DNA of 64,000 nt from Candidatus Scatovivens sp. (lineage in GTDB: Bacteria; Bacillota; Clostridia; TANB77; CAG-508), in the NCBI GenBank assembly GCA_045646345.1, contig JAZRKN010000011.1:1-64000 (forward strand), read 5' to 3'. This document shows, piece by piece, positions 1 through 64,000 of this stretch; positions within the stretch are counted from its first letter, which is position 1, and each line of letters opens with the position of its first letter. The position numbers and the translations under genes are program-made. The notes under the pieces were generated by a model. It was given only the letters and a program-made list of their open reading frames with translations. It made no database searches and was not told where the DNA came from.

Positions 1-373
1 CTGATGCACCAACTCCGTGAAGTCCTCCAGATACTTTATATCCACTATCTCCACCGAATTTTCCACCAGCATGTAATACAGTATAAACTGTTTCAGCTGC
101 AGATAAACCTGTTTTTTGATGTTTATCAACAGGAATACCTCTACCATCATCTTCTACAGAAATAATATTTCCTGGTTCTATTATTACATTAATATTTTTA
201 CAATAACCCGCTAAAGCTTCATCAACAGAGTTATCAACAATCTCGTACACAAGGTGATGTAATCCTCTTACTGATACACTTCCTATATACATACCAGGTC
301 TGTTTCTAACTGCTTCTAGTCCTTCTAATACTTGAATTTGATCAGCATTATACTCATGTTCAAATTTTTCCAT
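1..373 (-). CDS. gyrB: DNA gyrase subunit B, N-terminal part (runs off window start)
   Basis: Manual translation from ATG at 373: [32 protein letters not shown]...[18 protein letters not shown]...EDDGRGIP...LHAGGKFGG...[10 protein letters not shown] (GHKL ATPase motifs). Canonical position after recF. Not in the ORF track. Confidence 0.96.
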
Positions 374-388
374 TCTTTCCTCCCTATG

Positions 389-634
389 TTATATCATTCT
401 TTTAGCTATTGTATTTACACCAATATTGGTGATATAAGCTTTTTTAATATTATTTTCTTCTGTTAATATAAAAGACATTTCTTTTTTATCAGAAACGACA
501 ATAATATTGCCTGCTTCTTCTAAAGATTTATACATTGCCTTATATTCTTTTGTATTTTTCACATAATCTATATTAAATATTGCGATTATTGTTCTACTAT
601 TTATAATAAAGTCTTTTCCAATATGTAAATACAT
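389..634 (-). CDS. remB: RemB/DUF370 family protein (YaaB)
   Basis: MYLHIGKDFIINSRTIIAIFN N-terminus is typical of DUF370; lies between recF and gyrB. Confidence 0.85.
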   Translation of the reverse strand: MYLHIGKDFIINSRTIIAIFNIDYVKNTKEYKAMYKSLEEAGNIIVVSDKKEMSFILTEENNIKKAYITNIGVNTIAKRMI

Positions 635-648
635 TTTATATTCCTTTC

Positions 649-1719
649 TTAGACTTTCTTACAAATTCCATTTTCCACATAATAAATAGAATTTTCATTT
701 TCTAAATCTATTTTATCTGTACAAGTAATAATTACTTGATTACCTTTTATATTTTCTAAAAAGCTTTTCCTTCTTTTTTCATCTAATTCTGACATATAAT
801 CATCTAATAAAAGTATAGGTGAATCTCCTATTTCTTCTTTTACTATTTTTAGTTCACAAAGTTTTAATGTTAATATTGTTGTTCTTTGTTGTCCTTGTGA
901 ACCAAATATAGAAACTGGTCTACTATTTATATATATCATAAAATCATCTCTATGTACACCAGTAGCAGTAAAACCTCTTTTTATGTCAACCGCACGTGAT
1001 TTTTTCAAATTTTCTAAAAAGGAATTTTTATCTTTACTATTAGAAATATATTTTATTTTTATACTCTCTTTTCCACTTTTTGTTATCAAACTGTGGATAT
1101 CTTCTATAGAATTTGAAATTTTATCTATAAAATATTTTCTATATTCATATATCTTAAATGAATATTCCGATAGTTGCTCATCCCAAATATCCAACATAGC
1201 TGGATTTTTGTTTTCAAGCTTAATCTGTCTTAAATAATTATTTCTTTGTTCTAAAATCTTATTATATGAATTTAATAAATGCATATAATTTGGACGAAGT
1301 GAACTTATCATCATATCTAAAAAACGTCTTCTTTTTTGAGGACCATCTTTTATTATCTCTATATCATCTGGAGTAAATATTACAACATTAATCTTTCCAA
1401 TTATATCACTAATTTTATTTTGTTTTACTCCATTAATAAAAAATGTTTTCTTCTCCCCTATTTCAGCTTTAATAGAGCCTTCTCTATCAATCTTAGAATA
1501 GCAAACTTCTACTTTTGAATTATTACTATTAAAATTTATTAATTCTGAATCTTTTTTGGCTCTAAAAGACTTACCATAAGCGCACAAAAATATAGCCTCA
1601 ATTATATTTGTTTTTCCTTGAGCGTTATTTCCATATATAACATTTATATTTTCATTTAAAATAACTTCTTGTTTTTCATAATTTCTAAAATTTTCTAATA
1701 AAACACTTTTTACGTACAT
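649..1719 (-). CDS. recF: DNA replication/repair protein RecF
   Basis: NFRNY, Walker A GNNAQGKTN, GSQGQQR, LLLDD motifs. Probable start is ATG at 1719 (ORF track extends to 1731). Confidence 0.96.
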   Translation of the reverse strand: MYVKSVLLENFRNYEKQEVILNENINVIYGNNAQGKTNIIEAIFLCAYGKSFRAKKDSELINFNSNNSKVEVCYSKIDREGSIKAEIGEKKTFFINGVKQNKISDIIGKINVVIFTPDDIEIIKDGPQKRRRFLDMMISSLRPNYMHLLNSYNKILEQRNNYLRQIKLENKNPAMLDIWDEQLSEYSFKIYEYRKYFIDKISNSIEDIHSLITKSGKESIKIKYISNSKDKNSFLENLKKSRAVDIKRGFTATGVHRDDFMIYINSRPVSIFGSQGQQRTTILTLKLCELKIVKEEIGDSPILLLDDYMSELDEKRRKSFLENIKGNQVIITCTDKIDLENENSIYYVENGICKKV

Positions 1720-1720
1720 A

Positions 1721-1936
1721 TTATCTACCAAATAAAAAGTCCATTACTCCACCTAATATTACTTTTACTATAAAAAATAATACTAAGAATATTAATATGC
1801 TTCCTATTATAAGTCCTATGTTTATTTTTGTTCCTGTTTGCTCATATATCTTATTAGAAATACCATCAAACTTTTTTGTTATTCCAAAAAAGATATCTGT
1901 AGCTTTTTCATATATTTTTTTTAATTTTTCTTCCAT
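1721..1936 (-). CDS. Small hypothetical membrane protein (71 aa) in the dnaN-recF slot
   Basis: ORF with AAGGAG upstream, amphipathic N-terminus and one long hydrophobic helix (INIGLIIGSILIFLVLFFIVKVILGGV). Stop abuts the recF start. Confidence 0.7.
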   Translation of the reverse strand: MEEKLKKIYEKATDIFFGITKKFDGISNKIYEQTGTKINIGLIIGSILIFLVLFFIVKVILGGVMDFLFGR

Positions 1937-1999
1937 CTTAATAATATATTAGTAGAAACTAATATACTCCTTTCTTCTTTTGGTTAATATTTATACAGT

Positions 2000-2033
2000 G
2001 TTATCCACTTTTTGTTCTCGAAATGTGGATAAC
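2000..2033. promoter_or_regulatory. Inverted pair of DnaA boxes at the 3' end of dnaN
   Basis: TTATCCACT 2001-2009 (1 mismatch) and TGTGGATAA 2024-2032 (perfect). Confidence 0.6.
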
Positions 2034-3148
2034 TATTCTTTCATTTTTATTGGTAATATCATATAAATATAATCACCATCATCAATTGGTTTTATTATAC
2101 ATGGAGATCTGTTTGTTCCAAATTCAATATATACTTCTTCATCATCAATTGCTTTTAAAGCATCTAAGAAGAATCTTGGGTTGAAACCAATTTCAAGTTC
2201 TTTACCTTCTGTATCAACAAAAATCTCTTCTTTTGCATCTCCTGTTTGGTTAGCGCAAGAAATTGTTACCTTTCCAACCTCAATATTTATTTTAACTGGA
2301 TATTTTTTCTCTTTTTCTATTGATGAAGCTGATATTAATAAAATTCTTTCAAAACAATTTTGAATATTAGATTTATTAACTTTTACTCTTGTTTCCCAAT
2401 TTTGTGGAATTGTATTTGAATATTTTAAGAATTCTCCATCTAATAATCTTGTTACTATTTTACAATTTTCCATCTCAAATAAAGCTTGGTTTCTTGAAAT
2501 ACCTATTTTTACTGTATCAAATGAATCAGATATAATTTTATTTACTTCATTTAATGTTTTACCTGGTATTACACTACTAAAACTATTTGCAACTTCATTT
2601 AATATATTTGATTTTATTGCTAATCTGTATCCATCAACAGCAACAACATTTAATTTATTATCTATTACTTCAAATAAACAACCTGTAAATATAGGTCTAT
2701 TTTCTTCTGTACTTACAGCAAATATTGTTTTTCTAATCATGTTTTTTAATGTTGTTTGTTCTATTTCTATAGAATTATCTACATTTATTCTAGGTAATTC
2801 AGGAAATTCATCAGGATTCATTGTAGCTAATTTATAAAGTGATCCTTCACATTCTATTTCTAATAGATTATTTTCATTTATAGTTAATTTTATTTCTGTA
2901 GAAGGTAATCTTTTAATAATCTCACTAAACATAGTAGCATTTACTACTGTATTTCCTTGTTCTTCTACATTTGCTTCTAATATATATTCTATTCCTATTT
3001 CTAAATCATAAGATGTTAATTTTAATTCATTATCATTTGTTTGAATAAGTATTCCTTCTAATATAGGCATTGTTGTTTTAGAGGCTACACCATTTATAAC
3101 AGAACTAATACCTTTAAGAATTTTTTCTTTTTCACAAATAACTCTCAT
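2033..3148 (-). CDS. dnaN: DNA polymerase III beta sliding clamp
   Basis: PILEGILI, VAVDGYRLA, TRLLDGEF, IGFNPRFFLDAL, ILPIK motifs; directly downstream of dnaA. Confidence 0.97.
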   Translation of the reverse strand: MRVICEKEKILKGISSVINGVASKTTMPILEGILIQTNDNELKLTSYDLEIGIEYILEANVEEQGNTVVNATMFSEIIKRLPSTEIKLTINENNLLEIECEGSLYKLATMNPDEFPELPRINVDNSIEIEQTTLKNMIRKTIFAVSTEENRPIFTGCLFEVIDNKLNVVAVDGYRLAIKSNILNEVANSFSSVIPGKTLNEVNKIISDSFDTVKIGISRNQALFEMENCKIVTRLLDGEFLKYSNTIPQNWETRVKVNKSNIQNCFERILLISASSIEKEKKYPVKINIEVGKVTISCANQTGDAKEEIFVDTEGKELEIGFNPRFFLDALKAIDDEEVYIEFGTNRSPCIIKPIDDGDYIYMILPIKMKE

Positions 3149-3467
3149 TTCTTTTCTCCTTTAATTAAATAATATAAATAGTAGTATTAGTATTAGGGGG
3201 TGTGAATTTAGTGGATAACTTTTCAAACCCTTTATTTCCCTAACAAAAACTATGTGTAAAACTCTGTGAATAATTTTTGTTTTTATCCACATTATTCAAT
3301 ATCATTTGTGAATTCTTAGTTATTAACATGTTTTGTACAAGTTTTTCACAGTACCTTGTGGAAAACCTAGCTAGCTTTTCCGTAGGAGTTAATAGCTCTT
3401 CTTTAGTAGAAAAATATGTTTGCAAAACATAAATTTTGTTTTATTCGAGTTTTTGTTTATATATAAA
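3149..3467. other. oriC (dnaA-dnaN intergenic region) with DnaA boxes and DnaA-trio unwinding element
   Basis: TTWTNCACA boxes at 3253-3261, 3265-3273, 3283-3291, 3342-3350, 3357-3365 and a near-box at 3210-3218. The minus strand reads TTATCCACT-AAATTCACA-CCCCC-TAATACTAATACTACTAT then an AT-rich run, matching the box/GC-tract/DnaA-trio layout of the B. subtilis basal unwinding system. Confidence 0.9.
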
Positions 3468-4814
3468 TTAATTTGAATCTTGGATAATGTTTTTCACACT
3501 TTCCACAATTAATTTTGTATTTGTTTTTTCTTTGATTTCTTTTTCTATTTTATTTACGGCATGCATTACTGTAGTGTGGTCTCTGTTTCCAAAATCAGCC
3601 CCTATTTTTGGGAATGACATTCCAGCAACATTTCTACATAAGAACATTGCAATTTGACGAGGAAAAGCAATATCATTTGATTTTTTTGAAGATATAATAT
3701 CTTTTTTATCAATATTGAAGTATTTTGCAACAACCTCTTGTATGTAATCAGAAGAAATAACCTTCTCTTTTTGTAATACAATATCGTTTATAGATTTTTC
3801 TGCGATTTCAATTGTTATTGGGCTGTGTGTTAAAGATGCATAAGCAACTATTTTATTTAGGGCCCCTTCAAGTTCACGAATATTTGAATCTATTTTTGTA
3901 GCGATAACTGATAATATATAGTCATCGATTATTATTTTATCTGCTTGTACTTTTTTTCTAAGAATTGCTAGACGAGTTTCATAATCAGGCATTGAAATAT
4001 CAGCAAGTATTCCCCATTCGAATCTTGATTTTAATCTTTCTTCTAAAAGAGGAATATCTCTTGGCGGTTTATCACTAGAGATTATTATTTGTTTTCCATT
4101 TTGATGAAGAGTATTAAATGTGTGGAAAAATTCTTCTTGTCCTGTCTTCTTCCCTGCTATAAATTGAATGTCGTCTATTAATAAAACATCTATATTTCTA
4201 TATTTATTTCTAAATAATTCATTTTTATAATTAGCATCTTTAATAGAATTTACTAATTCATTAATAAATTGTTCAGAAGTAACATATAAAATTTTCGTAT
4301 TAGGATTATTTTTAATAATCTTATTTCCAATAGCATGCATTAAGTGTGTTTTTCCAAGCCCTACTCCTCCATATATAAATAATGGATTATAAGCTGTAGC
4401 TGGCGATTCAGAAACGGCAAAAGCTGCTGCTTGGGCAAATTTATTATTATTTCCTATTACGAAATTATCAAATGTATATTTTGGATTTAAGAAACTATTA
4501 CTATAGTTTTCTGTATTTACAAAGTCTGTTTTTTCTTCGATTAAAACTGTACTTTGGTTATCTTCAGTTTTTTCTATGATTTCTATTTCACAATTTTTAT
4601 TTGTTATAAAATTGAATGTATTAGAAACTAAATCAAATAAACGTGATTCAATTGCGTCTTTTTGCATTTTTGAAAGAGCAACAAGAACGATTTTGTTATC
4701 ATTTATAGATTGTATTTCTAAATTTTTAATCCAAGTTGTATACGAAATAGTTGTCATCTCTTCTTTTAAAAGATCTTTTGCTTTTGTAAGTAAGTCGTTT
4801 TTATCAGAATACAT
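3468..4814 (-). CDS. dnaA: Chromosomal replication initiator DnaA
   Basis: YNPLFIYGGVGLGKTHLM, LLIDDIQF, RELEGAL, RDHTTVMHA. Confidence 0.99.
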   Translation of the reverse strand: MYSDKNDLLTKAKDLLKEEMTTISYTTWIKNLEIQSINDNKIVLVALSKMQKDAIESRLFDLVSNTFNFITNKNCEIEIIEKTEDNQSTVLIEEKTDFVNTENYSNSFLNPKYTFDNFVIGNNNKFAQAAAFAVSESPATAYNPLFIYGGVGLGKTHLMHAIGNKIIKNNPNTKILYVTSEQFINELVNSIKDANYKNELFRNKYRNIDVLLIDDIQFIAGKKTGQEEFFHTFNTLHQNGKQIIISSDKPPRDIPLLEERLKSRFEWGILADISMPDYETRLAILRKKVQADKIIIDDYILSVIATKIDSNIRELEGALNKIVAYASLTHSPITIEIAEKSINDIVLQKEKVISSDYIQEVVAKYFNIDKKDIISSKKSNDIAFPRQIAMFLCRNVAGMSFPKIGADFGNRDHTTVMHAVNKIEKEIKEKTNTKLIVESVKNIIQDSN

Positions 4815-4847
4815 TCTCTTAAAAAACCCGTCCTTTCTATAGTATAT

Positions 4848-5179
4848 TTATCCACAAGTTTGTCCACATACTGTTTTAAAAGTCTTGATTCCTCAATGGT
4901 TTTGGGAATCAACAATATGTGGAAAACTCAAAAAAGTTCTTTTTATCCATTGTGCTCACATAATATCAAAAATAATTTAAAAAAACAAGCGAAAAATTAA
5001 ATTAGTTAGATTAAATTTAAAATAAATAGTATAAAAGAGAATAAATGAGATTGAGTATTTTTTAAAAATATTTCTTACCTATTATATTTATAGAAAAAAT
5101 TAATAAAAAATTATTAAATTTTGCTAATTACTTGACTTTTTTTGAGTTTTTATAGTATAATCTCTATTACTGTGAATAA
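4848..5179. promoter_or_regulatory. dnaA/rpmH divergent promoter region with DnaA boxes
   Basis: TTATCCACA 4848-4856, TTGTCCACA 4860-4868, TGTGGAAAA 4918-4926, TGTGAATAA 5171-5179. SigA-like TTGACT(5132)-18bp-TATAAT(5156) faces rpmH. Confidence 0.75.
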
Positions 5180-5242
5180 ATATGTTATTTATTACAAATA
5201 AGTTTGTTTAAAATAAAAATTATATAAATTAGGAGGTGCAAA

Positions 5243-5377
5243 ATGAAAAGAACATACCAACCAAAAAAAAGACAAAGAAATAAAGTTCATGGATTCAGAA
5301 AAAGAATGCAAACAAGAGCTGGAAGACAAGTTTTAAAAGCAAGAAGAAATAAAGGAAGAAAAAGAATTTCAGTTTAG
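5243..5377 (+). CDS. rpmH: 50S ribosomal protein L34
   Basis: Manual translation [44 protein letters not shown]; AGGAGG RBS; below the ORF-track size cutoff. Confidence 0.98.
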
Positions 5378-5385
5378 AATAAAGA

Positions 5386-5409
5386 AGGGGCAATTAGCGC
5401 CCTTTTTTT
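5386..5409 (+). terminator. Intrinsic terminator-like hairpin after rpmH
   Basis: AAGGGGC-AATTAGC-GCCCTTT followed by a T run. Confidence 0.6.
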
Positions 5410-5513
5410 ATATGAGTGTTATTTAATTACTAAAGTTCTCAATACTAATCAAGCACAGTAAAACCAAGGGTTTTAAAGATTTATAAAATAAATAATTTAT
5501 TTATTTAGAAAGG

Positions 5514-5870
5514 ATGATAGTAATTATGAAAAATACAATAATGATTAAAAAAAATTATGAGTTCAAAACTTTATTTTCTAAAGGTAAATTTTATTACGGC
5601 GAGTACATTCATATGTATATAAGAAAATCAAATTCTGAAAATAATAAATTTGGAATTGCAATATCTAAAAAACAGGGGAAAGCAGTAAAAAGAAATAGAA
5701 TAAAAAGACTAATTAGAGAAAATTATAAAAATTTCGAAGAAAAAATAGAGAATGGAACACAAATTTTAATTGTTATAAATAAAGAAAAAAATATTGCGGA
5801 GATTGGCTTTAAGGATATTGAAGAAAATTTCCAAAGAACATTGAAAAAAGCGAATATTTTGGTGAATTAA
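5514..5870 (+). CDS. rnpA: Ribonuclease P protein component
   Basis: [27 protein letters not shown] motif; start may be ATG 5526. Confidence 0.96.
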
Positions 5871-5872
5871 TT

Positions 5873-6082
5873 ATGAAAAAAATACTTATATTATTGATAA
5901 ATTTTTATCAAAAAGGAATATCACCATGGCTAGGGCCAAGGTGTAAATATGAACCAACGTGTTCCGAATATACAAAACAAGCTATAGAGAAATATGGGGC
6001 AATAAAAGGCACTATAATTGGAGCTAAAAGAATTTTGAGATGTAATCCATTTTCTAAAGGTGGATATGATCCGTTAAAATAG
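5873..6082 (+). CDS. yidD: Membrane protein insertion efficiency factor YidD
   Basis: [32 protein letters not shown]. Confidence 0.96.
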
Positions 6083-6092
6083 GGGGAGAAAA

Positions 6093-6944
6093 ATGTTTAA
6101 ATTTTTTGCAAACATACTAGGCTACGTGCTTAATTTTATTTATGGTTTTGTAGGAAATTATGGTATAGCCATAATTATTTTTACATTGCTAGTAAAAGGT
6201 ATAATGCTACCAATTTCTATCAAACAACAAAAAACAATGAAAAAGTCTGCAAAAATACAAGTTAAAGCTAAAGAAATTCAAGAGAAATATGCTAATGATC
6301 AAGTAAGACAATCACAAGAATTAATGGATTTATATAAAAAAGAAAATATGAGTCCGTTTAGCGGATGTTTAACATCAATAATTCAAATTGTTCTTATACT
6401 AGCTGTATTTTATCTTGTAAGCAGCCCATTAACTTATATGAAAAAAATAGATTATAAAATAATTGAAACATATACAGCAGAATTAAAAGAAGAAAAAAAT
6501 GTTGAAAACATAAATTATCCAGAAATAGCTATAATAAAAGAAAAAGCAGCAAAAGATGAAAATGTAAATATAAATATGGAATTTTTAGGATTAGATTTAA
6601 GTGACATTCCAACTCAAGATTATACAGATTGGACTGTTTATATAATTCCAGTTCTATATGTTGTAACATCACTAATTTCAACTAGATTAACAACTTCACT
6701 TAATACTAAACCAAAAGAAGAAAATGTTGTTGAAAAAACTTTAGAGAAAAAAGAAGAAGATAATTCTCAAGAAGACATGATGGAAGAAATGAATAAACAA
6801 ATGAATTTTATGATGCCTATAATGACAGTGAGTATTGCTTTAATAGCACCTCTTGGATTAGCATTATATTGGTTAGTAAGTAATGTTTTAATGATAGGTG
6901 AAAGATTAGTTTTAAATAAAGTTTTCAAAGAGGAGGAAGAATAA
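6093..6944 (+). CDS. yidC: YidC/Oxa1 membrane protein insertase
   Basis: NYGIAIIIFTLLVK, SPFSGCL, GLALYWLVSN; synteny. Confidence 0.95.
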   Translation: MFKFFANILGYVLNFIYGFVGNYGIAIIIFTLLVKGIMLPISIKQQKTMKKSAKIQVKAKEIQEKYANDQVRQSQELMDLYKKENMSPFSGCLTSIIQIVLILAVFYLVSSPLTYMKKIDYKIIETYTAELKEEKNVENINYPEIAIIKEKAAKDENVNINMEFLGLDLSDIPTQDYTDWTVYIIPVLYVVTSLISTRLTTSLNTKPKEENVVEKTLEKKEEDNSQEDMMEEMNKQMNFMMPIMTVSIALIAPLGLALYWLVSNVLMIGERLVLNKVFKEEEE

Positions 6945-6946
6945 AG

Positions 6947-7651
6947 ATGGAAAACAATGTGTATGTTTTTGAAGGAAAAACATCAACAGAAGCTATAGAA
7001 AAAGGCTTAAATGAGCTAAAAGTTTCAAAAAGCAGAGTTGATATAAAAATATTAGAATCAGAAGATAAAAGAAGTTTCTTTAGCATTTTAACACCAAGAG
7101 TTGTAAAAGTTGAAATGAGATTAAAAGAAGCAGTTGAAGAACCAAAAAAAGAAGTAAAAGCAGAAAATAAAAAAGTTGTTAGATCAGAAAATGTAGACAA
7201 TACAGAAGCAATTGCAAGTGCAAAAAAATTCTTAGATGAATTTATAGAAAAACTTCCAAGTGAAGGATTAAGCTATGAAATAACAGAAGAAGGAAATGTT
7301 ATTAAAGTAGATATTAAAGGAAATGAAACAGGATATTTAATTGGTTATAGAGGAGAAGTTTTAAATAGTATTCAAACTGTTTTATCAAACATCGCTTCTA
7401 AATCAAATAAAGAAAAGGCAAGAGTGGTTGTAAATATTGGTGGATTTAGAGAAAAAAGAGAAAAAGATTTACAAAATTTAGCCTCAAAAATTGCTGGTAC
7501 AGTAATAAAAACAAAGAAATCTATTACATTAGAACCAATGTCAGCTTATGAAAGAAAAATAATTCATACAAAATTACAAGAAAACGACAAAGTTAAAACT
7601 TATAGTATAGGTGAAGAACCATACAGAAAAGTAGTTGTTTCATTAAAATAA
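6947..7651 (+). CDS. jag: Jag/KhpB (EloR) RNA-binding protein
   Basis: Jag_N, KH (LIGYRGEVLNSIQ) and R3H (MSAYERKIIH) domains. Confidence 0.94.
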   Translation: MENNVYVFEGKTSTEAIEKGLNELKVSKSRVDIKILESEDKRSFFSILTPRVVKVEMRLKEAVEEPKKEVKAENKKVVRSENVDNTEAIASAKKFLDEFIEKLPSEGLSYEITEEGNVIKVDIKGNETGYLIGYRGEVLNSIQTVLSNIASKSNKEKARVVVNIGGFREKREKDLQNLASKIAGTVIKTKKSITLEPMSAYERKIIHTKLQENDKVKTYSIGEEPYRKVVVSLK

Positions 7652-7671
7652 TAATTGTTTTTGTAAAATAT

Positions 7672-7708
7672 AAACTCAGATATTAAGAAATTAGTATCTG
7701 AGTTTTTT
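7672..7708 (+). terminator. Intrinsic terminator after jag
   Basis: AAACTCAGATATTAA-GAAA-TTAGTATCTGAGTTTTTT. Confidence 0.75.
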
Positions 7709-7878
7709 ATTTTGTGAAAATAATATGTTACAACCTATTGTATAGCTCAAACACATTGATTTAAAAGCAAAAGATTTGTTTTGTTATTGCATAATTATGT
7801 ATACTATGATATAATATAACCTGATTTTTAATAAATATAATTTTTAGAAATTAATATAAAAGAAAATGAGGAAGGTAA

Positions 7879-9243
7879 ATGAGTACAATAGCTGCAATTT
7901 CTACAGCACCGGGTATTGGTGGTATAGGAATAATAAGAATGAGTGGTGAAAATTGTTTTGATGTTTTAGAAAAAATATTTAAACAAAAAAACAGCCAAAA
8001 AATTGAAGATATTAAAGGGTATTCAATTAAATATGGAACTATTGTTGATGGAGATGAACTAATAGATGAAGTTTTAGTTTCTTATTTTAAAGCGCCAAAG
8101 AGTTATACTGCAGAAAACATGTGTGAAATAAATTCACATGGTGGTGTGGTTATAATGAATAAAATTTTAGATCTTTGTGTAAGAAATGGTGCAGAACTTG
8201 CAGAGCCTGGTGAATTTACGAAGAGAGCGTTTTTAAATGGAAGAATGGACCTTTCTCAGGCTGAGGCTGTTATAGATGTTATAAATGCTAAAACAGATAA
8301 AGAAGCCAAAATATCATTGGAACAATTAGAAGGAAATCTATCAGAAAAAATAAAAAGTATAAGAAAAACAATAATTTCTGTCATGGCAGATATAGAAGCT
8401 ACGATAGATTATCCAGAATATGATTTAGAAGAAGTCACAAATGCCAAAATTTCGAAAATTTTGGATGAGGTAGATATAATACTTGACTCGTTAGAAAAAA
8501 GTTTCTATAATGGCAAAATTTTAAGAGAGGGAATAAGTACTGCTATAATAGGTAGACCAAATGCAGGAAAATCTTCACTTTTAAATCTTATTCTAAATGA
8601 AGAAAGAGCGATAGTTACTGATATAGAAGGAACAACAAGAGATACAATTGAAGAATATATATCTATAGATGGAGTTCCTTTAAAAATTATAGATACCGCT
8701 GGAATTAGAAATGCAAGCGACGAAGTTGAAAGAATAGGTGTACAAAAAGCAATTGAAATAGCAAAGAAAAGCGATGTAGTAATAGCTATTTTTGATGTCA
8801 GTAGACCGCTTAATAAAGAAGATAATGATATTTTAGAATTATTAAAAGATAAAAATTCAATAATATTATTAAATAAAATTGATTTGGATAGAAAAGTAAG
8901 TTTAGAAGATATAAAATCTGTAAATAAACCTATTGTAGAAATATCAACTAAAACAAGAGAAGGATTAGAAGAATTATATTCAGAAATTTCTAAACTATTT
9001 AAATTAAAAGATATTGCAAATGATGGAGAAACAATTGTAAGCAATGTTCGTCACAAGAATATAATAATAAATTCAAGAAAGAATTTAGGAAAGGCAAGAG
9101 AAACAATTAGAACAAATATGCCTATAGATATCATATCAGGACATTTAAAAGAAATCTTGGAAGAGTTAGGAAAGATAACAGGGGAGACTGTTACAGAAGA
9201 TGTTATTGCTGAAATTTTCTCTAAATTCTGTTTAGGAAAATAG
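7879..9243 (+). CDS. mnmE: tRNA modification GTPase MnmE
   Basis: TIAAISTAPG, GRPNAGKSS, GTTRD, DTAG, NKID, C-terminal FCLGK. Confidence 0.98.
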   Translation: MSTIAAISTAPGIGGIGIIRMSGENCFDVLEKIFKQKNSQKIEDIKGYSIKYGTIVDGDELIDEVLVSYFKAPKSYTAENMCEINSHGGVVIMNKILDLCVRNGAELAEPGEFTKRAFLNGRMDLSQAEAVIDVINAKTDKEAKISLEQLEGNLSEKIKSIRKTIISVMADIEATIDYPEYDLEEVTNAKISKILDEVDIILDSLEKSFYNGKILREGISTAIIGRPNAGKSSLLNLILNEERAIVTDIEGTTRDTIEEYISIDGVPLKIIDTAGIRNASDEVERIGVQKAIEIAKKSDVVIAIFDVSRPLNKEDNDILELLKDKNSIILLNKIDLDRKVSLEDIKSVNKPIVEISTKTREGLEELYSEISKLFKLKDIANDGETIVSNVRHKNIIINSRKNLGKARETIRTNMPIDIISGHLKEILEELGKITGETVTEDVIAEIFSKFCLGK

Positions 9244-9310
9244 AAACAAAAGTTCTTGTTTCACGATTGACAAATTGTAAAAAAGATTATAAGTAAAAGA
9301 GGAATATAAA

Positions 9311-11188
9311 ATGAAATATGATGCTGGAAAATATGATATAGCAGTCATTGGAGCAGGGCATGCTGGTTGTGAAGCAGCTCTTGCTGCAGCTAGATTAGGT
9401 ATGAAGACATTATTGTTTTCTATTAGTTTAGAGTGTATTGCTAACATGCCATGTAATCCTCATATAGGAGGAACATCAAAAGGTCATCTTGTAAGAGAGA
9501 TAGATGCTCTTGGTGGAGAAATGGGAAAAAATATAGATAAAACAATGATTCAACTTAGAATGTTGAATACTTCAAAAGGGCCTGCTGTACACTCTTTAAG
9601 AGCACAAGCTGATAGAAAAAGATATCAAGCTGAAATGAAATATACTCTTGAAAAACAAGAGAATTTATTTGTAAAACAAGCAGAAATTGTTGACATTCAA
9701 GTAGAAGATGGAAAAGTAAAAGCGATAGAAACAAATTTAGGCGCAATTTATAATGTAGATTGTGTTATTTTAGCGACAGGAACATATTTAAAAGGAAAAA
9801 TTTTTATAGGAGAAGCATCTTATGAAAGTGGTCCAGATGGGGTTGCTGCTGCAAATCAATTATCTGAGTGTTTAAAAAAATTAGGTATAGAAATTCAAAG
9901 ATTTAAAACAGGAACACCAGCTAGAATTAATAAAAAAAGTATTGATTTTACAAAAATGGAAATTCAAGAAGGAGAGACTGATTTAGTTCCGTTTTCATTT
10001 GAAGATAAAATGCCCGATATTGAACAAATTCCATGTTGGCTTACATACACAAATGAAAGAACACATGAGATAATAAGAAAAAATCTTCACAGATCTCCGT
10101 TATATGCTGGAGAAATTGAAGGAACAGGACCTAGATATTGTCCGTCTATAGAAGATAAAGTAGTAAGATTTGCAGATAAAGAGAGACATCAAATATTTGT
10201 TGAACCTGTTGGGTTAGATACAAATGAAATGTATATACAAGGAATGAGTTCATCTCTTCCAGAAGATGTGCAAATAGCAATGTATAGAACACTTCCGGGA
10301 TTAGAGAATTGCGAATTTACAAGACCAGCCTATGCGATTGAATATGATGCTATAGAACCGTCTCAATTAAAAAGTTCTTTAGAATTAAAAACAATAAGTG
10401 GAATGTTTTTTGCGGGACAAATTAATGGTACATCTGGTTATGAAGAAGCTGCATCACAAGGGTTAATTGCTGGAATAAATGCAGTTCAAAAAATTAAAGG
10501 TAAAAATCCTGTAATACTTGATAGATCTGATGCATACATTGGTGTTTTAATAGATGATATAGTAACAAAAAGCACCCAAGAACCATATAGAATGATGACT
10601 TCAAGAGCTGAATATAGATTATTATTAAGACAAGATAATGCAGATTTAAGATTAACAGAAATAGGGCATGAAATAGGATTAATATCTGATGAAAGATATG
10701 AGAGATTTCTGAAGAAAAAAGAAGAAATTGAAAAAGAAATTGAAAGATTGAAAACAACAAATGCAAAACCGAATGAAGAAACAAATAAATTTTTGAGAGA
10801 ACAAGGAACTTCTGAAATAACTGCAGGTACTAAGCTTGCAGAACTTTTGAAAAGAACGGAAATAACATATAAATCACTTGCTGCAATAGACAAGAAAAGA
10901 CCTGAGTTAGATAGACAAGTAACTGAAGAAGTAGAAATTATGGTTAAATATGATGGTTACATAGAAATGCAAAAAAGACAAGTAGAAGGATTTAAAAAAT
11001 TAGAGAAAAAACTTTTACCAGAAGACTTAGATTATAATACAGTAAAAGGTATTAGATTAGAAGCGAGACAAAAACTTAATAAATATAAACCATATTCAAT
11101 TGGACAAGCGTCAAGAATATCAGGCGTTTCTCCAGCTGATATATCAGTGTTATTAATATACTTAGAACAAGCAAAAAAGAAAAAATAA
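9311..11188 (+). CDS. mnmG: tRNA uridine-5-carboxymethylaminomethyl modification enzyme MnmG
   Basis: [34 protein letters not shown]. Confidence 0.98.
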
Positions 11189-11249
11189 AACAGGAAAGAG
11201 GTAAATAATAATATTTTGTATTTGCCTCTTTTATAAAGGAAAATAAAAT

Positions 11250-11969
11250 ATGAATATAGATGAATTTAAAAAAGTATTTTTGGAAGAAGCAAATAAGAAT
11301 AATATAGAAGTGAATAATGAAGAGTTAGAAAAATTATATAAATATATGATTGGGATTATAGAGTGGAATGATAAAGTTAATGTTACAGCAATAACAGAAG
11401 AAAAATTGTTTATCGTGAAACACTTTATTGATTCACTACTTATAAATCACTATTTGCAAGGAAAAAAGAGCGTTATAGACATTGGAACTGGTGGTGGTTT
11501 TCCTGGAATTCCATTAAAAATATTAAACAAAGAGACGAAATTTACATTAATAGATTCTGTAAATAAGAAATTAAATGTTATTAGAGATTTGTCTGAAAAG
11601 ATAGAATTAGAAAATTTGGAGATTATCCATACAAGAGCTGAAGATTTAGCGAGCAAAAATGAGTACAGAGAAAAATACGATGTTGCTACAACAAGAGCTG
11701 TATCAAGTCTTTCAACAATTTTAGAATATATGCTTCCGTTTGTTAAAGTAGGGGGAATTGCAGTATGTATGAAAGGTCCTAATTACAAAGAGGAATTGGA
11801 GGAAGCAAAAAAAGCAATTGAAATTTTAGGTGGAAAATTTGAACATATAGAAACTTTTAATCTCGAAGGTGAGATGGAGAGAAATGTTGTTATTATAAAA
11901 AAAGTAAAAAACACACCTAATAAATTTCCGAGAGGACAAGGAAAACCTTTAAGAGAGCCGATTAGATAA
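11250..11969 (+). CDS. rsmG: 16S rRNA m7G527 methyltransferase RsmG
   Basis: KHFIDSL, DIGTGGGFPGIPL, RAED, TRAV, TPNKFPR. Confidence 0.96.
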   Translation: MNIDEFKKVFLEEANKNNIEVNNEELEKLYKYMIGIIEWNDKVNVTAITEEKLFIVKHFIDSLLINHYLQGKKSVIDIGTGGGFPGIPLKILNKETKFTLIDSVNKKLNVIRDLSEKIELENLEIIHTRAEDLASKNEYREKYDVATTRAVSSLSTILEYMLPFVKVGGIAVCMKGPNYKEELEEAKKAIEILGGKFEHIETFNLEGEMERNVVIIKKVKNTPNKFPRGQGKPLREPIR

Positions 11970-11998
11970 GAATGTTGCATGTGCAACATTCTTTTTTT
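11968..11998 (+). terminator. Palindrome after rsmG: terminator-like hairpin whose core is a parS-like 16-mer
   Basis: AAGAATGTTGCA-TG-TGCAACATTCTT plus T run. Core 11973-11988 TGTTGCATGTGCAACA versus parS consensus TGTTNCACGTGAAACA. Confidence 0.65.
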
Positions 11999-12164
11999 AT
12001 TAAACCAGATGGGTTATGATTTTTTTAATATATTATAATAAGGAATAAATTGTTTTAAAAGTTTTTGAAATGAATTGACATATTAAAAAAATTTTTATAT
12101 TATAATAGGGTAAATTTTGCTTAAAAAAGAAAACATAAATAAAAATCATAAGGAGGGATTTACT

Positions 12165-12950
12165 TTGGGAAGAGTAATATCAATTGCCAATCAAAAAGGT
12201 GGAGTAGGAAAGACAACAACAGCAGTTAATTTGAGTACTATCTTGGCAAAAAAAGGAAAAAAAGTAATGTTAATAGATGCAGATCCTCAAGGTAATGCGT
12301 CTAGCGGTTTAGGACTAGAAAAAGAAGTAGAAAATTCTTTATACGATGTGTTGATAAATGATGTGGATTTAATGTCTACATTACAAGATACATGTGTTAA
12401 AACATTGAAAGTATGTCCTTCAAATATGGACTTAGCAGGAGCTGAGGTTGAACTTGTTTCTCAAATGTCTAGAGAACAAAGATTAAAAGAAAAAGTAGAT
12501 GCTGTAAGAGATGACTTTGATTATATTATAATTGATTGTCCACCATCACTTGGATTGATAACACTAAATGCGTTTACTGCTTCAAATTCTGTTTTGATTC
12601 CTGTACAATGTGAATATTATGCATTAGAAGGTCTTGGACAACTTCTTAATACAATTAATTTGGTAAAAAAACATCTAAACAAAGGTTTGGAGGTTGAAGG
12701 TGCTGTTCTTACAATGTATGATATGAGAACAAATTTATCAAACCAAGTTGTAAAAGAAGTAAAAAGATATTTTGAAGATAAAGTTTATAAAACTGTAATT
12801 CCTAGAAATATAAAATTAAGTGAGGCACCAAGTTTTGGAATGCCAATTACTTTATATGATGCAAAGTCAAAGGGCGCAAGAGCTTATGAGAAGCTAGCTA
12901 GAGAAGTTTTGAAAAATGATGAAATAAGAAGTAAAGGTGAGGAGGAATAA
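12165..12950 (+). CDS. parA: Chromosome partitioning ATPase ParA/Soj
   Basis: NQKGGVGKTTT, DADPQGNA, DCPPSLG, PVQCEYYALEG. Likely start TTG 12165 after AGGAGG; TTGACA(12075)-17bp-TATTAT promoter upstream. Confidence 0.97.
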   Translation: MGRVISIANQKGGVGKTTTAVNLSTILAKKGKKVMLIDADPQGNASSGLGLEKEVENSLYDVLINDVDLMSTLQDTCVKTLKVCPSNMDLAGAEVELVSQMSREQRLKEKVDAVRDDFDYIIIDCPPSLGLITLNAFTASNSVLIPVQCEYYALEGLGQLLNTINLVKKHLNKGLEVEGAVLTMYDMRTNLSNQVVKEVKRYFEDKVYKTVIPRNIKLSEAPSFGMPITLYDAKSKGARAYEKLAREVLKNDEIRSKGEEE

Positions 12951-12952
12951 AT

Positions 12953-13795
12953 ATGGCAGCTAAAAAAACTGGATTAGGAAAAGGATTGGATGCATTATTT
13001 AGTACTCCAATTGTAGAAGAAGTAAAACAAGAAGAATTAGTAAAAAAATTAAACATTAATGAAATTGAACCAAATAAAGCACAAGCAAGAAAAATTTTTG
13101 ATGATGAAGCTATAGAAGATTTATCAAACTCAATTAAGGAATATGGTGTAATACAACCAATTATAGTAAGTAAAAAAGAAAATTACTATGAAATAATTGC
13201 TGGAGAAAGAAGATGGAGAGCATCTAAAAGAGCTGGACTTACTGAAATACCAGCAATTGTAAGAGAAGATGATGAACAAAGAAATAAAGAAATTTCATTA
13301 ATCGAAAATATTCAAAGAGAAGATTTAAATCCAATTGAAAAAGCAAGAGGTATAAAACTTTTAATGGACGAACACTCTCTTACACAGCAACAAGTTGCTG
13401 AAAAATTAGGAAAAAGCAGAAGTAGTATTGCAAATACAGTAAGAATATTAAATTTAGATGAAAGAGTAATAAATTTAGCTTTAGAGGGGAAACTAACTGA
13501 AGGACATTGCAAATCATTGATGTCAATTGATGATCCAGAAAGACAATATAATATGGCTTTATATATTATAGAATCAGGAGATTCTGTAAGAGAAGCTGAA
13601 AAGAAAATGAAAGTAAGAAAAAAAGCTAGTAAAAAGAATGATAAATATATACCAATATATAGAGATATAGAAGACAAATTCCAAGGATTTTTTGGAACTA
13701 AAGTAAAGCTAGATGCAGGAGAAAGAAAAGGAAAAATTATTATTCAATACAATTCTAATGATGATTTAGAGAGAATTTTAGGTTTAATAAAATAA
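12953..13795 (+). CDS. parB: Chromosome partitioning protein ParB/Spo0J
   Basis: GLGKGLDAL, IIAGERRWRA, ENIQREDLNPIE, HTH GKSRSSIAN, EGH. Confidence 0.97.
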   Translation: MAAKKTGLGKGLDALFSTPIVEEVKQEELVKKLNINEIEPNKAQARKIFDDEAIEDLSNSIKEYGVIQPIIVSKKENYYEIIAGERRWRASKRAGLTEIPAIVREDDEQRNKEISLIENIQREDLNPIEKARGIKLLMDEHSLTQQQVAEKLGKSRSSIANTVRILNLDERVINLALEGKLTEGHCKSLMSIDDPERQYNMALYIIESGDSVREAEKKMKVRKKASKKNDKYIPIYRDIEDKFQGFFGTKVKLDAGERKGKIIIQYNSNDDLERILGLIK

Positions 13796-13807
13796 GGAAG
13801 TGGTATA

Positions 13808-14329
13808 ATGGAAAATCTTTTACAAGTCTTGAAAACAGAGGAGTTTATGATAATTTCTTTTGTTATAAATATAGTTCTTGTTATAGTTACTTTAATTAAT
13901 GTAGTTATGTTAACAAAGGTTAATAAGAAATATATAAAATTCATGAAACAACTTGGGAATGGTAACAATTTAGATGAAATGTTAAGAAATTATTTAAGAG
14001 ATGTTAAAGAAATAAAGCAAGATAATGCAGAAATTAAAGCTTATTACACAAAATTAGATAGTGATTTAACATCTTGCATACAAAAAGTTGGATTAGTAAG
14101 ATATAATGCGTTTAGAGATGTAGGAAGCGATTTAAGTTTTGCTATAGCATTATTAGATGGAAATGATACAGGTGTTGTTTTGAATGGATTATATGGTTCA
14201 GATTCATCAAACATTTATGCAAAACCTATAAAAAGAGGTACATCAACATACCAATTATCTGATGAAGAAAAATATGCATTAGAAATTGCAGAACAAACAA
14301 AAAATTTTGTAGCTAAAAATAGATTATAA
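13808..14329 (+). CDS. DUF4446 family membrane-anchored protein
   Basis: N-terminal TM; QKVGLVRYNAFRDVGSDLSFAIALLD..G..YAKP..LSDEE; usual neighbour of clostridial spo0J. Confidence 0.85.
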   Translation: MENLLQVLKTEEFMIISFVINIVLVIVTLINVVMLTKVNKKYIKFMKQLGNGNNLDEMLRNYLRDVKEIKQDNAEIKAYYTKLDSDLTSCIQKVGLVRYNAFRDVGSDLSFAIALLDGNDTGVVLNGLYGSDSSNIYAKPIKRGTSTYQLSDEEKYALEIAEQTKNFVAKNRL

Positions 14330-14353
14330 AACAAAAAATAAGTAAAAATTTTT

Positions 14354-14377
14354 AAGAGGCGAGAAGCCTCTTTTTTT
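14354..14377 (+). terminator. Intrinsic terminator of the par operon
   Basis: AAGAGGC-GAGAA-GCCTCTT followed by a T run. Confidence 0.75.
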
Positions 14378-15375
14378 ATGTTTTATGTGCTAGAAAACAA
14401 ATTATACTATGAGCAACAATAAAATGTCTTAAAATTGATTTTCACGCTTTAAAAATACATATAAATTTTATATAAAAAGTGAAAAATTTTTTAAAATATG
14501 TGAAAGAAAATTAAAAAAAAGAAATTTTTATATAAAAAATATGGTGTGGATAAAAAAAATAAAATGTAGAATTTTTTTATTTTTTTTAAATAAATTAAAA
14601 ATAAATTGTAAAAAAATAAGTAGAAAATATAAAAAATAATAAATTTAGTTAAAAAATATATAAAAAGATAATAAAATAATAAAAATATCCAAAAAATAAA
14701 ATAATATTTTTTTGTTTTTGGGATGCTATATAGAAATTATATAAATTTTAAAAAAGTAAAAAAAGCTTTAAATCAATGCTTTTAGGGTGTGGAAAAAATA
14801 AAATAAGAAAAAAATAAAATTATAAAAAAGAGAAAATATATAAAAAGCGTATTAAAAAATTGAAATAATTATGTTTTTAACAAAAATTTTTAAGAATTTT
14901 ATAAAAATTAAGAAAAAATAAGAAAAAAATATTTTGAAAAAAATATAGAAGTGAGAAATACCAAGGAGAATCCGCTTTTTTAGAAAAGAAAAAAATAAAT
15001 AAAAATATTTTTATTTTTGCTAAAATTGGAATAAAAAACAAAAAAATATACTATTTAAATTATTTATTTTTAATTTTAATATTGTATTTTTTTAAAAAAG
15101 ATATATTTATTTAATAAAAATATAAAAAATAAATAAAAAAATAGAAATTTTTTATATTTTAAAAATCTTGAATATAACAGATTTAAAAAGACTGAAAAAT
15201 AAAGGGTTTGATGTATGTGGAAAAATATTTTTCTTAATTTTGAAGGGATTTTAATATAATTTACTTATTTTTTAAAAAAATTGAAAAAATATCTTAATAT
15301 AAAGAGGTAAAAGACATGAAAATTTATAAATTTTTGATCAAAAATAAAAGATTTTTTAAAAAACAAAAAAATTTG

Positions 15376-15405
15376 TTGACAAAGTAAATAGTAATATGCT
15401 AATAT
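15376..15405 (+). promoter_or_regulatory. SigA-type promoter for the tRNA-Ser pair
   Basis: TTGACA 15376-15381 and extended -10 TGcTAATAT 15397-15405. Confidence 0.7.
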
Positions 15406-15433
15406 ATATGTGTTGTTGATGAAACAGCCAAGT

Positions 15434-15525
<92 letters not shown>

Positions 15526-15528
15526 AAG

Positions 15529-15565
15529 AAATGGAAGCTGAATCATATTTTTAGCTTCCATTTTT
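15529..15565 (+). terminator. Terminator-like hairpin between the two tRNAs
   Basis: AAATGGAAGCTGAA...TTAGCTTCCATTTTT. Confidence 0.6.
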
Positions 15566-15594
15566 AAATATATATGAGAAAATTTAACTATTTT

Positions 15595-15687
15595 GGAGAT
15601 TTACCCAAGTGGTTGAAGGGGACGGTTTGCTAAACCGTTAGGGTTGCGTAAGTGGCCGCGAGGGTTCAAATCCCTCAATCTCCGCCA
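15595..15687 (+). tRNA. tRNA-Ser(GCU)
   Basis: GGAGATT/AATCTCC acceptor stem, ACGGT-TTGCTAA-ACCGT anticodon arm, long variable arm, GGTTCAAATCC, GCCA end. Confidence 0.97.
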
Positions 15688-15717
15688 AAAGACAGCTGAT
15701 AAGGCTGTCTTTTTTTG
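15687..15717 (+). terminator. Intrinsic terminator after tRNA-Ser(GCU)
   Basis: AAAAGACAGCT-GATAA-GGCTGTCTTTTTTT. Confidence 0.8.
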
Positions 15718-18700
15718 TTATAAAAACAATCGAAAGAATTATTTATTTTTGCTAAAATGAATGAAAATAAGTATGTGGAAAAGTATAACAAAAGCTACAA
15801 TTTCAATGCTTTGAGAGGAAAAAGAAAAAGTAGGGTGTTAATAAAATTTTTTAACAAATTTGGGGTTATTTTTCTTTTAAAATTTAAGCTTTTTTTGGGC
15901 ACAAAAAATACGAAAAAATTTTTTTCTGTTTTTTTATTAAAAAGGAAAAAAATGGTTAATTTTTATAAAAAAATAGTAATTTTTAGTAAAAATTAACTAA
16001 AAATTATGAAAAAATTGATTTTTAAATTATATTTAGAGAAGCAAATTTATTAAAAAATAAAAGAAAAAAATTAATATAATTTATAAAAATGCTGAAAAAT
16101 CAATCTTTTTTTTAAATGAAGACAAAAAAATATTTTTTATATTTATTTTTTTTGAAGTCAAAAATTCTAAAAATCAAATATTTTATTAAAAAACTTTATA
16201 AAATATAACAAAAAAGCTTTAAAAAAAGTTAAAATATAGTTTTTTTTATTATATTTTTGAAGAAAATATAGAACTCAAAAAGGAGCAAAGCCTTTGGCTA
16301 CAAAAGAATTAAGGAAAATGTGAATGGAATTTTTAAAAATTATAGACTTATAAAAAATCAAAAAAATAAAAAAATTTATTTTTTAAAATGAAAATTTAGG
16401 TTTTTTTTATAAATATTGATAAAAAAATGTACAAATTTGTGTTTTTTTTATAAAAATACTAAAAAAAATAATGCAAAAGTATAAGATTTTTTTAGAAAAT
16501 TCAAAGATAAATCGTTTTATAATAATGCGAAAAGCCTTTAAATAGAGAGTTTGATGAATTGCCGTTAAAAATAAAAAATAGAAATTTTACGATTTTTTAG
16601 AAATTAAAATATAATTTTTTGGAGCTGTAATCGAAGAAAAATTATAAATTTTTTTGAAAAAGTGGGGATAAAAAAGAGATTTTTTTATAAAAATGACAAG
16701 ATAATTTGAAAATAAAAAGCTTGCGAGGATTGAAAATTAGGCATTTTTATATTAAAAACATGAAATTATATTAATGAATAAAATAAAATTATAAAATTTT
16801 GTATTATTAAGGAGATTAAAATAGAAAAAATATAAAAATGTTAATAAATTTGTAGAAAATTGTTTTATAAAAATAATAAAAATAAAAGATTAATAAGTCA
16901 AAAATTTATAATAAATTAAAGAAAAAAATTTAATTTTTAACTAAAAAAATTGAATTAAAAACATGGTATTATGAGTATAAAAAATAGAAAATAAAAGACG
17001 GGAAATAGTTGGGAAATAAAGAGTATAGAAAAAGTATTTTTTATATTTTAAAAACAAAAATTATGAGAAAAAAATAAAGCAAAAAAGAAGAAATATCTAA
17101 AAGTATAAATTAAAAAAATAAATTTAGAATATAAAAAAATATATAGATCTAAAAACAAAAAAATATAATTTTTTATTTTTTAAAAATTAATAAAAATAAA
17201 AAAAATCGAAGTAATTTTTTTTAAAAATAAAAAATAATTAGAATGAAAAAATATATAAAAAATAAAAATGCAGTAATAGCAAGCAAAAGAAGCTTTTTTG
17301 CCAAAAAGCAAAAAATATATTAATAAAAATAGCGATAATAAAAAATAAGAAAAAAGAAATTTAAAAGAATATGAAAATGTGATGTATTTTAGTTTCAATT
17401 TTTTATTTGAAATCTATTCAAAAAATATTAAAAAAAATATGAAAAAAGTGAAAATAAAAAAACGATAAAGCTCTGGGAAATAAAGGGTTGAAACATATTT
17501 TTGTACGATAAAAAATAGTGTACATAAAACAGTAAAATGTATGATTTTGATAGTGAAAAATTTCAAAAATTTAGCTAAAAATTTTGAAAAAAATATCGAA
17601 AAAAAACATGAAAAAAAGTAAAAAAATATTAATTTTTTTATAAAAAAATTAAATATTAAAAAAGTTTTTTTATAAAAAATGACGTAAAAATATAAAGAAA
17701 AATTTAAATGTATAAATCAAAAAATAAAAAACACTGTAATTTCAATGCTTTGATGCTTTTTGTTTAAAAATATAGGTAATCTAAACGTTTTTTGTGTGAT
17801 CCAAAAATAAATAAAAAATGAAAGAAAAAAATATATATGTAAAAAGTTTTTTTTATAAGAAAATTCAAGCTTTTTAATAATAAAAATTAGCTATTTTTTA
17901 TTATTAAAAAATAGCATTTAAAAATGGCTGTAACTCCTGGGAAATAAAGATAATAAGGGGTGAAAAAATGCTCGAAAAATAATAAAAAAAATAATATAAA
18001 ATTTGGCTAAAAATTACTGTTTTTTTGAATAAAAAAATAGTAAAAAAATGAATAAAAAAATAGTTTTTTTATTTTATTTTATTAAAAAATGATAAATAAT
18101 TTCATGATAAAATTAGTTTTTTTAAAAAAATTAACGATAGAAAAAAACACTACATAATAGTCGAAAAAAATCTTTCTCTTGGTGCTCTAAACAAATCGGG
18201 AAAAAATATGTTTTTTTGACTGTATTAAGGTACATTTTAAATTCTATAAAAAATTAGAAACTTAAATTTGATAATTTTTAAATTTTTTGTATAAAAAATG
18301 AAAGAAATTTTCTCTTCAAAATAGTTGTTTTTTGTGTACTAGAAAAATGGGCAAAAAGCTTGGGAAATATAAGATTTGAAAGACGAAAAATAGATGTTTT
18401 TTTAAACACAAAAAATTACTTATTTTTATTAAAAAATTATTCAAAAAAATGACAAAAAAGACTATAAAAAATGAAAAAAATCTTTTTTAAAATGTACTTT
18501 TTTTCTTTAAAATTTAGATAAATTTATTTAAATAATTTTTATATTTATAAAAAACAGATTAAGAAAATAATAAAAAAAGTTATAAAATAACCTGTAATGG
18601 CTGATATATATAGGTATTTAGGCTTTTGATATAAAAATGAAGAAAAAGTCTTTTTTTAATTAAAAAATTAGAAATGTACAGAATATATAGATTAACTAAT

Positions 18701-20132
18701 TGGGGATTATTTTCTCAAAAAAATATAAATTAATTTGAAAAAATATAACTAAAAAATAGAAGAAATTATGATAAAAAACTATACAAAAAAATTTTTTAAA
18801 AGTATGGGAAATAAAGGGTTTGAAAGAATAAAAAATAATATTTTTTTATTAAAAAAATACACGTTTTTTTGGAAGTTTTTTTATAAAAAAAACAACGAAA
18901 AAATGTCTAAAAATGTATGAGAGAAAAATATAAAAAACTGAAATTTTTGATTTTCTTTTTCTTATAAAATATAAGAATATCGTGTTTTAAAATAGAAAAA
19001 TAAAAAAGTAGAGTATAAAAAAATTTAATATTTATATATAAGAAACATCTAAAACTTGATTTTAATAGGTTTTTGGAGGATTTTATGTTTTTTTGATTAT
19101 TTAAGAATTTATTGTATAAAAAGATAAAAAAATTAAAATTTTAAAGAAAAGGTAGATTAAAAGTGGAAAATATTTTGTACTTATTTTATAAAAATGATTA
19201 ATAAATATTTGATTAAATATACAAAATTATATAAAAAAAGTGGTGCGTAGTATAGTAAAAATATTGATTTTTTTATCTTATATATACCTTGGGATAGAAG
19301 GGATTAAATGAAAAAAATAAATGCAAGAAAATTAGAATTTTTTATATTAAAACTTGAGTTATTTATTAAAAGATATTATATATGTTAATCTTAAATTTAA
19401 ATAAAAAAAATGTAAAAATATGACATTTTGTTTTTTAAAAAAAATATAAAAAATAAAATAAATAATAAATTTTTTTAATGAAAATTAAGAAAAAAAATCA
19501 TTTTATTATAAAAATATAACTTGGATATAATTTTTATTGTAATTTTTATAATAAAAATTATAATTTGCTTAGATTTTGAAAAAAATCAAATCCTTTTAGC
19601 TGTAGCTTTTGATACTAAATTTATATAAGAATCGACTTTTTAAACCAAATTTAGAATGATAAAGAATCTGAAAACGAAAAATTGGATATAAGAACGGTTG
19701 ATTTTAAATTGATTAATGTAATATTATAAAAAAAGTATAATTGTATTGGCAATAAAACAATTGTATTTTAAATATAAATAATCCAAAAAATATGTTTTTT
19801 TAGATAAAAATTAATTCTCGCAAAGCACAGGGAAATAAAAGGAAGAACATTTTTTTAATAATATTAATATGTGATCGACATGAATTAACATAATTCATAA
19901 TGTATAAACTAAAAGGAGATTCATAAAAGAGTAAAAAATATTTTTGTATTGTAATAATTTATATAAAAAGGATATAAATTTTATTGTGAAGAAAAATGAA
20001 AAAAATAAAAAAATGAAAATTAAAAAAATTTTTTGAATTTATAAAAAATTATCATAATGAATTTAATATATGTTAATAATAATTTATTTTAAATGATAAT
20101 AAATAAAATAATAAATAATGATTTAATATAAT

Positions 20133-20180
20133 AAAACAGGCGATTGAAAATCGATTTTAAAGCGATTTTAATTGCCTGTT
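20133..20180 (-). terminator. Hairpin terminator downstream of the CoA-activase gene
   Basis: AACAGGCGATT-G-AAAATCG...CGATTTT-AATTGCCTGTT inverted repeat with a T tail on the minus strand. Confidence 0.6.
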
Positions 20181-20235
20181 CATAAACGTATTCGAATTTA
20201 TATAATTTTTGCTTAAAATTGATTTTAAGGCAAAA

Positions 20236-23200
20236 TTATTTTTTTAATGAAGTTTCTTTTTCATTTACTAAATTTTCTATTTCAATAGCTTTTTTAGATT
20301 GATTTTTTCTTTTTAAATTATCTTTTGCAACAGTTGTTAAAAGTTTTATTCTATTTGTTTGATTTGTTTCACTTGCTCCTGGGTCATAATCAATAGGAGA
20401 AATGTTAGCATAAGGATATTTTTCTCTAATAGATTTTATGACTCCTTTTCCAACAACATGGTTTGGAAGACATGCAAATGGTTGAACGCAAACAATGTTA
20501 GGTATTCCATGTTCAATATATTCAATCATTTCTGCTGTTAAAAACCATCCTTCACCAGTTTGATTTCCTATAGATAAAATGTCTTTTACTTTATCTTCAA
20601 GTTCAAAAATATTAGCAGGAGGTAAGTAACCTTTTTTTGATTTTGCAAGTTCTTTTGCTAAATCTTTTTCTATTATTTCTATTAATTCAATAACGAATTT
20701 GAATATTTTGGCTTTTTTCTTATCAGTTTTTAATAAAGTATAATTGGTTGTTTTATGCGTGCAAACAAATTTTATAAAACCCATAAAATCAGGAGAGATA
20801 ACTTCAGCACCTTCTTGTTCTAATATTTTTATTACTTCGTTATTACCAAAAGGATGATATTTAATTAAAACTTCGCCAACAATACCTACTTTTGGTTTTT
20901 CTATAGAGTTATCTAATGCTATTTTCTCAAAATCTGCAATCATATCTTTTATGCTTTGTTTAAATTGTTTTGCCGTTGCTTTTGCTGATAATTCTTTACA
21001 TTTTTCAAGCCATTTTTCATAAAGTTTTTCTGTTTCGCCTTTATTTATTTCATAAGGTCTATTTCTCAATAATAATTTTTGTAATAAATCACCGTAGAAA
21101 ATTGCTCTAATTAGATTTGCTACCATTGGTATAGTTATTTTAAAACCAGTTGATTTTTCTAGTCCGACAACATTAAAAGAAATAACAGGAACATGTCCAA
21201 AACCAGCATCTTTTAAAGCCTTTCTAATAAAACCAATATAATTTGTTGCTCTACATCCACCACCAGTTTGAGACATGATTAAAGCAGTTTTATTTGTGTC
21301 GTATTTACCGGATTGAAGAGCTTCAATAAATTGACCGGTTGTTAAAATAGCTGGATAACAAGCATCGTTATTAACATATCTTAATCCTGTTTCTACTGTT
21401 TTTTCAGAACAATCTCTTAATAATTTTACTTTATAACCTAAATATTTTAATGCGTGTTCAAATAATTCAAAATGTATAGGAATCATTTGAGGTATTAAAA
21501 TTGTATAACCATCATCTTTCATTTCTTTTGTGAATGGTATTTTGCTAACTTGATAATTGCCAAATTCTTGAGAAGTATTTGAGTCAGTTTTTTCAGATTC
21601 TTTTTGAGAAATTCTTTTGTTCATACTTGCTAAAAGTGATCTTATACGTATACGAATTGCTCCTAAATTGTTAATTTCATCTATTTTTATTAATGTGTAC
21701 ATATTGTTATAGCTTTTTAGAATTTCTTCAACTTGATCTGTTGTAACTGCATCAACACCACAACCAAAAGAATTTAATTGAATCATTTCTAAGAAATCAT
21801 GTTTTCCAACAAATTCTGCAGCATCATATAATCTAGAATGATATACCCATTGATCTACAACTCTTAATCTTTGACTAACACCTTTTTCAGGATCACAAAT
21901 ACTATCTTCAGATAATACACATAGTCCTAAACTAGTAATTAATGTATCTATACCGTGATTAATTTCAGGGTCTACGTGATAAGGACGACCTGCTAAAACT
22001 ATACCTCTTAAATTGTTTTCTTTAATATATTTAATTGTTTCTTTACCTTTTTTTCTTATATCTTTTTTGAAGTTTTGATATTCTAATTCAGCGGCTTCAG
22101 CAGCTTCTAATAATTCTTTTTTAGTGAATTTGTATTCTTTAAAATTATCGTCATCATAGATAATTTGTACTAAATTTTTAATATTATTAATAGGTAAGAA
22201 TGGGTTTAAGTATTTGATTTCAGGGTCTCTAAGTTCTTCAATATTATTTTTTATAACTTCTGAATATGAAATAACAATAGGACAATTATAATTATTATCT
22301 GATTGTTCATATTCTTTTCTATTATAAGGGATACAAGGGTAAAAGATTGTTTTAATTCCTTGATTTAATAAGCTCATAACGTGACCATGTGCAAGTTTTG
22401 CTGGATAGCAAACTGATTCGGAAGGCATAGATTCCATTCCTTTTTCATAAGTTTTTCTATTGGATTTTTCAGAAATTATTACTCTAAAACCTAATTTTGT
22501 TAGAAATGTGAACCAGAATGGGTAGTCTTCATACATATTTAAAACCCTAGGGATTCCGATTGTTCCACGATTAGCATCAGCCTCGGAAAGTGGACTATAA
22601 CTGAATAAGCGCTCGAATTTATATTTATAAATGTTAGGTAAATTTTTCTTTTCGGAATCTTGATTTCCGGCACCTTTTTCACATCTATTTCCAGAAATGA
22701 ATTTTTTCCCATTTTCAAAAGTATTTATTGTTAATAAACATTTATTTTCACAACCTTTACAACGAACATGAGAAATTTTTATATTTAATTTATCTAATTC
22801 GTTGGTTTTAAAGATTGTTGATCTATATGTCATATCTAAATTTGCATTAAATTGTTCTTGAGCTAAAAGAGCAACACCATAAGCCCCCATTAAACCAGCA
22901 ATGTCTGGTCTTACAACATTTCTTCCAACTACTAATTCAAAAGCTCTTAAAACAGCATCATTGTAAAATGTTCCACCTTGTACAACGATATTTTTACCAA
23001 GTGTTTTTACATCTCTAACTTTCATAACTTTTTGAATTGCATTTTTGATAATAGAATAAGATAAACCACTTGAAATATCTCCAACAGAGTAACCTTCTTT
23101 TTGAGCTTGTTTTATTTTTGAGTTCATAAACACAGTGCATCTTGAACCTAAATCAACTGGAGCTTTTGATTTTAAAGCTTCTTCAACAAATTGTTCAATA

Positions 23201-24588
23201 GATAAATCTAAGCTTTTTGCGAATGTTTCTAAGAAAGAACCACATCCTGAAGAACAAGCTTCATTAAGCATAATATTATCAATTGAATTGTTTTTTAGTT
23301 TTATGTATTTCATATCTTGGCCACCAATATCGATGATACTAGTAACTTTTGGTAAGAATTTTTTTGCAGCAGTGTAGTGAGCTATTGTTTCTATTTCATT
23401 TAAATCAACATTTAATGCTGTTTGAATTAATTTTTCACCATATCCAGTTACTCCACTATAGCGAATTACAACTTTTTCTGGTAATTCTTTATATAATTTT
23501 TTTAACATCGAAATTACACTTTTTAATGGGTTACCTTTGTTGTTTTCGTATAGGGAATAAAGAAGTGCGCCTTCTTTATCTATTAATACTAATTTTGTTG
23601 TTGTTGAACCGGCATCTATACCAATAAATGCATCACCATTATAGGTTTTAAGATCATTTCTTTTTACTTTATCTTTATCATGTCTTTCTTTAAACTCTTT
23701 AAAATCTTCTTTTGTTGCAAAAAGCGGATCTAAAGTTTTTCCTTCAACAAATTTTGCTTTTTTAAATCTATTTAATCTATTTTTTAATTCCTTAGAATCT
23801 ATTGTTTGTGTCTCTAACGATGCATATGCAGCACCTGTAGCAACTAATAAATGAGCGTTTTCTGGTATAATTATTTTTTCATCTGTTAATTTTAAAGTTT
23901 CAACAAATCTTTTTCTTAATTCGGATAAATAATTTAAAGGGCCTCCTAAGAAAGCAACTTTTCCTTTAATTGGTCTACCTTGTGCTAATCCACTTATTGT
24001 CTGATTAACAACGGCTTGAAATATAGAAGCCGCGATATCTTCTTTTCTAGCTCCTTCATTTAATAAAGGTTGAATATCCGTTTTAGCGAAAACTCCACAA
24101 CGAGAAGCAATAGGGTATATTGTTTCATAATTTTTTGATAATTCATTTAAACCTTCTGTATCTGTGTTTAAAAGTGAAGCCATTTGATCTAAAAATGCTC
24201 CAGTTCCACCAGCACAAGTACCATTCATTCTTTGTTCTATAAATTTATCAAAATATATAATTTTAGCATCTTCACCACCAAGTTCTATAACAACATCAGT
24301 TTGTGGAATTAATTTTTCAACTGCTGATTTGCATGCTATAACTTCTTGGATGAAATTAAGATCTAATATTTTCGCAATTTCTATTGCACCAGAACCGGTA
24401 AGGGACATTGTAAAAGTATTATTAGGATAATCTTTTACAAGTTTTGATAAAACATTATATAAAGTTGTTTTTGTATCTGAAAAATGTCTTTCATAATTTG
24501 AATAAACTATATTTTGCTCTTTATTTAATATAACGATTTTTACTGTTGTTGAACCAACATCTATTCCTACATGTAACAAATTATTCAT
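20236..24588 (-). CDS. 2-hydroxyacyl-CoA dehydratase activator-like fusion (two BadF/BadG/BcrA/BcrD ATPase domains + DUF2229 + dehydratase-like domain)
   Basis: GIDVGSTT...LGGEDAK...MNGTCAGGTG...ASRCGVFA; second copy GIDAGSTT...IGGQDMK...NEACSSGCG...GSRCTVF; GIPRVLN, SFGCG, QPFACLPNH. Confidence 0.9.
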   Translation of the reverse strand: MNNLLHVGIDVGSTTVKIVILNKEQNIVYSNYERHFSDTKTTLYNVLSKLVKDYPNNTFTMSLTGSGAIEIAKILDLNFIQEVIACKSAVEKLIPQTDVVIELGGEDAKIIYFDKFIEQRMNGTCAGGTGAFLDQMASLLNTDTEGLNELSKNYETIYPIASRCGVFAKTDIQPLLNEGARKEDIAASIFQAVVNQTISGLAQGRPIKGKVAFLGGPLNYLSELRKRFVETLKLTDEKIIIPENAHLLVATGAAYASLETQTIDSKELKNRLNRFKKAKFVEGKTLDPLFATKEDFKEFKERHDKDKVKRNDLKTYNGDAFIGIDAGSTTTKLVLIDKEGALLYSLYENNKGNPLKSVISMLKKLYKELPEKVVIRYSGVTGYGEKLIQTALNVDLNEIETIAHYTAAKKFLPKVTSIIDIGGQDMKYIKLKNNSIDNIMLNEACSSGCGSFLETFAKSLDLSIEQFVEEALKSKAPVDLGSRCTVFMNSKIKQAQKEGYSVGDISSGLSYSIIKNAIQKVMKVRDVKTLGKNIVVQGGTFYNDAVLRAFELVVGRNVVRPDIAGLMGAYGVALLAQEQFNANLDMTYRSTIFKTNELDKLNIKISHVRCKGCENKCLLTINTFENGKKFISGNRCEKGAGNQDSEKKNLPNIYKYKFERLFSYSPLSEADANRGTIGIPRVLNMYEDYPFWFTFLTKLGFRVIISEKSNRKTYEKGMESMPSESVCYPAKLAHGHVMSLLNQGIKTIFYPCIPYNRKEYEQSDNNYNCPIVISYSEVIKNNIEELRDPEIKYLNPFLPINNIKNLVQIIYDDDNFKEYKFTKKELLEAAEAAELEYQNFKKDIRKKGKETIKYIKENNLRGIVLAGRPYHVDPEINHGIDTLITSLGLCVLSEDSICDPEKGVSQRLRVVDQWVYHSRLYDAAEFVGKHDFLEMIQLNSFGCGVDAVTTDQVEEILKSYNNMYTLIKIDEINNLGAIRIRIRSLLASMNKRISQKESEKTDSNTSQEFGNYQVSKIPFTKEMKDDGYTILIPQMIPIHFELFEHALKYLGYKVKLLRDCSEKTVETGLRYVNNDACYPAILTTGQFIEALQSGKYDTNKTALIMSQTGGGCRATNYIGFIRKALKDAGFGHVPVISFNVVGLEKSTGFKITIPMVANLIRAIFYGDLLQKLLLRNRPYEINKGETEKLYEKWLEKCKELSAKATAKQFKQSIKDMIADFEKIALDNSIEKPKVGIVGEVLIKYHPFGNNEVIKILEQEGAEVISPDFMGFIKFVCTHKTTNYTLLKTDKKKAKIFKFVIELIEIIEKDLAKELAKSKKGYLPPANIFELEDKVKDILSIGNQTGEGWFLTAEMIEYIEHGIPNIVCVQPFACLPNHVVGKGVIKSIREKYPYANISPIDYDPGASETNQTNRIKLLTTVAKDNLKRKNQSKKAIEIENLVNEKETSLKK

Positions 24589-24788
24589 ATATTACTTAAT
24601 ATTAGTTTTTCACTAATAATCCTTTCATATATTTAGATTTTTTGGGAAATATCTATAAACCTTGTAATAAAACAATTAAGAATATGCATAAACATAACTT
24701 ATTTTTTTAAAACACAGAGCATAATATAACTTTTGTCGAATTTTGTCAACAATCGTAAGTTTTTCGAACGTTCATTCAAATAACTAAA

Positions 24789-24827
24789 AAAATAACAGAA
24801 ATGCTTTTAAACATTTCTGTTATTTTT
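24789..24827 (-). terminator. Terminator after the hemolysin III gene
   Basis: AAAATAACAGAAATG...CATTTCTGTTATTTT inverted repeat. Confidence 0.65.
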
Positions 24828-25489
24828 TAAAATATTACTATATATTTAAAGATAAATATGTATTCAAAAATACTTCCGATTAAGATAGAAATATGAAGGA
24901 TTTCATGAAATCCGAAGTGTTTAAAAATTTTATTTTTAGGTATTTTTAGAATATAAAGGATACCACTTATTGTATATAATAATCCGCTAATTACAAGTAA
25001 GCATAAAGAATATAATAAATTTGCTTCTTTATAAATATTAATTAATGGTGATATTGCAATTATTATAAGCCATCCCATTGTAAAGTAAATTGAATTTGTT
25101 ACAACTTTTGGAACTTTAGTCCATATTGCAGAAAGTAGTATTCCTAAAACTGCTAATCCCCATATTACTCCAAATAAACTCCATCCCCAAGCACCTCTTA
25201 AAGGTCCTAAGCAAATTGGTGTATAACTAGCTGCTATTAATATATATATCATAATGTTATCGAATTTTCTAAAAACATTTAATCCTTTTGGCCCAATATT
25301 TAACCAATGATATAAAGTACTAAATAGATATAGTAAAAATAATGATGTACCAAAAAGAGTAAAAGATACTATATCATAAGCATCTCCGTTGATTGATGCA
25401 AAAATTATAAGCAAAACTAAACCAGCAAGAGAAAAACAAGCACCAATGCAGTGTATTAAACCATTTGTAAAATCTCTTATTTTAGCCAT
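24827..25489 (-). CDS. Hemolysin III/PAQR family membrane protein
   Basis: 7-TM profile; STLYH, FRKFD..IYILIAASYTP, FGFHEILH motifs. Confidence 0.9.
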   Translation of the reverse strand: MAKIRDFTNGLIHCIGACFSLAGLVLLIIFASINGDAYDIVSFTLFGTSLFLLYLFSTLYHWLNIGPKGLNVFRKFDNIMIYILIAASYTPICLGPLRGAWGWSLFGVIWGLAVLGILLSAIWTKVPKVVTNSIYFTMGWLIIIAISPLINIYKEANLLYSLCLLVISGLLYTISGILYILKIPKNKIFKHFGFHEILHISILIGSIFEYIFIFKYIVIF

Positions 25490-25662
25490 AAAAAACTCCT
25501 TTTAAATTTTATTTAATTTTATAGCTGTAAATTCTTGAATTTGTGGATTATATAATACAACAATTTAGCCAAATAGTCAATAAAATAGGCTTATGAAAGA
25601 TTTTAAAATAAAATGAATAAATATTAATTTTGAGAATAGGATTTAAAAGAGGAGGAAAAGCT

Positions 25663-26214
25663 ATGCAAAAATGGATTATAGTAGTAATTATTTTTATAAT
25701 TATTTTATTAGGTATTTTTATTGTTCTTAATGTTGATATTGAAACGGAATACGTTCCGGAGTCAGAGTTTGAAGAACAAGACTTAAGAAAAACTATTGTT
25801 AGTTTATATTTTAAAAATAAAGAAACAAAAGTAATAGAAGAAGAAAATCGATTAATAGATTCAAAAGAATTATTAAAAGATCCATATGAAAAATTAATTA
25901 AACTATTAATTTCCGGACCAGAAAATTCTAATAATGAAAAAGTAATTCCTGAAAGTGTAAATTTAGAAAAAGTTAAATTTGAGAATGGAATCGTTTGTAT
26001 AAGTTTTAATCAAGAATTTGATAAATTATTGCAAGAAGAAAAGGATTTAATTTTTGAAAGTATCTACAAAACGTTAATAAAATTAAATGAAGTTTCTGAT
26101 ATTAGAATTATTACAGAAGAAAATATAAAAAATGAAATTGATAAAAATAAAAATACAACAAATCGCGAGGATGAAAATTTAGAAAAAGGGAATATAATCA
26201 GTAATAATGTATAG
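25663..26214 (+). CDS. GerMN domain protein with N-terminal membrane anchor
   Basis: LYF...E.R.I...LIKLLISGP....IP....L..V..ENG...ISFN..F....SIYKTL....V..I pattern; ATG 25663 follows GGAGG. Confidence 0.75.
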   Translation: MQKWIIVVIIFIIILLGIFIVLNVDIETEYVPESEFEEQDLRKTIVSLYFKNKETKVIEEENRLIDSKELLKDPYEKLIKLLISGPENSNNEKVIPESVNLEKVKFENGIVCISFNQEFDKLLQEEKDLIFESIYKTLIKLNEVSDIRIITEENIKNEIDKNKNTTNREDENLEKGNIISNNV

Positions 26215-26378
26215 AAAAAATGCCTTAAATTTGATTTTCGAAAGCGTGATTATATAGAGAATACAAGTATAAAAAAATCAGTAAAAAAATATATAAAATT
26301 TGAGATTTTGACGGAATAGTAAAATTATGATAAAATTATTTTTAGTTTTGAATATTATTTAACAAGTGGAGGGGAAAC

Positions 26379-27125
26379 TTGGAATTAAAAGAAAATGAAA
26401 GAATAGATGATTTAGAATATAAAGGACTAAAAATAATTCAAAATAAAGATGGTTTTTGTTTTGGTGTAGATAGTGTTTTATTGTCAGACTATGCAAAAAA
26501 TATAAAAAAGAATTCTAAGGTTGTAGATATAGGAACTGGAACTGGAATAATATCATTGTTATTATGCAAAAAAACAGAGCTTTCTAAAATTTATGGAATA
26601 GAAATTCAAGAAGATGTTGCTGAAATGGCTAATAGAAGCATTATTCTAAATAATTTAGAGCATAAATTTGAGATAATAAATACTAATATTAAAAATATAA
26701 CCGAAGTTCTAGAACCACATAAGTTTGATGTTGTTGTGACTAATCCACCATATAAAAAAGCAGATACAGGAGTTAAAAGTATAGATAGAAAACAACTAAT
26801 ATCAAGACATGAAGTAGAATGTACTTTAGAAGATGTTATAGAAAATGCAAGTAAGTTGTTAAAAGACTTGGGAGAATTCTATATGGTACATAGGGCAGAA
26901 AGACTTGCAGATATAATGTGTTTACTTAGAAAATATAAATTAGAGCCTAAAAATATCAGATTTGTTCATCCAAAAGCGAATGAAAAACCAGATTTGATTT
27001 TAGTTAGAGCTGTAAGATGTGCAAAAGAATTTTTAAAAATAGATAAACCTCTTGTAATATATAAAGAAAATGGAGAATATACAGACGAGATTTATAAAAT
27101 ATATGATAAAGTAAAAGGTGAGTAA
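26379..27125 (+). CDS. tRNA1(Val) A37 N6-methyltransferase (YabB/TrmN6 family)
   Basis: FCFGVDSVLL, DIGTGTG, NPPY, SRHE; adjacent to rsmI; TTGACG(26308)-17bp-TAAAAT promoter. Confidence 0.9.
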   Translation: MELKENERIDDLEYKGLKIIQNKDGFCFGVDSVLLSDYAKNIKKNSKVVDIGTGTGIISLLLCKKTELSKIYGIEIQEDVAEMANRSIILNNLEHKFEIINTNIKNITEVLEPHKFDVVVTNPPYKKADTGVKSIDRKQLISRHEVECTLEDVIENASKLLKDLGEFYMVHRAERLADIMCLLRKYKLEPKNIRFVHPKANEKPDLILVRAVRCAKEFLKIDKPLVIYKENGEYTDEIYKIYDKVKGE

Positions 27126-27960
27126 AATGAAGGGAAAATTATATTTAGTAGCAACACCAATTGGTAATTTAGAAGATATAACATTAAGAGCTTTAAGAAT
27201 ATTAAAAGAAGTTGATTTGATTGCAGCAGAGGACACAAGGCATACATTAGGATTATTAAATCATTTTGAAATATCCAAGCCTTTAATAAGTTATTATAAG
27301 CAAAATGAAAAAACAAAAAGTGAAATATTGATAGATAAGTTATTAGAAGGAAAAAATGTTGCAATTGTTTCTGATGCAGGAACTCCAGGAATTTCGGATC
27401 CGGGAGAAGAGATAGTAAAAGTAGCAATCGAAAATGGAATTGAAATCATTCCGATTCCTGGTGCTTGTGCTTTTGTAAATGCACTTATTGCTTCGGGATT
27501 ATCAGCTAAAGAGTTTTGCTTTATCGGATTTTTATCAGCAATAAAAAAAGATAAAAAAGATAAGCTAGAAGAAATAAAATATGAAACAAAAACATTAATC
27601 TTATATGAAGCTCCACATAAGTTAAAAAGCACATTAGAATCAATTTTAGAAACATTAGGAGATAGAAAAATTGTATTAGCAAGAGAACTTACAAAAATAC
27701 ATGAAGAATTCATTAGAGATAATGTTTCAAATATATTAGAAAGAATTGAAGAAGTAAAAGGTGAATTTGTTATATTAATAGAAGGAAATTCAGAATCGAA
27801 AAAAGACATAGAGCTTGCTGATTTAAAAAGCAAAAGTTTAGAGGAACATTATGAAGTATATGCAGCACAAGGATTTGATAAAAAAGAAATAATTAAAAAA
27901 ATTGCTAAAGATAGAAATTTAACTAAAAATGAAATATATCAATATTTTTTAAATAAATAG
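27118..27960 (+). CDS. rsmI: 16S rRNA C1402 2'-O-methyltransferase RsmI
   Basis: LYLVATPIGNLEDIT, AAEDTR, SDAGTPGISDPG, YEAPH, ARELTKIHEE. Confidence 0.97.
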   Translation: MSKMKGKLYLVATPIGNLEDITLRALRILKEVDLIAAEDTRHTLGLLNHFEISKPLISYYKQNEKTKSEILIDKLLEGKNVAIVSDAGTPGISDPGEEIVKVAIENGIEIIPIPGACAFVNALIASGLSAKEFCFIGFLSAIKKDKKDKLEEIKYETKTLILYEAPHKLKSTLESILETLGDRKIVLARELTKIHEEFIRDNVSNILERIEEVKGEFVILIEGNSESKKDIELADLKSKSLEEHYEVYAAQGFDKKEIIKKIAKDRNLTKNEIYQYFLNK

Positions 27961-28138
27961 ATAAAAATAAACATATCTAAGCTTGAAAAAAACAGGCAAT
28001 GGTATGTTTTTTATTTTTACTAAAATATGGTTATTAAAATTTGTTAAAAATATTGGTAAGATATTGTATTTTCAAGTCTAAAATGATATAGTATCTATGT
28101 AATATTAGAATAAAATTGGGTGTTTTGGAGGTTTTTTT

Positions 28139-29662
28139 GTGAATAGAGTAAGAGGAAGAAGATATGAAAGCGGCCCTAGAAAGCTAAATATGAAGAAAGT
28201 TATAGCTACAATAATAGCATTTATTGTAATTATAATGATTATTCTTTCACTAAAGAATTTATTAACAGGTGATGAAAGAAACAAAGAAGTTTCTTCATTA
28301 AAAACATATATTTCAGTAGTAGAAAATAATAAGTGGGGAGTTATAGACAATAAAGGAAACATTGTTGTTGATTTAGATTATGATGAAATGATTATAATAC
28401 CAAATAGAAATGAAGATATTTTTGTTTGTACTTATAATGTTGATTATAATAATGAAACTTATCAAACAAAAATCCTTGATGAAAATGGTAAAGAAATATT
28501 AAAACAATTTGAAGATGTTGAGGCAATAGAAAATAACGATGGCTCAACAATTTGGTATGAAGATAATGTTTTAAAATTCAAAAGAGACGGAAAATTTGGA
28601 TTAATTGATTTTGAAGGAAAAGAAATATTAGCTCCAGAATACGATAATATATATGCGTTAGCTAGTGCAGAAAATAGTATAGTTATAGAAAAAAACGGTA
28701 AAAAAGGATTATTAAATAATAAAACAAAAGAAATAATAATAGAACCAGAATATTTAGAAATATCAACTATTACAGAAAATCATGAAGACGGATATATAGT
28801 AAAAGATATTTCAAATAAATATGGATTAATAGCAAATGATAAAACAAAAGTATTAGAAACAAAATATGATGAAATAAAAAAAGTAACTGGAAATAATTAC
28901 TATGTAGTTGTAGAAGCTGGTGTTGTAGAAGTTATAAATAATGGGAAAGCAGTATTAAATAGTGGATTTGATAGTGTTGAAGAAATTAAAGTAGATAACT
29001 TTATAATTATAAAAGATGGAAAATACGGAGTTATTGATAAATCAGGAAATACAATTATTGCTCCAGAATATGAAAATTTAAAGTTTGGTGCAGCAGATTC
29101 ATTTGTTGCTCAAAAAGATGGAAAATATGGAATTATAAAAAACAATAATACAGTAGCAGTTGATTTTGCTTATGAAAGCATTAATTATATAGAAGAAGCC
29201 GACTTCTTTAGTGCAGAAAAAGAAAATTATTATACAGATATAATTGATAGAAAATTTGAAAAAGTATTAACAGATATAATTATTTCCGAACTAAATACTG
29301 AAAACGGTTATTTAAGAGTAAGAAAAGGTGAAGATTATAAATATTACAATTTTAAATTTGAAGAAAAAACAAATCATGAAGTATTAGCAACAAATACACT
29401 TTTCTTAGTAAAAGAAAATGGTAAGTATGGATATGAAAACAAAAATGGTGAAAGAATTGTTGATTGCATTTACGATGATGCAAAAGAGCAAAATGAATTT
29501 GGATTTTGTAGTGTAAAAAAAGACGGAAAATGGGGAGCATTGAAGTCAGATGGTACAATAGTTGTAGAACCAAGTAGAGATTTAGAAAACTACTTATATG
29601 TAGATTTTATTTCAGAATGGAATAGATATAACGACTTAAGAATAAATGTATATACAAAGTAA
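28139..29662 (+). CDS. WG-repeat (WG_beta_rep) protein with N-terminal TM
   Basis: Repeated KWGVIDNKG / GKFGLIDFEG / GKYGVIDKSG..IIAPEY units. Confidence 0.85.
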   Translation: MNRVRGRRYESGPRKLNMKKVIATIIAFIVIIMIILSLKNLLTGDERNKEVSSLKTYISVVENNKWGVIDNKGNIVVDLDYDEMIIIPNRNEDIFVCTYNVDYNNETYQTKILDENGKEILKQFEDVEAIENNDGSTIWYEDNVLKFKRDGKFGLIDFEGKEILAPEYDNIYALASAENSIVIEKNGKKGLLNNKTKEIIIEPEYLEISTITENHEDGYIVKDISNKYGLIANDKTKVLETKYDEIKKVTGNNYYVVVEAGVVEVINNGKAVLNSGFDSVEEIKVDNFIIIKDGKYGVIDKSGNTIIAPEYENLKFGAADSFVAQKDGKYGIIKNNNTVAVDFAYESINYIEEADFFSAEKENYYTDIIDRKFEKVLTDIIISELNTENGYLRVRKGEDYKYYNFKFEEKTNHEVLATNTLFLVKENGKYGYENKNGERIVDCIYDDAKEQNEFGFCSVKKDGKWGALKSDGTIVVEPSRDLENYLYVDFISEWNRYNDLRINVYTK

Positions 29663-29686
29663 CATAAGAAAAAGAGGTAAAAAATT

Positions 29687-30943
29687 TTGGAACTAATGAC
29701 AAAATATCAATATACGTATTTTATTCATCCGTATATTATTGAAGAAAGTAAATATGATAAATATATTTTAAAGTTATTAAGAGACAAAAAATGTACTTAT
29801 AAAATATTTGAGAAAGAAAAAGATTTAGATATATATAACTTTTTCTTACCAAATATAAGATCAATTATGTTTCCAACTTTTGAATTAAGAGGAGAAGCTT
29901 TAAGGGAGTTTAACTCTTTAAAAGTAGAAGATAAAAAGAAAAAAATAGCAAGAGATCCAGTTGCTTGTTTTTCATACAATTTTGCTGAAGACATTCAAGG
30001 AAAAGTTGGAACAGAAAATGGGATTTTCTTTAAAATAGAAGGTATTGAAATAATTTGTTTTAACAGTGGGATATGCTTTTTTACAATGAAAACTCATTTA
30101 GAAAATACTAATAAATTTATTGATTTATTAGATTTTAATTATAGATTTAAAGGTATAAATTCAGAATTTGCAGCTTTAAAAGATTATGAGAACATTAAAA
30201 TTCAAACAGATACTTTTAAAGATATGAGAGATATTTCGGAATTAATAAATCAAATTACAGGAATAAATACAAAATTAAAGAGTAAAGAAGAACAATTAAT
30301 AAATTCTCAATTTTACACATATTCATATGTTTGTGTAGAGACAAGTAATTGGAGTGAAAAAACAGATTTTATAAATATAGAAAATGATTTTCTAAAATTT
30401 GCAAATGTACTTCCAAGTAACTATAACTCAGATTTTAACAAAGCAAATTTAGAACATAATCTTCATATTATAGAAAGATTAAAATATGTAAAAACAACAA
30501 TATCAAATACAAGTTCTAACCTAATGTGTTCAGGTATAGATACTTATAACTATACAAAGTTACCATATGAATATGAAAATCAATATTTCTACTTATATAT
30601 ATTATCATTATATAAGAAGATGGTTTTACTTAGACTTAATGCTGATTTTAAGCAATATGATAAAATTGTTAAAAGAAAAAATATTTTCATCAAATTTACA
30701 AAAGAACTATGGAATAAAGAAATTACTTTAGATGATGGAGGCGCTTTATATTATAAAACGCTAAATAAGACATTAGAATTAGATGAATTATATACAGAAA
30801 TACAAAATAAATATGAAGTTATTTATAAAGATTTGAATATAGAGAAAAATAACAATTATTATTCAATTATAGTTATATTGTTAATCTTTTCGCTTGTATT
30901 TAACACTATAAATATAGTATTTTTAATGTATTTACTGTCATAA
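29687..30943 (+). CDS. Hypothetical protein with C-terminal TM helix (possibly CorA-like architecture)
   Basis: 418-aa ORF with a long helical segment preceding a C-terminal hydrophobic helix; no GMN motif seen. Confidence 0.55.
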   Translation: MELMTKYQYTYFIHPYIIEESKYDKYILKLLRDKKCTYKIFEKEKDLDIYNFFLPNIRSIMFPTFELRGEALREFNSLKVEDKKKKIARDPVACFSYNFAEDIQGKVGTENGIFFKIEGIEIICFNSGICFFTMKTHLENTNKFIDLLDFNYRFKGINSEFAALKDYENIKIQTDTFKDMRDISELINQITGINTKLKSKEEQLINSQFYTYSYVCVETSNWSEKTDFINIENDFLKFANVLPSNYNSDFNKANLEHNLHIIERLKYVKTTISNTSSNLMCSGIDTYNYTKLPYEYENQYFYLYILSLYKKMVLLRLNADFKQYDKIVKRKNIFIKFTKELWNKEITLDDGGALYYKTLNKTLELDELYTEIQNKYEVIYKDLNIEKNNNYYSIIVILLIFSLVFNTINIVFLMYLLS

Positions 30944-30957
30944 GTAAAAGGAATGTT

Positions 30958-31329
30958 ATGAAAATAGTAAACGGAACAGATATTGTAGAAATAAGCAGAA
31001 TACAGAGAGATGTAGAGCAAATAGGAGAAAGATTTTTAAATAAAATCTATACTAAAAAGGAAATTGAATATTGCGAATCTAAAAAAACTCAAAAATATCA
31101 AAGTTATGCGGCAAGATTTGCTGCTAAAGAAGCTTTATATAAAGCCTTAAGTAATAAAATAAATTTTGAATATAGTTGGAAAGATTTCGAAATTTTAAAT
31201 GAAGAATCAGGAAGACCATATGTTAAATTACATTTTAAAATAGAAGATTTAGAATCAATAGAAATAAGCTTATCACATTGCAAAGAATATGCTGTTGCAA
31301 GTGTAGTAGCAATATATAAGGAGAACTAA
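30958..31329 (+). CDS. acpS: Holo-[acyl-carrier-protein] synthase
   Basis: GTDIVEISRI, ARFAAKEALYKAL, GRP, ISLSH. Confidence 0.96.
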   Translation: MKIVNGTDIVEISRIQRDVEQIGERFLNKIYTKKEIEYCESKKTQKYQSYAARFAAKEALYKALSNKINFEYSWKDFEILNEESGRPYVKLHFKIEDLESIEISLSHCKEYAVASVVAIYKEN

Positions 31330-32091
31330 ATGGAATTTTTTGATTCACATTCTCATTATAATGATGAGAAATATGATTTAGATAGAAAAGAATTAATTGA
31401 AGCTATATATAATGAAGGAATTACAAAAACAGTATGTGTTGGTTATAATGTGGAAAAGAGCCAAGAAGCGCTTAAAATAGCCAAAGAAAATCACTTTATG
31501 TATGCAACTTGTGGAATATCTCCTAACGATATTGATGATTATGTGGAAAACTCATTAAAAAAAATTGAAGAAATAGCTGAAAACGAGAAAATAGTAGCAA
31601 TAGGGGAGATTGGTCTAGATTATTATTGGAACAAAGATAATAAAGAATTACAAAAAGAATTATTTATAAAACAAATAGAAATAGCAAATAAATTAAATAA
31701 GCCAATTGTTATTCATACAAGAGATGCAGCAATAGATACAATTCAAATTTTAAAAGAACATCCAGTAAATAGAAAAGGTATATTTCATTGTTGTCCATTA
31801 AACCAAGAATTAATAAAAGAAGGTTTAAAATTAGGATATTATATATCATTTAGTGGAAATATAACATTTAAAAATGCCAAATCAGAGGCATGTGTTTCGT
31901 TAGTTCCTTTAGATAAGATCTTAATAGAAACAGATTGTCCATATTTGTCACCAGAGCCAAATAGAGGTAAAAGAAATGATTCAAGAAATGTGAAATATGT
32001 TGCTTCAAAAATAGCAGAGATAAAAGGAGTAGAATTAGAAGAAATAGCTAAAATTACTTATGAAAATGCTAATAAAGTATTTGGAATATAG
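31330..32091 (+). CDS. tatD: TatD family DNase
   Basis: DSHSH, AIGEIGLDY, IHTRDA, FHC, ETDCPYLSP. Confidence 0.93.
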   Translation: MEFFDSHSHYNDEKYDLDRKELIEAIYNEGITKTVCVGYNVEKSQEALKIAKENHFMYATCGISPNDIDDYVENSLKKIEEIAENEKIVAIGEIGLDYYWNKDNKELQKELFIKQIEIANKLNKPIVIHTRDAAIDTIQILKEHPVNRKGIFHCCPLNQELIKEGLKLGYYISFSGNITFKNAKSEACVSLVPLDKILIETDCPYLSPEPNRGKRNDSRNVKYVASKIAEIKGVELEEIAKITYENANKVFGI

Positions 32092-32093
32092 TA

Positions 32094-32131
32094 AAAATGC
32101 CTGTTATACAGATAGTATAACAGGCATTTTT
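32094..32131 (+). terminator. Intrinsic terminator after tatD
   Basis: AAAAATGCCTGTTATAC-AGATA-GTATAACAGGCATTTTT. Confidence 0.8.
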
Positions 32132-32506
32132 GTACTTTATTGGTAATAATAGAAACTAATTACATTGCTTATAGGTATAAAAGACTTTATATTATAATTA
32201 AAGTCTTATTTTTTGTGTAAAAATTATAAAAAAAATAAATGTCAAGAAAAAAATATAAAAATTTTAAAGAAATTTTTGGCAAAAAAAATCCTTCAAAGTA
32301 TTAATTTCGTAGAAAAAATAAAAAAAATGTGGAAAAAAGTAATAGAAACTTAACAATCCTGTGGAAAAACCTCCTAAATGTTTTTCCGTAGCGAGTTTGA
32401 AGGTGGTTTTTATAAGTGGAAAAAAAAGGCTATTGCAAAAAAAAAACTAAATGCTATTATGTTGCTAATGAAAATATTCAGGCAAAATTAACAGGGAGGA
32501 TTTATT

Positions 32507-35500
32507 ATGAAAAGGAAAATGTTAATCTCAATTGCATTACTAACAATTATGCTATTGAACTGCATGATGCCTCTATTCATGGTATATGCAGCCGAAGGTG
32601 AAGGGATTCAACTAAACAGTACTTTATTCTATGCAGTTGTTGACGCTATTGACTGTGTTGATAACGGTGACGTTGCATTTGAAGTCAACGAAGGTACTCA
32701 CACGATATACATAAGTGCTGAAGAACTTGCTAAAGTTAAGTGTTTAGATCTTGCCGGAAAAGGTATTAATGATCTAACAAACTTAGACAAATTTACAAGT
32801 TTAGAGCGCTTAGTATTATCATCAAATGATCTTTACAGCGGTGAGGAAAGCAATTTAAGTGTATTAGATAACTTACCTAATTTAGTACATTTAAATTTAT
32901 CAGAAAACCACTTAGATAGTGTTGCTGATATTCCTGGTACAATGGAAAGATTATTTAACTCAGATAATGGTACAATATTATTAACTGGACAGATTGTTAA
33001 TAAAGTAGTTACTGTTGATATGAATACAGTAGATAAAGATGCTACTGTACCAGAAACAGTAACAGTAGAAGTACCAGAAATCTTAAGTCTTGCTGGAGAT
33101 TTAAAATCAGTTTGGAAAACAAAAGAAGGATATACACAAACAGATCCAACATTAAAGATTGAAGAATCTTTATTAAAGACTTTAGGATTACCATATATAG
33201 ATTATGCAAAATTTGCTGATTTATATAAAGTAGGACCAGATTCAAAATCATTAACTGTAACAGTTGCTGATTCAAACGGTCTTCCTTATTATGGTATGTT
33301 AAAATATACTATTTCTATAGTAGATGAAAAGGGTGAAGGAGGATTAGCTAGTAACTTAAACAAAGCTTCTGAAAATGCTCTTTACGAATCAGTATTTAAC
33401 ATTTACGTAGTTGTTAAAAACTCAGTAAATGAAGCTATTACAATGGTAGATGAAAATCTTTATTATGCAGTAAAAGAACAATTAACAGGTGGACAAACAG
33501 TTAATGGAGAATTATCAAGCTATCCATATGTAGTAGATATGAATGGAAATACTATCTATATAGAATATGTATATACAACTACAACAGTTGAGGGAACAAA
33601 CTATCAAATATTAACAGAAAAAGATTCAACAACACCTGTATATTGTTATGATCCTGCAACAGCAAGATTATATACATATGAAGATGACGTTGTAGTTGGT
33701 GAATTAGTTGATGATGTTACATTAACACCAGCAACAATTCAAATAGTAAGTGAAACAGATGGTTCAATTACAACTAGAAATGGATATACAACTCCATTCA
33801 AATCAGAAAAAACAGGAGAAACAATGTATATAGCAGCATATGATGATGCTTATACACTTCTTATCAATGATGATGTTCTAACAAATGATATTACATCTTT
33901 AGTATTAGATGGTAAAAAAATCCAATATTTAGATGGATTACAATACTTTGTAGGATTAACTTCTGATTTAAATTTAAGTTATAACTACTTAAAAGGAGTA
34001 GAACAATTATCATTATTACAAGCCCAAAAAGATCATTGGGAAAAACAAGTTGTTGAAAACTATTCTGAACTATTAAAAACAGATCCTGATGGAAACTTAA
34101 GTACAGTAGTAGCAGAAATAGAAGCTATTATGCAAAAAGTTGAATCAACATCAGGAGCAGATGTAGCTGGAAAAATTATTGAAATTTTAAGAGATGCATC
34201 TAAATTAGTTACATCAGATGAAAATTACGAAACACAATTACAAGAAAAAGCAAATCTATTATCAGAAGAATTTAAAAAATTATATGGTTACACAGATACA
34301 GAGGGTAAACATGTAAATGGTTTAATTGATAATTTAGAAGAAGATTTGAAAGCAGAAGGAAGCACAGACACAGATGCAACAAGTATCTCAGATTTATTAT
34401 GGGAAGCTTATGCATATTTATCAGCATTATATAGAGAATATAGTAATGAATATAAAATTACAACTTTATTAGCTGATAACGTTAATTATATGACATATTC
34501 AGATTATGAAAAATATTCTGAAGCAGTTAAAACATATGAAACAGCTAAAGTTTTAGGAGATGAACAAATTGCTTTTGTAACAACATTAGAATCAGCTAAA
34601 GCTTTATCTGAATTAGATATGGAATTATTATTATCTGTATTCCCAGGAATACAAAAATATATTGATGAAGAATCTGAAACACCAGTTGCAGATTATTTCG
34701 CAGAACAAGAATATAGCCATGCAGGTTATAAAAGAATTCTTAAAGAATTCAGAATGATTGGATTATATTCAGAATTAGCAAATTATTGCTTAATTAAAAG
34801 AATGGAAGTAGAAACAGCTCCTGGAATCTGTTATGCAGAAGAATATTTAGAAAGAAGAATTGAAGAATTAAGCTTAGAAAATATTCCAGCTGATTATGAA
34901 GAAGCTATGCTAGCAAGATTAAAAGGAGAATATGCTGATTTATCATTCTTTGAAGATGATGCAATGATGATTGCAAGTTTTGATGATGTTACAGCTGCAT
35001 ATGTAGATTATGCTGCTAGAACATATGAATATGGAGAAGAAATCTCTATAACTTCTGGAGAATATCTTCCAGTAACAGATGTACAATTCACAGTAGAGAA
35101 TTATACAGCTGAAGAACTTGAAAATTTAGTTATACCAGCAGAATCAAATGGTAATTTCGCACAAGCACAAGCAGCTTTAGATTTAGCTGATGGTATTAGC
35201 AAAAATGTAGTTAAACAAATCTATTTAGCTGAAGAAGTTAATGGTGTGTTTGGCGCAGAAAACGAATTAGTTGTATACAATCAATTAATGAGTTTAGCAA
35301 AAAAATTATTAAATGGTAACGTTGAAAAATATGTTCAATTAGCAGATCTTAAAAAATTGAATATTGCTGAAAACGGACACTTAGACAACTTAGAAGGAAT
35401 TACAGAATTACAATCACTAGTTGATTTAAATGCTGATCACTGTGCATTCTCAGATGTAGAAAGCATTGATTGGTCAAAATTACCAAACTTAAGAAAATTA

Positions 35501-36958
35501 AGTTTATCACACAATGGAATCGAAACAATGGATCCATTCGTTAAATTGAAAAATTTAACATATTTAGATTTAAGTAAAAACAATATCTCAGGAAAAATAG
35601 ATATCGATCCAAACGATTTCTCAACATTCTTTGATGATTTAGCTTACTTAAACTTATCTGAAAACCAAATTTCAGATATTAGATCAATCCAATTATTCTT
35701 AGATGGAATAACAAATGGAAACTATGGTGAATATTTAGCAAATACAGAAGACTTTGAATTAGACTTAAGAAAACAAAATATCACTATAAATATAGAAGAA
35801 CCAATTCTTTATAATCCATCAGTAAAAACAATTAATGTTGATTTAACAAAAACAAAAATATTCACACAATTAAAAGCTATCGATACAAAGAGAACAGCTT
35901 TTGGTATGAACAGTGAATATGGAAGCATTAATGCTGATGGTACAAATATGTTAATCAATGTATCAAAATTAGGAAAACAAACAGCTATAGCAGACATTGA
36001 AAACATTGATAAAAACGCTGCAGTAGAAGATTACTGTATAGGATACGGATCAAAAATCACAGTTAACTACACAGTAATAGCTGGAACAGTTTCTACATTC
36101 GCAGTTAACCCAACAGAAAACATAACTGTAAATGCTGGTGAAACAGTACAATTTACAGGAGAAGTAACAGGTGAAAACCTATTTAGTACAAAAGTTATTT
36201 ATACAGTTAAAGGAAACACAAGTGCAGATACAAAAATTGATTCTAACGGATTATTAACAGTAGGTGCTGATGAAAAATCTACATCTATTACAGTAGTTGC
36301 ACATCCAGAAGCTGACCCAACAATAACAAAATCAATAGATGTTACAGTAGTACCATCTGAAGAACCTACAACACCTCCAACAGAAGGTGGAGAAGGAACA
36401 ACACCTCCAACAGAAGGTGGTGAAGGAACAAACCCACCTGCAGGAGAAGGAGAAGAAGTAACACCTCCAACAGAAGGTGGTGAAGATACAACAGTAGATG
36501 TTGTAAATCCAGGTGAATTAGGATATGAAGCTGGAGAAGAATTCTTAACAGGAATTAATCCAAAAACACCAGTAGAAGATTTCTCAACAATCTTCTTAAA
36601 TGGTAAAGAATATAATGTAGTTATTAAGAAAGATGGAGAAACAATCACATCTGGAAATATGGCTACAGGTATGTATGTACAATTACAAGATGAAAATGGT
36701 GAAGTAGTTAAAGATCAAAACGGAGATTTAGTTGTATATGAAATCATCGTAAACGGAGACGTAAATGGTGATGGACTTGCAAACTCACTAGATTCAATTT
36801 TAATCAAAGCTCACAGAAACGAAATCACAGCATTAGCTGGAGATGCGTTTGAAGCAGCTGACATTAACAACGACGGAAATGTTAACGTTGCTGACTCAAA
36901 ATTGTTATTATATCATAGAGCTGAAGTTAAAGGTTATGACTTAAACTATGTAAAATAG
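32507..36958 (+). CDS. Secreted leucine-rich-repeat protein with Ig-like domain, Pro/Thr/Glu/Gly linker and C-terminal type I dockerin
   Basis: Signal peptide; internalin-like LRRs (LERLVLSSN, LVHLNLSEN, LRKLSLSHN, LTYLDLSKN); duplicated Ca-loop GDVNGDGLANSLDS...AADINNDGNVNVADS. Confidence 0.85.
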   Translation: MKRKMLISIALLTIMLLNCMMPLFMVYAAEGEGIQLNSTLFYAVVDAIDCVDNGDVAFEVNEGTHTIYISAEELAKVKCLDLAGKGINDLTNLDKFTSLERLVLSSNDLYSGEESNLSVLDNLPNLVHLNLSENHLDSVADIPGTMERLFNSDNGTILLTGQIVNKVVTVDMNTVDKDATVPETVTVEVPEILSLAGDLKSVWKTKEGYTQTDPTLKIEESLLKTLGLPYIDYAKFADLYKVGPDSKSLTVTVADSNGLPYYGMLKYTISIVDEKGEGGLASNLNKASENALYESVFNIYVVVKNSVNEAITMVDENLYYAVKEQLTGGQTVNGELSSYPYVVDMNGNTIYIEYVYTTTTVEGTNYQILTEKDSTTPVYCYDPATARLYTYEDDVVVGELVDDVTLTPATIQIVSETDGSITTRNGYTTPFKSEKTGETMYIAAYDDAYTLLINDDVLTNDITSLVLDGKKIQYLDGLQYFVGLTSDLNLSYNYLKGVEQLSLLQAQKDHWEKQVVENYSELLKTDPDGNLSTVVAEIEAIMQKVESTSGADVAGKIIEILRDASKLVTSDENYETQLQEKANLLSEEFKKLYGYTDTEGKHVNGLIDNLEEDLKAEGSTDTDATSISDLLWEAYAYLSALYREYSNEYKITTLLADNVNYMTYSDYEKYSEAVKTYETAKVLGDEQIAFVTTLESAKALSELDMELLLSVFPGIQKYIDEESETPVADYFAEQEYSHAGYKRILKEFRMIGLYSELANYCLIKRMEVETAPGICYAEEYLERRIEELSLENIPADYEEAMLARLKGEYADLSFFEDDAMMIASFDDVTAAYVDYAARTYEYGEEISITSGEYLPVTDVQFTVENYTAEELENLVIPAESNGNFAQAQAALDLADGISKNVVKQIYLAEEVNGVFGAENELVVYNQLMSLAKKLLNGNVEKYVQLADLKKLNIAENGHLDNLEGITELQSLVDLNADHCAFSDVESIDWSKLPNLRKLSLSHNGIETMDPFVKLKNLTYLDLSKNNISGKIDIDPNDFSTFFDDLAYLNLSENQISDIRSIQLFLDGITNGNYGEYLANTEDFELDLRKQNITINIEEPILYNPSVKTINVDLTKTKIFTQLKAIDTKRTAFGMNSEYGSINADGTNMLINVSKLGKQTAIADIENIDKNAAVEDYCIGYGSKITVNYTVIAGTVSTFAVNPTENITVNAGETVQFTGEVTGENLFSTKVIYTVKGNTSADTKIDSNGLLTVGADEKSTSITVVAHPEADPTITKSIDVTVVPSEEPTTPPTEGGEGTTPPTEGGEGTNPPAGEGEEVTPPTEGGEDTTVDVVNPGELGYEAGEEFLTGINPKTPVEDFSTIFLNGKEYNVVIKKDGETITSGNMATGMYVQLQDENGEVVKDQNGDLVVYEIIVNGDVNGDGLANSLDSILIKAHRNEITALAGDAFEAADINNDGNVNVADSKLLLYHRAEVKGYDLNYVK
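36368..36490 (+). repeat. 30-bp tandem repeats encoding the TPPTEGGEG linker
   Basis: ACACCTCCAACAGAAGGTGG at 36371, 36401 and 36461, with a variant unit at 36431. Confidence 0.85.
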
Positions 36959-36970
36959 TAAAGATTGAAG

Positions 36971-37002
36971 TATTTAGGCGATGAAAAAAAGTCGCCTAGA
37001 TA
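36971..37002 (+). terminator. Hairpin between the dockerin and cohesin genes
   Basis: TATTTAGGCGAT...GTCGCCTAGATA; no T tail on the plus strand, so possibly a stabilising or processing hairpin. Confidence 0.45.
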
Positions 37003-37081
37003 CGACAAAAAAAGTCATAATTAACAAAAAAAGGTATTGCATTTTAAAAAAAGAAATGGTATCCTTGTATTGTATTAGCAA

Positions 37082-38017
37082 ATGAGGAGAATGATAATTA
37101 TGAAAAAAAATAAGTTAATATTATTGCAATTATTAGTTGCGTTTGTGTTAATTTCAACAAGCGTATATGCTGCAGTTACAACAACAATATCGCTTTCAAT
37201 AGCTGAAGCGACAGCATATAGAGGAGATAAAGTTGAAGTTAAATTATCTCTAGAAAATGTAGAAGAAAGTAATAAAATACAAAGTATTACTGGTTACATT
37301 AATTATGATGAAAATGTTATTGAACCATTAACTGTTGATAACATCAAACAAGGTGAAGGAAACACTGTAACAATAGGTAATGAGGTGTTAAAAGTCGAAG
37401 ACCTAACTAATGCAGATGTTAATAAAATTCCAACATCAACATCTTACATAGCTTTTAATGGAGATCCAACAAGTGGAAATGATTCTAGAATTGTAATCGA
37501 TTTTAAAGATGGAATTACAGAGGATACAGATCTACTAACAGTTGAATTCAAAGTAAAAGAAGATGCTACAATAGGAGAAGTTGAAAAAGCAATCTCTTAT
37601 TCAATGTTTGTAACAACAGCTGATTCAGCAGAATCTGAAGAAATGACAAAAAATGTCAAATTAACAGTAAAAGCTGTTGAACCAGAAAAAGAAGATGGAA
37701 ATAGCGTAAGTAATGAAAACGCAGCAAACAAAGTAGAAAACGAAGTTGAAAATAAAGTAGAAAATAAAGCTGAAAATAAAGCTGAGAATAAAGCTGAAAA
37801 CAAAGCTGAAAACAAAGCTGAAAATAAAGCTGAAAATAAAAACACAAATAAAAATACAAACAAAGCAGTAACTGGAAACAAAAATGCTTCAGATAACTCT
37901 GTTTCAGGAGCAAAACTACCTGCAGCAGGTGCTAAAGTTATTTTAATTCCAGCAACAATGTTAGTTGTATTAGCTTATGTGAGCTATAATAGATATTTAA
38001 AATATAGAGATATATAA
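37082..38017 (+). CDS. Cohesin-domain protein with NKAE-repeat stalk and LPxAG sortase anchor
   Basis: Signal peptide (start probably 37100); cohesin-like strands GDKVEVKLSL..ITGYINYDENVIE..DLLTVEFKVKEDA; C-terminal KLPAAG + TM + basic tail. Confidence 0.75.
   Translation: MRRMIIMKKNKLILLQLLVAFVLISTSVYAAVTTTISLSIAEATAYRGDKVEVKLSLENVEESNKIQSITGYINYDENVIEPLTVDNIKQGEGNTVTIGNEVLKVEDLTNADVNKIPTSTSYIAFNGDPTSGNDSRIVIDFKDGITEDTDLLTVEFKVKEDATIGEVEKAISYSMFVTTADSAESEEMTKNVKLTVKAVEPEKEDGNSVSNENAANKVENEVENKVENKAENKAENKAENKAENKAENKAENKNTNKNTNKAVTGNKNASDNSVSGAKLPAAGAKVILIPATMLVVLAYVSYNRYLKYRDI
37726..37820 (+). repeat. 12-bp tandem repeat encoding (N-K-A/V-E)n
   Basis: AAYAAAGCTGAR / AAYAAAGTAGAA units, about 8 copies. 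Confidence 0.85.
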
Positions 38018-38168
38018 TATTTTCTTAAAAATAATTAATTAATCCCTGGAGAGATAGCAAAGGCTATCTCTTCTTTATTTATGCTTTAACACTTGAAAAA
38101 AATAGTATTGCATTAATTTTTTGATATTGATATAATGTAATAAATTTTATAAATGGAGGGGAAAATAT

Positions 38169-38720
38169 ATGGTAATAGCTTTGATAATTATTCTTGTCAT
38201 AGTTTTTTGGGCTATAGGAATGTATAATGGACTTGTTCAATCAAGAAATAAAGTAAAAAATGCATGGAGCCAAATAGATGTACAGTTACAAAGAAGATTT
38301 GATTTAATACCAAATTTAGTAGAAGCTGTTAAAGGATATATGGCACACGAAAACGAGACATTAACAAAAGTTACAGAACTTAGAACTTCTTGGGCAAACG
38401 CTTCAACAATAAATGAAAAAGCAGCGTTAGATAATCAATTATCAGGTGCTTTAAAAACAATTATGGCAGTTTCTGAAAACTACCCTGAATTAAAGGCAAA
38501 CCAAAACTTTTCTGAATTACAAGAAGAATTAAGAAGTACAGAAAATAAAATTTCTTATGCAAGACAATTCTATAATGACAGCGTTACAATGTATAATACA
38601 AAATTAGAGGTTGTTCCAACAAATCTAGTTGCAGCATTGTTTGGTTTTAAACCAGAAGAATTATTTAAAACAGATTCAGAAGAAGCTAGACAAAATGTAA
38701 AAGTTGATTTTAGTAAATAA
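38169..38720 (+). CDS. lemA: LemA family protein
   Basis: AWSQIDVQLQRRFDLIPNLV, ENYPELKAN, ENKISYARQFYN; promoter TTGCAT(38108)-17bp-TATAAT(38131). Confidence 0.96.
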   Translation: MVIALIIILVIVFWAIGMYNGLVQSRNKVKNAWSQIDVQLQRRFDLIPNLVEAVKGYMAHENETLTKVTELRTSWANASTINEKAALDNQLSGALKTIMAVSENYPELKANQNFSELQEELRSTENKISYARQFYNDSVTMYNTKLEVVPTNLVAALFGFKPEELFKTDSEEARQNVKVDFSK

Positions 38721-38791
38721 TTTAAAAAGCGCTATCTGATTAAGGGTGGCGCTTTTGTTATTATACAAAAAATAAGAAAGGAGAGATTCTT

Positions 38792-39685
38792 ATGTATGAA
38801 GATATAAATAAAAATAAAATGAAGACAAGTGTTGTTATATTTGTATTCTTAACAATGATAACTTTGATACTATATTATTTATGCTATGCTTTTGATATGG
38901 GACCATATTCTATTATAATAGCTCTAATATTTTCAATAATTTCAACGATAGCAACATATTATAATTGTGATAAGATTGTTTTAGCATCAGTAAGAGCAAG
39001 ACCAGCAACTAAAGAAGAAGATCTTCAACTTACCAATATTCTAGAAGGATTAATGATTACTTCTGGATTAAATGTAAAACCAAGATTATATGTTGTTGAT
39101 TCAAGCCAACCTAATGCTTTTGCAACTGGAAGGAACCCAGAAAACGCTATAATATGTGTAACGAGAGGATTATTAGATAAATTAGATTATTATGAATTAG
39201 AAGGAGTTGTTGCTCACGAATTAGCACACATTAAAAACTACGACATTCGATTATCAGCGGTTGTAAGTGTAATGGTAGGGTTTGTTATTATGCTATCAGA
39301 TATGTTTACTAGAATCGCGTTTAGAAGCCGTAGAAGAAGTAGCGATGATGATAGTAGTGGTAATGCGATACTAATGATTATTGGATTGATTTTTCTTATA
39401 ATTTCGCCAATAGTTTCAAAATTAATTCAATTAGCTGTTTCAAGAAGAAGAGAATATTTGGCAGATGCTACAGCAGTATCATTTACAAGAAATCCTGATG
39501 GATTAATTTCTGCTTTAATAAAAATAAGTTCAGATGATTCTGATATGGATTCAGCAAGTAATAGTAATGCTCATATGTATATAGTTACACCTTTTAAAAA
39601 TAAAAGAAAAGCAAGTAAAAGTAGTGTGTTTTCAACACATCCTGGAATAGAAGAAAGAATAGAAGCACTTAAAAATTTAAGTTAA
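38792..39685 (+). CDS. htpX: M48 zinc metalloprotease HtpX
   Basis: QPNAFATG, HELAH, SRRREYLADA, STHP; lemA-htpX pair. Confidence 0.93.
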   Translation: MYEDINKNKMKTSVVIFVFLTMITLILYYLCYAFDMGPYSIIIALIFSIISTIATYYNCDKIVLASVRARPATKEEDLQLTNILEGLMITSGLNVKPRLYVVDSSQPNAFATGRNPENAIICVTRGLLDKLDYYELEGVVAHELAHIKNYDIRLSAVVSVMVGFVIMLSDMFTRIAFRSRRRSSDDDSSGNAILMIIGLIFLIISPIVSKLIQLAVSRRREYLADATAVSFTRNPDGLISALIKISSDDSDMDSASNSNAHMYIVTPFKNKRKASKSSVFSTHPGIEERIEALKNLS

Positions 39686-39703
39686 TATTATTTTTAATTA
39701 TAA

Positions 39704-39732
39704 TTAAAGCCCAACTATTAAGTTGGGCTTAT
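39704..39732. terminator. Hairpin terminator after htpX
   Basis: TAAAGCCCAACT-ATTA-AGTTGGGCTTTA. Confidence 0.7.
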
Positions 39733-39917
39733 TAATTTGCATTTAAATATCATATATTTTGTAAAAAAAAGAAGAAAAATATATAATTTGTCAAGTGTCT
39801 CATAAACACGGAATCTAATTATTTCAAGCTTTTGATGGGAAATAAGTAGACATGTTTTAAATTGACAAACATATAAATTAATTATATAATGAATTTGCAA
39901 ATTAAGGGGGCTATTGT

Positions 39918-40886
39918 ATGGAAGGAAGATTTTTTACTAATGTAATTAGAAAAATCGTTTTCATAAGTGTTATTCTAATTTGTTTACTTACAATAGGGGT
40001 TAAAGCTTCTAAATCGGATCTAAACTATATAACTATTGTTTTTCCAGAAGACTATGAAACAACAGTAGTAACATCTAAAGTTAAAGTTTCTGAAATATTA
40101 TCAGAAAATCATATAATTATATTGCCAGATGAAGTAGTATATCCAGATGAAGAGTCTGTAATTGATTTTTCTAAAAAAATTACAATCTCAAAAGTAACTG
40201 AAACTAAAAAGATTATTTCAGAACAAGTTGAAAGTGTTACAACAGAAGAACTTTTGGGAAAATATATAACTGTTACAGAAAAGATTATTGTAGAACAAGT
40301 TGAAATACCATATGAAACAATAACTAAAGATGTCTCTAAACAAGGTACTGTAACAACAGATACAGTATTGCAAAAAGGAGTTAATGGACTTAAAGAAATT
40401 AAGTATAAGGTTAGATATCAAGATAACCAAGAAATAGAAAGAAACGTTATATCCGAAAAAATAATAAAAGAACCAAAAGATAAAATAATACAAATTTCTA
40501 GTAAAATAGTATCAAGAGGTGGAAGAAGAGATACAATGTTGACACCAGAAGCAATTGCTGCAAGTGTTTCTGGAAAAACTCCGACAGTAACAAATTTAAA
40601 TACATCAGCATATTGTGCATGTATGATTTGTTGTGGTAAAACAAATGGTGTTACAAGTTCTGGCGCATTAGCAAAAGAATGGTATACAATAGCAGCAGGA
40701 AAAGGGTATCCAATAGGTACAGTTATTTACATTCCAGCGTTAGCTAACAAGCCGAATAAGGGGTGGTTTATAGTAGAAGATAGAGGTGGGGCTATAACAA
40801 ATAACAAGATAGATATTTATATGGATTCTCACACATCTGCTTTAATATTTGGAAGAAGAAATTTGGAATGTCATATTTATCAATAA
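39918..40886 (+). CDS. YabE/Sps-like cell-wall protein (DUF348-like + G5 + 3D domain)
   Basis: G5 (EIPYETI..QKGVNGLKEI..EPKDKII) and 3D (SAYC..T.SG...IGTVIYIP...EDRGGAI..NKIDIY); perfect TTGACA(39862)-17bp-TATAAT(39885) promoter. Confidence 0.85.
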   Translation: MEGRFFTNVIRKIVFISVILICLLTIGVKASKSDLNYITIVFPEDYETTVVTSKVKVSEILSENHIIILPDEVVYPDEESVIDFSKKITISKVTETKKIISEQVESVTTEELLGKYITVTEKIIVEQVEIPYETITKDVSKQGTVTTDTVLQKGVNGLKEIKYKVRYQDNQEIERNVISEKIIKEPKDKIIQISSKIVSRGGRRDTMLTPEAIAASVSGKTPTVTNLNTSAYCACMICCGKTNGVTSSGALAKEWYTIAAGKGYPIGTVIYIPALANKPNKGWFIVEDRGGAITNNKIDIYMDSHTSALIFGRRNLECHIYQ

Positions 40887-41015
40887 ATTTATAGAATAAA
40901 AGGCTCTAAGGTTAAGCAATAGCTTGGCTTTAGGGCTTTTTTGTACGTGATTTTGCTATATATATAAATAAGTAGAAAAAACAGTAAAAAAATCAACAAA
41001 ATACTTAACATAATA

Positions 41016-41044
41016 TTGAAAAATACTTGCATTTGTGGTATAAT
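41016..41044 (+). promoter_or_regulatory. Near-consensus SigA promoter ~440 bp upstream of the giant surface-protein operon
   Basis: TTGAAA 41016-41021, 17 bp, TGgTATAAT 41036-41044. Confidence 0.6.
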
Positions 41045-41481
41045 AATATTATGTATAACTGCGCTCTTTTTTAAGAAGTATACAAATTGGAGAGTTCCAG
41101 ATGTATATATTCTGAAAAATATATTATCTATTTGTAGATGGATAATATACAAAATTTGAATATTATTAAATCTGGAATCTCAAAAATTATATTTTTCTTA
41201 GCTAAACCATTATTTTTAAAAATTGCTAGGGAAATATAAGTTTTGTGATTTTTTTTATAAATTTTTAAAAAAACTATAAAAATTTAATCAAAACTTAATA
41301 TTAACCATTTTAGACATTGAAAATGTAGTTCCGTAGCACGAAAGACAGGAATTACTTACTACTAGCAGGATTGTGGTATATACAAATTTTTGAAATAGGT
41401 TTAGTATATTATATATTAATAATAATGGGTATAATAGCCGATTATTGAGTATTAAAATACGCAAGAAGGGGGAAGTTTGAT

Positions 41482-44400
41482 ATGACAATGAGATTTAAAA
41501 GAATTTTAGTCATAGCAATAGTATTTGCAATTACTTTTGTGAACTATGGTTTACCATTGCAAGCCATAGCTGCTGAAAGTACAGGCTTTTTGTTTGGTGC
41601 AAATTTATTCAAAAAAGACGAAATAGCTTTAAAAGCTTATTTTGACGATGATAATGCGCAAAAAACAAAAGTTTTAAACGTAAATGATACCGCTAGACTA
41701 ACCGTTGAAGTAACTCCTTTGATTGAGGGGTATTTGAAATCTGGAAGTTTAAAATTAAATTTCACGAATGGAAATGAAAATAACTTCAGAATTCAAAAAA
41801 TTGAAGTAGAAAGCGAAGATAAGGAGATAGTTCCAGAAGCTGATTCAGCTCAAGAAATGGTTCAAGATGTCGAAGACATCATTCCAGTAGAACCAGCTGG
41901 AAAAGATGAGCCAAATGAAGATAAACCAATACAAAGTTTCTTGACTGAAGGAACTAAAGATACGCTTCAAAATGTTAAGAGTATACCAGGAGGTTTAGAA
42001 AGTTTATTAAACGGTTCTGCGATAGAAAGTCTTTTACAACAAGAACCAGTTGAAGAAGAGAAATCAGAAGATGTTGTGGTTGATAATTCTATTACAGAAA
42101 TGCCAGTTCAAGAGGAAGAAAAATTAGAAGCCACTATAGAAAATAAACCTGAAACCGAAAAAGAAGATGAGAAACCAATAGAAGAAAATAAAGGTTTATC
42201 AGATTTATTGGTGTCTGAAAAAACAGAAGAAGTTGAAACAACAATTTTTGAAGAAATAGTTGTTGTTAAAGAAAATGAAATCGAATTGAATAATGTTATT
42301 GATAATACAAAAATCTATGTTGATATCGTATATAAACAAAGCGAAGCAATCAAAGTAGAAGATTTGTATAACAATATCAAAATAACTTTGGAAGGAAATT
42401 ACATCAACAAAAATTTAGATGTTCTTGAAGTAGTAGATGAAGATGAAATTACATTAGGATGGGAATATTCTAAAGAAGTGGATGTGATTTCAAACTACGT
42501 TAAAGTGTCACCATTTACAGTTGGTGAGAACTTAGGAACAATTGTAACTAATGACGTAATCATTAGAAGAGCAATCAAAGAACCTAATTATTTACCTCTT
42601 AAAGAAACAAATATCAAACTTATAATCCCTAAAATAAATGATAAATTGCCTACAGCAGTAAATGTTATCGCAGAAAACTTAATGGCAACATGTGGACAAG
42701 AATTAAATAAAGTAGTGTTTACACAAGATAATTGGACATATGATGAAGCAACTGGAGAAATGCAAATCACAGTGAGAAATGAAAATGCAGTGGTATCTCA
42801 AGGTGATGATAAATTTACAATAATCTGTAGATATGAAGACTATGTTAATACAGAAACAATAACATTAGAGAAAGATATAGTTGTTAAAGTTGAAGAATAT
42901 AATTCAAATTCAAATAAAGTTTATGAAAAAGAATTAAAAGAAGTAGAAGAAAAAGAAATATATGCTGGAGAAGTTATTACATATACAGCATCAGCAACAG
43001 AAGAGAAAATAAACAAAGGTAGAATAAACGCAAACTACAATGCAGAAGTACAATATGAAACAGAATTTTCTACAATATTAAATGTAAACTTATTAACAAG
43101 TGATCTTTTAGAAGAAATCAAAATAGAAGGATTTAAAGATGTATATGTAGATGCTGAAAATAAAGAGTTTGATGCTTCAAAAGATGTAATGTATAAAAAA
43201 GTAAAATTATATTACTCAGAAGTTAAGGACATGCTAGAAAAAGGAACAACAATTGATTTATTAGATGAAAATGACAATGTGTTGCATACATTGACAAAAG
43301 AAAATACAACAAATCAAGATGGTTGTGATTTGGAAATAACACAAAGAGTTAAACAAGCAAAAATAAGAATTAACAATATTCAAACAAATGGAAACATAAC
43401 AATTGAATTCGTAAAAGTAATTGCCAAAAGTAACTATTCATTAATCGAATTTAATAATTTTGAGAAAATAGTAAGTAAATCAAAAGCTTTTGTTAAATAT
43501 GTAGACATGGAAGAAAGATTTGCATTAAAAGAAGTAGAGGCTGAAAAAGTATTTACAGAAAGTCAAACAAAAGCAACTTTAAATATTAATAAAGAATACT
43601 TATCTACAGTAAAAGACAATTACAATGTAGAATTAAAAATTGAATTAAATAATAACTTAGAAACAAGCGATTTATATAAAAATCCAGTTTTCGAAATAGT
43701 ATTCCCAGGATATATTAAAGATGTTGAAATACAAAATATGAACTTATTCCATGAAGATGGATTAAGAGTAAATGATTTTAAAACATTTACTCAAGATGGA
43801 GAAATAAGATTAAAATTAGAACTTATAGGAACACAAAAATCATTCTGTGAATCAAGCTTGACAAATGGAACAAACATAATTATTAATGCCAATATTAAAG
43901 TGGATGAAGCAACACCAAGAAAACAAGATGAGATTAGATTATTTTACTTTAATGAAGCTGCAACAAATTATCAAGCAGAAACTGAATGGAACATTGATAA
44001 AGGAATACCAGGCAACATAGTAAAAGCTAAAAATGGTTTTGATGCGGCTGTTATTGAATATCAAGCTCCAGTTGGATTGATTGCAATAAATTCTATTGAA
44101 AATTATGATGGACAATCAAGTGTATTAAAATCAGTAAAACAAGGTGAAGTAAAAGATATGCTTTTTGTAGGAAAACCTGCACAAAGAGCAAAAATTAGAA
44201 TATCTACATTAAATAATACAGGTAATGATTGTACAGATATGTGTATAGTAGGTAGAATTCCATTTGAAGGAAATAAACATATTGAAACAGGTAAAGATTT
44301 GGGATCAACATTAACAATACCAATGCTAGACTTAATTGAAGAAGATTCTGAAAATAAAATCAAAGCCAAAATATATTATTCAACAAATGGAGAAGCTACA

Positions 44401-47070
44401 AGAGAGTTATATGCAAATGGAAATAACTGGTCAGAAACTATTGAAGATATTTCAAAAGTAAAATCATTCTTAATTGTTCCAGAAGGAACATTTAACGCAG
44501 GAGAAATTTTGAATTATTCATATAATGTAGAAATTCCTGCAAATCTTCCATATGAAGGAAAAATATATGGCACATTTACAGCTTATTATAACAATCATAC
44601 AGAATATGCAACTGTATATGAGGCAACAACTGCTGATAAAGTTGGATTAGAAACAGAACCAGGGCCAAAGATTGAGGCTTCAATGAGTGTTGATATTGGT
44701 GAAGGAACAGAAGTAAAAGAAGGTAAAGTACTAGAATATACAGTCAATGTAAAAAATACTGGAAGTATAATAGCAGAAAATGTTTATGTGAAAATGGATG
44801 CACCAATGCATACAAGATTTGTTGAATTTAAAACAATGGTAAATGATTCTGAAATAAGCGGAATTGAATATGTTGAATTAGAAAGTGCAAAACAAGAAGT
44901 AAAAATAAATAACTTAAAACCAAATGAATCACAAGAAGTTAAATTATTAGTAAAAACATTAGAAGAGATTTCTGATGAAAGAGAAAATGAAAATTATATA
45001 ATCGAAGCAGAAGCTGAAATAGAAGTATCAAATTTTGCGATAAAAACAAAAACAAATACTATAAAAAATAAACTAGTAAATGGTAATTTTATAATAAAAG
45101 CTTCAGCAAACATTCCAAATGAATTAAATGATAGAAGTATATATACATATAATTATCAAATTAAAAATTCTTCACAAAGAGATTTGGAAAACGCAAAAAT
45201 AATTTGTGAATTACCAAGAGAATTAAAATATGAAGAGTCATCTATCGAATTAATAACAGATGAAAATTTAAAAACAATATATAACGAAGAAAAACACTGT
45301 GTTGAGGTTGAGATTCCAAAATTTGTTCTATATACAAAAGCTAATTTAAGAATTAAACTAAAAGTTGCAAAAGCAACGAATGAATTAGTCACACCGAAAT
45401 TAACAGTTAAAGCAGATGGAATAGAAGAACAAGCAGCAGCTTTGAATTCAAAAATAGATACAGGTGTTTTAGAAGCTAAGGTTGAATTAGATAAAGAAGA
45501 TGTTGTTAAAGAAAGAGAAGAAGTTGTTTATAAAGTTGTAATTACAAATATAGGAAAAACAGATGCATCTGAAGTTGTAGTACAAGCAATTCCTTCTATG
45601 AATTTAGAAAATGTAAGTATAAATTTTGAAGGATCAAGTACAGGAGCAATAAATAAAGTTAATGGTAAATATGAGACGATTTTCAGAGACTTAAAAGCTA
45701 ATAGTGAAGTTGAAATTATAATAAAAGGTATTGCAACAGATTTGGAAAATGAGACAGAAGAGAAGATTATTGAAAATCAAATTTTAGTAAATTATTGTGG
45801 AGAAGATGTAGCTTCATTAATTTCTAATTCAATAACGATTGTAAATAATTATGAAATAGCAGAAGAAGTAAAACAAGAAGAAAAAATTGTTGAAGATATA
45901 CTATCTGAGGAAAATTCATTACAACTAAATAAAGAAGAATCTTCTATAAATAATAATGAAGATGAACTAATTAAAGAAGAATTAATAGAAGATTCATTAG
46001 TAAATTCTCCAGTGATTAACGAAGTAAAAGAAGAAGTAGTGTTACCAGAAAAAGAACCAGTGAAAGAAGAACCACTAGAAGAAAAATATATTATTTCTGG
46101 TAGAGTTTGGAATGATAAAAACAAAAATGGAGCAAGGGAAGTTGATGAAGAATTTTTAAATGGTATAGATGTTGAATTATATCAAGGAAAAGAATTGTTG
46201 ATGTCAACAAAGACTAATAGTGTAGGTTTTTATAATTTTGCAGAATTACTAAAAGGAAAATATACTATAGTATTCAATTATGATGGAGAAATATATACTG
46301 CAACAACTTATAATAAAGAGAATGTAGCACAAAAAGTTTCTTCAAAAGCTATTGAAGTTGTTGAAGGAAAAGCTAGTTCAAATGAATTAACTATAGATAA
46401 TGCAAATATTGAATATATTAATTTAGGATTAGTTGTAAGAGAAAAATTTAATTTAGCAATAAATAAATATGTAACTAAAGCTGTAATTAATATTGATGAT
46501 AAAAAAGAAGAATATGAATTTGAAGATTTAAAACTAGCAAAGATTGAAATTGATCCAGGAAAATTAAACAAATCAATAGTTGATTTAACATATAAAATTG
46601 TGATTGAAAATATCGGAAATGTTGATGGTTATGCAACTATGATAAATGATTTAATGCCAGAAGGAATGATATTTAATAAAGACGTCAACAATGGATGGTA
46701 TTTAAGTGATGATGGAACTATTTATAATGATACTTTAAAAGACAAAGTTATAAAACCTGGAGAAAAGCTTGAATTAATATTAGTACTTTCAAAACATATG
46801 ACAGAAGAGAATACAGGTATAATAAGTAATAAAGTATTATTAGAAAATGCTACAACAGAAGCTGATGTAAAAGAAAATAAGGAATATAATTTGGATTCAC
46901 AAGAAGTATTGATTCTAGTAAAAACAGGTTATACGGTTCCAATAATTTTAGTAGTAATTGTTACTACAATAACTATAATGATAGTAAGTAATAAAAAGAT
47001 TTATTTTAAAACAAAGGATAAAGGATCGAATAAGATGAAAAAGAATTTGTTTAAGAAAGTTTATAGATAA
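41482..47070 (+). CDS. Large surface protein (1862 aa) with DUF11-like Ig repeats, SdrD-B-like domain and KTG-TM anchor
   Basis: Signal peptide; EGKVLEYTVNVKNTG and EREEVVYKVVITNIG repeats; ISGRVWNDKNKNG; LVKTG + TM + basic tail. Confidence 0.8.
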   Translation: MTMRFKRILVIAIVFAITFVNYGLPLQAIAAESTGFLFGANLFKKDEIALKAYFDDDNAQKTKVLNVNDTARLTVEVTPLIEGYLKSGSLKLNFTNGNENNFRIQKIEVESEDKEIVPEADSAQEMVQDVEDIIPVEPAGKDEPNEDKPIQSFLTEGTKDTLQNVKSIPGGLESLLNGSAIESLLQQEPVEEEKSEDVVVDNSITEMPVQEEEKLEATIENKPETEKEDEKPIEENKGLSDLLVSEKTEEVETTIFEEIVVVKENEIELNNVIDNTKIYVDIVYKQSEAIKVEDLYNNIKITLEGNYINKNLDVLEVVDEDEITLGWEYSKEVDVISNYVKVSPFTVGENLGTIVTNDVIIRRAIKEPNYLPLKETNIKLIIPKINDKLPTAVNVIAENLMATCGQELNKVVFTQDNWTYDEATGEMQITVRNENAVVSQGDDKFTIICRYEDYVNTETITLEKDIVVKVEEYNSNSNKVYEKELKEVEEKEIYAGEVITYTASATEEKINKGRINANYNAEVQYETEFSTILNVNLLTSDLLEEIKIEGFKDVYVDAENKEFDASKDVMYKKVKLYYSEVKDMLEKGTTIDLLDENDNVLHTLTKENTTNQDGCDLEITQRVKQAKIRINNIQTNGNITIEFVKVIAKSNYSLIEFNNFEKIVSKSKAFVKYVDMEERFALKEVEAEKVFTESQTKATLNINKEYLSTVKDNYNVELKIELNNNLETSDLYKNPVFEIVFPGYIKDVEIQNMNLFHEDGLRVNDFKTFTQDGEIRLKLELIGTQKSFCESSLTNGTNIIINANIKVDEATPRKQDEIRLFYFNEAATNYQAETEWNIDKGIPGNIVKAKNGFDAAVIEYQAPVGLIAINSIENYDGQSSVLKSVKQGEVKDMLFVGKPAQRAKIRISTLNNTGNDCTDMCIVGRIPFEGNKHIETGKDLGSTLTIPMLDLIEEDSENKIKAKIYYSTNGEATRELYANGNNWSETIEDISKVKSFLIVPEGTFNAGEILNYSYNVEIPANLPYEGKIYGTFTAYYNNHTEYATVYEATTADKVGLETEPGPKIEASMSVDIGEGTEVKEGKVLEYTVNVKNTGSIIAENVYVKMDAPMHTRFVEFKTMVNDSEISGIEYVELESAKQEVKINNLKPNESQEVKLLVKTLEEISDERENENYIIEAEAEIEVSNFAIKTKTNTIKNKLVNGNFIIKASANIPNELNDRSIYTYNYQIKNSSQRDLENAKIICELPRELKYEESSIELITDENLKTIYNEEKHCVEVEIPKFVLYTKANLRIKLKVAKATNELVTPKLTVKADGIEEQAAALNSKIDTGVLEAKVELDKEDVVKEREEVVYKVVITNIGKTDASEVVVQAIPSMNLENVSINFEGSSTGAINKVNGKYETIFRDLKANSEVEIIIKGIATDLENETEEKIIENQILVNYCGEDVASLISNSITIVNNYEIAEEVKQEEKIVEDILSEENSLQLNKEESSINNNEDELIKEELIEDSLVNSPVINEVKEEVVLPEKEPVKEEPLEEKYIISGRVWNDKNKNGAREVDEEFLNGIDVELYQGKELLMSTKTNSVGFYNFAELLKGKYTIVFNYDGEIYTATTYNKENVAQKVSSKAIEVVEGKASSNELTIDNANIEYINLGLVVREKFNLAINKYVTKAVINIDDKKEEYEFEDLKLAKIEIDPGKLNKSIVDLTYKIVIENIGNVDGYATMINDLMPEGMIFNKDVNNGWYLSDDGTIYNDTLKDKVIKPGEKLELILVLSKHMTEENTGIISNKVLLENATTEADVKENKEYNLDSQEVLILVKTGYTVPIILVVIVTTITIMIVSNKKIYFKTKDKGSNKMKKNLFKKVYR

Positions 47071-47084
47071 GGAGGTGAATAAAT

Positions 47085-50000
47085 ATGAAAACGATTAAAA
47101 AGATATGTTTATTAGTTTTAATGTTAATAATAACAGTTTCTGTAATAAAATATACTGTTATTTCAAACGCAACAGAAATTGAAGAACAAATTATTTCTGA
47201 AGAAGTAATAGATGTAGAAAATAATATGACTTCAGAAATATTACCAAATATGCAAGAAGATACTCAAGGAATCTTAGAAGAAAATTCAGCAAATCTAGAA
47301 AACGCATATGGTAATGAATTAGTAAGTATTTCAGAAAATGTTAGTGCTATTACAAATGTTGAAACTGAATATGTAGTAAAAACAACAACAACAACCAATC
47401 AAATCGTAAATTTAATAAACACTTTTTTGAATAACAGTGTAAATAGACCTGAAGGTGTATATAATTACTATACAGGAGTTGATATTGAAAATTGGTTAGA
47501 GAGAAATATTTATACACTTCCAAATATAGCGAGTCTAGAATATGGAGAAACTTTAGATTCATATGATGAAGATGCTATTTTAGAATTTCCACATAATGCT
47601 TCTATTACAAAAAATATGAACGAATATGTGGAGTTTGACAATAGTACTTGGTATAGACATTCGCCAAAATTAAAAGGAAAACCAACAATTTTTAAAGAAG
47701 TATATGATAACTATGTTCCAGCAAATAATTCGGATATTAAAACACAAGTTGCATATTCTAATTATAATGCAAAAAGAATTTATCCATATTGGGAACTTGG
47801 ATCTATTATAGGAACTAATGATTTAAAAGATTTAAACAATCATCATGATACACAATATGTTGATGCACATAGAATCCCATATATTTTAGCATTCTTAGAA
47901 AAAGGCTCAGAAAACTTTATGACATCTCCATCAGATGCTCAAAAAGCATTATGGGGAGCTACAGGTGCTGGTTCATATCAATACAGTGATTTATATAAAG
48001 CTTCAAAAGCTGTAGAGTATTTCTTAAATGTTGAGAAAGAAGATCATCCAACATCTTTGAATGTTAAATTGCCAAGTGGTGCTCAAGTAGGAACTGTATA
48101 TTCAGTTACTACAGCAGATTTAGATGCTATGTATGAGGCTATTGGTGGAGCTGGATTTGTTGGAGAGGCTCAACCAGAAATAACATTTGACAAAACAGCT
48201 AAAGTAAAAGTTGGACCGTTTGTTATGGGAGATTATGCATATGCTATTTCAGAATATGTTGAAGATTTTTCAGGAACAGATAAAGATAGTAAAGCCAAAC
48301 TTGAATGGCCAAGTATTATAGCTGGAATTGTTGGTGGTAAAATAACTCTTGATGATGGTACTACAATGGAAATTGGTACAAGCTCAGGATCAACAGCTAA
48401 GATCTGTTATACAGATTGGTATAACAACGTTCCATATGATTATGTTGCATCAGAACTTGGTAAATCTGTTGGAGATGTAAGGGGTGAGCTAAGAGGTTCT
48501 AATGCTCATTATATATCAGTGCCTAAAAAAGAAGGAACATATGGTTCTGGAAATAAATGGAATAAAATGGGAGCTAATACAAAAACAAGTATGGGACAAG
48601 CACCAGCACAAGTATATGATTTAAAGGTTACTATAAGGGAGGGAGGACAAGACGTAGATTATCCATTCCCACTTCCATATTCAACATTCTATATCGAAAT
48701 ACCAGTAAGTGCATGTGGCCATGGAAATGTATTGTCTTCAATAACATTTGATTATAGAACTACAGAGGTAACTGGTGAAGGTGATGTTATTATAGTAAGA
48801 GCTGCTAAAACAACAACTTCATTCAGTAAAGATAAAAATTATACTATTATAGAAGGAATTTTTGGTATTGAAGAAACTATAGAAAAACCTTGTACAAATT
48901 ATACACACAGAGGAGGTTGTTACTGTGATGGTGGACACTATAGTAAAACTTGTCATGACTGTAATTGTGATGATTATTGTATATTAGATTGTTCTTCTGA
49001 TCACCATACTTCTAGCTGTTATACTCAAAAAACATGTAGTGATTCAAATCATAAGCATGATAGCTCATGTACTGGAAAAGAGTTGACATGTACAACATCG
49101 CATGCTCACTCAAAACCAGATTGTTATAAATGCTGTACTTGTAGCGGACATTATTGGACATATTCTGGAGTTGATTGTGATGGTACATGTGAGTGTGATG
49201 GTCACCCAAATACAGTATACTGTGAACGTAACGGTGAATGGGCATATTGTGAACACTATCATAGAGAATGTACGACAGGATATAACGAAGTAGAATTAGG
49301 ACCAGATGGTGATGGTGCAACACATGGAGGTACAGTATATGGTCAACCTCTGGTTAGAATAGATGAAGCTAAAGTAAAAGTCGGAACGTATGAGTATACG
49401 AAATCTGTAAATGTTAGATTGTTTTCGGTAATAAATAGATCTGCTAAAATTGTATTTGTATGGCATGGATGGGATGAAGGAGTTACCTATGAAGGTAATG
49501 AAAACTTGTCAGGATTCTTTGATTTTACAGATTTCTCATATACAGATCCAAAACCAGCAGAAGTAGGAGATAGAGTTACATATAAAGTTTCATATGAGAA
49601 TAAAACAGCGGATGATTATTTTGCTTATGTAAGAGCAAATTATCCAGCAGATATTACGGCAAATTCTTTAACGGATATAAAAGTGAAAACAGCTGATTTA
49701 TTTGATAAAGGTTCTGCATTAATTAATAAATTTTTTAATCTTGATTTATTAAATACTACTTTCATAAAACCAGATGCTAATAATATGCAACATATAGTTA
49801 ATACGGGAGCAAGTAGGACTGGTAGTGCGAAAGTTTTATTAAAAGGCAGGGATACACTTAACTTCTTTGTTCAATTTATATTTACAACGGATTGGAAAAT
49901 GAATCCAAATACTAACGAATATTATTCATTAGTTGCAGACATTACTAGTAGAGATGGAAAAGCTAAGAGTACAACAGACATGTCTATAGATTTTGCAAGA

Positions 50001-53000
50001 CGTCCGTATATGAACAATATAGATTTTGTTAGAACAAAATATAATTCTGGAGATCCTAGACATTTAGGACCAGTTATGACAAAAGTAACTTGGATTCCAG
50101 ATACACCTAAACATAAAGAATATACTGTTAATATTAATAAATATATATATGATGTAAATCATGCTAATGGTAATACATTATATACAATGAATGCTAGTGA
50201 AGAGCGTGGAATTAATCATGATGATTCTATTACAAATAATACTTTAAATTATGATGGAGTAAAGGCAAAACATGATGCACAAGAACCATTAAAACAACAA
50301 AATCCAGTATATGTAGAATATGGTGATAGAGTTACATATAAAATAGAATTATCAAATACAAAAATTATTGATAGAGAAGAGCATCCATATTATGAACCAG
50401 ATAAAGTATATGTTACTTTAGTTGATGAATTACCACTTAAATATAGTGAATTAAAGTATACAATAGAAAGCATTGGAGAAGAAGGGGCAGAAGAACAAAA
50501 AGCACATTTACAAGTTTCAACACCTCCTGATAAATCTACATCTGGTACAAGACAAAAACTTACATTTAAAGATATAATGATTCCTAAAAATGGAACTACA
50601 ACAATTACAATTAGTTTAGTTGTAGAAGAACATACAAAAGGAACAGTAGAACAAAATAGAGCATATATAGATACTAATGAGGGAGTATATAACTTCAACA
50701 GAGGTGATTTAAGAGAAAGACAAGCACTTGAAGTTTGTACAATAACAAAACATACAAAAATAACAGGAGATTCATCAGATTGGTATAAATTGAATGATTA
50801 TAAAGTAGATATTGATAAATATATAAGCTCTTATAGATCAGAAGTACACGATAGAAATGAACAATCACATTTTACTCAAGAAACTCCGATAATAGGTAAA
50901 GCTGGTTTATCTTCATTCTTTGAAAATGGAACAATGGTAACAGGAACAACTGTAGCTGCAAACGAAGATACTAGAAGAAAAGGAATGAGTAATACTGATA
51001 AGTCTAATGATCCTGTACAAGCTGAGAAAACAGATGATTTGATATATACAATAAAATTACAAAACTTGACAAAAGAAACAAGCAATTCGTTTGTTGGTGG
51101 TAATAAAAATAGAACAGCAGTAAGGGTATCTAAGGTAATTGAAGAAATTTCTCAAGGAATAGATGTAAAAGAAGTAAAAGCATATATTTATTATAGTAGC
51201 GGTTCAAGAAAGAGAGATATAACTCAATATTTACATATAACACCAGATATATCTGATGGAGCTACTAAATATGAATTTACATTAGATCATGTATATAATA
51301 CTCTATTAATGCAAAATGAATATGTAGTATTTTATGTACGAGCTAAGGTGTCAGAAAGCAATATGAGCTTAGCAAAATTAACTAATAAAGCGACACTTGC
51401 TGTATTAACCAATATAAATACTCCAGATACAACAGATATAAATTCATCTTCTGAAGATGGAAGAGTAGTTAAGGAAGAACAACCAGGAGGTTACAATGAA
51501 AATACAATAACTAATAGCTCATCTACAGAATATATTAGAATGAAAGACTTAGTAATCTCTGGTAAAGTTTGGTTAGACAAAGATAGAGACGGAAAAATGG
51601 AAGCAGAAGATTTATCTTTACTAACAGATAAAGAAAAAGAATTATATAAAGCTAATGGAGCAATGGCTGGTAAAGCTGGAGTGGAAGTTAGACTTTATAG
51701 AGAAGGACAAGCTACTCCTGTAAGGATAACATACACAGATGGAAGTGGTAAATACACGTTCTCTAAGAGTGGTGGTGCTTGGTGTGAAAACTCATTTAAT
51801 GGAAGCGGTCCAAATTATAACGCTGGAACAAATTATCAACGTATAGACAAAGCTACTGGAAAAGATGGTTTCGGAAATTATACAAGTGGAAGTGCATACA
51901 TTAAATACTATATTGAGTTCGTATATGACGGTGTTCTTTATAAGAGTACAGAGTTATATTCTAGACCAGATTACGATGCAATGAGTAGAGCTGATCAAGG
52001 TATGACAAATTTAACTGGAGGAGGAAATTATAATAATAACTATTTATACGACTCAAACGCTGCTGAAAAAGATGATGTGAGAAAAACATTTAATACAAAA
52101 TATGAATATGTTACATATAATGCAGCACTTACAGGTCCTAATGGAGGAACAAATCCAGGTGGAACATTAAACTTTGATAAAATTGGACATACATCATTAT
52201 TGAAAGAAAATCCAGAAAGAGCAATGACAGCAAGAACATTCATAAATGATGAAACAAATGAAGACAACTACTTATGGTTATATACAGGAAGTGGAGTTGG
52301 TGGTCCAAATACAGAGTATTTAAAATACATTAATTTAGGTTTAGAGTTAAGAGAAGAAGTTGATATTTCATTAACAAAAGACGTTTACAAAGTTAAAACA
52401 ACAATAAATGGTGAAACAATGGAATATAGCTTTAACGAAAACTATGGACTAAATGGTGTTGGAGCTGGACTTGGTGGTTCAAATCCTACAGCAAATGAAT
52501 ATTTAAATGACTTTATTATAGCAAAACCATATGGTCTAGAACTTTATGAATCTGACTATAAATATAGAGCAGACCAATATTTTGCAGATAAAGTAATAGA
52601 ATATAAAGGAATTGCAAGTGAGCTTAATGTTGAAGTAACATATAGAATCACGGTAGATAATAAACCAATTTCAGATGATGATGAGGTTAAAAAGACAAAA
52701 GATTATGTTACAGAAACAAACTTACTAGTTAAAGTTAACGAAATAATGGATGTTTATGAAGATAACTTTATCAAATATGGAGCAAGACCAAATAATGAAA
52801 TTACTGTAAAAACTAAAAATGCAGGTGGATACTTAGAAGACTTGAAAGTTAAAACTATAGAAGCTTGGTATTATAAAGATGTAGGAGATGGAAATGGTAA
52901 CTACAGAAGACTAAAAGAAGAAACTCCTACACAAAAACCAACATATGAAGAATTTGCTGGTGGTAGATATCAAAAAGTAGACTTAATAGTTTCTGATGCA

Positions 53001-55949
53001 TCAAAATTTAGAGATAATGGTGTAAATTACACTTCTTATGGCTATAATAAATTATTTATTAGTGGAATGGATGGAGAATTTATTTCTGAGGATAATGGAC
53101 TAGATATCTATGTAAAATATACATTAGATAAAGATAAAGCAACATTAGAACAAAACAATAGAAACTATGCAGAAACAATATCTAAGAAAGATTTACAATA
53201 TACATCTGCAAAATTAGGTGATAATTATGCAACATATACACAAACAATTACTGTAGAAGAATCAAGTTCAACAGTTGAAGTTGAAAGATCTCTAAAAATA
53301 ATGGAAAGTGTATTAAGAAACAAAGCAATTGAAAGAGGTATTGAAAATATAGCTCAAGTTAATGCATATTCAGTTTGGTATGATAATGGAGAACCAGCAT
53401 CATTGGTTGATAGAAACTCAAATGCAGGTAACCAAATAAATCCAGATGATATTTCAACTTATGAAGACACAACTTATAAGACTGGTATAGCAATAGTTGC
53501 AAGTGGAACTGGATGGGATAAAGAAGACGCATTATCAAATATACATGAAGATATTGAATTTAATATAATTCCAGATATAACAAGACACATAAATGGTGTT
53601 GTTTGGGATGATGTAAGAAATGATACTTTAGGAACAGGAAATGAAGTACAACATGTTGGTGATGGTTTGAAAAATAGCGCAGCACAAAATAACAAAGATT
53701 TAATGAACGAAAATGTTGAGTTAAATTACAGACCAGAAGATAACATTAAAGAAGATAAAGACTTCGGTATAAGAAATGTTAAAGTAGAATTTATAGAAAT
53801 TGTAAAAATGCCAGATGCTTCTAGTGAAACAGGAGAACGTTATTACGAACAAATATTAGAAGAAGTAACTTGGGATCAACAACAACACATAAGAACAAAT
53901 ACAGATGGTAGCTATGAACTATATGGTTTAATACCAGGTACTTATGTTGTAAGATTTACATATGGAGATGTTGCAGATGTGAATATTGGAAAACTAGGAG
54001 AAAACTTTAATCCTAACGATCCAGTTCAAAAAGATATGCTTATCTTCAATGGCCAAGACTATAAATCAACTAAAGCTCAAGTAATAACAGAAACAAGAAT
54101 GGATGATATATTAGATAAACTTGAGATTGAAGGTGGATCAGATGCTAGAGACGATGAAAGAAGAAGACTTGAAGTAAATAGCTATTCTGAAGTAATGACA
54201 AATCCAAAAGCCGAAATCCTAAAAGGTGTAGGTAATGGTAAACAAAGAGCTGATAATACATATTTAACAACAAACAAAGAGAAAAATTCTAATACGGAAT
54301 TAGCTGTATTAGTAAATAAAACTCATATGTTTGCAGAGACTGTAGAATTCTTAGTAAAACCAGAGAAATTAACAGAAGACCAAATTAATCAAAGAGAGGC
54401 TGAATTAAGAGCGTTGCTAGGTAATGATTATGAAGTGTCTTATGAATTCTTGCTAGATTTATTAAAAGATGAAAAAGTTAACAGAGAATTTAAAATCAAT
54501 CATATTGACTTCGGATTAGAATATAGACCTGAATCAGAAATAAGACTTGTAAAAGAAATTGAAGAAGTTAAGTTAATTACAGAAGACAAACAAGTTTTAG
54601 TAGATTTATTCTTCTTGACAAAAGGCGAAGGAACAGATACAAAACATGAGATTGATAAAGAAAGATCTAAAGGTTTAGAACTAATTCAATTTGTATCAAA
54701 TAACTATAATATACTATTAAGTAACTTGACAAATGAAGAAAGACAAGGTTTTGTGTTCGTACAAATTGATGAAGAAATTCTACAAGGTTGTACAGTTCAA
54801 ATCAACTACAAATTTGAAGCAGAAAATAACAGTCAAGTAGATAGAATAGCAGTAAATCTAGAGAAGATAAGATACAAAGAAAATCCAGCAGCAAAAGATT
54901 TATTAGCTGAATATCCAAAAGCTGCAGAATTAGCTAAGACAGACTATACTGCATCAGGAGTTGCTGCCAAAGCTGTAGAAACTGATATGTATATGAGAGA
55001 GCCAGATGGACAAAAACTAGAATACAGAATCAGACCAAAAGTTTTAGTAAGCGAAGGTGCAACAGCAGAAGAAATGAAAGAAGCATACTATGGTAGATTT
55101 GTAGGATATGGTTACTATACTGGTGAAGAATCAGATTTAGATACAATTGCAAGTTTAAAATTTGATAAGATAATGGATTATGTAGATGTTAACTTAGAAT
55201 ACAAACAAGATTCTGAGCTAGATCTTACAACAGATAAATTCTGGACAAGAGTTAAGACTGTTGACTTAAAAGACCATTTGAAACAATTAATAAAACTTGA
55301 TGAAGCTGATATTAAAGAACTTCAAAATGGTAGAGGATACGATTACAAGACATTGTTAGTATCTGTAGATGACAGAATTAAAGATGATGCATATACAGTA
55401 AAATACACAAGCATGAAAGACGAAATAACAGATACAAATCCAAGCATTAGAAATAATGACTTATCAAGATTCTTATTACCATTAAATACAGTAGCAGATA
55501 AAAACAATAAAGAAGAAAGAGCTAAGGCTGTTGCTACAATCAGATTACCACTTACAAAGGTATTATCTGCAGAATCTGATAAAGATGATATGACTTATGA
55601 AAACGTAGCTGAGATTATACAATTTACAACACTAACAGGTAGAAGAACAAACTTTGCTACAACAATTGGTAACGCAGATATTGCAGGTACTGTGCCAGAT
55701 GAGACAAAAGGTGAAAGAGAATTCGTAGCAGCTATAACAGAACACGATACAGCAGCAACAGAAACTGTTACATTAATACCTCCAACAGGTTTAATGAGAA
55801 ACAGAAGAGCTATTGTAAACGTAGTTCAAGCTACTTCAGTAGGTGTAGGAATTGTATTCATATTAGGAACAATTGCAGTAATATTAATAATGATTATAAC
55901 AATAGTATTGTTTGTAATCAGAAAATATAAGAAGAGACGTATTATATAA
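47085..55949 (+). CDS. Giant surface protein (2954 aa) with Cys/His-rich insert, DUF11/SdrD-B-like domains and PPTG anchor
   Basis: AGGAGG RBS; signal peptide; GDRVTYK repeats; ISGKVWLDKDRDG and INGVVWDD; IPPTG + TM + RKYKKRR. Confidence 0.8.
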   Translation: MKTIKKICLLVLMLIITVSVIKYTVISNATEIEEQIISEEVIDVENNMTSEILPNMQEDTQGILEENSANLENAYGNELVSISENVSAITNVETEYVVKTTTTTNQIVNLINTFLNNSVNRPEGVYNYYTGVDIENWLERNIYTLPNIASLEYGETLDSYDEDAILEFPHNASITKNMNEYVEFDNSTWYRHSPKLKGKPTIFKEVYDNYVPANNSDIKTQVAYSNYNAKRIYPYWELGSIIGTNDLKDLNNHHDTQYVDAHRIPYILAFLEKGSENFMTSPSDAQKALWGATGAGSYQYSDLYKASKAVEYFLNVEKEDHPTSLNVKLPSGAQVGTVYSVTTADLDAMYEAIGGAGFVGEAQPEITFDKTAKVKVGPFVMGDYAYAISEYVEDFSGTDKDSKAKLEWPSIIAGIVGGKITLDDGTTMEIGTSSGSTAKICYTDWYNNVPYDYVASELGKSVGDVRGELRGSNAHYISVPKKEGTYGSGNKWNKMGANTKTSMGQAPAQVYDLKVTIREGGQDVDYPFPLPYSTFYIEIPVSACGHGNVLSSITFDYRTTEVTGEGDVIIVRAAKTTTSFSKDKNYTIIEGIFGIEETIEKPCTNYTHRGGCYCDGGHYSKTCHDCNCDDYCILDCSSDHHTSSCYTQKTCSDSNHKHDSSCTGKELTCTTSHAHSKPDCYKCCTCSGHYWTYSGVDCDGTCECDGHPNTVYCERNGEWAYCEHYHRECTTGYNEVELGPDGDGATHGGTVYGQPLVRIDEAKVKVGTYEYTKSVNVRLFSVINRSAKIVFVWHGWDEGVTYEGNENLSGFFDFTDFSYTDPKPAEVGDRVTYKVSYENKTADDYFAYVRANYPADITANSLTDIKVKTADLFDKGSALINKFFNLDLLNTTFIKPDANNMQHIVNTGASRTGSAKVLLKGRDTLNFFVQFIFTTDWKMNPNTNEYYSLVADITSRDGKAKSTTDMSIDFARRPYMNNIDFVRTKYNSGDPRHLGPVMTKVTWIPDTPKHKEYTVNINKYIYDVNHANGNTLYTMNASEERGINHDDSITNNTLNYDGVKAKHDAQEPLKQQNPVYVEYGDRVTYKIELSNTKIIDREEHPYYEPDKVYVTLVDELPLKYSELKYTIESIGEEGAEEQKAHLQVSTPPDKSTSGTRQKLTFKDIMIPKNGTTTITISLVVEEHTKGTVEQNRAYIDTNEGVYNFNRGDLRERQALEVCTITKHTKITGDSSDWYKLNDYKVDIDKYISSYRSEVHDRNEQSHFTQETPIIGKAGLSSFFENGTMVTGTTVAANEDTRRKGMSNTDKSNDPVQAEKTDDLIYTIKLQNLTKETSNSFVGGNKNRTAVRVSKVIEEISQGIDVKEVKAYIYYSSGSRKRDITQYLHITPDISDGATKYEFTLDHVYNTLLMQNEYVVFYVRAKVSESNMSLAKLTNKATLAVLTNINTPDTTDINSSSEDGRVVKEEQPGGYNENTITNSSSTEYIRMKDLVISGKVWLDKDRDGKMEAEDLSLLTDKEKELYKANGAMAGKAGVEVRLYREGQATPVRITYTDGSGKYTFSKSGGAWCENSFNGSGPNYNAGTNYQRIDKATGKDGFGNYTSGSAYIKYYIEFVYDGVLYKSTELYSRPDYDAMSRADQGMTNLTGGGNYNNNYLYDSNAAEKDDVRKTFNTKYEYVTYNAALTGPNGGTNPGGTLNFDKIGHTSLLKENPERAMTARTFINDETNEDNYLWLYTGSGVGGPNTEYLKYINLGLELREEVDISLTKDVYKVKTTINGETMEYSFNENYGLNGVGAGLGGSNPTANEYLNDFIIAKPYGLELYESDYKYRADQYFADKVIEYKGIASELNVEVTYRITVDNKPISDDDEVKKTKDYVTETNLLVKVNEIMDVYEDNFIKYGARPNNEITVKTKNAGGYLEDLKVKTIEAWYYKDVGDGNGNYRRLKEETPTQKPTYEEFAGGRYQKVDLIVSDASKFRDNGVNYTSYGYNKLFISGMDGEFISEDNGLDIYVKYTLDKDKATLEQNNRNYAETISKKDLQYTSAKLGDNYATYTQTITVEESSSTVEVERSLKIMESVLRNKAIERGIENIAQVNAYSVWYDNGEPASLVDRNSNAGNQINPDDISTYEDTTYKTGIAIVASGTGWDKEDALSNIHEDIEFNIIPDITRHINGVVWDDVRNDTLGTGNEVQHVGDGLKNSAAQNNKDLMNENVELNYRPEDNIKEDKDFGIRNVKVEFIEIVKMPDASSETGERYYEQILEEVTWDQQQHIRTNTDGSYELYGLIPGTYVVRFTYGDVADVNIGKLGENFNPNDPVQKDMLIFNGQDYKSTKAQVITETRMDDILDKLEIEGGSDARDDERRRLEVNSYSEVMTNPKAEILKGVGNGKQRADNTYLTTNKEKNSNTELAVLVNKTHMFAETVEFLVKPEKLTEDQINQREAELRALLGNDYEVSYEFLLDLLKDEKVNREFKINHIDFGLEYRPESEIRLVKEIEEVKLITEDKQVLVDLFFLTKGEGTDTKHEIDKERSKGLELIQFVSNNYNILLSNLTNEERQGFVFVQIDEEILQGCTVQINYKFEAENNSQVDRIAVNLEKIRYKENPAAKDLLAEYPKAAELAKTDYTASGVAAKAVETDMYMREPDGQKLEYRIRPKVLVSEGATAEEMKEAYYGRFVGYGYYTGEESDLDTIASLKFDKIMDYVDVNLEYKQDSELDLTTDKFWTRVKTVDLKDHLKQLIKLDEADIKELQNGRGYDYKTLLVSVDDRIKDDAYTVKYTSMKDEITDTNPSIRNNDLSRFLLPLNTVADKNNKEERAKAVATIRLPLTKVLSAESDKDDMTYENVAEIIQFTTLTGRRTNFATTIGNADIAGTVPDETKGEREFVAAITEHDTAATETVTLIPPTGLMRNRRAIVNVVQATSVGVGIVFILGTIAVILIMIITIVLFVIRKYKKRRII

Positions 55950-55965
55950 AATAGTTTCTAAATAT

Positions 55966-56004
55966 AAGAAAAGCGCTTAGAGAAATCTAAGCGCTTTTTT
56001 CTTA
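55966..56004 (+). terminator. Intrinsic terminator of the surface-protein operon
   Basis: AAAAGCGCTTAGA-GAAA-TCTAAGCGCTTTTTT. Confidence 0.85.
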
Positions 56005-56314
56005 TGCTTTTTAATTTAAAATGAAAAATGATATAGCAAAATATAGGTGGGATTCTTTTTAAAATGACTTTTAAGAGGAAAATAGAAAACAGCAATGAAA
56101 TTATATTAAAACAAAGGAAAGTATGTTAAATTTGAATTTGGAACTTAAACAAGGTTAAATAAAAACATAAAAAATTTTTGAAAAAATAATTAATATTACA
56201 AATAAATTAAAATGTTAAAAGTATATTAAAATAGCAAAAAATAGCTTGTTTTACTGCAGTGTTATATGTATAATAAAATTGGAAAAAATTAATAATATGA
56301 ATAGGAGAAAAGTA

Positions 56315-57463
56315 ATGAACAGTAAAGAATGGAAAAGATGGCTGTTTTGGTTTTCTTTTGCAGTTGCTGCTATAGTTGTTTACAAAACAATTGATAGTGT
56401 TGCTGAAATTTTTGTGGCTATTGGAAGATTTTTTAATATTCTGAAACCATTTTTAATGGCATTCTTGGTGGCGTATATTTTGCATATACCATGTAGAGGA
56501 ATAGAAACAAAAATCAAGAAAACAAAAATTAAAATTATCAGTAACCATGCAAGAGGTCTTACAGTATTTTTAGTATATCTTATAACAATCTTAATTATAT
56601 TTGTAGGAATCAAGTTTATATTACCAAGTGTATCAAGTAGTATAACAGATCTTGCAAATAATATTCCGAATTATTATAACAATGCAATTGATTACTTTAA
56701 TAATTTAGATGAAGAATCTTTATTATATAAATTAAATATAAAAGAATATGTAGGAATGCTTCAAGATATTAAGATTGAAAGAGAAATTATAAAATGGATT
56801 AATATAGAAAATATTAGTTCATATATACAAGGAATAGTAGGGGCAACAAATTTAGTATTTGATGCATTTGTTACTATAGTAGTTTCAATTTATATGTTAA
56901 TAGAAAGAAGCGATATAAAAAGTTTCTTATATAATCTTTCAAAAGCAATTTTTGATAAGAAAACAAATGAAACTATTGCAAAATATTATAACAAAACTAA
57001 CGAAATTTTTTATAATTTCTTTACAAGTCAATTAATAGATGCATTTTTAGTTGGAACAATAGTATCTATAGTTATGAGCTTAATGAAAGTTAAATATGGG
57101 GTGTTATTAGGATTCCTAATTGGTTTATTTAATATTATTCCTTATTTTGGAGCTATAGTAGCTGTAATGATTGCTATTATAATAACTGTGTTTACAGGAG
57201 GTTTAGTTAAAGCTCTTTGGGTTGCATTAGTTGTAGTATCATTCCAACAAATAGATGCAAACATAATTAATCCAAGAATTTTAGGTACATCATTAAATTT
57301 AAGTCCAATTTTAGTAATTTTCGCTGTAACCTTCGGGGGAGCGTATTTTGGACCGATAGGGATGTTTTTAGGAGTTCCAGTGTGTGCCCTTTTAAAGGTA
57401 TTATTACTGGATTTCATTAAATATCAAAATGATAAAAAAGCAATGTTAGAAAATGAAAATTAA
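56315..57463 (+). CDS. AI-2E family transporter
   Basis: LKPFLMAFLVAYIL.IP, FNIIPYFGA, QQIDANIINPRILG..L.LSP, GPIGMFLGVP; ATG 56315 follows AGGAG. Confidence 0.92.
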   Translation: MNSKEWKRWLFWFSFAVAAIVVYKTIDSVAEIFVAIGRFFNILKPFLMAFLVAYILHIPCRGIETKIKKTKIKIISNHARGLTVFLVYLITILIIFVGIKFILPSVSSSITDLANNIPNYYNNAIDYFNNLDEESLLYKLNIKEYVGMLQDIKIEREIIKWINIENISSYIQGIVGATNLVFDAFVTIVVSIYMLIERSDIKSFLYNLSKAIFDKKTNETIAKYYNKTNEIFYNFFTSQLIDAFLVGTIVSIVMSLMKVKYGVLLGFLIGLFNIIPYFGAIVAVMIAIIITVFTGGLVKALWVALVVVSFQQIDANIINPRILGTSLNLSPILVIFAVTFGGAYFGPIGMFLGVPVCALLKVLLLDFIKYQNDKKAMLENEN

Positions 57464-57501
57464 CATGAATATTACATGGTGAAAAAACAATATAAAACAA
57501 T

Positions 57502-57542
57502 AAACCCTAGTGTTATATAAAAATAGCACTAGGGATTTTTTT
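57502..57542. terminator. Bidirectional terminator between convergent genes
   Basis: CCCTAGTGTTAT...ATAGCACTAGGG flanked by A and T runs. Confidence 0.7.
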
Positions 57543-57582
57543 TATTTATTAAATTCTATGTTGTTTTTTTATAATACTTGTT

Positions 57583-58170
57583 TTAATAAATAACAAATGA
57601 ATTTATAGTATCATTAATTACATTTGTATAATTGTTTAAATCTTCTAAAGGAAATTCGATATCTAATGTGTAGTAAGCGTTTGCTGTTTCTATCCATATT
57701 ACTTGAAGATAATATGGGGTTTTTGAATTTAAGTAATGTAAAGAATATGTATAAGCTTTATTTTTGTTATAATCAAATTCGTTTAATTCAGAAATATTGG
57801 AGTAATTTGTAAATTCATTAATATAAGTTTTTAAGTCTGCTGAGGCAATATCATAAAGCGTTTTTTCAGGTAATATAGTATTCTTAGAAACAAAAATGTT
57901 AAGATTTTTGGATGTTCTAAGTTCCATCAAATATCCGTCTTTAGGGGCGTACTGAGTGAATTCATAAGTCTTAAGAAAATCTAAACTAATGGATTTATCA
58001 TCACTATAAAAGGTTTTATTAGGTTTTTCAGCTTCTATTTTTTCTTCTTCTTTTTTTGATATGTGAGATGCTGTAAATATAATTCCTAATATTAGTGCTA
58101 TGCCAATTAGTATTACAATAGCAAGCTTTTTGACGTTTATTTTTTTTCTAAATTCAAATATCTGATTCAT
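57583..58170 (-). CDS. Membrane-anchored hypothetical protein (PsbP/DcrB-like fold possible)
   Basis: ATG 58170 after AAGGAG; N-terminal TM; C-terminal YTLDIEFP...INDTINSFVI resembles PsbP-like termini. Confidence 0.6.
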   Translation of the reverse strand: MNQIFEFRKKINVKKLAIVILIGIALILGIIFTASHISKKEEEKIEAEKPNKTFYSDDKSISLDFLKTYEFTQYAPKDGYLMELRTSKNLNIFVSKNTILPEKTLYDIASADLKTYINEFTNYSNISELNEFDYNKNKAYTYSLHYLNSKTPYYLQVIWIETANAYYTLDIEFPLEDLNNYTNVINDTINSFVIY

Positions 58171-58487
58171 GTTTTCTCCTTTAATATTAATATGATAATT
58201 TATTTTAATAAAAAAATCAATAAAGTAGCGCAAATATGAAAAAGAGGTTTTTTAGGCGATTTCTGTAATAAACAGGATTCTTTGCGGAAATAAAGACTTG
58301 CTGGTAAAAAGGTCGTTTTTTACAAAAAAGATATGTAAAAAATATACATTTGTTAAATCCTCTGAAAGCTATTTCCTTAAGTATATCTGAAGGCTTCCAA
58401 ATACCCCCATTGACTCTGAAATTCTTACTTATATAATTAATATAAATTATTTAAAATATAAGGAATATTAATTTTGGAGGAAACAAA

Positions 58488-61400
58488 ATGAAGTTTAATT
58501 TGAAGGGGAAAAAGTTAATACTATTAATTGCTTTGCTAATCTTTTTGGCAACAATTGCAATTTTTGGAATTAGCAGTAAAGAAATCAGCTTTATAAGCGC
58601 TATAACTAAATCAAGTAAAGATTTACAGTATTATGATGAGAATACTGTTTTTGTTCTGTTCACAAAATATTTAGATGAAAATCAATCAGTTATAGCAGCT
58701 ACTTCAGTTCAAACTCAAACAGTAGACAAATTAGATTACAAAGTTAATATTCCTCAAATAGATGGATACACTCCTCTTGTTAACGAATTAGAAGGTGTTC
58801 TTGATAAAGAGGGAATGGAATATTTAGAGTCATTAGATTATGTAAAAGTAGTAAAAAAAGAAAATATATATAATATTTACATAACAATTACTTATGACGC
58901 TGCAGCATCTGCTTATTCTGTTGTTTACTATGAACAAAAAGCGGACTTAAGTGGATACACAGAAGTAAGCAGAGAAAATTTTGGTGGAACAACTGGAAAT
59001 TATACAGGAGAAGTTTATACTGGTGATGAAGTTACAATAACACCTGAAGAAAAAACAGGATTTATATTAAATACTGAAAAAACAAAATTAAATGGTAAAG
59101 TAGAAGCTTTTGGTAAAAAAGAATTTGGAATTTATTATGATAGAAAACCATATTATTTATATACATTCAATACGGGTGATTCTTATTATGAACCAATGAT
59201 AGTAAAATATGGGCAAGAGATAAATTTAACAGAAGAACCAACATATAGTGGATATGTATTTGATGGTTGGAAATATTCTACTAGTATGGATGGAGAAAAA
59301 ATTGAAAAACCATCAACAATGCCTGCTTATAATATTTATGCAGAAGCACAATGGATTAGATCAGATACACATTATACATTATCATATTATACTCAAAATC
59401 CAGATGATGATGGATATACTAATATAGGAACAGCAGAAGTGGCTGCGGTGAGCGGTGATAATTTAAAAGACAAGGATCAAGCTAGCTTAAAAACAATTAT
59501 AGAAAATGGATTTAATACAGCAAGAGGAGATACAGCAGAATATTATTATTACAATGAAGAAAAAACAAAAACAGAAAATAATGATTTTGATATAGTGGTT
59601 CAAGGTAAAGGTATAACAGTTGTGCCAATATATTTTGATAGACATTTATACAATATAACATTAGATTTTGATGATGATGATTATTCAACTAGTGCATTAG
59701 TTACTAAAAATGGAGAAACACATACAGGAAGTTATACATTCCAAGCAAGATATGAGCAAAATTTATTAAAAGATTGGATAACAGCTAATGATTTTACAAC
59801 ATTCCCAAAAAGTTCTAATAGAACATATTATTTTAAGGGATGGCAGGCTGATGGAAATTCAACAACTTATGTTTCTTTGAGATTAAATTTGACATCAACA
59901 ATGATTGAAGATGCAGATTCAGATAGAAATATAGTATATAATGCTCAATATTCTACTTCTAGTACGTCAAGACAATTGATATACTTATTTGAAAGTTTTG
60001 ACCAAACTTCAGCAGCTTCTGGAGACACAAGAAGAAAATATAATGGAAAATTTTACGATGAAGCAAGTGAATATCGACAAACTGTATATACTAGTTCTTC
60101 AATGAGTGCTAAAGAAATTACAGGTGTTACAAGTATAGGACAACAATCAAGTAATGGAAAATATTATTTTTATTATAATAGAAATGTTTTAAAAATAACA
60201 CTTTATAATATGAACAATGTTCATATTGAAAAAGAGTTACTTTATGGACAAGGAATGGAAGAGTTCGTAGATACACAACTAAATCCAGAAGACTTTAGTT
60301 TGGAGACTCCAGGAACAAAAGATTGGATTTTTGAAGGATGGTATCAAGATTCTAACTTTAAAGTACCAATGGTATGGACAAATGATGATGGAACTTATAA
60401 AACGATAACAGATAATTTGGTGTTATATGCTAAATGGAGCGCACCAACATATACCGTTACATTTAATACAAATGGTGGTACTTGGACTGAAACAGATTCA
60501 AGATATGTAAAAGTTGATAATAATACTTATACATTAACAGTTGAAGAAGGAGAAAGTTTAATAAAACCAGCAAATCCTACAAAAATGGGAAATGTTGCTT
60601 CTGCTTGGAATTATGATGTGAATTCTGAGAGTGTTGAATACTTATTTAGTGATTCACAAAAAGTATATTCAGATTTGACATTAGATTTACAATATACACC
60701 AAACGCAAATATTCCTTACAAAGTTCGTTATATAGAAGCACAATATAAAGATGGAGTATTATTAGAAGATGTATCTCAATATACAAATATTGTAGATTTA
60801 GCTCCTGCGAAAGAAGTTTATAATAATACATTTGGAAGCACAGTATCTGAATTACCTTTAGATATCTATGATAATGAGAACGAGGATAATTATTTTGTTG
60901 TTAATTTGAGAAGTGAAGAATTAACATTAGTATCTGAAGATATTGAAGATAATGTAATTTACTTTATGTATGCGAAAAATCCGATAGTACCATATACAGT
61001 TTACTATGTAAAATATCAAGAAGATTCAAATGGAAATCCAATTAGATATGATTTTGGAGATATTCCATCAGATGATGTTTTATTAGGAAAGAAAAGTAGT
61101 ACAGTTGCTGCAGGATATGCAACTGAAATTGCAAATGATATAGATGGATGGACAATAAATGGCTCATATTCACAAACAATAAAATTAACATTAAAAGCAT
61201 CTGAAAATACAATGTATTTTTACTATAACGAGAATGAACAAGGAGAATATTTAATCAATTTCTTCTTTATGAATTCAAATGGACAATATGAAACAACACC
61301 TAATTATACATATAGAGCAGAAGAGGCAGCAGGAAAAGTTTTGTACGGAAAAGATTTTGATAAATTTACTTTTGTAGGTGGTGCTACAGAAGCAGATTAT

Positions 61401-64000
61401 GATGGTAGATATTATGATTTAGATAAATGTCAAGATGCATATCTGATTGTTACAACAACAGAAGAAACAAGTGCTATGGATCTTTACTTTGCAAATAGAA
61501 CAGATTTAAGTTATACAGTGAAATATCAAGACGAAGAAGGAAATTCATTATTAGCAGATAAAGTTGTTAATAATTTAATGTATTCTTCATTAGTAACAGA
61601 AGATGCTCCTGCAATAAATGGATATAATGTAGTAAATAACGAAAATAGAAAATCAATTACAATAGGAACAAATACAAATGAAATAATATTTACATATGCA
61701 AAAAGAACAGACTTAAAATATACTGTAAATTATTATTTGGAAGGTACAAATACACCTGTTACATCAGCTAAAGTTGTTACAGGTCAAACATTCCAAGCTA
61801 GTATAACAGAAAATGCAATAGATATAGACGGATATACAAAAGTAGCTCCTATAACAGATACAATAGTTCTTGGAACTGGAGAAAATGTAATAAATTTCTA
61901 CTATAACATAAGAACAGATTTGAGTTATACAGTAAAATATTTAGAACAAGGAACAAATACAGAACTTAAAACAGCAAAAACAGTAAATAATATGACATAT
62001 AAAACAACTGCAACAGAAGAAGCAGTTGATGTAGAAGGATATGATAAAGTAAATCCTTCACAAAAAACAATAACAATAGATGTAACAGGAAATGAAATTG
62101 TATTTTATTATACAAAGAGAACTGACTTAAGCTATACAGTAAGATACTTAGAACAAGGGACAAATACAGAGGTTGCGGCAGTTAAAACAGTAAATGGACA
62201 AACATTTAAAGCAATAATAACAGAACAAGCAAAAGATATATCAGGATACAACAAGGTTGCACCAACAAGTCAAACTATAACAATAGATGTAACAGGAAAT
62301 GAAATTGTATTTTATTATACAAAACGTACAGATTTAAGTTATACAGTAAAATACTTAGAACAAGGAACAAATAACGAATTATCAACAAAAACTGTAAATA
62401 ATAAAACATATCAATCAAAAGTAACAGAAGAATCTATAGATATAGCAGGATACAATAAAGTAGACCCAACAGAAAAAACAATAACAATAGATGTAACAGG
62501 AAATGAAATTGTATTCTATTATACAAAAAGAACAGATTTAAGTTATACAGTAAAATATTTAGAACAAGATTCTAATGTAGAATTAAAAGAAGAAAAAATA
62601 GTAAATGGACAAACATTTGAAGCAACAGTAACAGAAGCTGCAGTTGATGTAGAAGGATATGATAAAGTAAATCCTACAGAATCTTTAGTGATTAAAGTAA
62701 CAGGAAACGAAATTGTATTCTATTACACAAAAAGAACAGACTTAAGTTATATAGTAAAATATTTAGAACAAGATTCTAATATAGAATTAAAAGAAACAAA
62801 AACAGTTAATGGACAAACATATAAATCAATAGCAAAAGAAAACGCTATTGATATAGAAGGATACGATAAAGTAGAACCAACAGAAAAATCAGTAACAATA
62901 GAAGTATCAGGAAATGAAATAATATTCTACTATACAAAGAGAACAGATTTAAGCTATACAGTAAAATACTTAGAACAAGGTTCTAATATAGAACTTAAAG
63001 AAACAAAAGTTGTAACAGATCAAACATTTGAAATGGATGTTACAGAGAATGCAGAGGATATTTCAGGATATGACAAAGTAAACCCAACAACTCAAACAAT
63101 AACAATTAAAGTGTCAGGAAATGAGATTGTATTCTACTATACAAAGAGAACAGATTTAAGCTATACAGTAAAATACTTTGAACAAGGAACAAATGAAGTA
63201 TTAGCTGATGAAAAAGTGGTTAATGGACAAACATATAAATCAGTAGTAACAGAAAAAGCAATTGACATCTCAGGATATGATAAAGTAGACCCAACAGAAA
63301 AATCAATAACAATAGAAGTGACAGGAAATGAAATAATATTCTACTATACAAAGAGAACAGATTTAAGCTATACAATAAAATATTTAGAAGAAGGTTCAAA
63401 TGAAGTATTAGCGGATGAAAAATTGGTAAATGGACAAACATATAAATCAGTAGCAAAAGAAAACGCTATTGATATAGAAGGATATGACAAAGTAGACCCA
63501 ACAGAAAAAACAATAACAATAGAAGTAACAGGAAACGAAATAATATTCTACTATACAAAGAGAACAGATTTGAGCTATACAGTAAAATATTTAGAAGAAG
63601 GTTCAAATGAAGTATTAGCTGACGAAAAAGTTGTAAATAGTCAAACATATAAATCTGAAGTAACAGAAGAAGCGATTGACATCTCAGGATATGATAAAGT
63701 TGACCCAACAGAAAAAACAATAACAATAGAAGTAACAGGAAACGAAATTGTATTTTATTACACAAAACGTACAGACTTGAGTTATACGGTTAAATATTTA
63801 GAACAAGGAACTGATAAAGAAGTTTCTACAATCAAAACAGTAAACAATAAAACATATAAATCAGCAGCAACTGAAGAAGCTATTGATGTAGAGGGTTACA
63901 ATAAAGTAGATCCAACAGCAAAAACAATAACAATAGAAGTGACAGGAAATGAAATAGTATTCTATTATACAAAAAGAACAGATTTAAGTTATACAGTTAA
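58488..64000 (+). CDS. Very large adhesin-like protein (>1837 aa, truncated by window end) with InlB B-repeat-like and MucBP-like repeats
   Basis: GGAGG RBS, ATG 58488, signal peptide MKFNLKGKKLILLIALLIF. EEPTYSGYVFDGW and FEGWY..LVLYAKW..YTVTFNTNGG (InlB-B-like). The frame matches the repeat frame at 64000. Absent from the ORF track, as expected for a frame with no stop. Confidence 0.85.
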   Translation, partial: MKFNLKGKKLILLIALLIFLATIAIFGISSKEISFISAITKSSKDLQYYDENTVFVLFTKYLDENQSVIAATSVQTQTVDKLDYKVNIPQIDGYTPLVNELEGVLDKEGMEYLESLDYVKVVKKENIYNIYITITYDAAASAYSVVYYEQKADLSGYTEVSRENFGGTTGNYTGEVYTGDEVTITPEEKTGFILNTEKTKLNGKVEAFGKKEFGIYYDRKPYYLYTFNTGDSYYEPMIVKYGQEINLTEEPTYSGYVFDGWKYSTSMDGEKIEKPSTMPAYNIYAEAQWIRSDTHYTLSYYTQNPDDDGYTNIGTAEVAAVSGDNLKDKDQASLKTIIENGFNTARGDTAEYYYYNEEKTKTENNDFDIVVQGKGITVVPIYFDRHLYNITLDFDDDDYSTSALVTKNGETHTGSYTFQARYEQNLLKDWITANDFTTFPKSSNRTYYFKGWQADGNSTTYVSLRLNLTSTMIEDADSDRNIVYNAQYSTSSTSRQLIYLFESFDQTSAASGDTRRKYNGKFYDEASEYRQTVYTSSSMSAKEITGVTSIGQQSSNGKYYFYYNRNVLKITLYNMNNVHIEKELLYGQGMEEFVDTQLNPEDFSLETPGTKDWIFEGWYQDSNFKVPMVWTNDDGTYKTITDNLVLYAKWSAPTYTVTFNTNGGTWTETDSRYVKVDNNTYTLTVEEGESLIKPANPTKMGNVASAWNYDVNSESVEYLFSDSQKVYSDLTLDLQYTPNANIPYKVRYIEAQYKDGVLLEDVSQYTNIVDLAPAKEVYNNTFGSTVSELPLDIYDNENEDNYFVVNLRSEELTLVSEDIEDNVIYFMYAKNPIVPYTVYYVKYQEDSNGNPIRYDFGDIPSDDVLLGKKSSTVAAGYATEIANDIDGWTINGSYSQTIKLTLKASENTMYFYYNENEQGEYLINFFFMNSNGQYETTPNYTYRAEEAAGKVLYGKDFDKFTFVGGATEADYDGRYYDLDKCQDAYLIVTTTEETSAMDLYFANRTDLSYTVKYQDEEGNSLLADKVVNNLMYSSLVTEDAPAINGYNVVNNENRKSITIGTNTNEIIFTYAKRTDLKYTVNYYLEGTNTPVTSAKVVTGQTFQASITENAIDIDGYTKVAPITDTIVLGTGENVINFYYNIRTDLSYTVKYLEQGTNTELKTAKTVNNMTYKTTATEEAVDVEGYDKVNPSQKTITIDVTGNEIVFYYTKRTDLSYTVRYLEQGTNTEVAAVKTVNGQTFKAIITEQAKDISGYNKVAPTSQTITIDVTGNEIVFYYTKRTDLSYTVKYLEQGTNNELSTKTVNNKTYQSKVTEESIDIAGYNKVDPTEKTITIDVTGNEIVFYYTKRTDLSYTVKYLEQDSNVELKEEKIVNGQTFEATVTEAAVDVEGYDKVNPTESLVIKVTGNEIVFYYTKRTDLSYIVKYLEQDSNIELKETKTVNGQTYKSIAKENAIDIEGYDKVEPTEKSVTIEVSGNEIIFYYTKRTDLSYTVKYLEQGSNIELKETKVVTDQTFEMDVTENAEDISGYDKVNPTTQTITIKVSGNEIVFYYTKRTDLSYTVKYFEQGTNEVLADEKVVNGQTYKSVVTEKAIDISGYDKVDPTEKSITIEVTGNEIIFYYTKRTDLSYTIKYLEEGSNEVLADEKLVNGQTYKSVAKENAIDIEGYDKVDPTEKTITIEVTGNEIIFYYTKRTDLSYTVKYLEEGSNEVLADEKVVNSQTYKSEVTEEAIDISGYDKVDPTEKTITIEVTGNEIVFYYTKRTDLSYTVKYLEQGTDKEVSTIKTVNNKTYKSAATEEAIDVEGYNKVDPTAKTITIEVTGNEIVFYYTKRTDLSYTV
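61497..64000 (+). repeat. ~207-bp tandem repeats (69 aa; RTDLSYTVKYLEQG...GYDKV.P...I.VTGNEIVFYYTK)
   Basis: Unit starts near 61497, 61704, 61911, 62118, 62325, 62529, 62733, 62940, 63147, 63354, 63561, 63768 and 63975. Confidence 0.9.

Follow-up and report, generated by a model that had tools for sequence, protein, structure and literature searches.

A 25-bp motif shared by the replication origin, the hup promoter and an array beside parAB points to a probable site for the single HU/IHF-family protein of a Scatovivens genome

One 25-bp motif is present in the spacer between DnaA boxes at the replication origin, in the oriC1 region upstream of dnaA, at the promoter of hup and in a gene-free array beside parAB, and its positions, their conservation and the sequence common to them are observed directly. 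Because the motif is common to the origin, the region upstream of hup and an array of about 24 units, it is probably a preferred binding and bending site of the single HU/IHF-family protein of this genome, as judged from sequence comparison. An earlier note on this DNA had started from a 20-bp sequence found in both the origin and the array, and had proposed that whatever binds the array probably also binds oriC. The shared sites stand, as one motif family with a conserved position and with HU as a named candidate, and the binder itself is one that we infer.

The window, by which we mean the whole stretch of 64,000 nucleotides analyzed, carries recF, dnaN and dnaA followed by rsmG, parA, parB and a DUF4446 gene, in a genome of 1.79 Mb with 27-28% G+C. 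Elsewhere in the window, a 3,740-codon open frame with internal repeats of ~207 bp runs from 58455 past the window end (contig 69674). Next to it are further surface-type genes of very large size (41482-55949), together with a dockerin/cohesin pair (32507-38017). The features of the origin region are as follows.

2033..3148, minus strand: dnaN (Pfam DNA_pol3_beta)
3179..3196, plus strand: six DnaA-trios (TAG/TAT repeats), read from the sequence and kept in genus origins
3201..3218, minus strand: tandem DnaA boxes, a weak one at 3201-3209 and the trio-proximal one at 3210-3218
3219..3252, no strand: 34-bp spacer between DnaA boxes, from box-to-box distances, equivalent to the IHF region
3221..3240, minus strand: the 20-mer, in the 25-bp motif 3224-3248 (centre 3236)
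3253..3261, minus strand: next DnaA box, with 2 mismatches, 43 bp from the proximal box
3357..3384, minus strand: distal DnaA box (3357-3365) and second core TTCCGTA (3378-3384), the core 21 bp from the box start
3468..4814, minus strand: dnaA (Pfam Bac_DnaA)
4879..4903, minus strand: oriC1 copy of the motif (14.2 bits) upstream of dnaA, amid DnaA boxes at 4848, 4860 and 4918
5450..5474, minus strand: motif copy between rpmH and rnpA (16.6 bits, rank 35 of 1.79 million), genes named from place and sequence reading without a family scan

Within the dnaA-dnaN gap, the six trios are followed by a G run, the tandem weak box at 3201-3209 and the box at 3210-3218. Measured start to start, the proximal box and the next one lie 43-44 bp apart in 27 of 29 genus origins; in 15 of 16 order-level origins the range is 42-45, and of 18 phylum-level origins 10 have 43-44 and 8 have 52-56. 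These counts come from relatives that are non-independent samples, after origins with no anchor were dropped (11 of 29 at the phylum level and 2 of 18 at the order level), and a few of the anchors are visibly off. The spacer of 34-35 bp beside the DUE-proximal box, together with the sequence of the motif, is in keeping with the likeness to an IHF site drawn in the earlier note. The likeness to Spo0A drawn there was not upheld, as the Spo0A box TGTCGAA has 0 exact matches in oriC2 or the array.

The motif is a 25-bp pseudo-palindrome around TTG-N5-CAA with a consensus of about AAAnnnTTG-AAAAT-CAAnnnTTT, and it is degenerate, at less than 1 bit per column. De novo motif discovery in the arrays of relatives, with this genome left out, returned AAAAnnnTTG-AAAT-AAAggaTTT with a log-likelihood of 231-234 compared to at most 80 on simulated arrays. 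In its sequence the motif resembles a symmetric IHF consensus, with likeness to WATCAAnnnnTTR and to the core AAAnnCAnnnnTTT in the available text of PMC10380432. One or the other of these patterns was matched by 4 of 9 tested sites, including oriC1, rpmH-rnpA and hup, the last of which fits the core, and the origin copy fails both. A symmetric matrix built from arrays and hup promoters, and from no origins, peaks at +26/27 from the proximal box, which is the centre of the spacer, and column-permuted matrices reached that peak in 7, 0 and 0 of 300 trials for the genus, order and phylum, respectively. A further peak of similar or greater height is present at +16/17, overlapping the box, and the origin signals from this matrix repeat at 10-bp steps. 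The origin site of this genome is a moderate match only, ranking 2431 genome-wide; it is the fourth-best register with the asymmetric array matrix and falls outside the top 8 with the hup-trained matrix. Its best-kept part, TTCCCTA (22 of 29 genus origins), departs from the left arm of the consensus. The second core, TTCCGTA, is present in 26 of 29 genus origins; in 24 of the 29 it is 20-21 bp away from the distal box, and it is a weak match to the symmetric matrix (-1.0). Intermediate forms connect the origin-type and consensus variants in register, and the position of the origin site is kept phylum-wide regardless of the array. A terminator at oriC was rejected for want of a hairpin, with the origin site and three array units folding at 0 to -4.5 kcal/mol.

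The array directly follows the parAB genes, with these features.

12117..14329, plus strand: parA, parB and a DUF4446 gene, directly preceding the array; parB is the sole ParB-family gene found
14330..20235, no strand: gene-free array of 5,906 bp, 16.8% G+C, with about 24 motif units, from sequence and motif scan
14545..16671, minus strand: five DnaA boxes in the parB-side half, at 14545, 14788, 15216, 15774 and 16663
15434..15687, plus strand: two tRNA-Ser genes within the array
17466..17490, plus strand: array unit with 15 bases in common with the origin site
18798..18825, plus strand: array unit with the exact 20-mer (18806-18825)

The units, counted at a motif score of at least 7 bits, are mostly 190-270 bp apart. 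A-tracts in the array are phased at 11.25 bp, with an amplitude of 2.23 compared to 0.23 ± 0.07; phasing lies above every shuffle in 7 of 9 long arrays, and phased A-tracts dominate the array. DnaA boxes are enriched in the arrays (34 versus 12 ± 3 expected), and for 14 of these 34 boxes a motif lies at an offset of -16 to -18 or +26 to +28, both of which are seen in oriC, while 0 have one at half-turn-shifted offsets. The array boxes of this genome are single and hundreds of bp apart, and three of the five are offset by -16, -18 or +27 relative to the centre of a motif, the arrangement also found in oriC. An AT-rich gap of at least 1 kb follows parB in 13 of 22 genus loci, most of the others ending early, and two long genus loci (L063, L071) are without an AT-rich array after parB. 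No large AT-rich gap follows parB in 18 order-level loci (2 short gaps) or in 20 phylum-level loci (1 short gap). Many genus contigs end 1-2 kb after parB, indicating that the array probably breaks assemblies and is under-counted.

Several other identities for the array were rejected. A reading as tRNA-integration scars is contradicted both by the finding that no 12-mer of either tRNA-Ser gene occurs elsewhere in the array and by relatives L068 and L091, which have an array beside parB without tRNA genes. Examined as a simple tandem repeat, the array yielded only low-complexity families. The Noc site is a 14-bp palindrome and parS a 16-bp palindrome. The array has no match to the Noc site within 1 mismatch, a search for the Noc half-site was likewise negative, no noc gene was found in the assembly and the sole ParB-family gene found there is parB; no parS is present in the array either, and 2-mismatch matches occur only at contig positions 11407, 11973 and 61775, all outside it. 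Those at 11407 and 11973, near parAB, are weak parS-like palindromes, and the assembly contains no perfect parS. The suggestion of the earlier note that the array titrates its factor is unlikely if the factor is HU, since HU is an abundant protein for which about 24 sites are too few. An architectural or DnaA-gathering role would be more plausible than titration, and tethering may also apply. The abundance of IHF is put at 5,000-10,000 per cell in the available text of PMC10380432.

A single gene of the HU/IHF family (PF00216), at C15:212557-212835, was found in the assembly, which is 96.7% complete, and its product is HU-like, being closer to solved HU (E 3.5e-32) than to IHF (E about 1e-15). 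With only this gene, the assembly does not encode an IHF alpha/beta heterodimer, and no actinobacterial IHF was found in it. When the genome was scanned with an array-only matrix, trained on neither this genome nor hup, a site ~160 bp upstream of hup ranked first of 1,790,333 positions. Two tandem copies of the motif lie upstream of hup, at C15:212995-213019 and ~40 bp nearer the gene, and both precede a conserved AGGA...GAAT promoter, which we take to be sigma-H-like. A conserved promoter is shared by 27 of 31 hup loci, in which best scores average 12.9 compared to 6.8 ± 0.4 in shuffles, and the site is mostly 88-90 bp before the promoter, a fixed position at which no DnaA box was noted. At the phylum level, p ≤ 0.05 was reached in 9 of 30 upstream regions versus 0 of 30 downstream regions of hup, an upstream signal that promoter A-tracts may inflate. 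The hup site of this genome, located where the upstream gene ends, forms a strong hairpin, the only strong one among the copies folded, and most of the hup copies in relatives are not perfect palindromes. Past work, in its available text, describes HU as binding irrespective of sequence and as needing DnaA to bind particular sites at the origin (PMC10325909, PMC13220808), and HBsu is also called sequence-independent (PMC13220808), with reviews leaving its origin site open. The parts available of two preprints associate Firmicutes HU with some compositional traits of IHF (10.1101/057489) and report that HU stimulates a Lactobacillus phage integrase without being required (10.1101/2023.11.06.565760).

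Outside this genus, the perfect palindrome has at least 120 viral matches, compared to 15 for a control palindrome with the same arms. From the 80 viral matches listed, 61 loci were taken and 19 left out as duplicates or near-duplicates; 9 of the 61 have a tyrosine integrase as a neighbor and 8 have a DUF5906, VapE or DUF927 gene, all three of which we take to be primase/helicase types. For the control palindrome, 0 of 8 distinct loci (of 15) are beside integrase or primase/helicase-type genes. Among the 80 genome matches listed, 60 have Bacillota titles, 7 are near an integrase and 38 lie within 60 bp 3' of a tRNA gene. At least 4 T are present in the next 6 bases for 34 of these 38, and the sequence suggests that such palindromes may be terminators, which may double as putative IHF/HU sites at island junctions. 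The tRNA-adjacent form (L316-L395) is a precise 23-bp palindrome seen in Clostridia, Flavobacteria and some Proteobacteria, with one orientation in 34 of 38. Among CRISPR leaders, 3 of 26 reached p ≤ 0.05, faintly suggestive of a site at about -24 relative to the first repeat, and motif-like sites were seen 22-25 bp before the first repeat in some Bacillota leaders (L439, L440, L441, L453, L465). This genome has no CRISPR, and no strong site is near its 7 integrase genes (best 3.8-10.6 bits). The origin-type TAGGGAAAT form was also observed at 41210-41235 of the window and at C11:69924 and C6:35254, 35335 and 42433, in gaps that lie upstream of a large surface-protein gene and of genes that read as rpoB- and rpsL-like from their sequences. 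A perfect motif adjoins a DnaA-box cluster in a Lachnospiraceae gap (L331:1190-1330), upstream of a gene that reads as DnaD-like.

The 20-bp match itself was confirmed as described in the earlier note: 3221-3240 is the exact reverse complement of 18806-18825, and the oriC copy begins 2 bp past the DnaA box at 3210-3218 (1 mismatch to the consensus) that precedes the trios. The identity does not extend by even one base on either side, the flanks show no similarity, and the 1.79-Mb genome contains no third copy and nothing else within 2 mismatches. The Markov count proposed in the earlier note gave 5e-6 to 6e-5 expected copies (about 1e-5) with models of order 0-8, and the 20-mer, with its two copies, is not common genome-wide. 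In 1000 order-4 simulated arrays, the longest match to this origin was at most 19 and never 20. Conservation across related origins held for the position of the site and failed for the exact 20-mer, which is identical in 1 of 29 genus origins, this genome's own. In 13 relatives with both regions assembled, the origin site and array share runs of 7-11 nt at the longest, and the best own-genome identity over the 20-mer is 13-16, near the cross-genome values, so that concerted evolution from an exact repeat is rejected. Only 6 of 4,466 origin-site/array-unit pairs share at least 15 bases. Given that the full 20-mer is not conserved, its exact identity is, by sequence comparison, incidental and without special meaning. 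In a public cattle-gut run, one contig covers 18651-19131 and differs at 4 letters, none listed within the 20-mer, in a comparison that covered one 1.1-kb part of the array and with a run that may be the source sample.

It is very improbable that the match reflects nothing but chance or short copying between oriC and the array, with no shared function. The origin site matches its own array units over runs of 20, 15 and 15 bases compared to at most 13 for the units of other genomes, as copying would produce, and isolated exact repeats of 20-22 bases are frequent in this genome (982 short runs). Yet the flanks of the two copies are dissimilar, the closest relative has a 17-base core with one mismatch at an unrelated place, upstream of a gene that reads as rpoB-like, a Lachnospiraceae DnaA-box cluster has the identical right arm of the motif, and the origin position is conserved phylum-wide whatever the array does. 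As a full explanation, copying or chance is largely refuted by the matrix results at hup and at the origin spacer and by the placement of DnaA boxes in the arrays. For the exactness of the identity, convergence of two near-consensus sites is most likely and is favored over short-patch copying by the one-mismatch core upstream of the rpoB-like gene and the Lachnospiraceae right arm; copying retains a minor share of the probability here, and the shared motif stays either way.

Two further explanations concern what reads the motif. Another sequence-specific protein might bind it at oriC, hup, other housekeeping promoters and the array, in which case the form seen at the origin, TAGGGAAAT/TACGGAA, may even constitute a separate class of site. 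This would fit the general regard of HU as non-specific, an origin core whose conservation far exceeds that of the remaining motif and which differs from the consensus left arm, a second core conserved at its distance from the distal box despite its score of -1.0, and the recurrence of the TAGGGAAAT/TACGGAA form upstream of rpoB- and rpsL-like genes. We consider it unlikely, however, as intermediate forms join both variants in register, the contexts of the motif (origin spacer, promoter of the sole HU, integrase/primase flanks) are those of IHF and Hbb, and searches for Noc, actinobacterial IHF, the Spo0A box and parS found none of them. Alternatively, shape alone could be the basis, with bendable DNA made of A-tract arms and two flexible steps being selected wherever a sharp bend is required and then used by DnaA looping and non-specific HU. 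The low information per column, the signals at 10-bp steps and the dominance of phased A-tracts in the array are consistent with this, as is the available account of HU on E. coli and Thermotoga spacers, where it needs DnaA and prefers bent DNA (PMC10325909). On the other hand, one precise palindrome recurs in unrelated viruses and genomes at no less than 8 times the frequency of a control palindrome that has the same arms, matrices with permuted columns but equal composition do not reproduce the signal, and the hup site keeps a fixed position although no DnaA box was noted there, all of which make shape alone decidedly improbable.

If the motif is a site for HU, as we favor, HU would kink the 34-bp origin spacer, and this would bring DnaA bound at the downstream boxes back onto the trio-proximal box and its trios, on the model of IHF between R1 and R5M in E. 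coli. At the hup site, HU would act as an autoregulator. Kinks made by HU in the array at 200-260-bp steps, combined with phased A-tracts and origin-style modules of DnaA box and motif, would produce a bent scaffold, and this HU-DnaA scaffold beside parAB could organize the origin region or gather DnaA, which is the weakest step that we infer. The spacer sequence may be helpful rather than essential, since, in the available text of each report, a B. subtilis origin remains functional with an artificial spacer that places a box at 44 bp, a position in line with the spacing seen here (PMC6669920), and HupA is dispensable for in vitro unwinding of C. difficile oriC (PMC7561715).

Known systems offer partial parallels, taken here from the available text of the cited work. 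The IHF region of E. coli oriC, between R1 and R5M, is 35 bp, and HU binds there when DnaA is present (PMC10325909). Like that site (PMC10325909, PMC10380432), the one described here has a gap of 34-35 bp beside the unwinding-proximal box and an IHF-like motif. Unlike it, the present motif is near-symmetric, as a homodimer would read it, the origin copy fails the strict IHF pattern, and the origin is bipartite with DnaA-trios. By analogy, the origin site may act as the IHF site does in E. coli, yet it is not an IHF site, because no IHF was found in this genome. Hbb of Borrelia burgdorferi binds the dnaA-dnaN region and its own upstream region (PMC2811001), the same two places, the dnaA-dnaN gap and upstream of its own gene, at which an HU/IHF-family site is predicted here. 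Binding is demonstrated for Hbb and predicted in this genome, where the protein is a typical Bacillota HU, and no large site array comparable to the one here was seen in the available text on Hbb. DnaA-dependent HU of E. coli and Thermotoga maritima also acts in the gap between boxes beside the unwinding element (PMC10325909), but it is regarded as sequence-independent, whereas the sequence here is conserved and recurs at sites without DnaA boxes. As in datA, DARS2 and the B. subtilis clusters, DnaA boxes and an architectural-protein site occur together near the origin, and datA is also beside tRNA genes (PMC10380432, PMC13220808). The array shares one trait with such DnaA-box clusters, in that its boxes are enriched and phased with a putative architectural site. 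Where datA measures 187 bp, however, the array covers 5.9 kb; its boxes are single and scattered, it includes ~24 motif units, its A-tracts are phased, and it was found here in one genus only.

No description of the motif or the array was apparent by title or abstract in the open full-text literature searched, and the spacer may be depicted in the figures of PMC10325909 and PMC7561715 that illustrate the origins. The available portions of PMC13643167 and 10.1101/2023.05.26.542337 contain nothing on the 25-bp motif. Within the reach of these searches, the array of this genus represents a type of non-coding DNA near the origin for which no earlier description was seen. A broader reading can be put forward tentatively, in which Bacillota HU would be a de facto IHF with a symmetric 25-bp code at a phylum-wide place in oriC, at its own promoter and at integration and phage-origin sites, and in which this genus would have amplified that code into a 6-kb phased HU-DnaA scaffold beside parAB, centromere-like, that folds with or feeds the origin. 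If HU reads the motif, a protein thought to ignore sequence would gain a defined address at the origin. With a conserved motif at the spacer centre and again at the hup promoter, the site to target and the bases to change by mutation are specified, making this proposal directly testable.
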